Below the pieces are notes generated by a model that was not told the DNA's origin, did not search any database, and worked only from the letters and a program-made list of their open reading frames with translations. This document shows positions 1-64,000 of a DNA stretch of 64,000 bases, in pieces (position 1 is the first letter of the stretch; each line of letters begins with the position of its first letter). This DNA is from a bacterium. Lineage in GTDB: Bacteria; Actinomycetota; Coriobacteriia; Coriobacteriales; QAMH01. A program made the translations under genes and the position numbers. The DNA is taken from the NCBI GenBank assembly GCA_963642995.1, contig CAVIIZ010000001.1:72244-136243 (forward strand), in the 5' to 3' direction.

Positions 1-87
1 CGGCTGCCCTGAACAGGCGAGCCGCCTCGTCGAGACGAGAGGAAGCGCCGGCGATGCGCGGTGCCGGCGGCGAGACGCGCCCCTTTT

Positions 88-1413
88 CTACGAGAAGATG
101 AACATCGCGAGAAAGGCCAACGCCGCGACCCACATGAGCGGCTTTATCTCGCGCACTTTGCGGCAGGCGAGCATGCACACGACATAGGAGATGAACCCGA
201 GGCCTATGCCGGTGGTGATGGAATAGGTCATGGGGATGGAGAAGATGGTGATGAAGGCGGGGAACGCGCTCTCGATGCTGCTCCAGTCGACATGCCCGAC
301 GTCGGTCATCATGAGATAGCCCACGACGACGAGCGCGCCGCAGGTGGCCGAGCTGGAGACCATGCCGATGATGGGGCTGAGGAACGCGAAGACTACGAAG
401 GCGACGGCCACGACGACGTTGGAGAAGCCCGTGCGCGCGCCGGAAGCCGCGCCGGAGGCGCTTTCCACGAAGGTGGTGATCGAGGAGGCGCCCGTGAAGC
501 CGCCGACCACGGCGGCCGCCGAGTCGATGGTGAGTATCTTTCCGATGTCTTTGACCTCGCCGTCGTCGTCGACGAACTTGCCGGCCTCGGCAACCGCCAC
601 CGCCGTGCCCATCGTGTCGAAGAAATCGCTCATCAGCAGCGAGAAGGCGAAGAGCAGCAGCGCCGGCTGCAAGAACACCTGGAGTATGGCCATGTTGCCC
701 GTGGAGGGCACGGTCTGGAAGGGCGCGGCGAAGGTGGAGAAGTCCAGCCCGAAGCTCCAGCTCGTGGGCAGCGCGGTGACGCCCAGGGGGATGCCCGCGA
801 CCGTGGCGACGATGATGGAGATGAGCAAGGCGCCGCGTACCTTTGCCACCGTGAGGACGATGGCGACGAGGATGGCGATGATGGAGACGATGACGGTCGG
901 CGAGGTGAAGTCGCCTGCCGAGATGAGGGTGGACTCGTTGTCGACGATGATGCCGCCGCCTTTCATGCCCACGAACGCGATGAACAAGCCGATGCCGATG
1001 CCGATGGCGTGGCGCAAGGAGACGGGGATGGCGCGCATGATGGCCTCGCGCAGACCGCAGACCACGAGCGCCAAGATGACGACGCCTTCGATCATGACGA
1101 TGGCCATGGCCACGCGCCAGTCGACGGCGGTGGGCTGCATGCACAGGCTGTAGGCGATGATGGAGTTGATGCCCATGCCGGACGCCAAGGCCAGCGGGCG
1201 GTTGGCAATGAGACCCATGCACAAGGTCATGATGGCCGCGCCGAAGCAGGTGGCGGTGAGGGCCGCCTCGAAGGGGATGCCGGCGTCGACGAGTATCGTC
1301 GGGTTGACGGCGATGATGTAGGCCATCGCCAGAAACGTGGTGAGGCCGCCGACGATCTCGGCGCCGTACGACGATCCGCGTTCCTTGATCTTGAAGAACT
1401 TTTCCACGAGCAC
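88..1413 (-). CDS. NCS2/AzgA-type purine (adenine/guanine/hypoxanthine) permease
   Basis: Translation VLVEKFFKIKERGSSYGAEIVGGLTTFLAMAYIIAVNP... is the typical N-terminus of AzgA/PbuG-like permeases, and the protein is multi-TM throughout. GTG at 1413 is preceded by a GGGGAGGGG SD. The ORF-track extension to 1707 is Arg/Pro-rich shadow sequence. Confidence 0.85.
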   Translation of the reverse strand: MLVEKFFKIKERGSSYGAEIVGGLTTFLAMAYIIAVNPTILVDAGIPFEAALTATCFGAAIMTLCMGLIANRPLALASGMGINSIIAYSLCMQPTAVDWRVAMAIVMIEGVVILALVVCGLREAIMRAIPVSLRHAIGIGIGLFIAFVGMKGGGIIVDNESTLISAGDFTSPTVIVSIIAILVAIVLTVAKVRGALLISIIVATVAGIPLGVTALPTSWSFGLDFSTFAAPFQTVPSTGNMAILQVFLQPALLLFAFSLLMSDFFDTMGTAVAVAEAGKFVDDDGEVKDIGKILTIDSAAAVVGGFTGASSITTFVESASGAASGARTGFSNVVVAVAFVVFAFLSPIIGMVSSSATCGALVVVGYLMMTDVGHVDWSSIESAFPAFITIFSIPMTYSITTGIGLGFISYVVCMLACRKVREIKPLMWVAALAFLAMFIFS

Positions 1414-1651
1414 ACCCCTCCCCCGCCCGCCCCATCCGGGCGGTGCGGCACGCGAAATGAAAAGAAGAACCGAAGCCGTATCTTTGTAGCACATGGGCAC
1501 GGGCAAAGATGCGGGGAAAACGTGAACGCCCACGGGCGGGAAGACGCGCCCGCCATACGGGAGGAAAAACGAGGGGGCGAGCCGACGAGGGGCCAGGCGC
1601 GCCTGTCCGGGCACGGGCGCGCGGGAAAAGGGCGCACGACGCGCACGGCGC

Positions 1652-2776
1652 CTATCCGAGCTTCGGGACGGGCAAGCCCAGGTGCTCGTAGGCGCGCGGG
1701 GCAGCACGACGCCCCTTTGGCGTGCGCTCTATGAGGCCGCAGCGCAGAAGATAGGGCTCGTAGACGTCTTCTATGGTGTCCGGCTCCTCGCCGAGCGCGC
1801 TGGCAAGCGTGGCCAGCCCCACGGGCCGAGAGGCGAAGGTGATGCACAAAAGACGCAGGAGCGCGTCGTCTGTGGAGTCGAGGCCGAGCGCGTCCACCTT
1901 GAAAAACGAGAGCGCCTGCGCGGCCGTCTGCCGGTCGATGCGGCCGTCGGCGCGGACCTGCGCGTAGTCGCGCACCCGCTTGAGCAGGCGGTTTGCCAAG
2001 CGCGGCGTGGCACGCGAGCGCGAGGCGATCTCGACGGCGCCGGCGGCGTCTATCTCGACTCCCAAGATGGACGCCGAGCGGACGACTATGTCGCAAAGCT
2101 CTTCGACGGAATAGTAGTCGAGGCGAAAGCACGCGCCGAAACGGTCGCGCAAGGGCCCGGTGAGCAGGCCGGTGCGCGTGGTGGCCGCCACGAGCGTGAA
2201 ACGCGGCAGGTCGAGGCGTATGGAGCGGGCGGCAGGCCCTTGGCCTATGACGATGTCGAGGGCGAAATCCTCCATCGCCGGATAGAGCACCTCTTCCACG
2301 GCGCGGTTCAAGCGGTGGATCTCGTCGATGAAGAGGACGTCGCCTTCCTCGAGGTTGGTGAGTATGGCGGCCAGGTCGCCGGCACGCTCGATGGCAGGCC
2401 CGCTGGTGGCCTTGAAGGAGACGCCCAGCTCGTTTGCCACCACGCCCGCAAGCGTGGTCTTGCCCAGGCCCGGAGGCCCTGAGAAAAGCAGGTGGTCGAG
2501 GGCCTCGCCGCGCGATTTGGCCGCCTCGATCAGCACGGAGAGGTTTTCCTTGATGCGCGTCTGGCCGAGATATTCGAAAAGCACCTTGGGGCGCAGCCCC
2601 GTCTCCGAGGCGGCCTCCTCGTGCGTTTGCGAGGGCGAGACGAAGCGCTCGGCTGCCGGCGCGTCTGGCGCGTTTTCGGGCACGACCGTGCCACCCCCCT
2701 CCTCCGCAGCGCCTGCCCGCGCATCCGCGGCGCCCGCTTGCGCGCCATCAGAGAATTCCGGCGACTCCCACATCAT
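1652..2776 (-). CDS. ruvB: Holliday junction branch-migration helicase RuvB
   Basis: [41 protein letters not shown] (Walker A), [10 protein letters not shown] (Walker B region), and a winged-helix C-terminus. ATG 2776 overlaps the ruvA stop (ATGA). Has a ~50-aa Ala/Gly-rich N-terminal extension. Confidence 0.95.
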
Positions 2777-3384
2777 CGTGCGGCTCCCAGGCTCTTGAGC
2801 GCGTAGCGCATGCCTTCTTCAACGCTTGCATCTGCAGGGCACCCCGAAAGCGACGAGGCGGCCTCCGCATCCGAGAAGCCCATGCCGCGCAAGGCCTCGC
2901 GCACCTCGTGCAGGCCAGAGGAAGAGGCGGAGCCGGACGCCGCGCAGCTGCCATCTGCTTGCCCGGCCAACGGGACGGCAAGCGACGAGAAGCGGTCTTT
3001 CAGCTCCAGCACCACGCGCTGGGCGGTCTTCTTGCCGATGCCGGGCGCACGCGCGATGGCCGTATCGTCGCCGGATGCGATGGCGTCTGCCACCTGCGCC
3101 GGCGAAAGCGCCGACAGCAAGGCGAGCGCGAGTTTTGGCCCTAGGCCCTTCACCCCGAGCAGCGCCGTGAACATATCCTTTTCAGCCGGGTCGAGAAAGC
3201 CGAAGAGCGCAAGCCCATCGTCTTTCACCTGCAGATACGTCCATATGCGCACCACCTGCGGCGGCGCGGGCAGACTCGCCAGCGCATGCGAGCTCATGGA
3301 CAGCTCGTAGCCGACGCCGCCCACCTCGAGCACCGCGGCGCCCGCATCGCGTCCCGCGACGATCCCTTCCAGAAAGGCTATCAA
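2773..3384 (-). CDS. ruvA: Holliday junction DNA-binding protein RuvA
   Basis: (L/M)[10 protein letters not shown]...VGGVGYEL...[17 protein letters not shown]...[19 protein letters not shown] (HhH motifs). TTG start at 3384 overlaps the ruvC stop (TTGA). The rest of the 453-aa track ORF is shadow sequence. Confidence 0.9.
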
Positions 3385-3998
3385 CGGGCCGCCTCCTTTT
3401 CCACAGCGGCGGCGACCTTGCGCTCGAATGCCCGGCGCGCCTGGGCCCGCGCCCGCTTCGTCGTGGCCGGATCCATGCCCGTCGCACAGGCCACGGCCTG
3501 CTCCAAGCCACGTCCGCGCCGCATGCGCAGGTGGGTGATGGCGCACGCCAGCGCATCTGCCGCATGGTCCGGCTTCGGGTCGTGGTCGAGCCCGAGCACG
3601 GCGCGCACCATGTACTGCACCTGCGCCTTGTCCGCCTTTCCCGTGCCCACGAGCGCTTTTTTTATCTGCAGGGGCGTGTACTCCCCGAAGGAAAGACCCA
3701 TGCACGCGCAAGCCACGAGGGCGGCGCCGCGCGCCTGGGCCGTCGCGATGGCAGACGGCGCGTTCGCCCCGAAATACACCGACTCCGCGCACAAGGCGCC
3801 CAACCGGTAGCGCGATATGACCTCGCACAGATTGTCGTGGATGATGGCCAGGCGGGCGGGCAGCTCCATATCGGGACGGGTCGTGACGCAGCCATAGGCC
3901 ACGGGCACGATGCGCGAGCCCTCCTCGCGCACGACCCCCCAGCCGGTGTTGGCAAGACCGGGGTCTATGCCGATGACCATATCCGGATCCAGGCACAT
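3381..3998 (-). CDS. ruvC: crossover junction endodeoxyribonuclease RuvC
   Basis: MVIGIDPGLANTGWGVV...ESVYFGANAPSAIATAQARG...GTGKADKAQVQYMV...DHAADALACAI. ATG at 3998 (MCLDPDM...) or ATG at 3980 (MVIGIDPG). C-terminal ~40-aa basic tail. Confidence 0.9.
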   Translation of the reverse strand: MCLDPDMVIGIDPGLANTGWGVVREEGSRIVPVAYGCVTTRPDMELPARLAIIHDNLCEVISRYRLGALCAESVYFGANAPSAIATAQARGAALVACACMGLSFGEYTPLQIKKALVGTGKADKAQVQYMVRAVLGLDHDPKPDHAADALACAITHLRMRRGRGLEQAVACATGMDPATTKRARAQARRAFERKVAAAVEKEAAR

Positions 3999-4324
3999 GC
4001 CCTGTCCACCCGCCTCTTTCGCCCGCGCCACAGCCCCGTTCACCCCCTCGTGAAATCTCCTTCCACCCGATGCCGTGCGCCATGCCGGGTGAAAAGCAAA
4101 CAAATGTTCTGTTGCAAGCATAGCATACGAACATCGGGTGCCTTCGCGGTTTTCGAGAAAAAGGCTGCGAAAAAGGAGGGGGCGCGAACGGCGGCGGGCA
4201 ACGTGGCGAGGTGCGGCAAGCCTCGGCGCGGCGCTGTATGCGCTCGCGACAAGAAAACGGCGCCTTCCCGCGAAGGCGCCGATCGTTTCACCATATGCGC
4301 ATGCGAAACCCGTGCACGGGCGCC

Positions 4325-5083
4325 CTAGCCCTCCAGGGCCGCGGCCACCTCGTCGCTGATCTCCATGGTGTGCGAGACGCACTGCACATCGTCGAGGTCT
4401 TCGAGCGCGTCCACGAGGCGCATGACCTTCTTGGCGTCTTCGACCGTGACCTCGGTGGGGTTGTTCGCGGTGAAGACGAGTTCGGCGCCCTTGACCTCGA
4501 TGCCCTGCGCGTCGAGGGATTTCTTCACCGCCATGAGCTCGGACGGCTCGGTCCACACGACCCACTCCTCGCCGGCGTCCTCATAATCGTCGCCGCCGGC
4601 CTCGGTGACGGCCTCGAAGAGCTTGTCCTCATCGTCGCAGACGGCCTTGTCCACCGTGACCTGGCCTTGGCGTTTGAATTGGAAGGCCACCGAGCCGCTC
4701 GTGGCGAGGTTGCCGCCCGCATGGTTGAAGGCGCTGCGCACGTCGGCGGCGGTGCGGTTGCGGTTGTCGGTCAGGCACTCGACGTACAAGCCGATGCCGG
4801 CAGGGCCATACCCCTCGTAGGTGACCTCTTCCCAGGCCGCGGCGTCGGCGCCGGACCCGAAGGCCTTGTCGATGGCCGTCTGGATCTTGTCCTTGGGCAT
4901 GGAGTAGCCCTTGGCCTTGGCGATGGCAGCCGCCAGCGAGGCGTTGTTGTCCGGGTTCGGGTCGCCCCCCTCCTTGGCCGCCACGGTGATGATGCGGCTG
5001 AGCTTGGAGAACATGGCGGAGCGCTTCGCGTCTACCGCCGCCTTGCGATGCTTGGTGGTCGCCCACTTAGAATGTCCGGACAT
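4325..5083 (-). CDS. yebC: YebC/PmpR family DNA-binding transcriptional regulator
   Basis: MSGHSKWATTKHRKAAVDAKRSAMFSKLSRIITVAAKEGGDPNPDNN... is diagnostic for the family. AAGGAAGG SD lies upstream of ATG 5083. Confidence 0.95.
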   Translation of the reverse strand: MSGHSKWATTKHRKAAVDAKRSAMFSKLSRIITVAAKEGGDPNPDNNASLAAAIAKAKGYSMPKDKIQTAIDKAFGSGADAAAWEEVTYEGYGPAGIGLYVECLTDNRNRTAADVRSAFNHAGGNLATSGSVAFQFKRQGQVTVDKAVCDDEDKLFEAVTEAGGDDYEDAGEEWVVWTEPSELMAVKKSLDAQGIEVKGAELVFTANNPTEVTVEDAKKVMRLVDALEDLDDVQCVSHTMEISDEVAAALEG

Positions 5084-5246
5084 ACGAGGCCTTCCTTTTG
5101 AATCGGTGCTCTTTTACCGTGTGACGAAAAAAGATTCTAGCACAGCGTCCGCACGTCCCCTGAAGAGGCGGGAAAAGAAGGGGCGGCGTCGCGGGTGCTG
5201 TTCCGGTTTCTTGCAAAAGAGGTTTTTCCCTTTGCGAACGCGAACG

Positions 5247-5282
5247 GCGAAAAGAAGGCGCGCCGAAAATGCGACGCGCCTT
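5247..5282 (-). terminator. candidate intrinsic terminator downstream of the ACP gene
   Basis: On the minus strand, AAGGCGCG-tcgcattttcgg-CGCGCCTT hairpin (5255-5282) is followed by TCTTTTC. Confidence 0.4.
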
Positions 5283-5331
5283 CAAAACGGCGAACTGCGC
5301 GCAAGCCGCGCGGCTTTTCGCTCCTGCTGCG

Positions 5332-5565
5332 CTACGCCTGCCGCGCCTTCAGGGAGTCGACATGGGCGACGATATCGCCCACCGTCTGCAGGCCTTCCGG
5401 CTCGCCGAAGTCGACGCCCTCTTTGTCCTCCAAATCGCACACCAGCTCGACCAGATCGAGCGAGTCCAGCTCGAGGGACTCGAGCGTCGAGTCCGGCGAC
5501 ACGGATGCAGGATCGACCTCGAGGTTGTCGTGCAGAATCTGCTTCAGCGTGTCCAACGTGGCCAT
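5332..5565 (-). CDS. acyl carrier protein (stand-alone)
   Basis: 77 aa, acidic, with LELDSLDLVELV carrying the DSL phosphopantetheine-attachment serine motif. Four-helix ACP length. Confidence 0.8.
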   Translation of the reverse strand: MATLDTLKQILHDNLEVDPASVSPDSTLESLELDSLDLVELVCDLEDKEGVDFGEPEGLQTVGDIVAHVDSLKARQA

Positions 5566-5575
5566 GAGCGCGTCC

Positions 5576-6199
5576 CTACTCCTCGGACTTCTTCTCGTCG
5601 GCGGCCGGCTCGGCTTCTTTCGCCTCGGCGGCGGTCTCCTCAGCCGCGTCGGCGGCCGGCTCGGCCTTCTCGGCGGCAGCCTCGTCGGCGCCGTCGGGCT
5701 TTTCCGCCTTCTCGTCGGCCTTTGCCGCCTCAGCCGCTTCCCCGGACTTCTCGGCGCCCTTCTTGGCAGCCGGTTTCTTGGCCGCGGCCTTCTTGGCGCC
5801 CGCCTTGGGCGCCGCGGCCTTCTTGCCCTTCGTCGAGACCGTCTCGTTCACCAGCTCGAGGATGACCATGGGGGCGTTGTCGCCCTTGCGAGGACCCAGT
5901 TTCAGGATGCGGGTGTAGCCGCCGTCGCGGCCTGCCCACATGCCCTGCTCGGCCTTCTCGAACACCTCGCGCACCAGCTCGGCGTCGCCCAAGGCGGCGA
6001 TGGCCAGACGACGCGAATGCAAATCGCCCTTCTTTGCCCATGTGATGATCTTGTCCACCAGCCCGCGCACTTCCTTGGCGCGTGCGTCGATGGTCTTGAT
6101 GCGGTCGTTTGTGAACAGCGCGACAGCAAGGTTCTTCTTGATCGCCTTGGTGTGGCTGGCATCGCTGCCCAGCTTGCGCCCTTTCTTGTAATGTCTCAT
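5576..6199 (-). CDS. rplQ: 50S ribosomal protein L17 with ~90-aa Lys/Ala then Glu/Ala-rich C-terminal extension
   Basis: MRHYKKGRKLGSDASHTKAIKKNLAVALF...HSRRLA...GGYTRILKLGPRKGDNAPMVILELV is the L17 core. The tail is KKAAAPKAGAKKAAAKKPAAKK...EAAEAAKADEKAE. Confidence 0.95.
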   Translation of the reverse strand: MRHYKKGRKLGSDASHTKAIKKNLAVALFTNDRIKTIDARAKEVRGLVDKIITWAKKGDLHSRRLAIAALGDAELVREVFEKAEQGMWAGRDGGYTRILKLGPRKGDNAPMVILELVNETVSTKGKKAAAPKAGAKKAAAKKPAAKKGAEKSGEAAEAAKADEKAEKPDGADEAAAEKAEPAADAAEETAAEAKEAEPAADEKKSEE

Positions 6200-6248
6200 T
6201 TACCCTATCTCCTACATGTCAAGCGCCGCGGCGCTTTTCGAGCGTGCG

Positions 6249-7190
6249 TTACTGCTTCAGCCCCAAATCCATCGACTGCAGCTTGTCTTTGACCTCCTCG
6301 ATGGACTTCGCGCCGAAGTTGCGAATGTTCAGCAGGTCGTTTTCCGAGTACTCGACCAGCGCGCGCACGGAATGGATGCCCGCGCGCTTCAGGCAGTTGT
6401 ACGAACGGACCGACAGGTCGAGGTCTTCGATGTTCTTCTCCAGCTCGGTGTTCTTCGCCGTGCCCTCGGGCGCGAAAATGCTGGCCTCCTCTTCCTCGGA
6501 GGCGTTTTCGTCGAGCATGAGGAAGGCCTTCATGTGCTGGGTGACGATGTTGGCCGCCTGGCACACCGCCGCCGTCGGGGTGACGGCGCCGTTGGTCTCG
6601 ACCTCCAAGATGAGCTTGTCGTAGTCGGTGCGCTGGGCGACACGCGTGTCGGTGACGTCCATGGTGCAGCGGCGTATGGGCGAGAACAGAGAGTCGGTGT
6701 GGATCCAGCCGATGGAGTCCTCGGAGCGCTTGTTTTGCGCAGCGTAGACGTTGCCGCGGCCGATGCCGATGCGCAGCTCCATCTCCAGCGTCGCGCCCTC
6801 GGACAGCGTCGCGATGACGTGGTCGGGGTTCACGAGCGAAAACTCGGTGGGCACCTCGATGTCGGCGCCGGTGACCGTGCACGGCCCTTGCGCATACAGC
6901 GTGGCCGTGGCCTCGGCGTAGTCGCCCAAAGCGGAAAAGACCAGCCCCTTGATGTTCAAGACGATGTCGGTCACGTCCTCGATGACGCCGGGAACGGCCG
7001 TGAACTCGTGCTGGACGCCCTCTATCTTGATGGCGGTGACCGCCGCGCCGTCCAACGAGCCCAGCAACACGCGGCGCATGCTGTTGCCCAGCGTGAAGCC
7101 GTAGCCGCGCTCCAAGGGCTCGGCGATGAAGCGCGCGGTGTTGTCGTCGATCGGGGCGACTGTGACCTTCGGTCTGATGAATTCAGTCAT
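6249..7190 (-). CDS. rpoA: DNA-directed RNA polymerase subunit alpha
   Basis: N-terminal ...ARFIAEPLERGYGFTLGNSMRRVLL and C-terminal-domain LDLSVRSYNCLKRAGIHSVRALV. Sits in the canonical rpsD-rpoA-rplQ position. Confidence 0.97.
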   Translation of the reverse strand: MTEFIRPKVTVAPIDDNTARFIAEPLERGYGFTLGNSMRRVLLGSLDGAAVTAIKIEGVQHEFTAVPGVIEDVTDIVLNIKGLVFSALGDYAEATATLYAQGPCTVTGADIEVPTEFSLVNPDHVIATLSEGATLEMELRIGIGRGNVYAAQNKRSEDSIGWIHTDSLFSPIRRCTMDVTDTRVAQRTDYDKLILEVETNGAVTPTAAVCQAANIVTQHMKAFLMLDENASEEEEASIFAPEGTAKNTELEKNIEDLDLSVRSYNCLKRAGIHSVRALVEYSENDLLNIRNFGAKSIEEVKDKLQSMDLGLKQ

Positions 7191-7272
7191 CTATGCAAAA
7201 CCTCCTAGAGGGGAAACCGGACAAGACGGACGGTGCGCGAACCGCGAGAAAACGCGACTCGCGCGCCGCGCG

Positions 7273-7866
7273 CTACTTGGAGTACAGCTCGATGATGAGC
7301 TGCTCTTTGATGTCCAGGTCGATCTGGTCGCGCGTGGGAAGCGAGATGACGCTGCCCTGCAGCTTCTCGATGTCCACCTCGAGCCACGCCGGCACCTGCA
7401 CGCGCTCGTTGGAGACCAGCGCGCTTTTGATGACGAGCAGCTCGCGGGCCTTCGGCGCGACGGCGACGACGTCGCCCGGCGCCACGCGATACGACGGCAC
7501 GTCCACGCGGCGGCCGTTGACCGTGATGTGGCCGTGGGTGACCGTCTGGCGGGCCTCCTTGCGCGTGCGCGCGAAACCCAGGCGAAAGACCACGTTGTCC
7601 AGGCGGCTCTCGAGCAGCTGCATGAGGTTTTCGCCGGTGACGCCTTGCATACGGCGCGCCTTCTGGTAGTAGCCGCGGAACTGCTTTTCGAGCACGCCGT
7701 AGACGAACTTCGCCTTCTGCTTCTCGCGCAGCTGGCGGCCGTACTCGCTTTCCTGACGGCGGCGCTGTTTGGGCATCTTCTTGGATTCCTTGGTGTAGCC
7801 AAGGCAAATCGGATCCAGGCCGAGCTGCCTGCACCGCTTCAGAACCGGGGTTCTGTTGATAGCCAT
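7273..7866 (-). CDS. rpsD: 30S ribosomal protein S4
   Basis: ...[11 protein letters not shown]...[25 protein letters not shown]...[28 protein letters not shown]. Confidence 0.97.
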
Positions 7867-7885
7867 AGTAGGTAGTTCCTTTCGA

Positions 7886-8284
7886 TTAAACGCGACGACG
7901 CTTGACCTGACGGCACCCGTTGTGCGGGATGGGGGTGCAGTCCTGGATGCCGGAGACCTCGAGGCCTGCCGCCTGCAGGGAACGCACCGCCGTCTCGCGG
8001 CCCGAGCCCGGGCCTTTCACGAACACGGCGACCTTCTTCAAGCCGTGCTCCATGGCCATCTTCGCCGCCTGCTCCGCCGCCATCTGCGCCGCAAACGGCG
8101 TGGACTTGCGCGAGCCCTTGAACCCGACCGTGCCGGCGGATTGCCACGAGATGACGTTGCCGCGCGTGTCGGTGATGGTGACGATCGTGTTGTTGAACGT
8201 GCTCTTGATGTGCGCCTGACCCACCGTGATGTTCTTGCGCTCGGAGCGCTTCACGCGGGTGCGCTGCTGTTTTTTCGCTGCCAT
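7886..8284 (-). CDS. rpsK: 30S ribosomal protein S11
   Basis: [46 protein letters not shown]... Confidence 0.97.
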
Positions 8285-8297
8285 TGCTGCCCCTCAC

Positions 8298-8669
8298 CTA
8301 GCCTTTCTTCCTCGCGCCGATCTGACGGCGAGGACCTTTGCGGGTGCGGGCGTTGGTGTGCGTGCGCTGTCCGTGGACGGGCAGGTGCTTGCGATGGCGC
8401 AGGCCGCGATAGCAGCCGATCTCCATCAGGCGCTTGATGTTTTGCGACACCTCGCGGCGCAAGTCGCCTTCCACGGTGTAGTTCTTGTCGATGTTGTCGC
8501 GCAGCTTCACGACCTCGTCTTCAGTGAGGTCGCGGCAACGCGTGTCGGGGTTGACGCCCGTCTCGGCGCAGATCTTTTTCGCCGAGGTCGCGCCGATACC
8601 GAAAATGTAGGTCAGACCGATTTCCACGCGCTTGTCGCGCGGGAGGTCGACACCGAGTATACGAGCCAA
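8298..8669 (-). CDS. rpsM: 30S ribosomal protein S13
   Basis: (TTG)[32 protein letters not shown]...[26 protein letters not shown]. Confidence 0.97.
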
Positions 8670-8684
8670 TGTATCCTGCCTTCC

Positions 8685-8798
8685 CTAGCCCTGGCGCTGC
8701 TTGTGGCGCGGGTTCTCGCAAATGACGTAGACCTTGCCATGACGCCTGATGACCTTGCACTTGTCGCACATTTTCTTCACAGAAGGACGTACCTTCAT
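8685..8798 (-). CDS. rpmJ: 50S ribosomal protein L36
   Basis: Not in the ORF track because it is under 60 aa. The minus-strand translation is [37 protein letters not shown], with ATG at 8796-8798 and TAG at 8685-8687. It lies between infA and rpsM as usual. Confidence 0.93.
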
Positions 8799-9002
8799 CT
8801 CACTCAACCTTTCCCAAAGTGTGATGCCACTTCGATCTATGTAAAACGCTGCAGCCGCAAGCGTTGGTTTTCACGCGCTCCACGTCGTGCGCCGTATGCT
8901 GCGCATCGCACGTCGTGCCCCTCTTCGCGGCGAGAGGACGCCGTTTCGCCTTCGTGCGGACGCGCGGTGATGCGCCGCAGGAAGCCGGACGAGAATCTTT
9001 GC

Positions 9003-9221
9003 CTACTTGAAACGGTAGGTGATGCGGCCCCTGTCCAAATCGTAGGGCGAGAGCTCGACGGTGACCTTGTCGCCCGGAAGAATCTTGATGTAGTGCATGC
9101 GCATCTTGCCGGAGATGTGCGCGAGCACCTGGTGCCCGTTTTCCAGCTCGACCTTGAACATGGCGTTGGGCAGCGGCTCGACGACCGTGCCCTCCAGCTC
9201 TATCGCATCCTCTTTGCTCAC
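9003..9221 (-). CDS. infA: translation initiation factor IF-1
   Basis: (GTG)[71 protein letters not shown]. Confidence 0.97.
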
Positions 9222-9316
9222 GTGCCGGTTCGCTTTCTACTCGTTTGACCAGACAGACGCAACGGTGAATGTTAGCGTATCTTGCGAGATTTTCATAGAA
9301 ACCACAGAAAGGAGAT

Positions 9317-9720
9317 GTGCGCGAAACCGGGCCTGTAAGCCGGGTTCTGTCGTCGAAGACGCCCATTTATCTAGAGACGGCGTCGCCGCCGCCTTCGAGC
9401 GGGCAACCCGGACGCGGGGCGGGCAACCCCTTGGCGTCCCTATTTGCCCTTGCTCCCCATGGGGTTTGTCAAGCCGCCGCGTTGCCGCGGCGCTGGTGCG
9501 CTCTTACCGCACCGTTTCAGCTTTTCCCTCGTACCACCAATGAGGGTGGTACGAGGGAGTTTTCTTTTCTGTGACACTGTCCGTCGCGTCGCCGCGCCCG
9601 GCCGTTAGCCGGCATGGTGCCCTGTGGAGCCCGGACTTTCCTCGTCGCTGCGGGTGGGAAAGCGCGCATCGCGCACCTGCGCCCGCATGCGCCGCGGGCG
9701 TCCGCCCCGGTTTCGCCGCA
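9317..9720 (-). ncRNA. rnpB: RNase P RNA, bacterial type A
   Basis: Universal conserved blocks are present on the minus strand. They are GAGGAAAGUCCGGGCUCCACAGG (revcomp of 9621-9643), GGUGCGGUAAGAGCGCACC (revcomp of 9494-9512) and ACAGAACCCGGCUUACAGG (revcomp of 9332-9350). P1 can form between GCGGCGAAACCGGGGC (9704-9719) and GCCCGGUUUCGCGC (9319-9332). Ends are +/-10 nt. Confidence 0.92.
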
Positions 9721-9730
9721 CGAGAAGAGA

Positions 9731-10009
9731 TTATAACCCCGCCTCGCGCAAGCGGACGGCGGCATCTTCGGCGGACACGGAAACCTCGAATCTCTTGTGG
9801 CGGCTCGTCGCGCCCGCCTTCAGCACGACCGCGCTTTTCGGCACATCGAAAAAGGCGGCGAGCACCTTGGCCGCCGCCTTCGTGGCCTTGCCCTTCTCGG
9901 GAGCCGCGCACACGCGCACTTCCAGCTCGCGCGCACCGTCTGCGCCCACGCGCCAGCCGCCCACCGCATCCAGCCCCGCCTTCGGGGTGACGAAGACGGC
10001 CAGCTGCAT
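9731..10009 (-). CDS. DUF167 (YggU-like) protein
   Basis: 92 aa. VFVTPKAGLDAV...LEVRVCAAPEKGKATKAAAKVLAAFFDVPKSAVVLKAGATSRHKRF matches the YggU/DUF167 pattern (APP-x-GKAN ... KS.V.i..G..SR.K). Confidence 0.75.
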   Translation of the reverse strand: MQLAVFVTPKAGLDAVGGWRVGADGARELEVRVCAAPEKGKATKAAAKVLAAFFDVPKSAVVLKAGATSRHKRFEVSVSAEDAAVRLREAGL

Positions 10010-10026
10010 GCGCGGCGCCCTTTTTC

Positions 10027-10926
10027 CTACTCGTCGATCTCGTCGATGAGGGCCGTGTCGTCGAGCAGCTCGGACATGGACGTGGAGATGATCTCGTTGT
10101 CTTGCTTCGGGAAAGGCGCCGCGTCCAGGGGGGCAAACGCCTGCTGCCCTGCGGAAAACCCGCCCGAGTGCGCCCCTGCCGCCGCGCCCGCATACGCAAA
10201 CGCGTCCGCACCGTCTAGCACGGGGACGGGTGCCGAGACATCCGAATCGCCTTTCAGGTCCTCGTATTTCGGCAGCACGTCGTTGACGATGTTGTCGGGA
10301 ATCTGCGGCGGCCGCAGGTTCGCGAAGTCGTTTTCCGCCTCGCCGGCAAAACGCGAGAGCAGCTTCTTGTAGTCCTCGCGAAAACGCGCCGCGGAGTTTT
10401 CCAGCGCGTCTATCTCGTTGAGGATGCGCTGTTTCTCGCTCAAGGCCTCGCGGATGAACTCGCGCGCCTTGCCCTCCGACTCGCGATAGATCCGCTCGCC
10501 TTCCGCGCGGGCGTCCTCCTTCAGCGCGTCGGCGCTGCGCTGCGCGGAGATGAAGGCGTTGGATATGGCCGAGTCCATCTCGTTTTTCTCGTCGAGCTGG
10601 CGCTGCAGGGGGGCGAACTTCTCCTGCAGCTGGGCCAGCTTGGATTCCGCCTGGCGCGAGCGGGCCTCGGCTGCAGCCAGGCGCTGCTCGGCCTCGGTCG
10701 CGCGCCTCGTGGCCGCGTCCAGGGCCGCCGTGTCCACGACGGGCTCGGGCGCCGGAGCCGATGCGGGCGCCTCGGCGAGACGCTGCTGCAGCTGTGCGAT
10801 CTGCGCGTTCATGGCATCGACCTCTTGAGCCACACGCTCCAAAAACTCGTCCACCTGCGTGATGTCGTAGCCGCGCATGGAGTGCTCGAAGCCCTCTTGC
10901 TGGATATCAAGTGCCGTGATGGTCAT
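10027..10926 (-). CDS. divIVA: DivIVA domain cell-division/polar-growth protein
   Basis: MTITALDIQQEGFEHSMRGYDITQVDEFLERVAQEV is the DivIVA N-terminal lipid-binding domain, followed by long coiled-coil sequence. Confidence 0.9.
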   Translation of the reverse strand: MTITALDIQQEGFEHSMRGYDITQVDEFLERVAQEVDAMNAQIAQLQQRLAEAPASAPAPEPVVDTAALDAATRRATEAEQRLAAAEARSRQAESKLAQLQEKFAPLQRQLDEKNEMDSAISNAFISAQRSADALKEDARAEGERIYRESEGKAREFIREALSEKQRILNEIDALENSAARFREDYKKLLSRFAGEAENDFANLRPPQIPDNIVNDVLPKYEDLKGDSDVSAPVPVLDGADAFAYAGAAAGAHSGGFSAGQQAFAPLDAAPFPKQDNEIISTSMSELLDDTALIDEIDE

Positions 10927-10939
10927 GGACTCGTCCTTT

Positions 10940-11200
10940 CTACAAAATCATGGAAACGACCCGCGCGATCACCTGCAACACGACGATGGCGACGATGGGA
11001 CTGAGGTCGATCATGCCTATGGGCGGGATTATACGACGAAACAGGCCGAGGTAGGGCTCGCATATGCGGGCGAGCGCGTTGTAGACGTCGGCGACCCAGC
11101 CCGTGCGGTTGGGGATCCAGCTCATCAAGATGTAGATGATGATGAGGCCGGCGTAGAAATCGACGAGTGTCAAGAGGAGGCGTTGTATGGTGTAGAGCAT
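10940..11200 (-). CDS. yggT: YggT family membrane protein
   Basis: 86 aa, two TM segments, ...YILMSWIPNR...LARICEPYLGLFRRIIPPIGMIDLSPIV. Canonical position between sepF and divIVA. Confidence 0.85.
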   Translation of the reverse strand: MLYTIQRLLLTLVDFYAGLIIIYILMSWIPNRTGWVADVYNALARICEPYLGLFRRIIPPIGMIDLSPIVAIVVLQVIARVVSMIL

Positions 11201-11289
11201 GGGGATGGCTTCCTATCGTGTGCGCCGTCCGCAAGGCCGAAGGCAGGCGCGGGAGAGGGCAGGAGACGGACGCGCGACGTGCATGCCCT

Positions 11290-12147
11290 CTAGAGGACGC
11301 CTTGCTTGAAGAGGTAGTCGCGCTCTGTCTGGGTGAGGCCGGTGCCCGAGCCTTGCGCGAAGACGAAGACGCGGTCTGCCGCCTTGTCCACCGTGCCGTT
11401 CAAGGCGCTGGCCACGCCGAAGGAGAAGTCGAGCACGCGTTTTGCCAGCTCGGGCTTCGTGTTTTTCAGGTCCAAGACCACCGACTTGCCCGCTTTCGCC
11501 GCATTTGCCACCTTCTCCACGTCCGCGTACGCCTTCGGAGCGACGATCGCGAGATGGGCCGCCGGGTCGCGGTGGATCTGCTTGACGTCGGAGTCGAACT
11601 GCGAGTAGGGGTCGCCTGCCGAAGCGGAGCGCGGCGCATGCGTGCCCACGGCGCCAAGCGAGCTGCGCGGCGCCTGGCGGGCAGACGGAGAAGCCGAGCT
11701 GAGGTCGTCGTAGACCTCCTCGCGCGTGTAAGACGGGCCGGTGTGCTCGATGAAGGACGGGTCGTCCGGGGTGCCCCATGCCGTGCCGGAAGCCGAGGCG
11801 TCCGAACCCGTGCGCGAGAAGCCGCGGCGGGAGCCGTATCCGGTGCCGCGCGAGGAACCGTACCCCGATTTCCTCGAGGAATAGCCGCCCGAGGCGACAT
11901 CGCCGTCGGAAGAGGCGACACGGGGCCTGCGGCCGGAGTCGATGCGGATGTTCTCGAATTTGTCGGGATTGTAGTCGTCGAAGGCGATGACGTCGGCCGA
12001 GGAGGAAGACGACTCGACGGGATTGCCGAAATCGTCGTACTCGGCGCCCGTGGAGTAGTCGTCTGCGGCGGGGTCGAGCTCGTCTTCTTGCCACTCGGGC
12101 TTGTCGCCAAATCCGAGCTTGTCTTTCATCTCGCCGAAAAGACCCAC
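11290..12147 (-). CDS. sepF: cell division protein SepF
   Basis: N-terminal amphipathic (GTG)GLFGEMKDKLGFG and a long Ser/Gly/Asp/Arg-rich linker. The C-terminal FtsZ-binding core is IVAPKAYADVEKVANAAKAGKSVVLDLKNTKPELAKRVLDFSFGVASALNGTV.K..DRVFVF. Confidence 0.9.
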   Translation of the reverse strand: MGLFGEMKDKLGFGDKPEWQEDELDPAADDYSTGAEYDDFGNPVESSSSSADVIAFDDYNPDKFENIRIDSGRRPRVASSDGDVASGGYSSRKSGYGSSRGTGYGSRRGFSRTGSDASASGTAWGTPDDPSFIEHTGPSYTREEVYDDLSSASPSARQAPRSSLGAVGTHAPRSASAGDPYSQFDSDVKQIHRDPAAHLAIVAPKAYADVEKVANAAKAGKSVVLDLKNTKPELAKRVLDFSFGVASALNGTVDKAADRVFVFAQGSGTGLTQTERDYLFKQGVL

Positions 12148-12186
12148 GTCTCGTATCCTCCAAAACCGTCGATATGGCGCGCGTCT

Positions 12187-12885
12187 TCAGGATAGAGGGC
12201 GGAAATCCTCGCTGAAGATGCGCCTGCCGATGCGAACCATGGTGGAGCCCTCCGCTATGGCCTGCTCGTAGTCCTCGGACATGCCCATGGAAAGCTCGTC
12301 CATCGAGATAGTATCATGCCCGTTGTAGCGCCGCGCCATATTCTCTGCAAGTTTTCGCAAACCTTCAAAAGTTTCACGCGCCACGCGCGCGTCGCCTCTA
12401 GGCGCCATGGTCATGAGGCCCAGGCAGCGCAGGTGGGGGGATGCGGCAACGCGCTCCATGAAGGCCGGCAGCTCGGCCGCGGGCACGCCCCCCTTGGCGC
12501 TCTCGCCTGCCACGGACACCTCGACGAGCACGTCTTGGACGACGCCTTTGGCGGCCGATGCGCGCTCCAGGGCGCAAAGCAGGCTGTCGTGGTCGAGCGA
12601 GTGGACGAGATGCGCCGCGCCTGCCACCTTGGCCGCCTTGTTCGACTGCAGGGAGCCGATGAAATGCCAGCGCGCCTGCGGGTACAGCCCGCGCTTTTCG
12701 GTGAAGGGCTTGACGCGGTTTTCACCGAAGTCCGTCATGCCGCAGGAAAGCGCCTCGGCGATGACGGGCGCCTCGACGGTCTTGGAGACGGCGAGCACCT
12801 TCACCTCATGCGGATCGCGTCCGTATCTCCTGCAGGCGGCCGCCACCTCGGCGCAGGCGGCCTCCCAACGCTCTTTCAGTCCCAT
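12187..12885 (-). CDS. yggS: YggS/YlmE family pyridoxal-phosphate homeostasis protein
   Basis: VKVLAVSKT (PLP lysine), FGENRVKPF, WHFIGSLQSNK, LSMGMSEDYEQAI, MVRIGRRIF. ATG 12885 overlaps the pgeF 3' end by 10 nt. Confidence 0.92.
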   Translation of the reverse strand: MGLKERWEAACAEVAAACRRYGRDPHEVKVLAVSKTVEAPVIAEALSCGMTDFGENRVKPFTEKRGLYPQARWHFIGSLQSNKAAKVAGAAHLVHSLDHDSLLCALERASAAKGVVQDVLVEVSVAGESAKGGVPAAELPAFMERVAASPHLRCLGLMTMAPRGDARVARETFEGLRKLAENMARRYNGHDTISMDELSMGMSEDYEQAIAEGSTMVRIGRRIFSEDFRPLS

Positions 12886-13898
12886 GTGCCCGTGCCCTCC
12901 TTGCAAGCGTAGGCGCCGTGGCGGCCGGTCGCGGCGCCATGCGCGCGGTAGGAATAATAGTCCCCGGAGCTGCACGAGGTGCATATGCCCGCGTCCACGA
13001 TGCGGGACGGGTCGGCTCCGGCGGCCAGCAGGTCGGATGCGACTGCCGCCGCCAGGTCCAGATGGCGCCCGCCCGCATCGCAGGCAGCGCCGAAGGCCTC
13101 GGTGAAGCGCGCGAGCACCTCGGCAGACGTCTCGTAGCAGCATGCCCCGATATGAGGGCCTATGTAGGCGTTGCACTGCCCGGGCGCGCAGCCCGCCTCG
13201 CAGGCCAGGGCCGAAAGCGCCGCGCCCGAGATGCCGCCGAGCGCGCCGCGCCACCCTGCATGGACCACGGCAAACGCCCCGCCCGGCGCGACGAGCACGA
13301 CGGGCACGCAATCGGCGAAGCACAAGAGCACGGGCACGTCCGGGCAGGTGCACACGACGCCGTCGCTGCCGGCGCGGGCGTCGGCCTGCGCGCGCTCCAC
13401 GTCCCCTTCCCCGCCGCCGTCCACGACTACGAGCCGGGTGCCGTGCACCTGGTCGGGCACGACGAGGCGCTCTTGCAGGCGCGCGGCGCCGAGCGCGTGG
13501 AGCAGGCGGCGCCTGTTGGCCGCGACCGCATCCGCATCGTCGCCCACCTTGTCCGAGAGGTTCAACGAGGAAAAAGGGCCGGCGCTCACGCCGCCCGCGC
13601 GCGACGAGAACGCGATGCGCACGCCGCATGCGTCGAAAAGGCGCGAGTCGACGAGCAGGTCGAGCCCGGAGCTCTCAGCGCCGCATGCGGCGGTTTCAGA
13701 TACGCCGCAGGCTCCATCGTGCGAAAACCGGGCGGGCGCCGCATCCGCCGCATGCGGCAGATGCGCCGCGTCGTCGCCGTCATGCCGGTCGCGCGCCCCA
13801 TCCGGGCAGGAAGGCGCGCCTTCCAGGGAAAAGGAAATCCGCGCCAGCCGGGGCAGCGGCAGACGCGGATTCGAGTGCTCGTGTTTGCTCGAGGGCAT
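12876..13898 (-). CDS. pgeF: YfiH/PgeF (DUF152) peptidoglycan editing factor / laccase-domain protein
   Basis: IAFSSRAGGVS...LNLS......QVHG......CFADCVPVVL....AVVHAGWRG...IGPHIGACCYE...LD.......G......CTSC....YYSYR. ATG 13898 lies 5 nt after the ftsZ stop and gives a ~90-aa N-terminal extension, so the true start could be internal. Confidence 0.85.
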   Translation of the reverse strand: MPSSKHEHSNPRLPLPRLARISFSLEGAPSCPDGARDRHDGDDAAHLPHAADAAPARFSHDGACGVSETAACGAESSGLDLLVDSRLFDACGVRIAFSSRAGGVSAGPFSSLNLSDKVGDDADAVAANRRRLLHALGAARLQERLVVPDQVHGTRLVVVDGGGEGDVERAQADARAGSDGVVCTCPDVPVLLCFADCVPVVLVAPGGAFAVVHAGWRGALGGISGAALSALACEAGCAPGQCNAYIGPHIGACCYETSAEVLARFTEAFGAACDAGGRHLDLAAAVASDLLAAGADPSRIVDAGICTSCSSGDYYSYRAHGAATGRHGAYACKEGTGTWD

Positions 13899-13903
13899 GC
13901 GCG

Positions 13904-15007
13904 CTAGTAGCGGCTGCGCTTGAGGAAATCCGGGATGTCGTCGTCGAAGAGCGCGTTGATGGAGGCGTCGTCTGCGGCGGCCGTGCCGTTCGAGCGCACA
14001 TGCGAGGCGGGCCTGCCCGAACGGACGTCGCGCGGGTCCTCGTCTTGGCGCGGCTCGTTTTTGAAGCCCGTGGCGATGACGGTGATGCGTATCTGGTCGT
14101 CGAGCGAGTCGTCGATGGCCGTGCCGAAGATGATGTCGGCTTCCGGGTCGGCCGCGTCGTTGATGATGCGCGAGGCCTCGTCGACTTCTTCCAGGGGCAG
14201 GTCCGACGGGCCGGTGATGGAGTAGAGGATGCGCGTGGCGCCTTGCACGGAGCTTTCGAGCAGCTTCGAGCTGACGGCCTGCGTGGCCGCCTCGCTGGCC
14301 CGGTTTTCGCCGGAGGCGATGCCGATGCCCATCATGGCAGTGCCCGCGCCCTTCATGATGGTGCGGACGTCGGCGAAGTCGAGGTTGATGAGGCCGGGGA
14401 TGGTGATGAGGTCCGTGATGCCCTGGGTGCCCTGGCGCAAGATGTCGTCGGCGATGCGGAAGGCGTCGAGCATGGAGGTGCGCTTCTCGATGACCTGCAT
14501 GAGGCGGTCGTTGGGGATGACGATGAGGGTGTCGACGTTTTCGGAGAGCACCGCGATGCCCTCCTCGGCGCGCACCATGCGCTTGCGCCCCTCGAAGCCG
14601 AAGGGCTTGGTGACGACGGCCACCGTGAGCGCCCCGATCTCCTCCATGGCGATCTCTGCCACGACGGGAGCCGCGCCCGTGCCCGTGCCGCCGCCCTCGC
14701 CCGCCGTGACGAAGACCATATCGGCGCCGGCGAGCGCGTCGCGGATGTCGTTTCTGGACTCCTCTGCCGCCTGGCAGCCTATCTCGGGGTTCGCGCCCGC
14801 GCCCAGGCCGCGCGTGAGCTCCTCGCCGATGTGGACCGTGCGGTCCGCGTCGCACATGAGCAATGCCTGGCGGTCGGTGTTGATGGCGATGAACTCGACG
14901 CCCTTGACGCCTGCCTCGACCATGCGGTTGACGGCGTTCGTGCCGCCGCCGCCGACGCCGACGACCTTGATGACTGCCAGATGGTCCGCTCCTGCTATAT
15001 CGGGCAT
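13904..15007 (-). CDS. ftsZ: cell division GTPase FtsZ
   Basis: [50 protein letters not shown] (tubulin signature), NLDFADV. The C-terminal peptide is [12 protein letters not shown] 15007 has a GGAGGA SD. Confidence 0.97.
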
Positions 15008-15105
15008 TTCGTATCCTCCAGCTTTTCTTTTCTTCACTACAAGCCCCGAAGCCTTCCCCCGCGCAGGCGCGGCGCAAAGCCCCGGCAAGCATGGAAACCT
15101 TGCAA

Positions 15106-15135
15106 ATTGTACCCCAATGCTGGCATTTTTCATAA
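15106..15135 (-). promoter_or_regulatory. candidate sigma-70-type promoter in the AT-rich ftsQ-ftsZ spacer
   Basis: The minus strand reads TTATGA (15130-15135), 18 nt, then TACAAT (15106-15111), about 100 nt upstream of the ftsZ ATG. This is the only AT-rich patch in the 166-nt spacer. Confidence 0.3.
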
Positions 15136-15173
15136 AAGTATCGAAATAAGCCTCAAATAATCCCGCAAGGGGG

Positions 15174-16304
15174 CTATTCCTGCGCGTTTTGGGCCGACTG
15201 CCCCGTCTGATTGTCGTCTGCCCCCAACGCGCGGTAGGTGGGGCGCGAGGGCACGCGCACATTGATGTAGGAGACCTGACCTGCGAATTTGTCGAGTATG
15301 CCCCATATGGCCGCCTCCTTGGCGGCAACCTCGCTCGCGTCCCCGAAGGCCACGTTCACGCCGTTTTTCAGGTTCAGGGAGGTCTTGGCCGCAGACGGCG
15401 CCGAGATGGTGTCGAGCTCGCCTTTCGTGCGCTCGCCCAGCGCAGAGACCACCTTCAAGGCGTTCATGATGCCCTCGTCGCCGCAGGCCACCCCGGAAAC
15501 GGGCGCGGACATGGAGGCGTCCACGTCGACGATGCGCGGGTTTTTCTCCCAGTCGGCGCCGGTGGCCGCCGAAAGCCAGGCGCCGTCGGCTGCCACCACC
15601 CAGGTGCTCTTCTCGTTCACGCGGACGGCGGCAGCCGGCTCGCGCTCCACGATGGAAAGCTCCACGGTGCCGGGAAAGACGCGCTTCACCTCGACGCTTT
15701 GCACCCAGGCGTTTTGCGCCAGGCGCTGCCTGATGCCGTCTTCGTCGAGGCGCAGCAGCGTGGAATCGGCCGCCACTGCGGCGAGGCGGGTGATCTCGTG
15801 GTCGGTGAGATGCGAGACGCCGGAGACCGTGACGTTTTCCACGTGGAAGGCGTCGGAGCGGTAGAGGAAGATCGCGCCGAATATGACGCCCAGCACGAGC
15901 ATTATGCCGAGGAGTATGCGCAGCACGTATCCCTTGTAGGCGTTTTTCGCACGGCGCTCGCGCTCGGCGGCGCGCAGCTGGGCCTTGGTCTTGGGGCGGC
16001 GCAGAGCCTGCTCGCCGCCAGACGACGCGGCGCGAGGAGAGCCGGATGCGCCGTCGCGGGAAAGCTCGCGCGCACGGCCTCTCCCCTTGCGCGAAGAGGA
16101 ACGGGCCTGCGTGCGCGAGGCGCGCGAAGACGATGGCGCAGAAGACGCGCGCACGCTCTTGCGGACCGCCTTGCCGGCAGAGGCCCCCGCGCGCCTTCCC
16201 TTGGCAGACGCGTTTTCGCGGGCACCCGCACGCGATGCGCGGCCGGCGACGGAAGATGCGCGGGACGCGCCCCTTTTCGGCTTTCGGGATGCCATGTCGA
16301 CCAA
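15174..16304 (-). CDS. ftsQ: cell division protein FtsQ/DivIB (POTRA domain)
   Basis: ~115-aa Arg/Ser/Ala-rich cytoplasmic head and a single TM ([19 protein letters not shown]). POTRA-like [19 protein letters not shown] is followed by the FtsQ beta domain. Start is TTG 16304 or ATG 16295. Confidence 0.85.
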
Positions 16305-16323
16305 TCGCTTCCCCCGCGGCCTT

Positions 16324-17721
16324 CTAGCAGCTCCCCCGCGAGAATGCGGCGAGCAGGTCCGGGCCTATGGAGGTGACGTCGCCTGCGCCCATGGTGATGA
16401 CGAGGTCGCCGTCCGAGAGCTTGCCGCCCAGATAGGGCACGACCTCGCGGCGATGCGGCATCCAGGCGACCTGCTGGCGCGGGTCGGCGGCAAGCATCGC
16501 GTCGACGACGGTCTTGCCGTTGACCCCGGGCACGGGCGCCTCGCCTGCCGGGTAGACGTCCATGACGGTGACGCTGTCGGCGTCTTCGAAGGCCTCGCCG
16601 AACATCGGCGCAAGCGAGACGGTGCGCGAGTAGCGATGCGGCTGGAACAACACGTGGACATGAGAGAAGTCCAGCTCGCGGGCGGCGGAAAGCGTCGCCT
16701 TTATCTCGGTGGGATGGTGCGCGTAATCGTCGACGATGGTGACGCCGCACGCTTCGCCCACCAGGTCGAAGCGACGGCGCACGCCGGAAAAGGTCTCGAG
16801 GGCGGCGGCGGCGGCATCGACGTCGAGGCCGAGCGCCCAGACGACGCACAAGACGCCCGTCGCGTTCGAGACGTTGTGCACGCCGGGGTTTCTCGTGATG
16901 GCGGCGTCGACATGGCTGCCGTCGGGGAATTCGACGGTGAAGGTGTGCCCTATGCCGGCACGCCCGGTGACGGTGTAGAACGCGTCGGCGCCCGCGCAGC
17001 CGGCAGGGCCGTAGGCGATGGCGCGAGGGGCGCTCCTGCGGGCAAGCTCGACCAGGCGCGCGTCCTCGGCGCACACGACCGCCGCGCCGTCCGCGGGGAC
17101 GAGGCCGAGGAAATCTCCGAAGGCCGCGTAGATGGCGTCGAGGGTGCCGTAGTGGTCGAGGTGGTCGGGCTCGACGTTGGTGACGAGCGCGACGTGGGGG
17201 AAGAGGTGCACGAACGAGCCGTCGGACTCGTCGGCCTCGACTATGTAGTAGTCGCCGGACCCGCTGGCCGCGTTCGTGCCGTAGCCGTCGATGGTGCCGC
17301 CTATGAGAAAGCTCGGGTCCAGCCCCATGCGGTCGATGGTGCAGGCCAGCATGGAGGAGGAGGTGGTCTTGCCGTGGGTGCCCGCGCAGGCAAGCGTCTT
17401 CTTTTCCCGCCCCAGCTCGGCGAGCATCTGCGAGCGGTGCCACACCTCGACGCCCGTTTCGCGGGCGCGTGCCAGCTCGGGGTTCTTCTCGGGGATGGCC
17501 GACGAGACGACGACGATGTCGGCGTCGGCGGGCAGGTTTGCCGCGTCGTGCCCGATGAAGACCTCGACGCCTGCCTGCACCAGGCGCTTCGTGGAACGCG
17601 ACTCCTTCATGTCCGAGCCCGAGACGCGGTGGCCGCGCTGGGCGGCGACGAGCGCGATGCCGGACATGCCGACCCCGCCTATGCCTATGAAATGCAGTTT
17701 CTTCACGATGCCCCTTCGCAT
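16324..17721 (-). CDS. murC: UDP-N-acetylmuramate--L-alanine ligase
   Basis: KKLHFIGIGGVGMSGIALV...GSD......AGTHGKTTTSSML...IVEADESDGSF...DDYAHHPTEI. ATG 17721 overlaps the murG 3' end by 19 nt. The upstream part of the 981-aa track ORF is shadow. Confidence 0.93.
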   Translation of the reverse strand: MRRGIVKKLHFIGIGGVGMSGIALVAAQRGHRVSGSDMKESRSTKRLVQAGVEVFIGHDAANLPADADIVVVSSAIPEKNPELARARETGVEVWHRSQMLAELGREKKTLACAGTHGKTTSSSMLACTIDRMGLDPSFLIGGTIDGYGTNAASGSGDYYIVEADESDGSFVHLFPHVALVTNVEPDHLDHYGTLDAIYAAFGDFLGLVPADGAAVVCAEDARLVELARRSAPRAIAYGPAGCAGADAFYTVTGRAGIGHTFTVEFPDGSHVDAAITRNPGVHNVSNATGVLCVVWALGLDVDAAAAALETFSGVRRRFDLVGEACGVTIVDDYAHHPTEIKATLSAARELDFSHVHVLFQPHRYSRTVSLAPMFGEAFEDADSVTVMDVYPAGEAPVPGVNGKTVVDAMLAADPRQQVAWMPHRREVVPYLGGKLSDGDLVITMGAGDVTSIGPDLLAAFSRGSC

Positions 17722-18827
17722 CCGCTGTTCTGTGCGAGGCGAACCGCCACATCGGCAAGCGTCTTTCGGGCGTTTGCGCCCGAAAGCCCCTCGCAGGCTT
17801 TGCGCATGGTAGCACGGCGCCGCGCGTCGCCGGCGAGACCCAAGACCGCCGAGGAGAACTGCACGCCTTCTACATCCGCGTCCGCGACGAGGACCGCCGC
17901 GCCGGAATCGACGTAGGCGCGCGCGTTGAGGGTCTGGTGGTCGCCGCGGGCATGGGGGTAGGGCACGAGGACGGCCGGCACGTGCAAGGTGGCGAGCTCT
18001 GCCAACGAGGAGGCGCCCGCACGCGAGACGGCGAAGTCGCAGGCGGCCATGCACTCCCCCATGCGCTCGATGTAGGGAAAGACCTTCCAGCGGGCTTCTT
18101 CTCGCGGGCCGAGCGCGAGGGCCTCCTTCACGAAATCGAGGTCTTGCGCGCCGGTCGAATGCACGACGACGAGGCCGTCTACGGCGAGCAGCCGCTCTTT
18201 CAGGGCGCATATCGCCGCGTTCAGCCGGTGTGCGCCGAGGCTTCCGCCCGTGACGAGCACGACGGTCGCGTCGGCGCCCACCCCGAGCATGGCGCGCCCT
18301 GCCGCGCGGTCGTTTTCCCCGACGCTTTTGCGCACGGGATTGCCGCAGACGATGCACTCGCCTGCGGGCTTCAGGAAGTCGCGCGAGGCCCCGTAGGTGA
18401 GCGCGGTGACGTCGGCCGCGCGGGCGAGGTAGTCGTTTGCCATGCCGGGCACGGAGTTCTGCTCGTGGATGACGAGCGGGATCTTCATCGCGTGCGCCGC
18501 GCGCCCCACGGGTATGGACACGTAGGCGCCGAATCCCAGCACGGCGTCGGGGCGGCGCGTGGAGAACATGGCCTCGACCTTTTTCGTGGCAGACAAAAGC
18601 TTTGCCGCCGAGGAGAGAAGCGTCCAGGGCCTGGCCTTGTCGAAGCCGGCGACGGAAAGCCCGGTGAACGGAAAGCCCGCCTCGGGCACCAGGCGCGCCT
18701 CCATGCGGTCGTCCGTGCCCACGAACGCGACCTCGTGCCCGCGCCCGCGCAACTCGTCGGCGACGGCGAGCGCCGGGTTGATGTGGCCGGCGGTGCCGCC
18801 GGCGGAAACGACGAAGTACATGCTCAT
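17703..18827 (-). CDS. murG: undecaprenyldiphospho-muramoylpentapeptide beta-N-acetylglucosaminyltransferase
   Basis: FVVSAGGTAGHINPALAVADEL...VTGGSLGA...VSRAGASSLAELA. ATG 18827 overlaps the ftsW stop (ATGA). Confidence 0.95.
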   Translation of the reverse strand: MSMYFVVSAGGTAGHINPALAVADELRGRGHEVAFVGTDDRMEARLVPEAGFPFTGLSVAGFDKARPWTLLSSAAKLLSATKKVEAMFSTRRPDAVLGFGAYVSIPVGRAAHAMKIPLVIHEQNSVPGMANDYLARAADVTALTYGASRDFLKPAGECIVCGNPVRKSVGENDRAAGRAMLGVGADATVVLVTGGSLGAHRLNAAICALKERLLAVDGLVVVHSTGAQDLDFVKEALALGPREEARWKVFPYIERMGECMAACDFAVSRAGASSLAELATLHVPAVLVPYPHARGDHQTLNARAYVDSGAAVLVADADVEGVQFSSAVLGLAGDARRRATMRKACEGLSGANARKTLADVAVRLAQNSGCEGAS

Positions 18828-20551
18828 CTCCCCTTTCGAGAATATCCGCGCGGCGATCTCGCGTTGTCGCGGGATGCGCCCGCCCCGTGCGTGCTGCCGC
18901 TTGCGGCGCCGCGACGGGCGGAGCTGTCGTGCGCGTTGCCGCGCTCGGCGCCGTCGCGCGCAAACCTGCCCGGGCGCGTGCGGCCGCCCGCGCGCCCCGA
19001 TTCTGTCGTGTTGCGCGCCGGACGCCCTGGCGCGCGATGCGCATGCCCGCTGCCTTCGGCTTTGCGGCCGCGCTCGCGCCTGCTGTCGCGCGCGCCTGCC
19101 CGGCGGGTCTTCCGGCCGCTTTCGCGTCGGGGGGCTCCCGGACGCGGCGCCTTCTCGGCATCGCCTGCCCTCTCGCCGCGCAAGGCCCTCTCGCCATCCC
19201 GTGCCCGCCCGAGGCGAGGCGCCCGTCCGCCGGACGAGGCCCTGCCCGCCGGACGGGCCTTGCCGTCATGCGGACCGGCGCCCGCGCCCGCCCGAGCGCC
19301 GTCTCCCGACGCGGAGCCCACCACGTGCAAGGCCGCGCGGCGCTTCTCGCTCTGCGCGTTCACGCGGCTCGAAAACGACACGGACAAGACGAGCCCCACC
19401 ATGGTGAGCGTCGCCACGAGCGAAGAGCCTCCGTAACTCAAAAACGGCAGGGCCTTTCCCGTGACGGGCAGAAGGCCGATGACGCAGCCCATGTTCACGC
19501 AGGCCTGGAAGGCGATCATCACCGAAAGCGAGCCGGCGACCGTGCACCCGAGCATGTCGGGGGCGTTGCGGCATATGCGTATGCCCGCGTAGGTGAACAA
19601 GGCGAAGAGGAGCACTATGGCGACGGTGCCCGCCAGCCCGAACTCCTCGCCTATGACGGCGAAGATGAAGTCGGTGTGGGCATAGGGCAGGTAGAGGTAC
19701 TTCTCCTGGGACAGCCCCAGCCCCGCGCCGCCCGTGCCGCCGAGCGCCAGGGCGTACAGCGACTGGATGGTCTGGTAGCCCGCGCCGCTCTGGTCGCTCC
19801 ACGGGTCGAGCAGCGTCTTCAGCCGCTCCAGGTGGTAGGGCTGCACGATGCAGACGAATACGGCGTAGAAGGCGAGCACCCCGATCCCGATGAACACCAC
19901 CTTCCAGGGCAGGCCCGCGAGCACGGTGGCGGCGAGCAGCCCGATGAACAAGATGATGACGGTGCCCAGGTCGGGCTGGCGGAATATCAGGAGTATGGGA
20001 ATGGCGATGGTCGCGATGAGCGCGATTATGAAGTGCTTGAACTCGAGACAGCCGTTGCGGTATCTGACCACGAGGCAGCACACGGCAAACACCGTGGTGA
20101 TCTTCGCGAACTCGGCGGGCTGGAGCGCCATGCTGCCGATGACGATGGAGCGCTCCGCGCCCAGAGCCTGGGTGCCGAATCCTATCTGCGTGGCCACGAG
20201 CAGCAGCGTCGTGAACACCCACAGGCCGCCGAAGAGGAGGGGATGCGCCCAGAAGGTGTAGGGCACGCGGGCGAAGAAGACGCAAAACGCTATGCCGACG
20301 AGAAGGAAGACCGCCTGGCGGCGCACGTAGAAGGCCGGGTCTCCGGTGTCGCTGTAGGCCTGCACCGAGGAGGCCGAGTAGACCTCGACGAGCCCGATGA
20401 TGCACAAGAGCACCACCGCGGCGATGAAGAGCAGGCGCGGCACCATGATCTTTGCCGGGGTGCGCATGAGGCGCGCGGCGCCTTCCGCGGCGGCCGTGCG
20501 GCGCGAGGGCCTGGACGGAGAGGCGGATGCAGATGAAGACGGGGAGGCCAT
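18824..20551 (-). CDS. ftsW: SEDS-family peptidoglycan glycosyltransferase FtsW with ~180-aa Arg/Gly-rich C-terminal tail
   Basis: Multi-TM FtsW/RodA/SpoVE sequence (…LQPAEFAKI…, …HTDFIFAVIGEEFGLAG…, …GLLPVTGKALPFLSYGGSSL…). ATG 20551 lies 13 nt after the murD stop. The frame stays open through a basic low-complexity tail to 18824. Confidence 0.9.
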   Translation of the reverse strand: MASPSSSASASPSRPSRRTAAAEGAARLMRTPAKIMVPRLLFIAAVVLLCIIGLVEVYSASSVQAYSDTGDPAFYVRRQAVFLLVGIAFCVFFARVPYTFWAHPLLFGGLWVFTTLLLVATQIGFGTQALGAERSIVIGSMALQPAEFAKITTVFAVCCLVVRYRNGCLEFKHFIIALIATIAIPILLIFRQPDLGTVIILFIGLLAATVLAGLPWKVVFIGIGVLAFYAVFVCIVQPYHLERLKTLLDPWSDQSGAGYQTIQSLYALALGGTGGAGLGLSQEKYLYLPYAHTDFIFAVIGEEFGLAGTVAIVLLFALFTYAGIRICRNAPDMLGCTVAGSLSVMIAFQACVNMGCVIGLLPVTGKALPFLSYGGSSLVATLTMVGLVLSVSFSSRVNAQSEKRRAALHVVGSASGDGARAGAGAGPHDGKARPAGRASSGGRAPRLGRARDGERALRGERAGDAEKAPRPGAPRRESGRKTRRAGARDSRRERGRKAEGSGHAHRAPGRPARNTTESGRAGGRTRPGRFARDGAERGNAHDSSARRGAASGSTHGAGASRDNARSPRGYSRKGR

Positions 20552-20564
20552 GGACGCGCCCGCC

Positions 20565-21938
20565 CTACTCGCCTTGCACGTCGGCGCGATGTGCCGCGAC
20601 GAGCTGCTTGAAGACGTCGCCGCGCTCGGAAAACCCCGAGAACTCGTCGAAGGACGCACATGCCGGCGAAAGCAGGACGGCGTCGCCTTCCCGCGCGGCG
20701 GCGCAGGCGGACGCGAAGGCCTCGCGCATGCCGGGCGCGCGCAAGACCTCGACGCCGGCCGCATCGAAGGCGCAGGCGAAGCGCTTCGCGGCCTCGCCAT
20801 AGCAGACCACGCAGGCGCAGGCCCTTTCTGCGGCGCCGGCCAGCGCGGACAGCGGGCCGTGCTTGTCGCGGCCGCCCGCGAGCAAGACGACCGTGCCCGG
20901 CGCGAAGGCCGCAAGCGCCTTCACCGTCGCGTCCACGTTCGTGGCCTTCGAGTCGTCGTAGAAGGCGACGCCGGCCACTTCGCCTGCCGGCTCGATGCGG
21001 TGCGCGAGCGCCGAGAAGGAGCGCAGGGCAGCCGCCACGCCGTCCGGCTCGCAGCCTGCCTCCAGGGCGGCCGTGGCGGCGGCAAGCGCGTTTTCCACGT
21101 TGTGCGCGCCGCGTATCTGCAGCTCGTCTGCCGTGCACAAGGCCAGATCGCCTGCGCCGGGGCGCTTCACGCGCAAGACGGCGCCGGCGTCCTGGAAGGC
21201 GCATCCCGCCTCGTCTTGCCCGCCCACGACGACGACGCGCACGCCGCGCGCGCGCAAGGCGCCCGTTTCCGAGGCCGTGCACACGCCCGCGCCGAGCACC
21301 GCGCAGCTGCCCGCCTCCAGGTTGGCGAGCAGTTTCAGCTTGTCGCGGCGGTAGGCCTGCTGCGATCCGTGCCAGGAGAGGTGGTCGGAGGCGATGTTTA
21401 GGAGCACGGCCACGTCGGGTGCGAACGAATCGGTCGAGGCGAGCTGAAACGACGAGAGCTCGGCTACGATGGTCGCGCCCTCCCCGCGCGTGCGCACGGC
21501 CTCCAGCGTCGTCGTGTCCTGGGTGTTGCCGCAGGCGATGGCCTCATGTCCGCAGGCGGCGAGTATGTGGGCGATCAAGGCGACGGTGGTCGTCTTGCCG
21601 TTGGTGCCCGTGACCGCGATCCAGCGCGCCGGCGAGATGCGCCAGGCGTATTCGGGCTCGCCGATGCAGCAGACGGCATGCGAGCGTCCGGCCTCGTAGA
21701 AGGCGCTCGTGGCGGGGATGCCCGGGCTGGGCACGCACACGTCGAAGCTGCCCTCGACGCGATCGGTCAGGCGCACGTCGGCGCCCGCCGCCGAAAGCCC
21801 GGGCGCGGCGGCGCGGTTTTCCGGGGAGTCGGCGCCGGCGAAAAGCACGACCTCATGTCCTGCCAAAAGCGCGTCATGTGCCACCGCTTGCCCGCTGACG
21901 CCTGCACCCAGCACGCAAAGACGCTGCCTGTCCGCCAT
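20565..21938 (-). CDS. murD: UDP-N-acetylmuramoylalanine--D-glutamate ligase
   Basis: CVLGAGVSGQAVA...VTGTNGKTTTVALIAHIL...ELSSFQL...DDSKATNVDA. ATG 21938 lies 17 nt after the mraY stop. Confidence 0.93.
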   Translation of the reverse strand: MADRQRLCVLGAGVSGQAVAHDALLAGHEVVLFAGADSPENRAAAPGLSAAGADVRLTDRVEGSFDVCVPSPGIPATSAFYEAGRSHAVCCIGEPEYAWRISPARWIAVTGTNGKTTTVALIAHILAACGHEAIACGNTQDTTTLEAVRTRGEGATIVAELSSFQLASTDSFAPDVAVLLNIASDHLSWHGSQQAYRRDKLKLLANLEAGSCAVLGAGVCTASETGALRARGVRVVVVGGQDEAGCAFQDAGAVLRVKRPGAGDLALCTADELQIRGAHNVENALAAATAALEAGCEPDGVAAALRSFSALAHRIEPAGEVAGVAFYDDSKATNVDATVKALAAFAPGTVVLLAGGRDKHGPLSALAGAAERACACVVCYGEAAKRFACAFDAAGVEVLRAPGMREAFASACAAAREGDAVLLSPACASFDEFSGFSERGDVFKQLVAAHRADVQGE

Positions 21939-21955
21939 CTCCGCCGCCCCCTTCC

Positions 21956-22984
21956 CTACACGCGCGACATGAAGTAGAGGGCAAAGCCCAGCGCGGAGAA
22001 CAGCCCCGTGACGATCCAGAAGCGCATCGTGACCTTCGTCTCGGACAGCCCCTTTTGCTCGTAGTGGTGGTGCAGCGGCGCCATGAGGAAGACACGGCGG
22101 CGCGTGCGTTTGAAGTGCAGGACCTGGATGATGACGGAGAGCGCCTCGACGATGAAGATCATGCCGATGATGATGCTGAACAACTCGGTGCCCGTGACGA
22201 CGGCAAGCGCCGCGAACGCCGTGCCCAGGGCAAGCGAGCCCGTGTCGCCCATGAAGATGTCGGCCGGGTAGGTGTTGAACCACAGGAACCCCACGCAGGC
22301 GCCGGCGGCCGCGATGGCAAACACCGCCACGTCGAGCCGGTCGCTTGCGTACGCGACGCCGCACATCGTGATCATCACGATGGTGATGGTGCCGCCGGCC
22401 AGCCCGTCCATGCCGTCGGTGAGGTTGACCGCGTTGGACATGCCGGCCATGAGCAAGAAGACGAAGAGGACGTAGAGCCAGGGGATGCGAAAGCCCGAGA
22501 CGTCGGTCGTGAGCACCCCGAGGTCGATGGAAAACCCGCTCACGGGGACCGTGACGACGGGCTCGATGCCGAGGCAGTTCACCGCCATCAGGCAAAAGAC
22601 GACGGATATGACCGTGAGGGCGAGCATCTTCTGGTGCGGCAGCAAGCCCAGCGAGCGCTCCTTTGCCACCTTGGAGATGTCGTCGACAAAGCCGAGCAGG
22701 CCGGTGAGCAGCGTCGCGCCCAAGACGAGCAGAAGGCGGGCGTTGGGCATGCCGACGAGGAAGATGGAAGCCGTCATCATGAGCAAGATGACGATGCCGC
22801 CCATCGTGGGGGTGCCCTGCTTCACCAGATGGCCCTGCGGGCCGTCGGCGCGGACCTGCTGGCCTATCTGGCGCACCTTCAACAGGCGTATCCACAGCGG
22901 CATCACGATCATGGTGAGCGCCATGGAGATGATGAACGCCAGGAATATCTGGTAGGTGGGGTACGCGCTGAAGAAATCAAACAT
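21956..22984 (-). CDS. mraY: phospho-N-acetylmuramoyl-pentapeptide-transferase
   Basis: ...GQQVRADGPQGHLVKQGTPTMGGI..., NAVNLTDGMDGLA, FMGDTGSLALG, PLHHHYE. 8-nt overlap with the murF 3' end. Confidence 0.96.
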   Translation of the reverse strand: MFDFFSAYPTYQIFLAFIISMALTMIVMPLWIRLLKVRQIGQQVRADGPQGHLVKQGTPTMGGIVILLMMTASIFLVGMPNARLLLVLGATLLTGLLGFVDDISKVAKERSLGLLPHQKMLALTVISVVFCLMAVNCLGIEPVVTVPVSGFSIDLGVLTTDVSGFRIPWLYVLFVFLLMAGMSNAVNLTDGMDGLAGGTITIVMITMCGVAYASDRLDVAVFAIAAAGACVGFLWFNTYPADIFMGDTGSLALGTAFAALAVVTGTELFSIIIGMIFIVEALSVIIQVLHFKRTRRRVFLMAPLHHHYEQKGLSETKVTMRFWIVTGLFSALGFALYFMSRV

Positions 22985-24410
22985 CTGCCTGTTGCGCCTC
23001 CTCGACGATCTTGTCCAAACCCATGAAACGCGACGCCTTCACGAGCACGATGTCTGCGGGTTGCAGATGCTCGGCCAGCCAGGACACGGCGGCGGGCACG
23101 TCGTCGAAATGCTGCACGGCGCCGGCGGGCATGCCGGCCTCGACGGCGGCGGCGGCCATGGCGGCCGACAACGTGCCCACGCACACGAGGCGGTCGACGT
23201 GAAGACGGGCCGCGCTGCGGCCCACCTGCGCGTGGAGCTCGCGCTCATCGGCGCCCAGCTCCCCCATGTCGCCCAAGACGGCCACGCGCTTGCCCTCGCA
23301 TTCCATGTCGCGCAGGGCCGCGAGCGCCGCGGCCATGGAATCGGGGCTGGCGTTATAGGCGTCGTTTACGAAAATCGCGCCGCGCAGGCCGCGCACGATC
23401 TGCATGCGCATATCGGCCGGCACGGCGTCGGCAAGTCCCGCCGCGATCTTTTCGGCAGGCATGCCCAGATAGGACGCGACGGCGGCGGCGGCAAGCGCGT
23501 TTTCCACGTTGTGGCGCCCGCGGACCGCCAGGTGCACCCGCCGCGGCGGCTTGCCGTCGCCGCAGTCGAGGTAGAACGAGGCGCGCGCGCCGGCGTCCAG
23601 CGAGACGTCGCAGGCGCGCACATCGGCCGCCTCGGACAGCCCGAAGCTCTTGCACGCCGTGCCGCGCCCGTCTATGCCGGCCGCCTCGCGGACAAGCGGC
23701 GTGAGGGGGTCGTCGGCGTTCAGCACGGCAAGCCCGTCGGGCGGCAGGGCAGCCGGCAGCTCGGCTTTCGCCCGCGCGATGGCCTCCTGCGAGCCCAAAA
23801 GCTCCATGTGGGCCACGCCTATGTTGGTGACGACGCCGATGGAGGGCTTCGCGAAGGCGCACAGCCGCTCTATCTGGCCGGCGCCGCGCATGCCCATCTC
23901 CACCACGAGCACCTCGGTGTCCTTGGCCGCCGCCAGCACGGTCTGGGGCACGCCCAGCTCGTTGTTGTGGTTGGCCTGCGTGGCGACCACGTTGAAGGAG
24001 CGGCGCAAGACGGCCGCGACGAGGTCTTTGGTCGAGGTCTTGCCGACGGAGCCCGTGACGCCCACGACGATGGCGCGGATCTGCGCGCGCCACCAGCCGG
24101 CGAGCGCGCTGATGGTCGCGACGGCGTCTGCCACCACGACGATGGGACAGGAGAACTCGCCTGCCACCGCGCAGGCGGCGTCGTCCGGGCGGCGCGTGCA
24201 CACCACGCAGCCGGCGCCGGCCATGGCGGCCCGGGCGACGAGGTCGTTGCCGTCGACGCGCGCGCCGCGGGTGGCCAGGAAGATGTTGTCCGCGGCCAGC
24301 TCGCGCGTGTCCCACGTCAGGCCTTTCGCCACGCGGGCCGCGCCGGCCTCGTCGCAGACAAGCTCGCCGCCGCAGACCTCGGCGATCTTTTTCGCGTCTA
24401 TCTCTATCAC
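22977..24410 (-). CDS. murF: UDP-N-acetylmuramoyl-tripeptide--D-alanyl-D-alanine ligase
   Basis: TWDTRELAADNIFLATRGARVDGNDL, VGVTGSVGKTSTKD, NHNNELGVPQT, VVEMGMRG, NDAYNASP. GTG 24410 overlaps the murE stop (GTGA). Confidence 0.92.
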   Translation of the reverse strand: MIEIDAKKIAEVCGGELVCDEAGAARVAKGLTWDTRELAADNIFLATRGARVDGNDLVARAAMAGAGCVVCTRRPDDAACAVAGEFSCPIVVVADAVATISALAGWWRAQIRAIVVGVTGSVGKTSTKDLVAAVLRRSFNVVATQANHNNELGVPQTVLAAAKDTEVLVVEMGMRGAGQIERLCAFAKPSIGVVTNIGVAHMELLGSQEAIARAKAELPAALPPDGLAVLNADDPLTPLVREAAGIDGRGTACKSFGLSEAADVRACDVSLDAGARASFYLDCGDGKPPRRVHLAVRGRHNVENALAAAAVASYLGMPAEKIAAGLADAVPADMRMQIVRGLRGAIFVNDAYNASPDSMAAALAALRDMECEGKRVAVLGDMGELGADERELHAQVGRSAARLHVDRLVCVGTLSAAMAAAAVEAGMPAGAVQHFDDVPAAVSWLAEHLQPADIVLVKASRFMGLDKIVEEAQQADV

Positions 24411-25888
24411 AAGGCGTCGATCTCCTCGGCCGCGACGACGCGGTCGTCGAAGGGCAGTTTCTCGGTGCCCACCATCTGGTAGTCCTCGTGGCCTTTTCCG
24501 CATATGAGCACGGCGTCGCCGCTTTGCGCAAGCGAGAGCGCGAGGCGTATGGCAGACCGGCGGTCGCGCTCGACATGCACGCGCGCGCCCGCTCCCTCCA
24601 TGCCCGGAAGTATCTCGTCGATGATGGCCTGCGCGTCTTCGGTGCGCGGGTTGTCGGAGGTGACGACGGCGACGTCGGCCGCCAGCGCGGCCGCCCCCAT
24701 CTTCGGGCGCTTGTCGCGGTCGCGGTCGCCCCCGCAGCCGAACACGCAGATGACGCGCCCCGGAGTGACGTCTGCCACGGCCGAGATCGCCTTGGCGACG
24801 GCATCCGGCGTGTGCGCGTAGTCCACGAGCACGCCGAAGGGGGGCTGCTTTCCGCCGGCGCCCTGCACGCTTTGCATGCGGCCGGGGACCTGCGGCGACG
24901 AGGCGAGGGCCTCGCAGATGGCCTGCGGGGTGTAGCCCAAGGCCACGCCGACGCCGGCGCACACGAGGGCGTTTTCCACGTTGAAGCGCCCCACCAGCGG
25001 CAAGGCGAACTCGTCTTGGCGCTGTCCGCCGAAAGACAGCGTGAGAAGCGTCGTGTGCGGCGCGTAGACGGCGCGCTCCAAGTGCACGAAGGCCCCGCGG
25101 TCCGCGCCGACCGTCAAGACCTCGAAGCCGGCCTGCGCGCACATCTGCACGAGGCGCCTGCCGTGCTCGTGGTCGATGCAGACGACGCGCGCGCCCACCT
25201 CGTGCTCGGTGAACAGGCGCGCCTTGGCCGCGAAGTACGACTCCATGGTCTTGTGGTAGTCGAGGTGGTCTTGGGAGAGGTTGGTGAAGGCCGCGACGGC
25301 AAAACGCGTGCCCGCGATGCGGTCCAAGTCGATGGCATGGCTGGACACCTCCAACGCGGCCACGCCCACGCCCGCGTCCGCCATGTCCGAGAGCAGCGCC
25401 TGCAAGTCGCGGCTCTCCGGCGTGGTGCGCAGCGAGGGGCGGCGCTCGTCTGCCACGTGCACCTCGACCGTGCCCACGAGGCCGGTCTTCACGTGCGCGG
25501 CGCACGCGGCCATATGCTCGACGAGGAAGGCCGTCGTCGTCTTGCCGTTGGTGCCGGTGACGCCTACGAGGGAAAGCCTTTCGGAGGGGCGGCCGAAGAA
25601 GTTCGCCGCGCACAAGGCCAGCGCGCGCCGCGTGTCCTCCACCAGTATCTGGGGCACGTCGCAATCCTCGAGACGGCGCTGCACCACGAGGGCGGAGGCT
25701 CCCGCGGCGACGGCGGCACGTGCGAAATCGTGCCCGTCGACGCGCGTGCCCGGCACGCAGAAAAACAGCGACCCCGGCTTCACCTCCGAGGAGGCGTAGA
25801 CGACGTCGGCGACGCGCAGGCCGTCGATGCTGCCGTGCACGACGTCGTGGCCGATGCCGGAGAAGACCTTCTCGATTGCAAGCTGCAT
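24407..25888 (-). CDS. murE: UDP-N-acetylmuramoyl-L-alanyl-D-glutamate--2,6-diaminopimelate ligase
   Basis: VGVTGTNGKTTTAFL, LEVSSHA, NLSQDHLDYH, DYAHTPDA, and a DNPR motif (VTSDNPRTED) characteristic of meso-DAP-adding MurE. ATG 25888 has an AGGGA SD; the alternative is TTG 25933. Confidence 0.92.
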   Translation of the reverse strand: MQLAIEKVFSGIGHDVVHGSIDGLRVADVVYASSEVKPGSLFFCVPGTRVDGHDFARAAVAAGASALVVQRRLEDCDVPQILVEDTRRALALCAANFFGRPSERLSLVGVTGTNGKTTTAFLVEHMAACAAHVKTGLVGTVEVHVADERRPSLRTTPESRDLQALLSDMADAGVGVAALEVSSHAIDLDRIAGTRFAVAAFTNLSQDHLDYHKTMESYFAAKARLFTEHEVGARVVCIDHEHGRRLVQMCAQAGFEVLTVGADRGAFVHLERAVYAPHTTLLTLSFGGQRQDEFALPLVGRFNVENALVCAGVGVALGYTPQAICEALASSPQVPGRMQSVQGAGGKQPPFGVLVDYAHTPDAVAKAISAVADVTPGRVICVFGCGGDRDRDKRPKMGAAALAADVAVVTSDNPRTEDAQAIIDEILPGMEGAGARVHVERDRRSAIRLALSLAQSGDAVLICGKGHEDYQMVGTEKLPFDDRVVAAEEIDAL

Positions 25889-25941
25889 GCCTTTTTCCCT
25901 TTGCCGCCTTTTCCCGGTTTGCCCGAAATCCAAACGAGTAT

Positions 25942-27750
25942 TTAACTTCTATCGGGGCTGATTTGGTAGCACCCGATGGCAAACGACATGATATCGGCAA
26001 AAACAGGGCCGCACACCGGCCCTCCGCCCTCCTCCGTCTTGGGCTCTTCCACCGTCACGATGCACACGAGGTCGCTCGTGGATCCTTCGAGCCAGCCGGC
26101 AAACGACACGATGTAGGCGCCCTGGCGGTACTTTCCCGTGTTGTCGGCCACCTCGGCGGTGCCCGTCTTTCCCACCACGTCGAAGCCCTCTATGGCCGCG
26201 TCTGCCCCCGTGCCCTCCTCGCTTGCCACCACCTCGCGCAACATGTCGCTGACCTGCGCGCACACATCGGCGTCGCATGCCGTGGAGGTGGCGGAGAACT
26301 TCTGCGCGTACTCGCGCGAGGCCTCCTCGTCTTGGACCACCTCGGTGAGGAAGTGCGGCGTGCGCAAGGTGCCGCCCTGCTCCAGGGCGCAGTAGGCGCG
26401 CGCCATCTGCAGGGCGCTCGTGCTCAGGCCCTGCCCGAAGGTGATGTTGGCCTCCTGCACGCCGTCCCAGTCCGAGGCCTGCTCCAGCAGACCGGAGACG
26501 ACGCCCGGGAAGTCCGTCTCGGGCTTGACGCCTATCCCGAAGGCCTTGTAGGTCTCGCGCAGCTGCTCGTTGGACAGCGTCTCGCCGGCTTTCACCATGC
26601 CGATGTTGGAGCTTTGCGCGACGATGGACGAGAGGGTCATCTCCGTGTCGCCGTGCTCGTGCGAGTCGGTCACCGTGGAATCGTAGACCTGCAGCGCGGA
26701 GGGGACGGAAAACACGGTGTCGGGCGTCGCGTCCGTGTGCTCGAGGACCGCCGCGGCGGTGAGGGCCTTGAAAGTCGAGCCCGGCTCGTAGGAGTCGTCC
26801 ACGCTCCAGATCTTGCCCACGTCCCTGTCCCAAGACGTCTTCGCGCCCGTCGTCTCTCCCCCCTGCGCGCCTCCCTGCGCCTTCGCGTCTGCGCCTTCGG
26901 CCGTCTCCTCTTTTCGGGTGAACGAGCATGCCGCGTATATCTCGCCCGTCGCCGCATCCACCACCGTGGCAGAGCCGCCCTCGGCCTTGTAGCCCTCGAC
27001 GGCCGACAGCAGGCTCGTCTCGCAGCGCTGCTGCAGCTTTATGTCGATGGAGGTCTTGATGGAGGTGCCGGATCCGTCCGAGGCGTCCGCGCCGTTCGTG
27101 GCGCCGACCATCGGGATGCCCTTCAGCCCCTGCGTGACGTCGCTTGCGTCGCTCGAGCCGGACAAGATGTCGTTGTATTGCATCTCGAGGCCGGCGATGC
27201 CGTTGCCGTCCACGTCGATGGAGCCTATCACCTGCGTGCCGGTCTCGTCGTTGGGGTAGACGCGCTTGCTGTCGGCCAGGTAGTGGACGCCCGCGAGGTT
27301 CTTGGACTTCAGCTCCTCTTTCAAGGCCTGGGCCACGTCGGCGTCGGCCTTGCGCTTGATGTAGACGAAGGAGGTATCGGGCGTCGTCACCAGCGACAGG
27401 CAGTCCGCGTAGGCGAGTTTGTAGGGCTCTTCGAGATGGGAGGCCAGCACGCGCGCGACCTTCTCGGCGTCTGTTATCTCGCCCGGGTCGGCGTAGATGG
27501 TCGTGGCGTCGACGCTGGCCGCGATGGTCTCGCCGTTGCGGTCGTAGATGGTGCCGCGCTTCACGGTCTGCACGACCTCGGCGGTGTGCGAGTCGCGGGC
27601 CTTTCGCGCGTTCTCGTCGGCGTCGATCACCTGCACCCACACGAGACGGGCCACGATGGCGCTGAACAGCACGGCGAACACCAAAAGTATCGTCCAGTCG
27701 CGCGTGGACGGCGCCCTCTCGAATATCGTTGTGCTCTTCTCGCGTGCCAT
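25942..27750 (-). CDS. ftsI: class B penicillin-binding protein / peptidoglycan D,D-transpeptidase FtsI
   Basis: N-terminal TM and PBP dimerisation region (RGTIYDRNGETIA). Transpeptidase motifs are SxxK (GSTFKALT), SxN (QSSNIG) and KTG (GKTGTA). Confidence 0.93.
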   Translation of the reverse strand: MAREKSTTIFERAPSTRDWTILLVFAVLFSAIVARLVWVQVIDADENARKARDSHTAEVVQTVKRGTIYDRNGETIAASVDATTIYADPGEITDAEKVARVLASHLEEPYKLAYADCLSLVTTPDTSFVYIKRKADADVAQALKEELKSKNLAGVHYLADSKRVYPNDETGTQVIGSIDVDGNGIAGLEMQYNDILSGSSDASDVTQGLKGIPMVGATNGADASDGSGTSIKTSIDIKLQQRCETSLLSAVEGYKAEGGSATVVDAATGEIYAACSFTRKEETAEGADAKAQGGAQGGETTGAKTSWDRDVGKIWSVDDSYEPGSTFKALTAAAVLEHTDATPDTVFSVPSALQVYDSTVTDSHEHGDTEMTLSSIVAQSSNIGMVKAGETLSNEQLRETYKAFGIGVKPETDFPGVVSGLLEQASDWDGVQEANITFGQGLSTSALQMARAYCALEQGGTLRTPHFLTEVVQDEEASREYAQKFSATSTACDADVCAQVSDMLREVVASEEGTGADAAIEGFDVVGKTGTAEVADNTGKYRQGAYIVSFAGWLEGSTSDLVCIVTVEEPKTEEGGGPVCGPVFADIMSFAIGCYQISPDRS

Positions 27751-27778
27751 ACGACGGCCCGAAGCGCTGCGCCGCGCC

Positions 27779-28405
27779 CTAGTCGCGGGCCGCGGCGGCG
27801 CGGGCGCTCTCGATTGTGCCGGACACGGATATCTTGCCGTTGGGAAAGGTCGCGATGCGAGGCGCGGCGTCCACCTCGATGAAGGCGGCGGCCGTGTCCA
27901 CGCTCATGCCGAGGCCGGCGGCGGCGGACTCGAGGCGCGCGGGGCTCGTGAGCCGGGAGTGCTCGAGCTCCAGGTTGGTCGTGGAGGCCTGCGCGGTCTT
28001 TATCTGCCCGGCGAGGCGCTCGGTGTTGGCCATGGTCTGCAAGGTCGAGGCGTTCATCCACACGCTGGCGAAGGCGGCGCACGCGATTGCCGCGGCGCAC
28101 GCTATGACGGCTTTGAAGAGCAGGGACTGCGCGTAGCTGATGCCCGCGGGCTTGCGTCCCGCGCCGTCGTGGGCGCGCAGGCGGGGCTTGCGCCCGAGTT
28201 CGCGCACGCGCTCGCCGGTCCCGTGCGCCTCCTCGCGTTCGAGCCGCTCGAAGTCCACGGCCTCCGAGCCGTATGCATAGCGCGAGCGCGCATGTCCCGT
28301 GCGGCCCGCGTCCGCGCGCGTCTGTGCTCGCCGCGTCCGGCCGCTCGTCTGTGCCTCGCCGCGCCGCGAGCCGCTTGCCTGCGCCCGGTACGTGCCGCGT
28401 GCCAT
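27779..28405 (-). CDS. ftsL: FtsL-like cell division protein
   Basis: Lies in the position between rsmH and ftsI. Has a ~90-aa Arg-rich cytoplasmic head, one TM (LLFKAVIACAAAIACAAFASVW) and a short coiled-coil ectodomain (LAGQIKTAQASTTNLELEHSRL). ATG 28405 has a GGAAAGGAGG SD; the earlier track start is unlikely. Confidence 0.7.
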   Translation of the reverse strand: MARGTYRAQASGSRRGEAQTSGRTRRAQTRADAGRTGHARSRYAYGSEAVDFERLEREEAHGTGERVRELGRKPRLRAHDGAGRKPAGISYAQSLLFKAVIACAAAIACAAFASVWMNASTLQTMANTERLAGQIKTAQASTTNLELEHSRLTSPARLESAAAGLGMSVDTAAAFIEVDAAPRIATFPNGKISVSGTIESARAAAARD

Positions 28406-28480
28406 CTCGTGCACCTCCTTTCCTCCTCGCCTGTCCGTTTCGCGAAAACGCGCCCCTCGCACCTGCGCCGCGCGTCTTCG

Positions 28481-29431
28481 CTACAGCTTTCTCGCCGCCC
28501 GCAGAAGCGCGCTTCGCGCCCTCGGGTTCTCTTCGATTTCGGCTGCCGACGCATGCACCGGCTTGCGCGTCAGCACCTCGAGCACCGGCTTTCTCCCGCA
28601 CGCGCACACCGGCAAATCCGGCGGGCACGTGCATGGCCTCTGCGCCTTGCGAAAGCTCTCCTTCACGATGCGGTCTTCGAGCGAGTGGTAGCTGATGACC
28701 GCGATGCGCCCGCCCGGGTTCAGCCAGCGTATGGCCGCGTCCAGGCCTTCGGCAAGCGCGTCGAGCTCGTGGTTCACCTCTATGCGCAGCGCCTGGAAGG
28801 TGCGCTTTGCCGGGTGCCCGCCCTCGCGTCGGGCGGCGGCGGGAATCGCGCGCTTCACGATGTCGACGAGTTGGAAGGTGGTCTTGACGGGATGCCCGCG
28901 CCGCTCGTCGCACACGAATCGAGCGATGCGGGCAGCCCACTTCTCCTCGCCGTACGCGGACAGCACGCGCGCGAGCTCTTCTTGGGAGCAGCTCGCGAGC
29001 ACGTCCGCGGCGGTGGTCGTCTGCGTCTTCGGGTCCATGCGCATGTCGAGCGGGGCGTCCGCGCGATACGAAAAGCCGCGCTCGCCGAAATCGAACTGCG
29101 GAGAGCTCACCCCCAAGTCGAGCAAGACCGCGTCGACGCCGGGCACGGCAGCCTCTGCGAGCAAGTCGTCTATATGGGAGAAATTCCCCTTCAACAAGAC
29201 GGGCTCGTCGGAAAGGCCCGAGTCGGCCAGTGCCTGGCGCGCCGCCGCAAGAGCCGCATCGTCTTGGTCGATGCCGAAAAGCAGGCCATCCGGCGCAATC
29301 GCGCGCGCGCAGGCCCTCGCGTGCCCCGCGCCTCCCAACGTGCAGTCCAGGTAGACATCACCCGGATGCAAGTCGAGCGCGCCGAGCACCTCCTCCAACA
29401 TGACGGGGGTGTGCCGGTATTCGCGTTTCAA
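28481..29431 (-). CDS. rsmH: 16S rRNA (cytosine1402-N4)-methyltransferase
   Basis: HTPVMLEEVL, DCTLGGAGHA (SAM site), DLGVSSPQFD, FQALRIEVN.EL, SYHSLEDRIVK. The start is assumed to be TTG 29431, just downstream of the mraZ stop, and is uncertain. Confidence 0.88.
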   Translation of the reverse strand: MKREYRHTPVMLEEVLGALDLHPGDVYLDCTLGGAGHARACARAIAPDGLLFGIDQDDAALAAARQALADSGLSDEPVLLKGNFSHIDDLLAEAAVPGVDAVLLDLGVSSPQFDFGERGFSYRADAPLDMRMDPKTQTTTAADVLASCSQEELARVLSAYGEEKWAARIARFVCDERRGHPVKTTFQLVDIVKRAIPAAARREGGHPAKRTFQALRIEVNHELDALAEGLDAAIRWLNPGGRIAVISYHSLEDRIVKESFRKAQRPCTCPPDLPVCACGRKPVLEVLTRKPVHASAAEIEENPRARSALLRAARKL

Positions 29432-29439
29432 CGTGCTGC

Positions 29440-29865
29440 TCAGTCTTCGAGGAGGTCGTCGATGGAAAACGAATCGTCGTGATCTGCGAACTTCCGCGAA
29501 TCCCAAAGCTCGATGTGGTCGTCGTTGCCGGTGACGGTCACGTCTTTTTCGATCGAAGCCCGCACGCGCTGCTTGGCCGGGATCTTCACGCGGCCGGCGG
29601 CGTCGATGCTCACGCTTTCAGCCGAACGCGTGAGCGCCGAGCGAAGCTCGATGTGCGCGCGTTTGCGGGGGTCGTAGCCGCCCTCTTCTTTCGGGAAGAA
29701 GGAGTCCACCCAGTCGAGGAACGCCCCTTCGGAGAAGACGTAGAGGGCGTCGTCGAATCCGGGGACGATCACGACCTCGTCCGGCAGCGCCTTGCGCATC
29801 TTGGCGGGAAGCGACAGGCGCCCCTTGTCGTCGACGGACCGCTCGTCCGTGCCGAAGAAACGCAT
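29440..29865 (-). CDS. mraZ: division/cell wall cluster transcriptional regulator MraZ
   Basis: MRFFGTDERSVDDKGRLSLPAKMR plus a second SpoVT/AbrB-like half, SIDAAGRVKIPAKQR. ATG 29865 has a GGGGGAGG SD. Confidence 0.93.
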   Translation of the reverse strand: MRFFGTDERSVDDKGRLSLPAKMRKALPDEVVIVPGFDDALYVFSEGAFLDWVDSFFPKEEGGYDPRKRAHIELRSALTRSAESVSIDAAGRVKIPAKQRVRASIEKDVTVTGNDDHIELWDSRKFADHDDSFSIDDLLED

Positions 29866-29948
29866 GTGCCACCTCCCCCGCGCAAGCAAGCTTCTAAGAG
29901 CAGCCCCCCGTGCTGTGATTAGGCTTCGGTTGAGGGGCTGCGTTTGGG

Positions 29949-29977
29949 AATATATCCCATTTTCCCCCACCTCTCAA
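29949..29977 (-). promoter_or_regulatory. candidate Pmra promoter of the dcw cluster
   Basis: The minus strand reads TTGAGA (29972-29977), exactly 17 nt, then TATATT (29949-29954), about 85 nt upstream of the mraZ ATG. GGTGGG boxes flank and overlap it (29958-29971 and 29980-29992). Confidence 0.45.
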
Positions 29978-30106
29978 CACATTTTTCCCACCCATCTCCC
30001 CAAAGGCCACCTCGAAGGGCATGCACGTCCCTCCCCTCGGCGAGTTTTGGCGCAACATCTTGTGCATGGTGAAAAACGCGGCACAACCCCTAGCCCGCGC
30101 GCCGCG

Positions 30107-30121
30107 GTGGGAGGCCGTGGG
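30107..30121 (+). repeat. GTGGG-N5-GTGGG direct repeat (possible MraZ-box-like element)
   Basis: GTGGGaggccGTGGG is read directly at 30107-30121, followed by AGATTTTTT. It lies in the tgt-mraZ intergenic region. Confidence 0.5.
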
Positions 30122-30246
30122 AGATTTTTTCGTGAAGACGGCGCGGACGCGGACGCCACGCCCGAAACCGCCCCCGAAAAAGGCGGCGCGCGAGGAGAAA
30201 CCCCGCAGGAGGTGCGGGCGGCGGGCGCGGCGGCAGCGGGCGAAGA

Positions 30247-31377
<1,131 letters not shown>

Positions 31378-32532
31378 CTACAGCAAAAGCATCGCGTCGC
31401 CGAAGCTGAAGAAACGGTACCCCTCGCGCTTGGCCGTCTCGTAGGCGCCCATGATGCGCGCGCGCCCCGAAAACGCCGAGACGAGCATCACGAGCGTCGA
31501 GCGCGGGACGTGGAAGTTCGTGACGATGGCGTCCACCACCTTGAACTCGTATCCGGGCAAGATGAACAGGTCGGTGGCCGCGCGGCGACACGGCTCGACC
31601 TCGCCCGTCGCGGCGGCGGCGGACTCCAGCGAGCGCACCGAGGTCGTGCCCACGGCGATCACGCGCCCGCCCGCGGCGCGGGTCTCGGCCACCGCCCGCG
31701 CGGTCTCGTCCGGCACCGTGTAGCGCTCCGTGTGCATGGCGTGCTCTTGCGGGTCGTCTTCTTCCACGAGGCGGAAAGTGTCCAGCCCCACCTCCAGGTC
31801 CACCTGCGCGAAGCGCGCGCCCGCGTCCTTCACGCGCGCGATCAGCTCCTCGGTGAAGTGCAAGCCGGCCGTCGGCGCGGCGGCGCTTCTCTCCTCCTTG
31901 GCGTAGACCGTCTGGTAGAGCTCCTCGTCGCCGGCGTAGTCCTTGATATAGGGCGGCAGGGGCGTGTGGCCCAGCTCGTGGAGCGCGGAGGCCACATCGC
32001 GGGCGGGCGCGCCCTCGGGCAGGGTGAAGCGGACGGCGCGGCTGCCGTTGTCGCAGTCGATGCCCACCACCTCGCCGAGCAGAAGCGGCGCGTCCGAACT
32101 CTCGGAGCCTTCGGGATCCTCGCCGTCTCTCCCGCCGGCCTTTCCGCCTTGCGCATCGCCGGCTTCGCGCACGCCGTCGCCTGCGCGAAACTCGATGCGC
32201 GCCCCCGGCTTCAAGCGCTTGCCCGGACGCACCATGCAGTTCCAGGTCTGCTCGAAGGCGTCTTTTCGCGCATTCGCCACGCGATCGAGCAGCAGGCACT
32301 CGACGCGCCCGCCCGTCGTCTTCCTCCCGAACAGGCGCGCGAGAAGCACGCGCGTGACGTTCACCACGAACAGGTCGCCCGGCCGCACATAGTCCACGAT
32401 GTCGGAGAAGACGCGGTGCTCGAGGTGGCCGTCGCGGCCCAGCACCATGAGCTTGCACGAGTCGCGCGGCACGGCGGGCGTTTGCGCTATGCAGGTTTCG
32501 GGAAGGTCGTAGTCGAAATCGTCGGTCTTCAT
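31378..32532 (-). CDS. queA: S-adenosylmethionine:tRNA ribosyltransferase-isomerase
   Basis: MKTDDFDYDLPETCIAQTPAVPRDSCKLMVL, PLPPYI, APTAGLHFT, VGTTSVRSLES, TNFHVPRSTL, YRFFSFGDAMLL. GAGGAGAG SD. Confidence 0.95.
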   Translation of the reverse strand: MKTDDFDYDLPETCIAQTPAVPRDSCKLMVLGRDGHLEHRVFSDIVDYVRPGDLFVVNVTRVLLARLFGRKTTGGRVECLLLDRVANARKDAFEQTWNCMVRPGKRLKPGARIEFRAGDGVREAGDAQGGKAGGRDGEDPEGSESSDAPLLLGEVVGIDCDNGSRAVRFTLPEGAPARDVASALHELGHTPLPPYIKDYAGDEELYQTVYAKEERSAAAPTAGLHFTEELIARVKDAGARFAQVDLEVGLDTFRLVEEDDPQEHAMHTERYTVPDETARAVAETRAAGGRVIAVGTTSVRSLESAAAATGEVEPCRRAATDLFILPGYEFKVVDAIVTNFHVPRSTLVMLVSAFSGRARIMGAYETAKREGYRFFSFGDAMLLL

Positions 32533-32898
32533 CTGCTCTCCTCAACTGAATGCACGATGATAGCAAAAGGCCTTGCCGAACACGACGCGCTGTCGGACAC
32601 GCTGCGCGGCGCGCAAAAACGGACATGGGGCGACGTTTCGGCGCCTCCGTTTGCGCGGCGCGGGCGATTTTGTGCAAAAAGGGATTTCCGGCGATGGAGA
32701 AAGGGGTGAATTCCGTCGCCCGAAGTCGGTAATTGCGCATCTAGCGTGCAAAAACAGGCTTCGGGTGTCGCCGAATGCCCCTTTTTGCGCAAAGCCGCCG
32801 CCACATGCCATGTGCGATACTTGCAGGCGAGCACGGCGTGCGGCGGCACGCGCGGCACGTGGGGAAAGCGCAGGGCGGAAGAAGGGGAGTCGACGGGC

Positions 32899-33654
32899 AT
32901 GAAGTGCGTATCGTGGAACGTGAACGGGCTGAGGGCGGCGGCCAAGAAGGGCTTCGAGGAAAGCTTCCGCGCGCTCGACGCCGACGTCTTCGCCATCCAG
33001 GAAACCAAGTTGCAGGCAGGACAAGAGCCCGTTTCCCCGGAGGGCTACCACGACTACTGGGCATATGCCGAGAAGAAGGGGTACTCGGGCACCGCCGTGT
33101 TCAGCCGCATCGAGCCGGAAGGCGTGGAACACGGCATCGGGGACGCGCGTTTCGACGCGGAAGGCCGCACGGTCGCGCTGGAGTTTCCCGACCTCTACTT
33201 CGTCTGCGTCTACACGCCCAACGCCCAGCACGGCCTGGCGCGCATAGACTTCCGCTGCGCGTTCGAGGACGCCTTTCGCGGCTACCTGACGGGCCTTGCC
33301 GCGAAAAAGCCCGTGGTCGTGTGCGGCGACATGAACGTGGCCCACGAGCCCATCGACCTGGCGCGGCCGAAGGAAAACGTGGGCAACGCCGGGTTTTCCG
33401 ACGAGGAGCGCGGCAAATTCGACGAGCTGCTCGACGCCGGCTTCATCGACACCTTCCGCGAGCTGCACCCGGACGAGGCGGGCCGCTATTCGTGGTGGAG
33501 CTACCGCATGAAGGCCCGCGAGCGCAACGTGGGGTGGCGCATCGACTACTTCCTGGCCAGCGAGTCGCTGCGCGATGCGCTGAAGGCCGCCGAGATCCAC
33601 GACGACGTGCACGGCAGCGACCACTGCCCGGTGAGCCTCGAGCTCGACCTTTGA
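32899..33654 (+). CDS. xth: exodeoxyribonuclease III
   Basis: MKCVSWNVNGLRAA...DVFAIQETK...GYSGTAVFS...CVYTPN...CGDMNVAHEPIDL...YSWWSYR...N.GWRIDYFL...SDHCPV. Confidence 0.94.
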   Translation: MKCVSWNVNGLRAAAKKGFEESFRALDADVFAIQETKLQAGQEPVSPEGYHDYWAYAEKKGYSGTAVFSRIEPEGVEHGIGDARFDAEGRTVALEFPDLYFVCVYTPNAQHGLARIDFRCAFEDAFRGYLTGLAAKKPVVVCGDMNVAHEPIDLARPKENVGNAGFSDEERGKFDELLDAGFIDTFRELHPDEAGRYSWWSYRMKARERNVGWRIDYFLASESLRDALKAAEIHDDVHGSDHCPVSLELDL

Positions 33655-33822
33655 GCCGCATCGCGCGGCGGCGCCCGGGAAGCGGAGAGCACGCCCGCAA
33701 GACCCGAGACGAACGGGTTTTACCGGAAAAGACGTCCGCGTTTCCCGAGGCCTTCGGCAAAGCGCGCAAGGCCTTGCAAGCAGATGTCGGAGAGCGCAAA
33801 GCGCCGAGGGGGCGCCTTGCCC

Positions 33823-34707
33823 CTACTTCCCGTGCCCCCGCTCAGGGGGCTCCCCGGGCGCCTCTCCCGTCTTCTGCCGCGCGAGCTGCCCGATGCCGCG
33901 CTGCGGCAGGCGCGTGCGAAGCGCCCACACGAGCAAGGCGGCGCCCGCGAGCACCATGGGCAGGCTGAGCAGCTGGCCCATGGTGCCCCAGGTGCCGAAG
34001 AAATAGCCTATCTGCGCATCCGGCAGGCGCACGAACTCGACGAGCACGCGAAACAGCCCGTAGAGCACGAGAAAGGCGCCGAGGAAGAACCCGCGCGGCC
34101 TCGGCGGATCGCATTTTCGGCTCAAGGCGGCGAGCACGCAGAAGATGACGACGCCCTCGAGGACGGCCTCGTAGAGCTGGCTGGGGTGCTGCAAGATGCC
34201 CGAGCCGGTGAAATCCACGCCCCAGGGCAGCGTCGTGGCCGCGCCGTAGAGCTCGCCGTTCACGAAATTGGCGAGCCGCCCGAAGAACAGGCCGACCGGC
34301 GCGGCGCAGGCCACGAGGTCGGCTAGCGTCAGGTAGGGGATGCGGTGGACATGCGAGAAGACGGCCCCGGCCAGCAGCGCCCCGGCCATGCCGCCGTGAA
34401 AGGACATGCCGCCCTTGTTCACCGCGAGTATCTCGAGCGGCGCGGCCAGGTAGTGGCCAGCGCCGTAGAAGAGGCAGTACCCCAGGCGAGCGCACACCAC
34501 GATGCCGATGGCCAGATAGCACACGAAGACGAGCACGTCGTAGGGGGCGAAGGGAATCTTCCAGCGGCGGGCGCGGCGGCAGACCACGACGCCCGAAAGC
34601 GCAAACCCCACGACATAGGCGATGCCGTACCAGCGCACGGACAAAGGCCCTATCGAGAAGGCCACGGGGTCGAGCATGTGCCACAGGTCGTTGAGCATGG
34701 GGCGCAT
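33823..34707 (-). CDS. lgt: prolipoprotein diacylglyceryl transferase
   Basis: SIGPLSVRWYGIAYVVGF, GGMSFHGGMAGALL, GRLANFVNGELYG..T.LPWGV, HPSQLYEA. Basic/Pro-rich C-terminal tail. Confidence 0.92.
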   Translation of the reverse strand: MRPMLNDLWHMLDPVAFSIGPLSVRWYGIAYVVGFALSGVVVCRRARRWKIPFAPYDVLVFVCYLAIGIVVCARLGYCLFYGAGHYLAAPLEILAVNKGGMSFHGGMAGALLAGAVFSHVHRIPYLTLADLVACAAPVGLFFGRLANFVNGELYGAATTLPWGVDFTGSGILQHPSQLYEAVLEGVVIFCVLAALSRKCDPPRPRGFFLGAFLVLYGLFRVLVEFVRLPDAQIGYFFGTWGTMGQLLSLPMVLAGAALLVWALRTRLPQRGIGQLARQKTGEAPGEPPERGHGK

Positions 34708-34715
34708 GGTACCAT

Positions 34716-35861
34716 GTGCGCATGGAGGCGAAACGGCACTATACGACGCTCGTGGTGGGAGCAGGGCCTGCCGGCGCCATGTGCGCCGCCGAGGCCGCGG
34801 CGAAAGGCCCGGTCTTGCTCGTGGACGCCTTTTCCCTGCCGCGCGACAAGAGCTGCGGGGGCATGCTCAACGAGTACGCGCAGGACTTTCTGCACGAGCG
34901 CTTCGGGCAGCTGCCCGCCTCGCTGCTCTCGGACCCGCAGCGCATAGACTTCCGCTTCTTCGACTGGGACCGCGGCATACGCAAGGCCACGACGCTGCAT
35001 TTCGCGAACGCCGACCGCAAGGCCTTCGACGACTGGCTTTTGCACACGTTGCCCGACGCGGTGGAGGTGCGCGCCGCCACGCGCCTGGTCTCGCTTTCCC
35101 GGGCAGACGGCGGCGTGGAGGCGATGCTGCGCGCGGCAGACGACGCAAACGCCGCACCCGAACACGTGACCTGCGACTATCTCGTGGGCTGCGACGGCCC
35201 GCGCTCGACCGTGCGCCGCTGCCTGCCCGTGTCCCAAGTCGCGCTCTATCGCACCTTGCAGGACTACCTGCCGCTCGAAAAGCCGCTCGAGCCCTTCTTC
35301 GACTGCGTGTACGCGCGCGGCCTGGGGCCGAGGTACGGCTACGGCTACGTCATCCCGAAAGGGAGGCTCGCCATCGTGGGCAGCGTCTTTTACCCGGGGG
35401 CGCGCCGCGTGCACGAGGTGCACAGGCGGGCATTGGAGATGTACCGCTCGTTTTACCCCTACCGGCTGCAGGCGCGACGCCGCGAGGCGTGGACGGCGGC
35501 GCAGGTGAAGAGCAAGGCCGACATCGTCTGCGGGCACGGGCGCGTGCTGCTTGCCGGCGAGGCGGGCGGGCTGTTCTCGCCCAGTTCCGGCGAGGGCATC
35601 AGCTTCGCGTTGAACTCCGGGGTCCGCGCGGGCAAGGCGATCGCGGCGGCGCGGGAAGGCGCGACGGTGCCGGGCAGGCGCGCGCACGCCTCGTGGGACG
35701 AGTCCGACGCGCTGCGCCTGTACCGCGCGGCCATGAAGCCGATCGTGGCCAACATCGCCAGACGGCTGCGCTACTTCCCCGTGCTCGACTCAGATTGGGG
35801 CAAGGACCTCGCGCGTTTCGCGCCGGATGCCCTCGTGGACTTCGTCGCGCACCGCATCTAG
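34716..35861 (+). CDS. FAD-dependent oxidoreductase (geranylgeranyl-reductase-like family)
   Basis: Rossmann dinucleotide fold TLVVGAGPAGAMCAAEAAAKG followed by DKSCGGML, and later the GEAGG..SPSSGEGI flavoprotein motif. GTG 34716 or ATG 34722. Confidence 0.8.
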   Translation: MRMEAKRHYTTLVVGAGPAGAMCAAEAAAKGPVLLVDAFSLPRDKSCGGMLNEYAQDFLHERFGQLPASLLSDPQRIDFRFFDWDRGIRKATTLHFANADRKAFDDWLLHTLPDAVEVRAATRLVSLSRADGGVEAMLRAADDANAAPEHVTCDYLVGCDGPRSTVRRCLPVSQVALYRTLQDYLPLEKPLEPFFDCVYARGLGPRYGYGYVIPKGRLAIVGSVFYPGARRVHEVHRRALEMYRSFYPYRLQARRREAWTAAQVKSKADIVCGHGRVLLAGEAGGLFSPSSGEGISFALNSGVRAGKAIAAAREGATVPGRRAHASWDESDALRLYRAAMKPIVANIARRLRYFPVLDSDWGKDLARFAPDALVDFVAHRI

Positions 35862-35943
35862 GGCAACGCGCCCCGCCCCGGCGTTTTCCCGGGCAAAGCC
35901 CTCTGTCCGGGAAGTGGGACCGTGCGCGGGTTTTCTCCGCCCC

Positions 35944-36993
35944 TTACGCGGCTTCCCCGTCCCCGTCCTCGTCTTCCCAGCCGGCCTCCTCGATCTTCTG
36001 CTCTTGCACGGAGCGGATCGATTCGGCTTCGATGAAGACGGCGCTTGCCTGCGGCCAGCGGGCATGCAGGCGGCGCTCCAGGTCGTCCACGCACGAAAGC
36101 ACGTCGTAGGCGGCGAGGCTGGGACGAAACGTCGCGTCGATGGCGATGAGCAACGAGGTCGGCCCCATGTACATCGTGAGTATGCGCCCGCAGCTCATCA
36201 CGCGGTCGTCGGCCTCGACGATCTCGCGCAGCTCGTCGAGGGCGTGGTGCTTCATCCCCTCGCCCACCAGCAGATCTTTCGTCTCGCGCAGCAATATGAT
36301 GGCGACCGCGCACAGCAGCAGGCCTATGAGAATCGAGCCGGCGCCGTCGAAGTACATGTTGCCCGTGAACTGGCACAAGATGTTGGAGACGAGGGCGACG
36401 ACCAGGCCGAGCTCGGCGGCGGAATCCTCGAGGACCACCGTGTACAGCGAGGGGTCTTTGGTGTCGCGGATGAACTTCAGAGGACCGGTTTTGCCGCGCG
36501 CCGCGTTGAACTGGCGCACCGCTATCCCCAGCGTGACGCCCTCGATGAGCATGGCCAGTATGACGACGACGTAGTTCAGGGTCGTGTCCCCCAACGGCGC
36601 GTGGGCGCCCGCCATCGTGTCGCGCACGGACTGCACGCCTTGCATGATGGAGATGCCGCCGCCCAAGAAGAATATGAGCAACGCGACGAGCATGGTCCAA
36701 AAATACAGCTCCTTGCCGTAGCCGAAGGGGTGCAGGTAGTCTTGCTCCTTCGTGGACTGGCGCATGCCGAACAGCATGAGGATGCCGTTGCCCGAATCGA
36801 CCATGGAATGGATGCCCTCGGACATCATCGCCACCGACCCGGAGACGGCCGCGGCGACGAACTTCACCACGCCCACGGCGATGTTGCCGCACATGCCGGC
36901 GACGACGGCCACCTTGCCCTGCTTTCTCGTCGAGACCATGTGCTCGGCGCGGGCCTTCTCCTCCAATTGCTCTATCGACGGTCCGTTGTACAT
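35944..36993 (-). CDS. cation diffusion facilitator (CDF) family metal efflux transporter
   Basis: Six-TM core with GNIAVGVVKFVAAAVSGSVAMMSEGIHSMVDSGN and FGYGKELYFW, a cytoplasmic CTD, and an acidic tail (EEAGWEDEDGDGEAA). Confidence 0.85.
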   Translation of the reverse strand: MYNGPSIEQLEEKARAEHMVSTRKQGKVAVVAGMCGNIAVGVVKFVAAAVSGSVAMMSEGIHSMVDSGNGILMLFGMRQSTKEQDYLHPFGYGKELYFWTMLVALLIFFLGGGISIMQGVQSVRDTMAGAHAPLGDTTLNYVVVILAMLIEGVTLGIAVRQFNAARGKTGPLKFIRDTKDPSLYTVVLEDSAAELGLVVALVSNILCQFTGNMYFDGAGSILIGLLLCAVAIILLRETKDLLVGEGMKHHALDELREIVEADDRVMSCGRILTMYMGPTSLLIAIDATFRPSLAAYDVLSCVDDLERRLHARWPQASAVFIEAESIRSVQEQKIEEAGWEDEDGDGEAA

Positions 36994-37068
36994 CGCTGCG
37001 GTTCTACCTCCTGAAAACGTGTGCGGATGGCTTGGTGCGGGAAGCGCGGGGGGATTCGGCGCGCGCCC

Positions 37069-37956
37069 CTAGATCGTGCGCTCGTCGCCCCAGAAGTACA
37101 AGGCGACCGTCCCCGGCCCTGTGTGGCTGCCGATGGTCGTGCCGATGCTGAAGACCTCGACTTGCCCGTCCATGTCGGGAAACGCGGCCTCGACCGCCCG
37201 GGCAACGGGGTCGGCGATCCGGGGGCAGGCGCTTTGGCTCAAGAAGACGCGGTCGTTGTAGGCCACGCCGTGGTGCGCGTGCGCGAGCATCATGTCGACG
37301 ATGAGCTTTTGCGCCTTCTTCTTGCTGCGGCATTTCTCGCGAGGGATGAGCTTGCCCTCGGTGTTCATGTTGAGCATGGGGCATATGCCCAGCAAATTGC
37401 CCACGTAGCCGGCCATGGGCTTCACCCGCCCGCCTTTGATGTAGAAGGTCAGGTCCGTGCTGAAGAACCAGTGGTGCATGCGCAGCTTGTTGGCCTCGAT
37501 CCACTCGCGCGCCTCGTCGATGGAGACCCCGTCGGCGCGCAGGTCGGCGAGCTTTTGCATGATCAGGCCGTAGCCAGACGACGCGCCCAGGCTGTCCACG
37601 ACGTGGATTTTGCGCTCGGGAAACTCCGAGGCCAGCGCGCGCGCCGCCACGACCGCCGAGTCGTAAGTGCTCGAAAGGCCGCTCGACAGCGAGACATGCA
37701 AGATGTCTTTGCCCTCGGCCAGCAGGCCGCGGAAAAACTCCTCGTACTCGCCGGCGGAGATGGCGGCCGTCTTCGTGGACGCGCCGTCGACCATGGCCCG
37801 GTAGAAATCCGCAAACGAGACGGTCTGCCCCAGGTCGTCGAGATATTCTTTGCCGTCGAGGTAGAAATGGAAGCAGATGCAGCGCACGTCCATCGCCTTC
37901 AGCTTCTCCGCGGACAAATCGACCGTGGACTCGCAGCTCAAGATGTAGTCGGACAT
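37069..37956 (-). CDS. DegV family fatty-acid-binding protein
   Basis: STVDLS......TKTAAISAGEYEEFF....EGKDILHVSLSSGLSSTYDSA......KIHVVDSLGASSGYG.....GGR are typical DegV signatures. Confidence 0.88.
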   Translation of the reverse strand: MSDYILSCESTVDLSAEKLKAMDVRCICFHFYLDGKEYLDDLGQTVSFADFYRAMVDGASTKTAAISAGEYEEFFRGLLAEGKDILHVSLSSGLSSTYDSAVVAARALASEFPERKIHVVDSLGASSGYGLIMQKLADLRADGVSIDEAREWIEANKLRMHHWFFSTDLTFYIKGGRVKPMAGYVGNLLGICPMLNMNTEGKLIPREKCRSKKKAQKLIVDMMLAHAHHGVAYNDRVFLSQSACPRIADPVARAVEAAFPDMDGQVEVFSIGTTIGSHTGPGTVALYFWGDERTI

Positions 37957-38289
37957 GTGCGCCGCCTTCCTTTCCCCGCATGGCCCGACGGACCTGCACG
38001 CCGCCCACGGTGTTTCGTTGTCGGGTGAAAATGCAAATGCGCTTCAACTATACATGGAAATCGCCCGCACGCAAGACGCGCGCCGCGACGCCAGGGCATG
38101 TGCGGTGCGCGGCCTTTCGCTATACTTTCGCCTCGTGGAACCGACGCAAACGCACGAAGGCGCGAAACGAACATGTGCCGCCCCCAGACGCGCCGACGGA
38201 AGCGACGCGGAATCCGGAGACGTACGGCCGGGCGTGAAACGGCGGGCGGCCAAGGGCGCGGTGAAGAAGAGGAAGGCGGGGCAAAAGAC

Positions 38290-39339
38290 GTGGATCTGAC
38301 GCTTGCGGCGTTCATAGGGCAGATGGGGGTCTACCCCTCGCTCGGCGTCGTCATCGCCTTGGTCGTGGCCGTCTCGGTCGTCTCCGGCGCCACCGACGCG
38401 CCCAACGCCATCGCGACCGCGGTCTCGACGCGTTGCCTGAAGCCCGGCACGGCGCTGGCCATCGCGGCCGTCTTCAACTTCGTCGGGCTGGTGGCCATGA
38501 CCTACATCTCCACCGCCGTCGCGCACACGATGTTTTCCATGGTGAACTTCGGGGGCGACACGCACATGGCCCTGCTCGCGCTGGTCGCCGCCATGATCGC
38601 CTCGATCGGTTGGGGCGTGTTCTGCTGGTTTTGCGGGATCCCGGCCTCGAAGTCGCACTCGCTGATCGCCGGCATCACCGGGGCGGCCATCGCCTTGAAC
38701 GGCATGGCCGGCGTCGTGCCCGCAGAGTGGGCAAAGGTCATCTACGGCATGGTCTTCTCGCTGGTTGCGGGCTTTGTCATAGGGTGGGTCATGGTGAAGG
38801 CGGTCGAGACGCTGTTCGCCGCGGCGGACAGGCGGCGCGCGAACAGGGCGTGCATGGTCTTCCAAGACATATGCGCCTGCGCCCTGTCGTTTCTGCACGG
38901 CGCGCAAGACGGCCAGAAGTTCATGTCCATCGCGCTTCTGGGCATCGCCTTGAGCTTCGGAGCCGAGTCGCCCGGCGAGGCGGGCTTTCCGTTTTGGCTG
39001 ATGCTCCTGTGCTCGCTGTCCATATCGCTGGGCACGCTCATAGGCGGCAAGCGCATCATCAAGTCCGTGGCCATGGACATGGTGAAGCTCGAGAAATACC
39101 AGGGGGTCGCGGCATCGGCCACGACCGTGGTCACGCTGCTCGTGGCCTCGCTCACCGGCATGCCCGTGTCCACCTCGCATTGCTCGACGGCCGCCATCAT
39201 GGGCGTGGGCGCGAGCAAGAACCCGCGCAAGGTGAAGTGGTCGATCGCGAAGAACATGGTGCTGGCCTGGGTCTTGACCTTCCCCTGCTGCGGGCTGATC
39301 GGCTTTTTGCTCGCGCACCTGTTCATGGCGCTGTTCTAA
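38290..39339 (+). CDS. PiT family inorganic phosphate transporter
   Basis: GATDAPNAIATAVSTR in the N-terminal half and the symmetric HGAQDGQKFM / STSHCSTAAIMG motifs. About 10 TM segments. The start is uncertain: GTG 38290, or ATG 38323 (MGVYPSLGVV...). Confidence 0.88.
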   Translation: MDLTLAAFIGQMGVYPSLGVVIALVVAVSVVSGATDAPNAIATAVSTRCLKPGTALAIAAVFNFVGLVAMTYISTAVAHTMFSMVNFGGDTHMALLALVAAMIASIGWGVFCWFCGIPASKSHSLIAGITGAAIALNGMAGVVPAEWAKVIYGMVFSLVAGFVIGWVMVKAVETLFAAADRRRANRACMVFQDICACALSFLHGAQDGQKFMSIALLGIALSFGAESPGEAGFPFWLMLLCSLSISLGTLIGGKRIIKSVAMDMVKLEKYQGVAASATTVVTLLVASLTGMPVSTSHCSTAAIMGVGASKNPRKVKWSIAKNMVLAWVLTFPCCGLIGFLLAHLFMALF

Positions 39340-39387
39340 ACCCCAGCCCCCGTTGCCCCGGCAAACGTCCATTCCTCAATACGGCGC

Positions 39388-40668
39388 TCACGGACCCAAA
39401 ACGTCAATCGGCACTACGCAGACGCCGTCTTTTCGTCGGTAGGCGTAACCGCCCGACGTGAGGACCAGAAGAAAGGACGGCGCACCAGCGATACTCTGGT
39501 CGATTTTGCCCGCGACCTTGAGCAGCGAGGCTGCGGCGGTGTCCACCTGGGCCGTGCCCAGCTTCACCTCCACGAGCGCCCAGCGCCCGTCTGGCAAGAG
39601 CAACACGGCGTCTGCCTCTAGACCGTTCGCATCGTGATAGAAGAGAACGGTTCCCGAAAGCCTGCGCATATAGACGCGCAGGTCGCGCACACACATGCTC
39701 TCGAAGAGGGTTCCGTACGTTGCCATATCGCGCAACAACAGCTCAGGCGTGGCACCGAGTGCCGCCGCCGCGAGCGAGGGGTCGACGAAATGGCGCTTCG
39801 GGGTTGTGGCTATGCGGGACTTTGTCCGTAATGACGGCGTCCAAGCAGAGAGATCCTCGAATATCGTCAGGGCGCGCAAGGCGGCTGCATACGCGCTGAA
39901 AATTGGACGGGAGATTTCGCTTCCGCGCTGCTTCACATCCTTTGCCATGGTCGCCATGCCCGCTTGCGACGCGCTGCACCGAGCATAGGCGCGCAAGACG
40001 AGAAGCGCGTGCTCGGGGTTGCTCCTGGACTCGTCTACCCTGACGATATCTTCCTCGGCCACCGCCCGCACATAGTCTGCGGCAAGCTTCCCCGTTCCCC
40101 GGCTGTCCTCGCCCGTCACGGCAGCGGGCCATCCACCGCGCACGAGAGCGTGGGCCATGCGCTCTATGTCCATCGACGATTTCCCCCCGAAGTCCGCACA
40201 AACGTCGGAAAAAAGGGACGCAAGCGAGACTTCCCCCGTCGATTCGCGCGACTCGAATAGCGTCATCGGGCGCATATCAAGAAAGGACATGCGCCCTGTC
40301 CCCGAATGCTTCGGACTTGCTTTCGGGGTCGCAGACCCGGTGAGTATGAACCCGCCTCGCAGCTTCTCACGGTCCACTGCAAAACGGACCGCATCCCACA
40401 GTTGCGGCGCCTCCTGCCATTCGTCTATCAGACGTGGCTTCGACCCCCGTAAAAGCAAGGACGGCTTCTCCTCGGCAAGGCGCAGGTTGTTGCGCGCCTC
40501 GTCGGGGTCTTGCATGTAGAGGACGCTTTGCGCCTGGCGAAGAGCCGTCTCCGTCTTACCGCACCACTTCGGACCGCGAATCACGACCGCACCGGCGCGT
40601 TCCAGTCGCCTCTTCAAATCAGCATCTGCAATCCGCGGAAGATATCTCATGTCTGGTAAAGCCTTCAT
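39388..40668 (-). CDS. AAA-type ATPase (AAA_14 + DUF4143-like architecture)
   Basis: Walker A is IRGPKWCGKTETA and Walker B-like is PRLIDEWQ. The C-terminal half resembles the DUF4143 region of this widespread stand-alone ATPase family. ATG 40668 has an AGAGG SD. Confidence 0.75.
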   Translation of the reverse strand: MKALPDMRYLPRIADADLKRRLERAGAVVIRGPKWCGKTETALRQAQSVLYMQDPDEARNNLRLAEEKPSLLLRGSKPRLIDEWQEAPQLWDAVRFAVDREKLRGGFILTGSATPKASPKHSGTGRMSFLDMRPMTLFESRESTGEVSLASLFSDVCADFGGKSSMDIERMAHALVRGGWPAAVTGEDSRGTGKLAADYVRAVAEEDIVRVDESRSNPEHALLVLRAYARCSASQAGMATMAKDVKQRGSEISRPIFSAYAAALRALTIFEDLSAWTPSLRTKSRIATTPKRHFVDPSLAAAALGATPELLLRDMATYGTLFESMCVRDLRVYMRRLSGTVLFYHDANGLEADAVLLLPDGRWALVEVKLGTAQVDTAAASLLKVAGKIDQSIAGAPSFLLVLTSGGYAYRRKDGVCVVPIDVLGP

Positions 40669-40708
40669 ACAAGAACCTCTTTTCTCAAAGACGGCGTTTA
40701 CCTGTATG

Positions 40709-40766
40709 TTTTACACATTGTAGCAATTCCACTTTACACATTGCGGGAATCTCGTTTTACACATTG
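40709..40766. repeat. three direct repeats (iterons) of TTTACACATTG at exact 23-bp spacing
   Basis: TTTTACACATTG at 40709-40720, CTTTACACATTG at 40732-40743 and TTTTACACATTG at 40755-40766. They lie between the adhesin terminator and the ATPase start. On the minus strand, the copy nearest the ATPase gene overlaps a TACAAT -10-like hexamer (40717-40722). Confidence 0.85.
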
Positions 40767-40767
40767 C

Positions 40768-40798
40768 AAAAAGGAGGGCTTCCCGAAGGAAGCCCTCC
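40768..40798 (-). terminator. intrinsic terminator of the LRR-CWB2 gene
   Basis: Perfect 11-bp stem GGAGGGCTTCC-cgaa-GGAAGCCCTCC (40773-40798), followed on the minus strand by TTTTTG. It is preceded by a second hairpin, AGATGGCTTTTCC...GGGAAAGCCATCT (40804-40834). Confidence 0.75.
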
Positions 40799-40857
40799 AA
40801 GGCAGATGGCTTTTCCGCACTGGGAAAGCCATCTACGCGATGTCTCGAAAGGCGAGG

Positions 40858-43800
40858 CTACTTGCTGGCCACCTTTATCTTGTTCTCGACGTTTGCCGAG
40901 ACCGCCGAGGTGCCACCGAAGATGTAGCAGCTCTTCTCGAGCTTGTTCTTGTACACCTTCACCACGTTGTCGACGTTTTTGTTGTTGCCGTCGTCGGCCA
41001 AGACCAGAACCGAGTTCATCTTGCCGCAAAGGGCCGCGCCCGCGAGCGCGTCGTAGTACGACTTGCCGGTGGCCACGCCCATATGGGCGGCGGTCATGTC
41101 GCCTTCCTTGATGCAGAAGTCGGCGATTTTGCGGCTGGTGCCGTAGGCCGTGTTGCCCCAGAGGCGCTTCCACGATTTCGTCACCTGGCTCTCCACGGAC
41201 TTGGCCACGGCCGCCTCGCCACCCGTGATGATGGTGCGCGTAAAGCCGCCGCTTTTAATGGCCTTGGCGGTGGTATCCGCCAGCGTGCCGGACTTGCCCT
41301 TCGTAAGGAAGATGGGCGCCTTCTTCGCGTAGGCGAAAGGCGCGATGGAAAGCGCGTCTTGGTAGCTAGACGACGTGGCGACGATGGCATCCTTGCCCCA
41401 GCCGCCGTTCACGCGCTTGCCGTACTCGTAAATTTTGTTCGCGGTGCCGATGGCGGTACCACCCGCGACGCGCTCCACAGAGACGCCAAGCTTCTTTATC
41501 TGATTGAACACGTTGTCCGACACCGCCGAGAGGCCGCCTACGACGATAACGTTTTTCACCTTCCTGGACTTGATGAGCGCCGAGGTGGCGTCAGTGAGGC
41601 TCGTCGGCGAGGTCATGAGGATGGGGCAGTCCAGCAGGCCAGCCAGTCCGGACGCAGACAAGGCGTCGTAGTAGCCGTTGGTGGTGGCCACAATGGCCCA
41701 GTCACTGCTGCTCCAGCCTTCGTTCACGATGGCCTTCATCGTGCCGATAGCCGTGCCGCCGGAAAGGCGCTTCCAGATGTCGCTTGAAGACGATCCCTCG
41801 ACGGTGAAGCTCGCGCGCTTGACCGCGTCACCTTCATAGTCGCCGATAGGGGTGATGGTCACCGTGCCCGTGCCGGCCTTGTCGATACCGCTCCAGCTGA
41901 GCGTGTAGTCGACGTCTTTTTCCAGCGTCTTGCCGCCGATCTTCACGACGGGCTCGGGCTTCGCTCCCACCTTCTGCGCCGGAATGTCGCCCACCACAGC
42001 CTCGTCGAAGCCGGGCAGGGTCAGCGTGATGTAGGAATTGGTGCTCCAGTAGCGTATGCCCTTCGCCGTACTAGGATTCGCGTACATATCCTTGCTGATG
42101 CCATAGAGGATGCGCGGCGTGGTATCCGTCGTCGCCATCTGGATGTTATAGGTCTGCGCTTCGAGCGCCGTGCGGTCCCAGCTCGCGTCTACCGTGGGCG
42201 ACGAGTACTCGGTCAAGGTCAGGATGGGCTCGACTTGCATCGCGTTGTCCGGCGCGTCGGAGTTTGCGCCATGCGCAGCGGGGAAGAACAGGTTCTGCTC
42301 GTTGTAGAGCGTATCGTAGCTGACGCTTTGCTGAGGCGCGTCGCCCTTGCTCCCGTAGGTGATGGCCGCGCCGCAGGTCCAGTCGCGTGCCAGCCCTGCG
42401 TCGGCGAAGAGGTTGGTCATGGTCACGTAGTTGTCCGACGAGGCGACGTTCCATACGCCGTTCGGGAAGTACATGCCCGACATGGGCGTACCCTTCGTGG
42501 CCAGCGCCTCTAACTCGCTTTTGGTGAAGGCTTTCACCAGCGTCGGCTCATGAGAGCCGCGCTGCACGTTCAGCTCGAAGATGGTGGGCTCGGGGTAGGC
42601 CAGAGTGATGGTGGCCACATTCGAGACAAGGCGCTTGCCAGGCGCGTTGCCGGCCGCGTACTCCTCGGCGCTCACGCCATAGATCATGCGCGGCGCGTTC
42701 GTGGCAGCTGCCGCCGCTAGGTTGGCCGTCTGGGTCTCGGCGGCCGTGGCGCCATCGGCGATGGCAGAGGAGGCCTCCGTCAAGGCGAGCGCCGCCGGCG
42801 CGTCAACCGGGTTCGTCGTCGTGGTCGTGGAGTCTTTAGTCGTGTCGGGGTAGAATTTGCCCTTTTCAAGGGCGCTGTAGCTGACGCCCTCGCTGCCGAA
42901 ACCATCCGCCGCGGCATAGCTGACCGTCGCATCTTGCGTGTAGTACGCATCGATGTCCGCATCCCCGAACAAGGTGGAGAGCGTGACATAGTTTTGCGAG
43001 GAGTCGACGCTCCACGAGCCGCCCGTCCGCGCATAGAGGGCAGACACCGCCTGCGCGTTCGGGTCGACGAGCTTTTGCAGGTCGGCGATGGTGTATTCGG
43101 CCACCTTCTCGACCGCGCGGTCGCCTTCTTTCTTGTTCACAGTCAAGGCGATGGCCGCGTAGAGAGCCGTCACGCGGTAGCCGCTGTCGAAGATGGCCTG
43201 CTTCCAATCCTCGATGCTCCAGCCCACGAATTTCTTGCCCTCGGCGTCGTATTCGGGGGCCGCGGGCTCGGTGGCCGTCTGGCCTGCCGAAAGCACCTGC
43301 GCGTCGATGCTGGTGCCGTCGGGGTTCAAGAAGTTGACATAGAAATAGGAGTTGGCGTCCGTGATCTCGTCGGGCAGAGTCGCGGGGCGCACGCCGGCGA
43401 AGATGTACTTCTCAATGCCGCTGTTGGTGAAGGCCGCAGCATCGATGCTCTCGACCGTCGAGGGGATGATCAGCTCCTTGAGCGCCGTGGTGCCCATGAA
43501 TGCCTTCGCCGGAATCGACTTAGGCCCTTCCGCCAGGGTGACCGAGCTCAAGTTTTCCGAGCCGTTGAAGAGCTGCTGGGGCAGCTCGGCAGAGGTCTTG
43601 ATGATGGCCGTGGTCAGGTTGTGGCAATTCGCGAACAGGCGCGAGGGTAGGCTCTCAACCGTCGAGGGGACGGTCACGGACTCGACCGAGAGAGCCGCAT
43701 GCGAGGACAAATAGGTAACCCCCTCGGGATAGTCGAGCGTCTTCAGGCTCGTGCAACCAGTGAACGGAGATCCGCTCGAGCTGCCCACCGTCTTCAGGGT

Positions 43801-45423
43801 AGAGGGCATGTTCACCGTGTCGAGCGCGGTACAGCCGTTGAACATGTTGTAGGGAATCTGCGTGCACCCCTCGACGAAAGTAGCCGTCTTCAGGGACGTG
43901 CAATCCTGGAAGACGCCGTTTTTTGCATCTGTCTTGTTGAAATTCGTCACACTGGCAGGAACGGTGACCTCCGTCAGGCCGATCCCCTTGAAGCAGCCGG
44001 AATCGAGGCTCGTACAGGTCTCGGGGATGATGAAGCTCGTGATGGCCGCACAGCCCTGGAAGGCACACTTGCCGATGCTTGTGATCTGGTCGCTGATGTC
44101 GAGGGTGGCCAACGCGGTGCAGCCGTCGAAGGTGCTGGCGGGGATGTCGGTCAGGGCCGCGGGCAGCTTCGCGCTTTGCAACTGGGCACACTTCTGGAAC
44201 ACAGAAGTGCCCATGGTCGTGACCGCATCGGAGACGGTGGCCGAAGTGATGACCGTGTTGTAGAAAGCACTATTGCCGATTTCAATCACAGCAGCGGGCA
44301 GCTTCAAGGCACCTGTCAGGGCGGAACCGGAAAATGCGAAGGCGCCTATCTTGGTGACGGTAGCGGGCATGGCCGCCAGCGAGGTGATGGCCGTGCAGTT
44401 CTGGAAGCAGCTCGTGGGCAAATAGGTAATACCGTCAGGGAAAGTCACGCTGGAAAGCTTCGTGCATCCGGAAAAGCCCGTGCCCAAATCGGCAGTCGCC
44501 GTGTCGGTCTGGTACTGCGCCTTCACGCTCTCGTTGTCCGGCAGCTTCACCGAGACGAGCGAGGCGCAGTTGTCGAAGAGGTTCGTGCCAATCTTCGTGA
44601 TGGAATCGGACAAGTTCACGTTCGTCAGACCCGTGGCCTCAAACGCGTTGCGCCCGATCTGCGTGATGGTGGAGGGCATGAAGGACAGGTCGGCGATCTT
44701 CGAACAGCCGCTGAACATATAGTCGGGTATGGAGGTCATGCCGGCGGGAAGCGTCACCTTCGCGGAGTCAAGCCCCGTGCAGTTCTGGAAGACGTGCGCG
44801 CCCAAAGTCGTCGCCTGCGAGGACACCGTCAACTCTGAAATAGCGGAACAGCCCTTGAAGGCCGAATCCCCGACACTTGCCACGGTGGCGGGGATATTCA
44901 GAGTGGTGAACGCGGCTGCGCAACCCGAGAAGGCAGACTTGCCGATCGAGGTCACCTGCGCGGGGATGGTGAAGTTCTTGAGTGCCTTACAGTTGTTGAA
45001 GCAGCTGTCGGGGATGGCCGTTACGCCATCGGGGATGTTCACCTGGGCAAGCTGCGTGCAGCCGGAAAAGGCGCTCGTCCCAAATGTCGTCACCGTCGAG
45101 GGCAGCGATATGGAGGTGACGTTCGTCGCGCCGTAAAACGCCTTGTTGTCAAGGCCGGTGACCGTGTAAGTCGTGCCATCGTCCGAGACGACGGTTTGCG
45201 GGATGACCTTGCTTCCCGAGAGCTTGCTGGTCGTCGCCTTCACATAGGCGACCGACGCCGTTCCATCAGCGTTCAGCGTGTACGGGATACCGTCGATGGT
45301 CGTGGCGGCTTGCGCGCCGGCCGCGAGCACGGCGGCCAGCCCCAGCGCGCATGCGGCCGCAAAGGCCGCGCACGCGACGCGCATGCGGCGTGGCAGCGCG
45401 TGAATGGTCGTGCCTGTCTTCAT
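40858..45423 (-). CDS. giant surface protein: signal peptide + BspA-type leucine-rich repeats + Listeria/Bacteroides B-repeat + duplicated unknown module + 3x cell-wall-binding repeat 2 (CWB2)
   Basis: Signal peptide MKTGTTIHALPRRMRVACAAFAAACALGLAAVLAAGAQA. Dozens of ~23-aa units follow, of the form L.sv.iP..Vt.IG..AF.gC..L. One B-repeat (YFYVNFLNPDGT...FVGWS). The C-terminal 307 aa (40861-41781) are three CWB2-like units (GGTAIGT...YYDALSASGLAG...PILMT; YQDALSIAPFAYAKKAPIFLT; YYDALAGAALCGKMNSVLVL). ATG 45423 has a GGAGAAAGGAA SD. Confidence 0.85.
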   Translation of the reverse strand: MKTGTTIHALPRRMRVACAAFAAACALGLAAVLAAGAQAATTIDGIPYTLNADGTASVAYVKATTSKLSGSKVIPQTVVSDDGTTYTVTGLDNKAFYGATNVTSISLPSTVTTFGTSAFSGCTQLAQVNIPDGVTAIPDSCFNNCKALKNFTIPAQVTSIGKSAFSGCAAAFTTLNIPATVASVGDSAFKGCSAISELTVSSQATTLGAHVFQNCTGLDSAKVTLPAGMTSIPDYMFSGCSKIADLSFMPSTITQIGRNAFEATGLTNVNLSDSITKIGTNLFDNCASLVSVKLPDNESVKAQYQTDTATADLGTGFSGCTKLSSVTFPDGITYLPTSCFQNCTAITSLAAMPATVTKIGAFAFSGSALTGALKLPAAVIEIGNSAFYNTVITSATVSDAVTTMGTSVFQKCAQLQSAKLPAALTDIPASTFDGCTALATLDISDQITSIGKCAFQGCAAITSFIIPETCTSLDSGCFKGIGLTEVTVPASVTNFNKTDAKNGVFQDCTSLKTATFVEGCTQIPYNMFNGCTALDTVNMPSTLKTVGSSSGSPFTGCTSLKTLDYPEGVTYLSSHAALSVESVTVPSTVESLPSRLFANCHNLTTAIIKTSAELPQQLFNGSENLSSVTLAEGPKSIPAKAFMGTTALKELIIPSTVESIDAAAFTNSGIEKYIFAGVRPATLPDEITDANSYFYVNFLNPDGTSIDAQVLSAGQTATEPAAPEYDAEGKKFVGWSIEDWKQAIFDSGYRVTALYAAIALTVNKKEGDRAVEKVAEYTIADLQKLVDPNAQAVSALYARTGGSWSVDSSQNYVTLSTLFGDADIDAYYTQDATVSYAAADGFGSEGVSYSALEKGKFYPDTTKDSTTTTTNPVDAPAALALTEASSAIADGATAAETQTANLAAAAATNAPRMIYGVSAEEYAAGNAPGKRLVSNVATITLAYPEPTIFELNVQRGSHEPTLVKAFTKSELEALATKGTPMSGMYFPNGVWNVASSDNYVTMTNLFADAGLARDWTCGAAITYGSKGDAPQQSVSYDTLYNEQNLFFPAAHGANSDAPDNAMQVEPILTLTEYSSPTVDASWDRTALEAQTYNIQMATTDTTPRILYGISKDMYANPSTAKGIRYWSTNSYITLTLPGFDEAVVGDIPAQKVGAKPEPVVKIGGKTLEKDVDYTLSWSGIDKAGTGTVTITPIGDYEGDAVKRASFTVEGSSSSDIWKRLSGGTAIGTMKAIVNEGWSSSDWAIVATTNGYYDALSASGLAGLLDCPILMTSPTSLTDATSALIKSRKVKNVIVVGGLSAVSDNVFNQIKKLGVSVERVAGGTAIGTANKIYEYGKRVNGGWGKDAIVATSSSYQDALSIAPFAYAKKAPIFLTKGKSGTLADTTAKAIKSGGFTRTIITGGEAAVAKSVESQVTKSWKRLWGNTAYGTSRKIADFCIKEGDMTAAHMGVATGKSYYDALAGAALCGKMNSVLVLADDGNNKNVDNVVKVYKNKLEKSCYIFGGTSAVSANVENKIKVASK

Positions 45424-45588
45424 AGCTGCGGTTCCTTTCTCCATGCCGCTTCGGGTGCACGCGCCTCGACGCATGCCCCCCTGCGGCTTTCCATATATGC
45501 AAACTCGCCGCCCACGAGCGCAGGGCAGCGAGGTTGTTCTATCCGGCGCCACGACACGCGGGCGCGAAAAGGGGCGTCTTCCCCCGTC

Positions 45589-45918
45589 TCACGACCCGCC
45601 CTCGTCGCCGGCCGTCTCCAGCACGTACATCTTTCCCGTGGCGGGGTCCTCGAAGGCCTCGCCGCGGCGTATGTAGAGCCCCTTGCCGTCTTCGGTCGAG
45701 GAGAGCAGCTTGTCCATGTCCACGGCGTCGGAGAGCCGGTCTTGCTCCACGACCTCGGTCTGCGCCGAGTTCACCGAGACGTTCCAGTAGACGGCCAAGG
45801 CCACCATCAAGCCGCAGGAGAAGACCAGCATGACGTCGGCCAGATTGGAAAGGCCTGCCATGGGGTCTTCCTCTCCTGCGTCGAAGCGGCCGGCCCCGCG
45901 TGTCGGGCGCTTAACCAT
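45589..45918 (-). CDS. ExbD/TolR-like or DUF2149-like single-pass membrane partner of the MotA/ExbB channel
   Basis: 109 aa. The charged N-terminus (MVKRPTRGAGRFDAGEEDP) is followed by one TM, LSNLADVMLVFSCGLMVALAVYW, with an Asp at its cytoplasmic edge, and then a ~60-aa extracytoplasmic domain. ATG 45918 overlaps the upstream gene's stop by 8 nt (ATGGTTAA). The alternative start is ATG 45861. Confidence 0.65.
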   Translation of the reverse strand: MVKRPTRGAGRFDAGEEDPMAGLSNLADVMLVFSCGLMVALAVYWNVSVNSAQTEVVEQDRLSDAVDMDKLLSSTEDGKGLYIRRGEAFEDPATGKMYVLETAGDEGGS

Positions 45919-46567
45919 TGGCCGCCCCCGTATCCGCGGGCGCAAGCGAGGCCGCCTTGTCCAAGACGATGTTCATCGTGGCCTCCAGCGCGCTCATGTA
46001 GTCCTCGTACCAGTGGCGGCGCAGCTTGGATATGCCGAAGGCCACGGCCGAGACGATGAGACCCGCCACCGTCGTGTCGAAGGCGACGGCAAGCGAGTTC
46101 GACAAGGTGGCCATGTCGCCGCCCGACAGCGCCATGACGCCCGGCCCCAGCGGGATCAGGGTGCCCATCAACCCGAACATGGGCGCGATGCGCGTCGCGA
46201 AATCGCTGCGCATGAGGGTGCGGCGGTAGCGCAGCTCCTCTTCGGCAAGCAGGCGCGCGGCCAGCGCCTCGCGCACGTCGGGGCGTGCATCGCGCATGGA
46301 GAAGACCTCGGCGAGCGCGCTGCGTTGCCGGCGCAGAAGCCCGCTGTCCTCGATGACGGCCTCGACCTGTGCGGGCGCGGCATCGGAGACGGCGCGGGTG
46401 AAGCGCGAGACCACCGCCTTGAAGCGCCGTCGCTCGGACAGCCCCTCGACCACGAGCGAGCCCAGCTCGACGACCGCGTAGGCCGCGAGCAGCAGCAGCA
46501 CGACCATCACGGGCACGAGCAAGACCTGGGACAAGGCGTGTATGGTGCTCTGGATGCCGCTCGTCAT
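45911..46567 (-). CDS. MotA/TolQ/ExbB family proton-channel protein
   Basis: 218 aa with three TM segments. The family signature is in TM2-TM3: RIAPMFGLMGTLIPLGPGVMAL....LSNSLAVAFDTTVAGLIVSAVAFGISKL. ATG 46567 overlaps the TGA of the upstream LRR gene (ATGA). Confidence 0.8.
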   Translation of the reverse strand: MTSGIQSTIHALSQVLLVPVMVVLLLLAAYAVVELGSLVVEGLSERRRFKAVVSRFTRAVSDAAPAQVEAVIEDSGLLRRQRSALAEVFSMRDARPDVREALAARLLAEEELRYRRTLMRSDFATRIAPMFGLMGTLIPLGPGVMALSGGDMATLSNSLAVAFDTTVAGLIVSAVAFGISKLRRHWYEDYMSALEATMNIVLDKAASLAPADTGAANG

Positions 46568-49500
46568 CGGCGGCCACCTCCTTTGCTCGGAGCTGTCTGC
46601 TCGTGAAAGGACCTCATGCGCAAGGCGGCGCCCACGGCAAACCCGACGAGAAGCGCCAGCCCCAAGGCGATGGCGACGCCCGTCTGCAACGGCGCCTCGG
46701 AAAACGCCTTCTTCAGCACCTCGACCACCTTGTAGGCAGGCGACGCGTCCGCGGACTGCTCCGGCGCCGCGTCCTCGCTTGTCGTCTCCTCCCGCGTTTG
46801 CGCCTGGTCGCTGTCCCGCCGCGCTTGCACGCTCTCGCTCGCCGCGGCGCTGTCCGCAACCTGCTGCATCCTCGCAGGCTCCTGCGCCTGCGCCGAGACG
46901 GTGCCTGCCGCAGACGGCAGTTGCGCGCCGAAGGCGCCTGCCGCGACGGTTGCCGCTCCCGGAAAACCCGACGCGAGGCCGCCTCCCGTGCCGCCGCCCC
47001 CGTTGCCGTCCGTGCCGCCTGTACCGCCTGTGCCGCCGCCGCCGGGCACGAGGCCGCCGGGTTCGCCCCCGCCTCCTCCGCCCTTCTCCCCACCGCCGCC
47101 CGGGTTCAGCTTCTCCAGCCACTGCGCCCAGGTCATCACGCCGGAAAGCTGCGCTGCGGAAAGCGATTTGTCGCGCAGGAGCACGTCGGCCCTCCACGCG
47201 TCGATGTCGTCGCCCATGTAGACGAAGTTCACCACCCCGCTGCCCGCGAAGGCGTCGCGGCCTATCTCGACGACGGAGCCCGGGATGAAGACGGTCTTCA
47301 AGTTCACGCATCCCTCGAACAACCCCGCCCCGATGACGGTCGCTCCCGCGGGCAAGACGATCTGCTCGAGGGCGGTCATGTCCTTGAACACCGAGGCGTT
47401 CCAGGGGCGCCCGCTGTTGCCAAACGACGAGCCGATGGTCTTCACCGTATCGGGAATGACGAGCTTTTTTATGGAAGAGCAGCCCTTGAAGACCGAATCG
47501 CCTATCTCGACGATGTTGGAGGGGATGTCGAGGCCTTCCAGGCTCGTGCAGCCCTGGAACAGGCCGCCCGCGAGTTTCGCCATGCCCTTCGAGAGGGTGA
47601 CCTTCTTCAGAGCCGTGCAGTCGAGAAACGCGTTCGCGCCGATCTCTTTCAGCGAGTCGGGCAGCACGGCCTGCACGAGGCTCGCGCAGCGCCGAAACAC
47701 CCCCTGCCCCATGGTCTCGACGCCGCAGGACAGGTCGAGCGCAGACAGCGCGCCGCAATCGGAAAACGCCCAATCCCCCACCGTGCGCAACGACGTCGGG
47801 GCGGTAAAGGACCTCATCTTCGCGCAGCCGTCGAAGGCCGAATACCCTATAGAGGCGACCTTCGTCTTGGAGAGGTCCGCGGCGGGCAGCGAGGTGCAGC
47901 CGGCGAAGGCGCGGTTGCCCACTTCCGCAAGCGCCGTCGGCCAATTGAGCGACTTCAAGGCCGTGCAGCCGGCAAAGCAGCCGGCGCCTATGGAGGCGGT
48001 CTGCGCGCCCAGTTTCACCGTGGAAAGCGAGCTGCACTTGTAGAAGGTGCAGCTGTCCAGCTTCGTCACCGCGGCCGGCACCGAGATGGATTTCAGCGCC
48101 GTGCAGCCCTGGAAGGCGTAGGCGCCGAGGACGCTCAACGCGGCAGGCAGCGCGATCGAGGAAAGCGCCGTGCATCCGTCGAAGGCCGACATCTCGATTT
48201 TCGCCAGGCTCGCGGGCAGGGTCAGGGCGGCAAGCGCCGTGCATCCGGCAAACGCCGAGTTGCCCAAAGCGGAAAGACCCGCCGGCAGTTTCACGTCCCT
48301 CAGCGCCGTGCAGCCCGAAAACGTGCCCGTGGGCAAGGTGCCGAGGGGCGCGCTGACCTCGGCCGAGACCAGCGCCGTGCAGCCCTTGAAGACGCCCGAG
48401 CCCATGGACTGCACCGTCTGCGGCACGACAACCGACTTCAAGGACGTGCAGGCGGCAAACGCGCTCATCCCGATGGAGGCGACCGTATCGGGAATGGAGA
48501 CGCCCTCCACCTTCGCCAGGCCCTTGAAGGCGTTCTTGCCGATTGAGGCCACCGTGTACTCGCGCCCGCCTGCCTCGACCGTCGCGGGGATGGAGACGGC
48601 TCCCTCCAGGTCGGGGTTGGCCTCGACGAGGGTGGCCGTGCCGGACGCGTCGTCGTAGCTCCAGTGGAACTCGCCTACGAAGGGCTCGACGGGATCTTCG
48701 CTGTAGACGGCCTGCACCTCCAAGCTGTCGCGCACATCGGTAAAAGGCACGCTCCACCCCGAAAACGTCCAGCCGGTGCGCGACGGCGGCGTGGGCGCGA
48801 CAGCCGAGCCGCCCTCGCGCACCTCCTGCGCCGAGCCTATCTTGCCGCCCGTCCAGCTGAGAAACTGCACGGTGAACCACAAAACCGCCCCGTCGGGCAG
48901 GGCGCCTTCGGCCAAGGCGGGCCTCTTGCCCTTGAAGACGACCTTCAGCGGGTCGCGGGCAGGCGCACTCGCGTCGTCGCCCGTGTCGGGCACGAGGGCG
49001 CCGGCGGCGATGGAGGCGACGTTTGCCGAGACGACCACCTGCGTGTAGTCCAACCCGAAGCTCGCGCCCGCATCGAGCGCGACCACCTTGTAGGCCTCGC
49101 CCGCAAGCGTCGGGCGCACGACGTCGGGCACGGTCAGCACGCCGCCTTTCAGGTCGTCTTTGGTCAGGTGGTGCACGACGGCCGTCTTGGTGGCCGCGTC
49201 GAAGGTGGCGTTGGCCTCGAAGACGGGGGCGACGTCCATGGACGTGCGCACCTCCTCGACGTCGTCCGACCAGCCCACGGAGGTCTGCCCGTAGGGGGCG
49301 GCCACGTTGGGGGCAGCCGCCTCGGCGCCCTCCTTCACGTACCTGGTGGACAGCAGCGCTCCAGCCGCGTCGAAAAAGCGCACGGTGTAGCGCCACTCGA
49401 CATAGCGCGAGAACGCGTCCGCCGAGCAGGAGGGCTTGGCGCCGGCGCAGGTGACCTGCTCGAGCTTCTTGCATTTCGCGAAGGCCTTCGAGCCGATGCT

Positions 49501-51240
49501 CTCGACCGAAGCCGGCAAGGACAACGAGACGAGCTGCGTCTGGTTGTCGAAGGCGCAGTCCCCTATGCCGACCACCATGTAGGCGATGCCGCCTTTTTTC
49601 GTGGTGGCGGGCACGGACAGAGAAGTGGCGGTGATGCCTCTGGGCGTGCCCGTGAGCACGGCCGTCTTGGAAGACGCGTCGTAGCTCCACGTGAAATCGG
49701 GGGCGACGATCGGATGGCAGTCCGCGCCGCGCTCGACCGCCTCGTAGACGCCGTCCCATCCGAGGAAGACCTGGTTTGCCGGCACGCCCACGCGCGAGGC
49801 ATCCGGCGCGGTCGCGCTGGTGCCAGGGTCGAGAACCTGCGCGTCGCCGATCTGCTCGCCGTCTGTGTCGAAGAAGCGCACGCGGTAGGAGATCTTCACC
49901 CTGTCGGGCACGCCGTCGTCTCCCAGCCATTTGGTGGACAGGTCGGGCAAAGTGCCGCCCAAGACGAGGCTCGTCAGGCGGTCGGCCGCGTAGAAGGCGT
50001 GGTACTTCACCGTCGTGCAACTGCCGGGGATGGTCACCTGCACGAGGCGGTTGCAGTTGTAGAAGGCCTCGATGCCGATGCTTTGCAAGGAGTCGGGCAG
50101 CGTGAGAGACGAAAGCGAGGTGCAGTTCATGAAGGCGCTGTCGGGGATGGCCGAGACCTTGTCGGGCACGGTCACGTCGTCAAGCGCGCTGCAGCCGGCA
50201 AACGCGGCCTGCCCCAGCGTCTTCAGGTTGTAGGGCAGGCTCACGTGCGAAAGCGCGGTGCAACTCTCGAAGGCGTTCGCGCCGACGGTCGAGACGATGG
50301 GCGGCAAGGTGAGGTCGGAAAGCGAGCTGCACAGGTAGAAGGCCCTGCTGCCCACCGAGGTCAGGGCCTGGGGCAGCGTGGCGTCCGCGAGCTTCGCGCA
50401 GCGCATGAAGGCCTCCGAGGGCAGCTTGCGCAACGAGGTCGCGGACAGGTCGACGCTGCGAAGCGCGGCGCAGTTGGAGAAGGCCGCGTCGCCTATGGCG
50501 GCAAGGGCTTTGGGCGCGGTGAAGGAGGAAAGGCCGGTGGCGTGGAAGGCCTCCTTGCCGATGGAGGTCAAGGTGTCGGGAAGGGAAAGCGAGGACAGGG
50601 CGGCGTCTTCGTAGAAGCACTGCGCGCCGATGCTGCGCACACCGGCCAGGTCCACGGACACGAGCGCCGGGCACTGGTAGAAGAGCATATCGTTGAAGTA
50701 GGAGACCTTGCCGTTGCCCGTGTAGGAGGCAAGGGATGCGCAGTTGTAGAAGGCGGTCTGCCCCAGCGAGGACAGGGCGGCCGGCGCGGTGAAGGACGAA
50801 AGGCCGCTCGAGGCGAAGGCGCCCTCGCCGATGGAGGCCACGGTGTCGGGCAAGACGATGGTCTCGAGCGCGCTGCGGCGCGCGAAGGCGCTGTCGCCGA
50901 TGGCGGTGACGGCAAGCTCTGCGCCGTCTACGGCGACGGTGGCGGGCACCTCGAGCTCTGCGGGCACGTCCACGCCGTCTGCCAGACCCGTGATGGCGGC
51001 GGTGCCGTCGGCGTTTGCCTTCACGGTGAAAACCGACGCCGGCGCATCAGCGGGAAAAGCGCCGAGGGCAGAAGAAGCGCCGGAGGCGCTCCCGGCGACG
51101 TTTTCAGCAAAAGAAGAAGAAGCATCGGCGGCAGCGGCAAGCGCGGGGCTGCACGAGGACGCGACGAGGCAGGCCGCCATCAGCAGCGACACCCCGCAGG
51201 CGCGGGGGGAAACGAGACGACGGGGACTCCGTCTGCTCAT
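46564..51240 (-). CDS. giant surface protein: signal peptide + two BspA-type LRR arrays + 3 Listeria/Bacteroides B-repeats + Gly-rich linker + C-terminal TM anchor
   Basis: Signal peptide MSRRSPRRLVSPRACGVSLLMAACLVASSCSPALAAAADA. LRR units have the form LP.tV.sIG..AF.gCtaL. B-repeats are YRVRFFDTDGE...FLGW, YTVRFFDAAGA...SVGW and FTVQFLSWTGG...FSGW. The Gly-rich tract is at 46975-47100. PLQTG (46678-46692) precedes the hydrophobic VAIALGLALLVGFAVGAAL and the RMRSFHEQTAPSKGGGRR tail. Start is ATG 51240 or GTG 51258. Confidence 0.85.
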   Translation of the reverse strand: MSRRSPRRLVSPRACGVSLLMAACLVASSCSPALAAAADASSSFAENVAGSASGASSALGAFPADAPASVFTVKANADGTAAITGLADGVDVPAELEVPATVAVDGAELAVTAIGDSAFARRSALETIVLPDTVASIGEGAFASSGLSSFTAPAALSSLGQTAFYNCASLASYTGNGKVSYFNDMLFYQCPALVSVDLAGVRSIGAQCFYEDAALSSLSLPDTLTSIGKEAFHATGLSSFTAPKALAAIGDAAFSNCAALRSVDLSATSLRKLPSEAFMRCAKLADATLPQALTSVGSRAFYLCSSLSDLTLPPIVSTVGANAFESCTALSHVSLPYNLKTLGQAAFAGCSALDDVTVPDKVSAIPDSAFMNCTSLSSLTLPDSLQSIGIEAFYNCNRLVQVTIPGSCTTVKYHAFYAADRLTSLVLGGTLPDLSTKWLGDDGVPDRVKISYRVRFFDTDGEQIGDAQVLDPGTSATAPDASRVGVPANQVFLGWDGVYEAVERGADCHPIVAPDFTWSYDASSKTAVLTGTPRGITATSLSVPATTKKGGIAYMVVGIGDCAFDNQTQLVSLSLPASVESIGSKAFAKCKKLEQVTCAGAKPSCSADAFSRYVEWRYTVRFFDAAGALLSTRYVKEGAEAAAPNVAAPYGQTSVGWSDDVEEVRTSMDVAPVFEANATFDAATKTAVVHHLTKDDLKGGVLTVPDVVRPTLAGEAYKVVALDAGASFGLDYTQVVVSANVASIAAGALVPDTGDDASAPARDPLKVVFKGKRPALAEGALPDGAVLWFTVQFLSWTGGKIGSAQEVREGGSAVAPTPPSRTGWTFSGWSVPFTDVRDSLEVQAVYSEDPVEPFVGEFHWSYDDASGTATLVEANPDLEGAVSIPATVEAGGREYTVASIGKNAFKGLAKVEGVSIPDTVASIGMSAFAACTSLKSVVVPQTVQSMGSGVFKGCTALVSAEVSAPLGTLPTGTFSGCTALRDVKLPAGLSALGNSAFAGCTALAALTLPASLAKIEMSAFDGCTALSSIALPAALSVLGAYAFQGCTALKSISVPAAVTKLDSCTFYKCSSLSTVKLGAQTASIGAGCFAGCTALKSLNWPTALAEVGNRAFAGCTSLPAADLSKTKVASIGYSAFDGCAKMRSFTAPTSLRTVGDWAFSDCGALSALDLSCGVETMGQGVFRRCASLVQAVLPDSLKEIGANAFLDCTALKKVTLSKGMAKLAGGLFQGCTSLEGLDIPSNIVEIGDSVFKGCSSIKKLVIPDTVKTIGSSFGNSGRPWNASVFKDMTALEQIVLPAGATVIGAGLFEGCVNLKTVFIPGSVVEIGRDAFAGSGVVNFVYMGDDIDAWRADVLLRDKSLSAAQLSGVMTWAQWLEKLNPGGGGEKGGGGGGEPGGLVPGGGGTGGTGGTDGNGGGGTGGGLASGFPGAATVAAGAFGAQLPSAAGTVSAQAQEPARMQQVADSAAASESVQARRDSDQAQTREETTSEDAAPEQSADASPAYKVVEVLKKAFSEAPLQTGVAIALGLALLVGFAVGAALRMRSFHEQTAPSKGGGRR

Positions 51241-51317
51241 CTGCCCGGACACATGCACCTTCCACGACGCACGCGCGCCCCCCTCGAGGGGAGAGGGCGC
51301 GCATCATTTTTTCAACC

Positions 51318-51340
51318 GTCGAATCTTCGACAAAATTATA
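51318..51340 (-). promoter_or_regulatory. candidate -10 element plus adjacent palindromic operator upstream of the LRR/ExbB operon
   Basis: TATAAT on the minus strand (51335-51340) is immediately followed by the inverted repeat GTCGAA-ga-TTCGAC (51318-51331). This is the only AT-rich patch between ppdK and the LRR gene. No convincing -35 was found. Confidence 0.3.
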
Positions 51341-51365
51341 TCCTAACGTGATATAACGCATCGCG

Positions 51366-51405
51366 AAAAAGGGGCGCGCAGCCGGCGTTTCCGACCACGC
51401 GCCCC
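51366..51405 (-). terminator. candidate intrinsic terminator of ppdK
   Basis: The minus strand reads GGGGCGCG (51398-51405), a 19-nt loop, CGCGCCCC (51371-51378), then TTTTTC. Confidence 0.5.
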
Positions 51406-51466
51406 GCGGCGCAGCGTATGTCCGAAGCCGCGGCGTCGAGCCCGCCGCGCGCAGCTCTTCAGGGCG

Positions 51467-54178
<2,712 letters not shown>

Positions 54179-54706
54179 CTTGCATCTCCTTATCAGTTGC
54201 CGACTCGTCTGCTTGCAGATGATGCGCCGCCCACGCGCCGGGCCGCGAGAGGCCGCGCGCGAGAAGGGGCGCATGACGCGCATATGGTAGCGCCTCGGCA
54301 AGGCCGTGCGGGCGCGCAATCGCCTGAAGGCATCGAAAGAACATGCGAGCGCGGCGGAAGGGGGCGGGCAAGCGCCGAAACCGGGCGGTCGGCCACCGGG
54401 CGCCGCGGGAAGCTTTCCCCGCGGCGCCGAAGACGGGCGGCGCGCCGCGGGACTCCCCCGTTTTTTCGCGCGTGCTAAATTGCACGTGGTAAACGATGCG
54501 CGCGCGAAGGGCGCCGAAGCCTGCGGCATGTGCTTTCATATCCCTAAAGCACGTGCCCGCGCGGCGCGGGGGGGACGACGCGGCGGATGCGCGGTGCGAG
54601 ACGCGCACGGCCTGCGGGCGAGGCGTCGCGCCGCACACCCCCAACCGGCTTCGCAGCGCACGCGTGAAAGCCGGCCGCACCGACACGGCCACGACAGGAG
54701 GCGCCT

Positions 54707-56857
54707 GTGGAGCTGCTCGAGATACTTCTCATACTCCTTGCCCTGATCATCGTCTCGGCGGTGCTCGATTCCGTGCTGCCGCGCGTGTCGTTGCCGCTCG
54801 TGCAGGTGGGCATCGGCGTCGTCGTCGGGCTGTTCGCCGTCTTTCCCGTGAACTTGAGCGACATCGACGCGGAGCTGTTCCTCGTCCTCTTTATCGCGCC
54901 CCTGCTCTTCGACGAGTCCAGAAACGCCGACTACGCCGCGATGAGGGCAAACCTCAAGGGCATACTCTCGCTGGCCATAGGCCTCGTGCTCCTCCTCACC
55001 TTGTGCGTCGGGTTCACCTTGAACCTGCTGCATCCCTCCATCCCGCTGGCCGCCGCATTCGCCTTGGGCGCGGCGCTAGGGCCTACCGACGCCGTGGCCG
55101 TGGCGGCGCTCGGCGGCGACATCAACCTCTCGCGCCGCCAGAAAAGCCAGCTGTCCGGCGAGGCCCTGCTCAACGACGCGTCCGGCGTCGTGTCCTTCCA
55201 GTTCGCCATCGCGGCGGCCACGACGGGCACCTTCAGCGTCGCCAAGGCCGGCGCCACCTTCGCCATCGACTTCATGGGCGGGCTGGTCGTGGGCATCGTC
55301 ATCGGCGCGCTCTACCTCCTCGTCATCCGCAACGTGCGCAGGCTCGGCCTCGAATCGGCCACCATCCACATGCTCTTCGAGATACTGCTGCCGTTTTCCA
55401 CCTTCCTCGTCTGCGAGCACATCGGCGTGAGCGGCATCTTGGGCGTCGTGGCCTGCGGTCTGTTCGTCACCCTCTTCCCGCAGAAGCTGCGCCCGGCGGG
55501 CGCGCGCAAGACCGTCCACGAAACGCGCGTGCACCTGGCGTCGAGCAGCCTGTGGGAGGTGCTCTCGTTTACGCTCAACGGCATCGTCTTCCTCTTCCTC
55601 GGCATCACCCTCGTGCAGACCATCGGCCCTCTGGTCGTGGCGAACTCGCTCGCGGGCTTCTTCTGGCTCGTCGGGGTGGTGCTGCTCGTCACGGTCGTGG
55701 TCGTGGGCGTGCGCTACCTGTGGCTGCTCGCCACCGACTACATCGCCGCGCGCCGCGACGGGAGGCCCGTGGCGCCCGTGCAGATGCTGCGCGACTCGCT
55801 CGTCACCACGCTGTCAGGCCCCAAGGGCGCCGTCACCTTGTCCATCGCGCTCACGATCCCTGCGGCCTACGCGAGCGGCGACCCCTTCCCCGAACGCGAC
55901 CTCTTGCTCTTCATCGCCTCGGCGGTCATCGTCCTCACCTTGCTCTTGGCCAACTTCGCCGCGCCGGCGCTTGCACCGGCGCAGGAAAACGCGGAAGACG
56001 ACGAGGCGGCCTACGAGGTGCAGATACGCATGCTGCAGCAGGTCATACGCGCGCTGAACGACGGGGCCGACGAGGCCGACCGCAAGGTGGTGCGCCAGGT
56101 GGTGCGCGCCTACCAGCGCCGCATCGCCGGCATGCGCCGCAAGCTCGTGCCCAACTCGCAGCTGCGCGCCATGCGCCTCGAGGTCTTGGACGTCCAGCGC
56201 GAGCGCATACGCGACATACGCGCCCACGACGACGTGGACGCGCGCATCGCCGACGACTACCTGAAGCGCATCGCGCGCATGAGAAAGCGCATCAAAAGCC
56301 CGCGCGCGCCCGGCAACGCGCAAAACCAGCCGCTCGCCTCCTCGACGAGCCTGTTCAAGCGCGTGCAGCACGAGATCGTCGACCACCCGCGCAAGCGCAG
56401 GACGGCGCTGGAGTTCAAGGTGGAGGTGGAGCGCGCCGCCGTGCAGCACCTGAAGACGGTGGCCGAAAGCGGAGACGGGGAGCGCGCCGAGGCGGCAAGC
56501 GCCCTGCTGGCCGAGCACCTGCCGCTTCTGCAGGCGCTGAAGACGCGGCTTTCGGAGGCCAACGCGGCGCAGGCCATCCCGGCCGGCGCGCCTGCGGCAG
56601 GCGGCGCGGGGGCGGGCGCGACGCTGCCGGACGGCATGCCGGCGGGCGCCTACGAGCGCACGAGGAGCGGGCGGTTGAAGAAGAGGCGCGAGGCAGCCGC
56701 GCCGCGGGCCGCGACCGTGGCCGACGTGCAGGCAGAGGCGCTGCGCCTGGAGCTCGACCAGATCCAGGAGATGCGCGACGCGGGCCGCATATCGCGCTCG
56801 CTTGCCCGCGAGATGCGCGCCGACGTCTACCTGCAGCAGATGGGCCTGGACGGCTGA
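54707..56857 (+). CDS. CPA1/NhaP-type Na+(K+)/H+ antiporter with ~290-aa charged C-terminal cytoplasmic domain
   Basis: GAALGPTDAVAVAAL and SGEALLNDASGVV motifs typical of NhaP/NHE exchangers, with ~12 TM segments. GTG 54707 is preceded by AGGAGG. Confidence 0.85.
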   Translation: MELLEILLILLALIIVSAVLDSVLPRVSLPLVQVGIGVVVGLFAVFPVNLSDIDAELFLVLFIAPLLFDESRNADYAAMRANLKGILSLAIGLVLLLTLCVGFTLNLLHPSIPLAAAFALGAALGPTDAVAVAALGGDINLSRRQKSQLSGEALLNDASGVVSFQFAIAAATTGTFSVAKAGATFAIDFMGGLVVGIVIGALYLLVIRNVRRLGLESATIHMLFEILLPFSTFLVCEHIGVSGILGVVACGLFVTLFPQKLRPAGARKTVHETRVHLASSSLWEVLSFTLNGIVFLFLGITLVQTIGPLVVANSLAGFFWLVGVVLLVTVVVVGVRYLWLLATDYIAARRDGRPVAPVQMLRDSLVTTLSGPKGAVTLSIALTIPAAYASGDPFPERDLLLFIASAVIVLTLLLANFAAPALAPAQENAEDDEAAYEVQIRMLQQVIRALNDGADEADRKVVRQVVRAYQRRIAGMRRKLVPNSQLRAMRLEVLDVQRERIRDIRAHDDVDARIADDYLKRIARMRKRIKSPRAPGNAQNQPLASSTSLFKRVQHEIVDHPRKRRTALEFKVEVERAAVQHLKTVAESGDGERAEAASALLAEHLPLLQALKTRLSEANAAQAIPAGAPAAGGAGAGATLPDGMPAGAYERTRSGRLKKRREAAAPRAATVADVQAEALRLELDQIQEMRDAGRISRSLAREMRADVYLQQMGLDG

Positions 56858-56861
56858 GGCC

Positions 56862-58376
56862 ATGCGCGCCGCGCCCTTCCCCCTCGTCCCCGCAGGCGCC
56901 CCCGCCGCCCTCGCGCTGCGCGTCTCGAGCGGGGTGCTGCTGGGGCTCTTGCTGGGCATCCCCGCCTTTTTCCTCTCGCTGGGCGCCGGCGCGGCATGCG
57001 GGTTCACCGAAAAGTGCGCCGACACCGCCTTCGAGATGCGCTCGTTTGGAGCCACGCAGCTGACGCGCGCGCAGGAGGAGGAAGGCGAGGTGCGCCTGTC
57101 CTGGACGCAGGTGGCCTTCGCGACGGGCTACATAGTCTCGCGAAAAGAAGGCGACGGCGCATGGGAGCAGGTCGCCGAAGTCGAGGGGGCGCAGTGCCTG
57201 TCGTATGCCGATGCGGCCGAGCTGCGAAGCGGCGCCGTCTACAGCTACGCAATCGAGGCGCTGTCCGGCGGACGGCGCGCGGGGCAGTCCAACTCAATGG
57301 ACGCGCGCATCGCAGACCTTGCCTCGCCGGGCGTGCGCGTGGAGAGAGACGGAGGCCTCCTGTCCGTTTCCTGGGATAGGGTCGCGCGCGCGACGGGGTA
57401 CGAGGTCGAGTACGCCTCCAACTCGCTGCTCCTCGGCAAGCAGTCGTTTTCGTCCGGCGCAGGCGAGCAGGCCCGCGTCATCTCGGACGTGGACGCGGGG
57501 GCGCAATACTACGCGCGGGCGCGCGCCGTGCAGGAAAGCGGCGGGGAGACGAAGTACTCGGATTGGGCCTACACGGACAACGTGGCAGGCGAGCGGCACG
57601 GCAATCTGGACCCCGTGCGCCGAAACGGAAACGCGCTGGAGCTGCGGCAGGCGATCGGCGAGAGCGCGGGCGGCTTCAGCATCGCGCAAGGATGCACGAG
57701 CGACGGGCAGTACATCTACTGCGCCCTGCGTTCCGCCGCGAACTCCGCGCAGGCAAAGATCGCGAAGGTGAACGCCGCCGACGGCAATGTGGCGGGCGTG
57801 TCGGCGCCGCTTGCGCTAGACCATGCCAACGACCTTGCCTACGACGGCGCGCGCGGGCAGCTGGCCGCATGCCACCTCGACGGAGGCCGGCCGCTGGCGG
57901 TGAGCTACATCGACCCGAACAGCCTCTCCCTCGTCGAGACGCGCGAGCTGAGCGTGCCGGATGCGGTGGAGGGCGCCAACGACGAGCAGCGGACGGGCAT
58001 CACCGGCGGCATCCAGGCCATCGCCTGGCAGGCCGAAACCGGGCACTACTTCGCGCTCATCCGCTCGCACGACCTCGTCGAGACCGACGCGGGCCTGCGC
58101 GTGCTGCGCTACATCGCCACCGACGAGAAGAGCGTGCAGACCCCGCAGGGCATGGAGGTGGCAGGCGACAGGATCTTGCTGTCGTATTCGGGCGGGTCCG
58201 GCTTCGGCAACATCATCCAGAGCTTCACGCAAAGCGGGCATTTCCTCTCGCAGGTCGTGCTCGACCGCGGCGACGAGCTCGAGGACTGCTTCCTCGTCGG
58301 CAACGCGCTCTACGCGACGTTCTACGGCGGCTCCGGCTCGCGCACCTGCCGCATATTCCGCGTGGAGAACTGCTGA
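56862..58376 (+). CDS. hypothetical membrane-anchored/secreted protein with two FN3-like modules and a ~270-aa C-terminal domain of unknown function
   Basis: The ATG lies 4 nt after the antiporter stop. N-terminal hydrophobic segment GVLLGLLLGIPAFFLSLGAGAA. Two modules have the FN3-style W...V..ATGY.V pattern (LSWTQVAFATGYIVSRK; VSWDRVARATGYEVEYA). I recognise no motif in the rest. Confidence 0.6.
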   Translation: MRAAPFPLVPAGAPAALALRVSSGVLLGLLLGIPAFFLSLGAGAACGFTEKCADTAFEMRSFGATQLTRAQEEEGEVRLSWTQVAFATGYIVSRKEGDGAWEQVAEVEGAQCLSYADAAELRSGAVYSYAIEALSGGRRAGQSNSMDARIADLASPGVRVERDGGLLSVSWDRVARATGYEVEYASNSLLLGKQSFSSGAGEQARVISDVDAGAQYYARARAVQESGGETKYSDWAYTDNVAGERHGNLDPVRRNGNALELRQAIGESAGGFSIAQGCTSDGQYIYCALRSAANSAQAKIAKVNAADGNVAGVSAPLALDHANDLAYDGARGQLAACHLDGGRPLAVSYIDPNSLSLVETRELSVPDAVEGANDEQRTGITGGIQAIAWQAETGHYFALIRSHDLVETDAGLRVLRYIATDEKSVQTPQGMEVAGDRILLSYSGGSGFGNIIQSFTQSGHFLSQVVLDRGDELEDCFLVGNALYATFYGGSGSRTCRIFRVENC

Positions 58377-58468
58377 GGGAGCGCAGCTGCAGCCACGCCT
58401 CCCCCATGCGAGAACCCGGACTCGAGGGCGCGCGCGGCACGCGGGGCCCGGATACGTGGAGCCCGAGG

Positions 58469-59125
58469 CTAGAAGCGGGCGTAGCGCGCGAGGTTCTTCT
58501 CCAGCTTGGCCACGTACTTCGCCGCGCGCGGCCCCGGCTCGGCGCCCGCGGGCTTGATGTAGCCCAGGTGCAGGCGCTCGGCGGTGTCGAGCGGGATGGT
58601 GGTGAGCGTCGTGCCGTCGGAAATGCCGACGAGTATGCCGCTCGTGACGGTGTAGCCGTTGAGCGCCGCGGCCAGCTCGGACAGCGACGCGCGGTCCGTG
58701 CACGCTATCTTGCGCGCGTGCTCCGCATCCGAGAGGGCCTCCTCTGCCAGATAGCGCGGGGCGCCCTCGCCTTGCTCGAAGTAGATGTAGGGATAATCCT
58801 CGAGGTCCTCGAGCCGCAGCGACTTGGCGTTGACCAGCGGATGGCTCGTGGGCACGGCCACGCGCGGCGCCGACTGCGACAGCTCGACGAACTCGACGCC
58901 CGCCGCCTTGAAGGCCGCCTCGAGGTCCGCGCGCGTCGCATCCGTCTCCACGAGCACGCCCAGCTCGCTTTTGCCGGACGCCACGTCGTCGATGACGCCT
59001 TGCGTCGTGCGGTCGTAGTAGCCGTACTCGTAGTCGTCGCCGCCCTGGCTCAAGACGTATTGCGCGAACGCCTGGACGTTGAACAGGTAGTGCTGGGTCG
59101 AGACCGCGAACTTCTTCTCCGCCAT
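58469..59125 (-). CDS. LysR-type substrate-binding (periplasmic-binding-fold) domain protein lacking the HTH domain
   Basis: The 218 aa match the effector domain of LysR regulators (…GKSELGVLV…, …RVAVPTSHPLVNAKSLRLEDLEDYPYIYF…, …YTVTSGIL…). The ATG lies 2 nt after the PaaK-like stop, and no winged-helix region is present in frame. Confidence 0.6.
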   Translation of the reverse strand: MAEKKFAVSTQHYLFNVQAFAQYVLSQGGDDYEYGYYDRTTQGVIDDVASGKSELGVLVETDATRADLEAAFKAAGVEFVELSQSAPRVAVPTSHPLVNAKSLRLEDLEDYPYIYFEQGEGAPRYLAEEALSDAEHARKIACTDRASLSELAAALNGYTVTSGILVGISDGTTLTTIPLDTAERLHLGYIKPAGAEPGPRAAKYVAKLEKNLARYARF

Positions 59126-59127
59126 CG

Positions 59128-60561
59128 CTACTCACCATCCTCTGCCGTTGCCGCCGCATCCCGCGTCGAGGCCGCGGCGCCGTCCTTTTCCTCGAAGCCG
59201 CGCTCTATGGCATGCGCGTCTGCCACCGAATCGCGCTCGTCGATGAAGCGCTTTGCCTTGTGCTCGCTCGACGCCCCGAGCTTGTCGGCGTCAAACACTA
59301 TGACCTTGGCCGGCCGCACGCCGCAATGCGCCTTCAGCGAGGCCTCCACGCGCCGCGCTATGGCGTCGAACGCCTCGTCGGAGCCTGCCGCGCGCTCGAC
59401 CGAGACCTCGTAGCGCGTCGTGTAGTTCTCGTCGTAGACGCGGATCTTGTACTCGCCGGACAACCCCCTGTCCCGGCGCACGACGTACTCGATGTCGCTG
59501 GGGAAGACGTTCACCGCGCTGACGATGAACATCTCGTCTTTGCGCCCGACGATGTGGATGCGGCTCGTCGTGCGCCCGCATTTGCACGGGCTCTTGTCCA
59601 CCCAGCCGATGTCGCCGCTGCGAAAGCGTATCATCGGGCGGGCGCGTTTCAGCAGCGTCGTGTAGACGATCTCGCCCTTCTCGCCGTCGGGCAGGACCTC
59701 GCCCGTCACAGGGTCTATCGTCTCGACCAGGATCTGGTCTTCTATCAGGTGCAGGCCGTCTTTTTCCTCGCACATGCCCGCGCACGCCCCGTAGATGTCG
59801 GACAGGCCGAAGAAGTCGTAGACGTCGGCGCCCCACACCTCCTCGATGGCATGGCGCGTCGTGGCAATGGAGCCGCCCGGCTCGCCGGAGATGATGATGG
59901 TCCGCAGGTTCGGGAAGTCCGCCTTGGGGTCGTAGCCCTGCTCGATGGCCTTCTGGCTGAGCAGCCAGGCATAGCTCGGGCTGGTCCACAGGTGCGTGGG
60001 CTGGTAGTGCTTCATCGCCCACAGGAGGCGCGCCGAGGGCACCGCGCCCACCCAGATGCCGAGCGCGCCGAGGTTTTGCGCGCCGACCACGCAAGGGCCG
60101 CCCACGTAGAGCGCGAAGTTCATCCCGTGCAGGTAGCGGTCGTTGGGGCGCATGCCCACCTGCCAGAACAGCCGGCTTTCCGCGTCCATGAAGTCGTCGA
60201 AGTCGCCTTGGGTGAACGGGCTCATCGTGGGCACGCCGGTCGAGCCGGAGGAGGTGGCCATGTAGACGACGTCGTCTTCGGGCACGGCGGCGAGCTCTCC
60301 GAAGAAGCTGCCCACCCCCTGGCAGTCGCGCTCGGTCTGCTTGTCGATGAAGGGGAAGCGCTCGAGGTCGGCAAGCGTCTCGCAATGCGGCTCGACGCCG
60401 GCCCCGTCGAAGGCCCGCTTGTAGTAGGGGCTGTTGTCGTAGGCAAAACGCAGCTCGTCGTTTAGGCGCTCGAGCTGCAGCGCCTCGATGTCCTCGCGCA
60501 GGGCGCACTCGATGTGCGGGTCGTAGAACTTCTGGTCGTACGGGATGTTCTTCTTGGCCAT
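59128..60561 (-). CDS. phenylacetate--CoA ligase (PaaK/F390-synthetase) family adenylate-forming enzyme
   Basis: MAKKNIPYDQKFYDP..E....E.I..LQLERL...L..AY..SPYYKRAFD..GV.P......DL.RFPF..K, then the P-loop SSGSTGVPT. The size (477 aa) is typical of the family. Confidence 0.85.
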   Translation of the reverse strand: MAKKNIPYDQKFYDPHIECALREDIEALQLERLNDELRFAYDNSPYYKRAFDGAGVEPHCETLADLERFPFIDKQTERDCQGVGSFFGELAAVPEDDVVYMATSSGSTGVPTMSPFTQGDFDDFMDAESRLFWQVGMRPNDRYLHGMNFALYVGGPCVVGAQNLGALGIWVGAVPSARLLWAMKHYQPTHLWTSPSYAWLLSQKAIEQGYDPKADFPNLRTIIISGEPGGSIATTRHAIEEVWGADVYDFFGLSDIYGACAGMCEEKDGLHLIEDQILVETIDPVTGEVLPDGEKGEIVYTTLLKRARPMIRFRSGDIGWVDKSPCKCGRTTSRIHIVGRKDEMFIVSAVNVFPSDIEYVVRRDRGLSGEYKIRVYDENYTTRYEVSVERAAGSDEAFDAIARRVEASLKAHCGVRPAKVIVFDADKLGASSEHKAKRFIDERDSVADAHAIERGFEEKDGAAASTRDAAATAEDGE

Positions 60562-60634
60562 CGTTCACCTTTCTCTTCCAGGTACGGTACTGGCACTCGC
60601 GGCGCGTCCGCCTTCAGACGTGCCGAGACGACTA

Positions 60635-60691
60635 TTTCACCACTTCGTTAAAAGAAGGTGAACGTAAATGACGCGTTCGACGTTTCACCAC
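60635..60691. promoter_or_regulatory. operator-like TTTCACC / GGTGAA repeats in the divergent PaaK-like / MFS promoter region
   Basis: TTTCACCAC at 60635-60643, inverted GGTGAA at 60657-60662 after a 15-nt AT-rich spacer, and TTTCACCAC again at 60683-60691. Three ACACACG direct repeats follow at 60698, 60710 and 60723. Confidence 0.45.
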
Positions 60692-60783
60692 GAAAAACAC
60701 ACGGGCGCACACACGCGAAGAACACACGCGGGTGCTAGACCTGAGAAGACATTGGAAACACGGGACGCGGGGACAGCCGCGGC

Positions 60784-62721
60784 ATGGAGAGGAAGTGCGG
60801 ACAGCAGAAGATGAGCGGATTGACCAAACAGCAGAAGATGATGGTGGCGGTGCTTTTGACGGGGGCGGTGCTCGTCGTGTTGTGCGCGACGTTTCTCTCC
60901 CCCGCCTTGCCGCACATCATGGGCGACATGGGCGTGGACCAGACGACGGTGCAGTACCTGACTTCCGGCTACTCGCTCGTGGAAGCCGTGATCATCCCGA
61001 TGAACGCGTTTCTGATAGGGCGCTTCTCCACGCGCAGGCTCTTCATCTTCGGGATGGGGATGTTTGCCGCGGGCGCCGTCGTCGCCGCGCTCTCGCCGGC
61101 GTTTCCCGTGCTCTTGCTCGGGCGCGTCTTGCAGGCATGCGGCACCGGCGTGGTCATGCCCATGGTGTTCACCTTGATCTTGCTCATATTCCCGCGCGAG
61201 AACCGCGGCTCTGCCATGGGCGTCGTCGGGCTGATCATCAGCTTCGCGCCCGCCATCGGCCCGTCTCTGTCCGGCGTGCTCGTGGACTCCGTGGGCTGGC
61301 GCATGCTCTTCGTGCTGGTCGCCGTCCTCACCGCCCTCGTGGTCGTCTTCGCGGCCGTCTCGCTGGAAAACTTCCAGAACCTCGAACGCGCCCCGCTCGA
61401 CGCGCCCTCCGTCGTCTTGCTCGCCGCGGGCATGGTCGCCCTGCTCTACGGGCTGTCGAGTTTCTCCAGCTCCGAGATGCCGCTCGTGCCGGCCGCCCTG
61501 ATGCTGGCCGGCGCGGCGCTGCTCGCCGTCTTCGCCAAGCGCCAGCTGGGCCTTGCGCGCCCCATCTTGCGCGTGGACGTGCTGAAGGAGCGCCGCTACC
61601 GCACGGCGGTCCTCATCATCATGATATTGGAGGCCGCCCTTGTCGGCTCGGAGGTCGTCTTGCCCATCTACGTGCAAAACGTGCTCGGGCAGCCGGCCAC
61701 CGTCTCGGGGCTGATCATGTTGCCGGGCGCGGTGCTCGGCGCGGTCATGGGCCTTGTCGCCGGGCGCATCTTCGACCGCAAGGGGGTGCGCGCGCTCGCG
61801 ATCGCAGGCGCCGTCACCATCGCCGCCTCCTCGATCGCCATAGCGCTGTTCAAGGTGGACACCTCGCCCCTCGTCGTCTGCGCCGCCTACACCTGCCTGG
61901 GGATCGGCATCCAGTCGATGATCACGCCGTTGAACACCTGGGGCGTGAACTCGCTCGACAACAAGCTGATCCAGCACGCCGAAGCCGTGGGGTCGACCTT
62001 CAACCAGGTGGGCGCGTCGTTTGGCACGGCCCTGATCGTGTCGCTGTCCGCGCTCGGCCCTGCGTTCGCCGGCTCGGGCACGGACGCGGCAGGCCTGGCC
62101 TTCGCCGGCGCGCACGTCTCGTTCACCGGGATGTGCGCGATGATCTGCCTGGTCGCCGTGCTCGTGCTCGTGTTCGTGCGCGACCGCCGGGCGGAAGTCG
62201 AGCGCGACCGCCTCGCGCACACGGCGGCGCCGGCGGGCATGCCCGGGGTGGACCGCGAGTGGCAGATCGCCGACGTGATGGACCGCGACCCCGTCTACAT
62301 CGCCGCGAGCGCGCCGGTGTCCGCGGCCATCACCATCATGCGCGACCGCCACACCTCGGGGTTGCCCGTCATGGACGAGGCCGGCAAGGTGGCGGGCTTC
62401 ATCTCGGACGGCGACGTGCTGAAATACCTCTCGCGCCAGGGGGGCAGCTACTACACGGACGGCACGAACTTCTACACCATGCTCGACGACCAGGAGTTCC
62501 TGGAGCGCTTCAAGGACCTGGTGAAGCTGCCCGTGGGCAAGATAGCGACGAGAAACGTCATCGGCGTTCGGGCGCACCAGGCGGCAGAAGACGCCTTCAA
62601 GGTGCTGTCCGAGCGGCGCATAAAGAAGGTGCCGGTCGTCGACGAGGACGGGACGCTTGCCGGCACCTTGAGCCGCAACAACGTGATGATCGCGCTGGCG
62701 ACGCTCCAGGAAACGCTCTAG
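60784..62721 (+). CDS. MFS transporter (DHA2/EmrB-like, ~14 TM) fused to a C-terminal CBS-domain pair
   Basis: The N-terminal ~480 aa are an MFS (…LIGRFSTRRLFIFGM…, …RVLQACGTGVVMP…). The C-terminal ~165 aa (from about 62230) carry two CBS-like units (IADVMDRDPVYIAASAPVSAAITIMRDRHTSGLPVMDEAGKVAGFISDGDVL and VGKIATRNVIGVRAHQAAEDAFKVLSERRIKKVPVVDEDGTLAGTLSRNNV). Confidence 0.8.
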   Translation: MERKCGQQKMSGLTKQQKMMVAVLLTGAVLVVLCATFLSPALPHIMGDMGVDQTTVQYLTSGYSLVEAVIIPMNAFLIGRFSTRRLFIFGMGMFAAGAVVAALSPAFPVLLLGRVLQACGTGVVMPMVFTLILLIFPRENRGSAMGVVGLIISFAPAIGPSLSGVLVDSVGWRMLFVLVAVLTALVVVFAAVSLENFQNLERAPLDAPSVVLLAAGMVALLYGLSSFSSSEMPLVPAALMLAGAALLAVFAKRQLGLARPILRVDVLKERRYRTAVLIIMILEAALVGSEVVLPIYVQNVLGQPATVSGLIMLPGAVLGAVMGLVAGRIFDRKGVRALAIAGAVTIAASSIAIALFKVDTSPLVVCAAYTCLGIGIQSMITPLNTWGVNSLDNKLIQHAEAVGSTFNQVGASFGTALIVSLSALGPAFAGSGTDAAGLAFAGAHVSFTGMCAMICLVAVLVLVFVRDRRAEVERDRLAHTAAPAGMPGVDREWQIADVMDRDPVYIAASAPVSAAITIMRDRHTSGLPVMDEAGKVAGFISDGDVLKYLSRQGGSYYTDGTNFYTMLDDQEFLERFKDLVKLPVGKIATRNVIGVRAHQAAEDAFKVLSERRIKKVPVVDEDGTLAGTLSRNNVMIALATLQETL

Positions 62722-63254
62722 TAGCGGTAGCTGTAGGAATAGCCGTACGGCACGCTGCCGGAGCTGTAGCCGCTGCCGGCGATGGCGCAAAGCGCCACGA
62801 TGACGAGGATGCATATGACGGTCAAGACGATGCCGATGACGAGCGTGACGATGAGGGCGGTGCGCGCGCTCTTGTGCTTGGCCTGCGCCGCCGCCGCGTC
62901 GCCGCGCTCGACCGCGCTCTTGTAGTTCAACGACATGACGAACGGCCAGATGGCGACGAGGCCGCCGCAGAAGAGGAACTCGAGCACCGACAAGACGATG
63001 AACATGGTGCTCTTGTCCTCGATGCCCGCGGGGTTGCCGGGCTGGGCATAGGCGGGCTGGGGCTGGGGCTGGGCGGGCTGCGCGCAAGGCGCCTGGGGCT
63101 GGGCGAACCGGTCGGCGCCGGGAGCCGCCCCGGGCTGCTGGGAAGCGCCGGGCTGGACGGGCTGCTGGGCCATCTCGCGGGAAAGCGGGGCGCCGCACTG
63201 GGGGCAGAACCGCGCGCCGTCTTGGGCTTGCATGCCGCATTGTGGACAATTCAT
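62718..63254 (-). CDS. zinc-ribbon + CD225/dispanin-like membrane protein
   Basis: MNCPQCGMQAQDGARFCPQCGAPL (CxxC...CxxC), a Gln/Pro-rich linker, a two-TM C-terminal domain with the intramembrane-loop look of the CD225 family, and a Tyr/Ser-rich end. ATG 63254 has an AGGAGA SD. The stop overlaps the MFS stop (CTAG). Confidence 0.65.
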   Translation of the reverse strand: MNCPQCGMQAQDGARFCPQCGAPLSREMAQQPVQPGASQQPGAAPGADRFAQPQAPCAQPAQPQPQPAYAQPGNPAGIEDKSTMFIVLSVLEFLFCGGLVAIWPFVMSLNYKSAVERGDAAAAQAKHKSARTALIVTLVIGIVLTVICILVIVALCAIAGSGYSSGSVPYGYSYSYRY

Positions 63255-63315
63255 CGGTCTCTCCTTTATCGTCGGGGGCTGGTGCACCCCTACAACATAT
63301 CACACGGAAGGGCGC

Positions 63316-63945
63316 TCAAAACCAGCTCTTCTTTCCCGCCACGTAGATGCAGTAGAACTGCTCGTCGGTCCGGGTCAGGTAGATGATGCCCTCGATGAAG
63401 GCGATGAGCGACATGACCGCCGCGGCGAGGCCGAAGGTGAAAATGCCGCCGAGGACGCTGACGAGCAGCATGGCGACGCCGGCGCCGCTGTAGCCGAGGT
63501 AGAACTTGTGGATGCCGAGCGAGCCCAGGAATATGGCGAGCAGCCCCGCGGCCATCTTGCTCTTCGAGTCCGCGGGCTGCTGGGAGAAACCCGGCTGGGC
63601 GCAGGCCTGCTGCCAGGCGCCCGGCTGCTGGGCATTGGGTTGCCAGGCGCTCGGCTGCTGGCCGTCGGGTTGCCAGCCGCCGGGTTGCTGGCCGAAAGGC
63701 GCCTGCCGGCCTGCCCCAGGCTGCGCCTGCGTTTGCTGCTGCCAGGCCTGCGCCTGTTGCTGTTGTTGCTGGCACTGGCAGGCCCAGGCGGCCTCTTGCT
63801 GTTGGCGCTGCTGCCGTGCAAACGGCGTGAGCGGGGCGCCGCAGCTTTGGCAGAAGGCGTTTTGCGCCGCGACGGGCATGCCGCAGCTCGGGCACGTGGA
63901 GGCCGGGCTGCAGCCGGCTTGGAAATCGTCTTGCTGGCCTGTCAT
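63316..63945 (-). CDS. zinc-ribbon + TM2 domain membrane protein
   Basis: CPSCGMPVAAQNAFCQSCGAPL and a Gln-rich repeat linker (QQPGGWQPDGQQPSAWQPNAQQPGAWQQ). The TM2-domain core is KMAAGLLAIFLGSLGIHKFYLGY...GIFTFG...IAFIEGIIYL. Confidence 0.75.
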   Translation of the reverse strand: MTGQQDDFQAGCSPASTCPSCGMPVAAQNAFCQSCGAPLTPFARQQRQQQEAAWACQCQQQQQQAQAWQQQTQAQPGAGRQAPFGQQPGGWQPDGQQPSAWQPNAQQPGAWQQACAQPGFSQQPADSKSKMAAGLLAIFLGSLGIHKFYLGYSGAGVAMLLVSVLGGIFTFGLAAAVMSLIAFIEGIIYLTRTDEQFYCIYVAGKKSWF

Positions 63946-64000
63946 GGGCAGGTTCGTCCTTCCCTCGGTGAAAACTCGACCGCCTTGCGGCGCACGCGCC

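Follow-up and report, generated by a model that had tools for sequence, protein, structure and literature searches.

In a 64-kb stretch of DNA (hereafter the window), four minus-strand genes encode an ExbB-like membrane protein and its DUF2149 partner, flanked by two giant secreted LRR proteins. On balance, we lean towards the view that this cluster is a lineage-specific, LRR-decorated form of a module that is widespread in monoderm bacteria. The core of the module would consist of an ExbB/TolQ-fold membrane protein, a single-pass DUF2149 partner and a secreted protein whose C-terminal transmembrane (TM) helix serves as its anchor. This core would be accompanied by wall-bound, lipoprotein or giant proteins sharing an Oxidored_molyb-related domain, and the module probably uses membrane energy on cell-surface proteins.

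The four-gene cluster and its products

The cluster is bracketed by two strong terminator-like hairpins, both on the minus strand. One of them (51371-51405; 15-bp stem, T-run) lies 3' of a PPDK gene, closes this upstream gene and delimits the cluster on its 5' side, and the other (40773-40798; 11-bp stem, T-run) lies 60 nt past the final stop codon and marks the 3' boundary. No hairpin comparable to these end terminators is present in the 165-nt gap that separates the DUF2149 gene from the last gene of the cluster. Downstream, an AAA_14/DUF4143 gene is followed by PHO4. The reading frames, overlaps, gap and terminator reported in a preliminary description of this DNA were all recovered, and the profile-HMM searches that it proposed matched LRR_5, Flg_new, MotA_ExbB, DUF2149 and CW_binding_2. 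The same description remarked on the lack of TonB, TonB-dependent receptors, Tol-Pal and flagellar genes, which holds for the immediate neighbours (PPDK; AAA_14/DUF4143 and PHO4); neither TonB nor a TonB-dependent transporter was found among the cluster proteins or these neighbours. T1SS genes were absent from the genes examined around the cluster, and no dedicated secretion genes were seen there. The host is of the monoderm type, as judged from the CWB2 repeats and from the Coriobacteriia and Clostridia that make up the relatives.

The first gene (46564-51258, minus strand) encodes a giant secreted protein that matches LRR_5 (E 3e-189, nine stretches) and Flg_new. Its ORF opens with a GTG and spans 1564 aa; the likely start, the first ATG at 51240, would give a product of ~1558 aa. 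The protein ends in a hydrophobic helix and a basic tail: the C-terminal region reads ...GAALRMRSFHEQ..., in which the TM helix LQTGVAIALGLALLVGFAVGAAL (46621-46689, minus strand) precedes the basic/aromatic cytoplasmic tail RMRSFHEQTAPSKGGGRR. Between the last LRR block and this helix, the translation shows a low-complexity linker of ~135 aa rich in Gly, Ala, Ser and Glu (46699-47106, minus strand), which we propose to be a wall-spanning spacer. The tails of relatives from the same clade read RSRSYRRQ or RGRSY(R/K)RQ, and those of Clostridial partner proteins (see below) resemble them ([RK]xx[YF][RK][RK]). An HMM of the Clostridial C-terminal tails did not match that of the window protein, so the anchor is treated here as a shared architecture, homology not being proven.

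The TGA of this gene overlaps the ATG of the second one (ATGA), 8 nt after a GGAGG, and from this overlap the second gene is predicted to be translationally coupled to the giant. Its 218-aa product (45911-46567, minus strand), which is HmuU-like, scores 38 bits against PF01618 MotA_ExbB (cut-off 22.9; residues 94-194), and its sequence is about equally far from ExbB (E 0.018) and MotA (E 9e-4). The AF2 model of the protein (pLDDT 89.5) found its top Foldseek matches in ExbB (TM-score 0.64-0.74) and TolQ (0.6-0.69) over ~205-216 columns, and displays an ExbB/TolQ-type architecture, with three predicted TM helices and a long helical cytoplasmic domain. Residues T136 (in GLMGT), D164 and T166 (in AFDTT) are invariant in 28 ExbB-like sequences; they may correspond to T148, E176 and T181 of ExbB and line the ion path in TM2/TM3. 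The protein carries the two motifs of its subfamily, APM(F/L)GLMGTLIPLGPG and AFDTT, which served as search patterns for the subfamily census. Two overlapping high-GC ORFs (45807-46577, minus strand, and 45830-46606, plus strand) and a 1369-aa extension of the ExbB frame were discarded as spurious, because Pfam support and 2154 homologues exist for the 218-aa frame only.

The stop codon of the ExbB-like gene overlaps the ATG of the third gene by 8 nt (ATGGTTAA). This gene (45589-45918, minus strand) encodes a 109-aa, HmuV-like single-pass protein, for which PF09919 DUF2149 is the only Pfam match (34.1 bits, cut-off 27.1) and NCBIfam gives none. Asp28, located in the TM segment within N-L-x-D-x-M-L-V (codon 45835-45837), is invariant in 32 DUF2149 sequences and is likely to be the proton-coupling site. 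The ~60 residues after the TM segment form an acidic, variable linker and then a C-terminal motif conserved in DUF2149 proteins, G-x-V-Y-x-D-P-x-T-G-K-x-Y; a folded periplasmic domain of the ExbD/TolR type (~90 aa) and an OmpA-like peptidoglycan-binding domain are both absent from the protein. The pair had been described as a MotA/TolQ/ExbB-like protein with an ExbD/DUF2149-like partner. The MotA_ExbB and DUF2149 matches and the TM Asp agree with this description, whereas the likeness to ExbD does not extend beyond the TM segment. There, hhalign places Asp28 on the TM Asp of ExbD, a weak alignment (P 0.004, probability 9%); outside it, profile comparisons linked the protein to none of ExbD, TolR and MotB, and a comparison of the DUF2149 profile with the PDB returned none of these three at E up to 10. 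Judged by sequence profiles, the protein does not belong to the ExbD/TolR or MotB families.

The last gene (40858-45423, minus strand) encodes a 1521-aa secreted protein with LRR_5 repeats (E 3e-120) and three CW_binding_2 (CWB2) repeats (E 9e-41, three stretches; 40885-41685, minus strand), a non-covalent wall anchor in which NCBIfam marks a SlpA-like stretch. Two tandem copies of a further domain, referred to below as the hallmark domain, lie at residues ~746-1190 (41854-43188, minus strand). Its motifs are YT..L, DG, (F/Y)YP, VPAxLAL and R..G, and it was matched nowhere else across the whole window. An AF2 model computed from the two window repeats only was unusable (pLDDT 47).

Conservation of the module and of a shared domain in relatives

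Four independent relatives, with ExbB-like proteins ~100, 83, 75 and 70% identical to that of the window, retain the same order of the four genes, and therefore the cluster is more than a chance arrangement. Despite this fixed order, the surface giants diverge to 50-69% identity. Orthologues of the upstream giant hold the same position in loci L087, L007, L088 and L092, and in L088 the orthologue of the CWB2 giant, 50% identical, is also unchanged in position. At a larger scale, the monoderm ExbB-like/DUF2149 subfamily extends over no fewer than 582 GTDB species representatives, of which the best 80 carry almost entirely Coriobacteriia or Clostridia labels. A metagenome scan with a single protein as query revealed no relatives.

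For 86 related loci the surrounding sequence was fetched; ~77 were usable and 39 were complete, with full flanks. In each of the 86, the ExbB-like gene is directly followed by a DUF2149 gene, mostly with a stop/start overlap (57 of 83). Genes in these loci were called by a crude ORF heuristic, and TM helices and signal peptides by hydropathy only, with some false positives; on this basis, the gene immediately upstream of the pair encodes a protein with a TM helix and a basic tail at its C-terminus in ~40 of the ~77 usable loci. The anchored protein is instead encoded directly downstream in eight others (L012, L019, L027, L039, L052, L055, L057 and L085) and one gene further up in L010, and at least one C-terminally anchored protein is present in 37 of the 39 full-flank loci. 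Conversely, a search starting from the partner domain retrieved five metagenome loci; the pair comes next in all three that extend past the partner gene, and the remaining two stop inside it. The link between the pair and its flanking surface proteins that the preliminary description had suggested is thus supported, since an anchored protein adjoins the pair in most usable loci. Among the neighbourhoods surveyed, the four-gene LRR order recurs in the four relatives mentioned above, but family-wide only 4 of 43 partners contain LRR_5, most of them being Big_2 proteins (25 of 43).

The hallmark domain connects the wall-bound giant to the anchored proteins of other loci. In hhalign comparisons, the repeats of the CWB2 giant matched the N-domains of Clostridial TM-anchored partners (probability 97.5%, E 8e-12), in line with the suggested link between the pair and the giants. 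A Jackhmmer search with the domain reaches 61-67 related loci, and it is present in 29 of the 39 with full flanks. An exhaustive homologue search with the repeat region yielded 143 clusters, mostly of secreted proteins, 14 of them with CWB2 and four with LRR. The N-domains of the partners in turn matched Pfam-positive Oxidored_molyb lipoproteins (hhalign 88%, E 3e-6). When the window repeats were compared with these lipoproteins directly, hhalign gave no significant match (P 0.16), and in Pfam at E up to 10 Oxidored_molyb matched neither the window repeats nor the partner N-domains. Because both of these results are null, the link of the repeats to Oxidored_molyb is transitive only, and in this sense the hallmark domain may be remotely Oxidored_molyb-like.

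Uptake context and competing explanations

In the relatives, the module is found in the company of uptake genes. FecCD is encoded in 24 of the 39 full-flank loci, as is Peripla_BP_2. Rfam scans of 40 loci detected riboswitches in six: Moco riboswitches lead the operons of L033, L062, L004 and L035, and a cobalamin riboswitch immediately precedes the pair both in L027 and in L068, the former locus also having proteins of the DUF4430 B12-binder type. The binding proteins of L023 and L002 have HI_1472 as a relative in the PDB (E 1e-17 and 8e-15, respectively), ranked directly after three entries with generic names (iron-complex or periplasmic binding protein) that are presumably structural-genomics deposits; we take HI_1472 to be MolA, a molybdate/tungstate binder. 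Importers together with Moco and cobalamin riboswitches point to a TonB-like energiser for capturing cofactors across the wall, and not to an adhesin. An ABC importer, a binding protein and a riboswitch are all missing from the 64-kb window, and phmmer searches of it with two ATPases from related loci found no ABC ATPase, so that an uptake role is an extrapolation from relatives with ~45-55% identity in the ExbB-like protein. Two narrower roles were considered for the family and set aside. A cobalamin-only role does not fit the first 11 loci, which have no B12 riboswitch, nor the later finding of Moco (four) as well as cobalamin (two) riboswitches. As for a haem role, proposed from the homology to Hmu proteins, a Shr-like_HID domain occurs in one locus only and the binding proteins are nearer to HI_1472 than to haem binders.

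From these elements a mechanism can be proposed. The ExbB-like and DUF2149 proteins would assemble into a proton-driven stator-type complex, with a 5:2 stoichiometry by analogy, whose motion would be transmitted to the helix that anchors the surface protein at its C-terminus, much as ExbBD and TolQR drive TonB and TolA through their TM helices. In the window, the upstream giant is the candidate client or force transducer. Through its long flexible linker, work would cross the thick wall and arrive at the distal LRR/Flg_new domains, from where it would reach the wall-bound LRR/CWB2 paralogue and alter its ligand binding or release. In relatives, a metal or cofactor in short supply (Mo/W-related or cobalamin) may be the ligand; it would be taken over by a MolA-like binding protein and an ABC importer of the FecCD type. 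We advance more tentatively the generalization that Gram-positive-type bacteria own a TonB-like force-transduction system, in which the pair, present in hundreds of Coriobacteriia and Clostridia species, would pull on wall-spanning anchored proteins and power the capture or release of scarce cofactors (Mo/W-related, cobalamin) that wall-bound receptor proteins retain and that are then delivered to ABC importers, the window containing an LRR-decorated offshoot of it.

The preliminary description instead read the cluster as an energised adhesin. The proton-motive force (PMF) would then set the retention, extension or tension of LRR proteins used for attachment, as for SiiAB/SiiE, the precedent for a giant adhesin under the control of a MotAB-like pair. 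BspA-type LRR_5 repeats and Flg_new are indeed typical of adhesins and internalins, and importers and riboswitches are missing near the clusters of the window clade. The label is nevertheless weak, because it was based on the LRR_5 assignment only: LRR_5 partners are a minority in a family dominated by Big_2, the family setting is one of nutrient-uptake operons and cofactor riboswitches, and the domain of the wall-bound giant is common to partners in uptake loci. Sub-threshold NCBIfam matches to the HupY/LrrG adhesin and to Gli349 could be cited for an adhesin, but they are far under the cut-off and reflect the LRR repeats only. We consider an energised adhesin, or control of adhesin display, rather unlikely.

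It also seems quite improbable that the pair is an assembly or wall-passage device, aiding the export, peptidoglycan threading or positioning of the giants. The tight coupling of the anchored giant to the pair would suit such a device, as would the proteins of at least 1000 aa encoded within 10 kb in 35 of the 39 complete loci. Many anchored partners, however, are just 350-500 aa long, all partners have ordinary Sec-type signal peptides according to the hydropathy calls, the neighbours in the window include no dedicated secretion genes, and riboswitch control fits demand-regulated uptake better.

A further explanation is that the pair serves membrane transport alone, for a metal, haem or cofactor as in HmuUV, and that the LRR giants are unrelated neighbours. 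HmuU and HmuV homologues belong to haem/iron uptake operons, and FecCD importers often neighbour the pair. Against this stand the overlap of the LRR gene stop with the ExbB-like start, the retention of gene order while the giants diverge, the recurrence of the C-terminal-anchor architecture across loci and the domain that the wall-bound giant shares with partners elsewhere; moreover, the window offers the pair no transporter to serve. We regard this explanation as about equally improbable. Finally, a vestigial, non-functional Ton remnant, as would follow from a 2025 survey that deems the Ton components of monoderms probably non-functional, is very hard to reconcile with functional residues that are invariant across Coriobacteriia and Clostridia, with obligate pairing in 86/86 loci, and with translational coupling, riboswitch control and a distribution over at least 582 species.

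Relation to known energised systems and significance

The module resembles the Ton and Tol systems in several respects. The fold of the 218-aa protein is that of ExbB/TolQ from end to end, and its sequence matches PF01618. Its partner in the window is small, crosses the membrane once and has an invariant Asp in the TM segment, and a third protein combines a single TM helix with a long flexible spacer directed outward. As in Ton, the module of the relatives is set in the uptake of scarce nutrients, under cofactor riboswitches. However, the host of the window is of the monoderm type, in which an outer membrane is lacking, and no TonB-dependent transporter, TonB or TolA was found among the cluster proteins and their immediate neighbours. 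In the third protein the anchor is C-terminal (N-out), whereas TonB and TolA are anchored N-terminally, and it bears LRR, Big_2 or Oxidored_molyb-like domains in place of the TonB C-terminal domain. DUF2149, moreover, has neither the periplasmic domain of ExbD/TolR nor a match to the ExbD profile.

The only named homologues of the pair are HmuU and HmuV of Bacteroidota, encoded in the hmuYRSTUV haem operon, in which hmuU is a MotA_ExbB and hmuV a DUF2149 gene; the function of both is described as unclear. Both Pfam families are adjacent there, in the same order (MotA_ExbB, then DUF2149) and in a nutrient-acquisition operon. The Hmu system differs in belonging to diderms and in comprising the haemophore HmuY, the TonB-dependent receptor HmuR, the CobN-like dechelatase HmuS and HmuT, none of which was found among the annotated neighbours in the window or in the partial Pfam annotation of the related loci; in their place, FecCD-type importers and surface proteins with a C-terminal anchor are encoded in the monoderm loci. 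The earlier statement that this is not a described system is therefore true of the monoderm ExbB-like/DUF2149/anchored-partner module, for which the literature searched contained no description, and has to be qualified for the pair, which has these named relatives.

Among systems in which a stator meets a giant adhesin, SiiAB/SiiE appears by analogy to be a closer precedent than GldLM/SprB, to which the cluster was initially compared. SiiA and SiiB (Salmonella SPI-4) form a MotAB/ExbBD-like proton-channel pair that acts on the giant adhesin SiiE. Here too, a stator-type pair is encoded beside a giant repetitive surface protein, but SiiAB are T1SS accessories in a diderm, and SiiE, a secreted adhesin made of BIg repeats, has no TM anchor. 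The comparison with GldLM/SprB holds as an analogy only, since other protein families, a diderm envelope and the T9SS are involved, and neither pair protein of the window gave a GldL/GldM-type match in Pfam or NCBIfam. In gliding and the T9SS of Bacteroidota, GldLM/PorLM is a PMF-driven motor of the 5:2 type that moves the giant surface adhesin SprB. Lastly, the relatives share with the type II ABC importer MolBC-A (HI_1470-1472) their HI_1472-like binding proteins, FecCD permeases and, in some cases, Moco-led operons; such an importer is absent from the window.

Energy-dependent work at the cell surface is well established in diderms (Ton, Tol, gliding, flagella) and, to our knowledge, has generally been thought unnecessary or absent in monoderms, whose ExbB-like genes have been written off as vestigial. 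If hundreds of gut anaerobes do possess a conserved stator-type pair that is regulated by riboswitches and acts on surface proteins spanning the wall, the PMF would also serve to work the Gram-positive envelope, a function could be assigned to the uncharacterised DUF2149/HmuV family, and the role of HmuU/HmuV would become testable in simpler, single-membrane hosts. Such a pair would also provide a handle on cofactor scavenging by the Mo/W- and B12-hungry Coriobacteriia and Clostridia of the gut.

Gene organisation of the cluster and nature of the pair

The four minus-strand genes were found as in the preliminary description, including their coordinates, sizes, both overlaps, the 165-nt gap and the end terminator, and profile-HMM searches agreed with its domain assignments (MotA_ExbB for the 218-aa protein, DUF2149 for the 109-aa protein and LRR_5, Flg_new and CW_binding_2 for the giants). 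The upstream giant (46564..51258, minus strand; 1564 aa, or ∼1558 aa from the first ATG) matches LRR_5 in nine stretches (E 3e-189) and has a repeat of the Flg_new type; towards the end of its translation, ∼135 aa rich in Gly, Ala, Ser and Glu precede a single hydrophobic helix with a basic tail. The TGA of this gene and the ATG of the ExbB-like gene (45911..46567, minus strand) overlap; the ExbB-like gene is preceded by GGAGG and encodes a protein of 218 aa matching PF01618 MotA_ExbB above threshold (38 bits). An 8-nt overlap joins the stop codon of the ExbB-like gene to the ATG of the 109-aa gene (45589..45918, minus strand; PF09919 DUF2149, 34.1 bits), and a gap of 165 nt then leads to the downstream giant (40858..45423, minus strand; 1521 aa), which carries LRR_5 and three CW_binding_2 repeats. 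One strong terminator-like hairpin lies at each end of the cluster (51405-51371 and 40798-40773, minus strand), and no comparable hairpin was found in the internal 165-nt gap. Because the G+C content is 60-71%, the window holds many long spurious ORFs; of the competing frames, that of 218 aa alone is backed by a protein family and by 2154 homologues. A 442-aa minus-strand ORF at 38044-39372, which has no Pfam match, is probably one such high-GC antisense ORF; in the near-identical Logan contig L092, a PHO4 phosphate transporter is annotated opposite to it (38098-39339, plus strand). Elsewhere in the window, a full-length bacterial RNase P RNA of class A is located at 9320-9712 on the minus strand (269 bits).

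With 28 homologues as input, AlphaFold2 gave a confident model of the 218-aa protein (pLDDT 89.5), which matched solved structures of ExbB (TM-score 0.64-0.74) and also TolQ over its whole length, and those of MotA, PomA and ZorA more weakly. By sequence profile (MotA, E 9e-4; ExbB, 0.018; TolQ, 0.2), it is a distant family member about equally far from MotA and from ExbB/TolQ. The subfamily motifs are APM(F/L)GLMGTLIPLGPG and AFDTT, and T136, D164 and T166 are invariant. In the DUF2149 alignment (n = 32), one Asp is invariant within the TM helix (N-L-x-D-x-M-L-V), and a C-terminal motif, G-x-V-Y-x-D-P-x-T-G-K-x-Y, is conserved. This nearly invariant, hairpin-like motif (aa 86-98 of the product of 45589-45918, minus strand) lies on the short extracytoplasmic end and could be where the anchored protein or the wall makes contact. 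With hhalign, the DUF2149 TM helix aligned weakly, Asp on Asp, to that of E. coli ExbD (P 0.004). A PDB profile search with DUF2149 did not find ExbD, TolR or MotB, for whose periplasmic domain DUF2149 is too short. The pair therefore most likely works like a stator A/B pair; its A subunit, the ExbB-like protein, is a family member, and DUF2149 is a separate family having only the Asp-bearing helix in common with the known B subunits.

Distribution of the pair and its anchored partners

When each GTDB species was represented by one genome, a pattern scan yielded at least 582 relatives of this ExbB-like subfamily. The best 80 of these loci are labelled almost entirely as Coriobacteriia or Clostridia, and among the five with other taxon labels at least three are probably mis-binned contigs. 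Loci L007, L041 and L045, labelled Bacteroidaceae, Bacteroidales and Akkermansia muciniphila, all carry a monoderm-type locus, and the L007 ExbB-like protein is 75% identical to that of the window; these labels probably reflect binning contamination in the MAGs concerned.

All 86 loci retrieved for comparison have a DUF2149 gene following the ExbB-like one, usually with a stop/start overlap. In ∼40 of the 77 usable loci, the gene directly upstream encodes a C-terminal TM helix and a basic tail, often [RK]xx[YF][RK][RK]. Alternatively, the anchored protein directly follows DUF2149 (e.g. L012, L019, L027, L039, L052, L055, L057 and L085) or, in Ellagibacter L010, is encoded one gene further upstream. 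ORF, TM and signal calls in these loci are heuristic, and many loci come from MAGs. A neighbourhood comparison of the kind proposed earlier places the pair repeatedly beside C-terminally anchored surface proteins: among the 39 loci with flanks of 8 kb or more in both directions, 37 have at least one, as scored by a rough hydropathy measure that admits some false positives. LRR giants, asked about earlier as recurrent neighbours, are found throughout the window's clade, but Pfam searches of 43 upstream partners gave LRR_5 plus Flg_new in only 4 and Big_2 in 25. In a small reverse test from the partner N-domain, five metagenome loci were found, and the pair came next in all three that run past the partner.

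The window's own clade comprises four independent assemblies (ExbB-like identity to the window ∼100, 83, 75 and 70%), and all four keep the order LRR-TM, pair, LRR-CWB2, the short contig L087 covering only the first 122 residues of its downstream gene. This gene order is retained while the giants have diverged (58-69% and 50% identity). The clade tails, RSRSYRRQ or RGRSY(R/K)RQ, are nearer to the family motif than that of the window (RMRSFHEQ). The window tail is not picked up by an HMM built from Clostridial tails, and we therefore regard the anchor as an architecture in common with the family and claim no tail homology.

Several loci have features of their own. The Eggerthellaceae MAG locus L032 contains two ExbB-like/DUF2149 pairs 4.4 kb apart (9980-11141 and 14424-15513), each with a separate gene for a C-terminally anchored protein in front of it. 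In L001 (8930-9940), L020 (8909-9907) and L022 (11570-12496), a protein of 308-336 aa whose C-terminus is rich in Cys (SCKNCL.RRW..GGF.C), with a weak TiaS_TCKD match, adjoins the pair, with Pyr_redox_2/DUF1667 oxidoreductases nearby. Surface proteins in L023 (2-5722), L033 (12801-18794), L027 (3-5000) and others often end in a conserved motif, (K)xYYYKV(R/K)AY...K, which has no Pfam counterpart as far as tested and may serve in sorting or in association with the wall.

The hallmark domain of the downstream giant

The hallmark domain has its one occurrence within the 64-kb window at aa ∼746-1190 of the LRR-CWB2 protein, as two copies with the motifs YT..L, DG, (F/Y)YP, VPAxLAL and R..G. Starting with either copy, iterative searches reached proteins in 61-67 of the loci, among them the Ellagibacter protein encoded directly after DUF2149 and, in Clostridia, the N-terminal domain of TM-anchored partners. 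Profile-profile alignment of the window-clade repeats with the partner N-domains gave 97.5% probability (E 8e-12, 152 columns). The latter in turn matched (88%, E 3e-6) a 160-aa lipoprotein encoded directly after DUF2149 in many Clostridia and assigned to Pfam Oxidored_molyb (43 bits), a domain type present in 5-8 copies in neighbouring surface proteins of 1800-2000 aa. Because the direct comparison of window repeats with lipoproteins was not significant and Pfam did not match the repeats, their relationship to Oxidored_molyb is transitive and tentative. When 1.84 billion representatives were searched with the window's two-row profile, only 143 clusters contained the domain.

In the canonical form, domain, Big_2 and anchor are all on one protein; in the window, the LRR/Flg_new protein has the anchor and stalk, and its wall-bound paralogue bears the domain. 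The two paralogues would share LRR blocks of ∼28-31% identity, a level that the comparison showed only between the window's giants and the other clade loci. The downstream giant thus belongs to the system.

Uptake context and proposed mechanism

Of the 39 complete loci, FecCD permeases occur in 24 and Peripla_BP_2 binding proteins in 24; the hallmark domain is present in 29, and 35 encode a product of 1000 aa or longer. Gordonibacter and Denitrobacterium detoxificans are among the relatives in which the pair is accompanied by a FecCD importer. The nearest PDB entries of the binding proteins are three with generic names (iron-complex or periplasmic binding protein), which we take for structural-genomics deposits, and then HI_1472, which outranks siderophore and B12 binders. 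HI_1472 is MolA, a molybdate/tungstate-binding protein, and no entry above it was one that we would recognise as a haem binder.

Rfam scans of 40 loci placed riboswitches in support of this context in six. Moco/Tuco riboswitches head pair-containing gene strings in L033 (894-1006, 4815-4930, 12586-12700), L062 (3583-3698), L004 (4147-4274, 12515-12635) and L035 (282-418), extra copies preceding giant surface proteins. Riboswitches of the Moco class are known to regulate the transport of molybdate as well as the synthesis of the cofactor and the proteins that use it. Besides the pair and FecCD importers, the products of the Moco/Tuco operons include Sec-exported Oxidored_molyb lipoproteins and giants with 5-8 Oxidored_molyb-like domains; nearby genes in L033 and L062 were read, from N-terminal sequence only, as aldehyde:ferredoxin oxidoreductase. 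These loci suggest a surface system for scavenging Mo/W or the cofactor. Cobalamin riboswitches directly precede the ExbB-like gene in L027 (Emergencia timonensis; 5237-5431 and 9418-9609) and in L068 (Peptococcaceae MAG; 9441-9682). The L027 neighbours include DUF4430 proteins (7954-9300), a domain of vertebrate B12 binders, and, after DUF2149, a Flg_new giant of 1699 aa (10981-16077) that is anchored by a TM helix at its C-terminus. The pair thus looks like a generic energiser that uptake systems regulated by demand reuse together with surface proteins binding different cargo. The 64 kb of the window were found to contain neither an importer or binding protein nor a riboswitch, for which an uptake role is extrapolated from relatives.

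By analogy with known stators, the ExbB-like and DUF2149 proteins probably form a proton-conducting complex with Asp28 as the protonation site. Its movement would be transmitted to the helix that anchors the surface protein at its C-terminus, an even proposition modelled on the TonB and TolA helices on ExbB and TolQ seen in the titles of matched structure entries. More speculatively, the flexible linker would span the wall and transmit the work to the wall-bound paralogue and to the LRR/Flg_new domains; ligand binding or release would be altered, equally speculatively, and in relatives cargo would pass to the ABC importer. For the window itself, we consider nutrient release rather doubtful.

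For the LRR clade, an energised adhesin or display-control device similar to SiiAB/SiiE is possible, although the family context of uptake importers and cofactor riboswitches does not favour it, nor does it bear out the adhesin label first proposed, as only 4 of 43 partners carry LRR_5. A role in wall passage or assembly is also possible, but fits small partners poorly. That the giants are unrelated neighbours of the pair is contradicted by the gene overlaps, the synteny in four clade assemblies and the shared domain, which uphold the proposed coupling of the pair to its flanking surface proteins. A vestigial Ton remnant is contradicted by conservation and regulation.

The pair itself is known as HmuU/HmuV from the hmuYRSTUV haem operon of Bacteroidota, where its role is still called unclear, so the initial impression that the system had not been described appears to hold for the monoderm module and not for the pair. 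In literature accessible without subscription, DUF2149 appeared in only seven papers, of which the six listed included none on monoderms, and searches on ExbB with cofactor riboswitches, ExbB in monoderms and DUF4430 found no such module. The machine is of a known type, that of the ion-driven 5:2-type stators, and what would be new is the class of client and the envelope in which it works.
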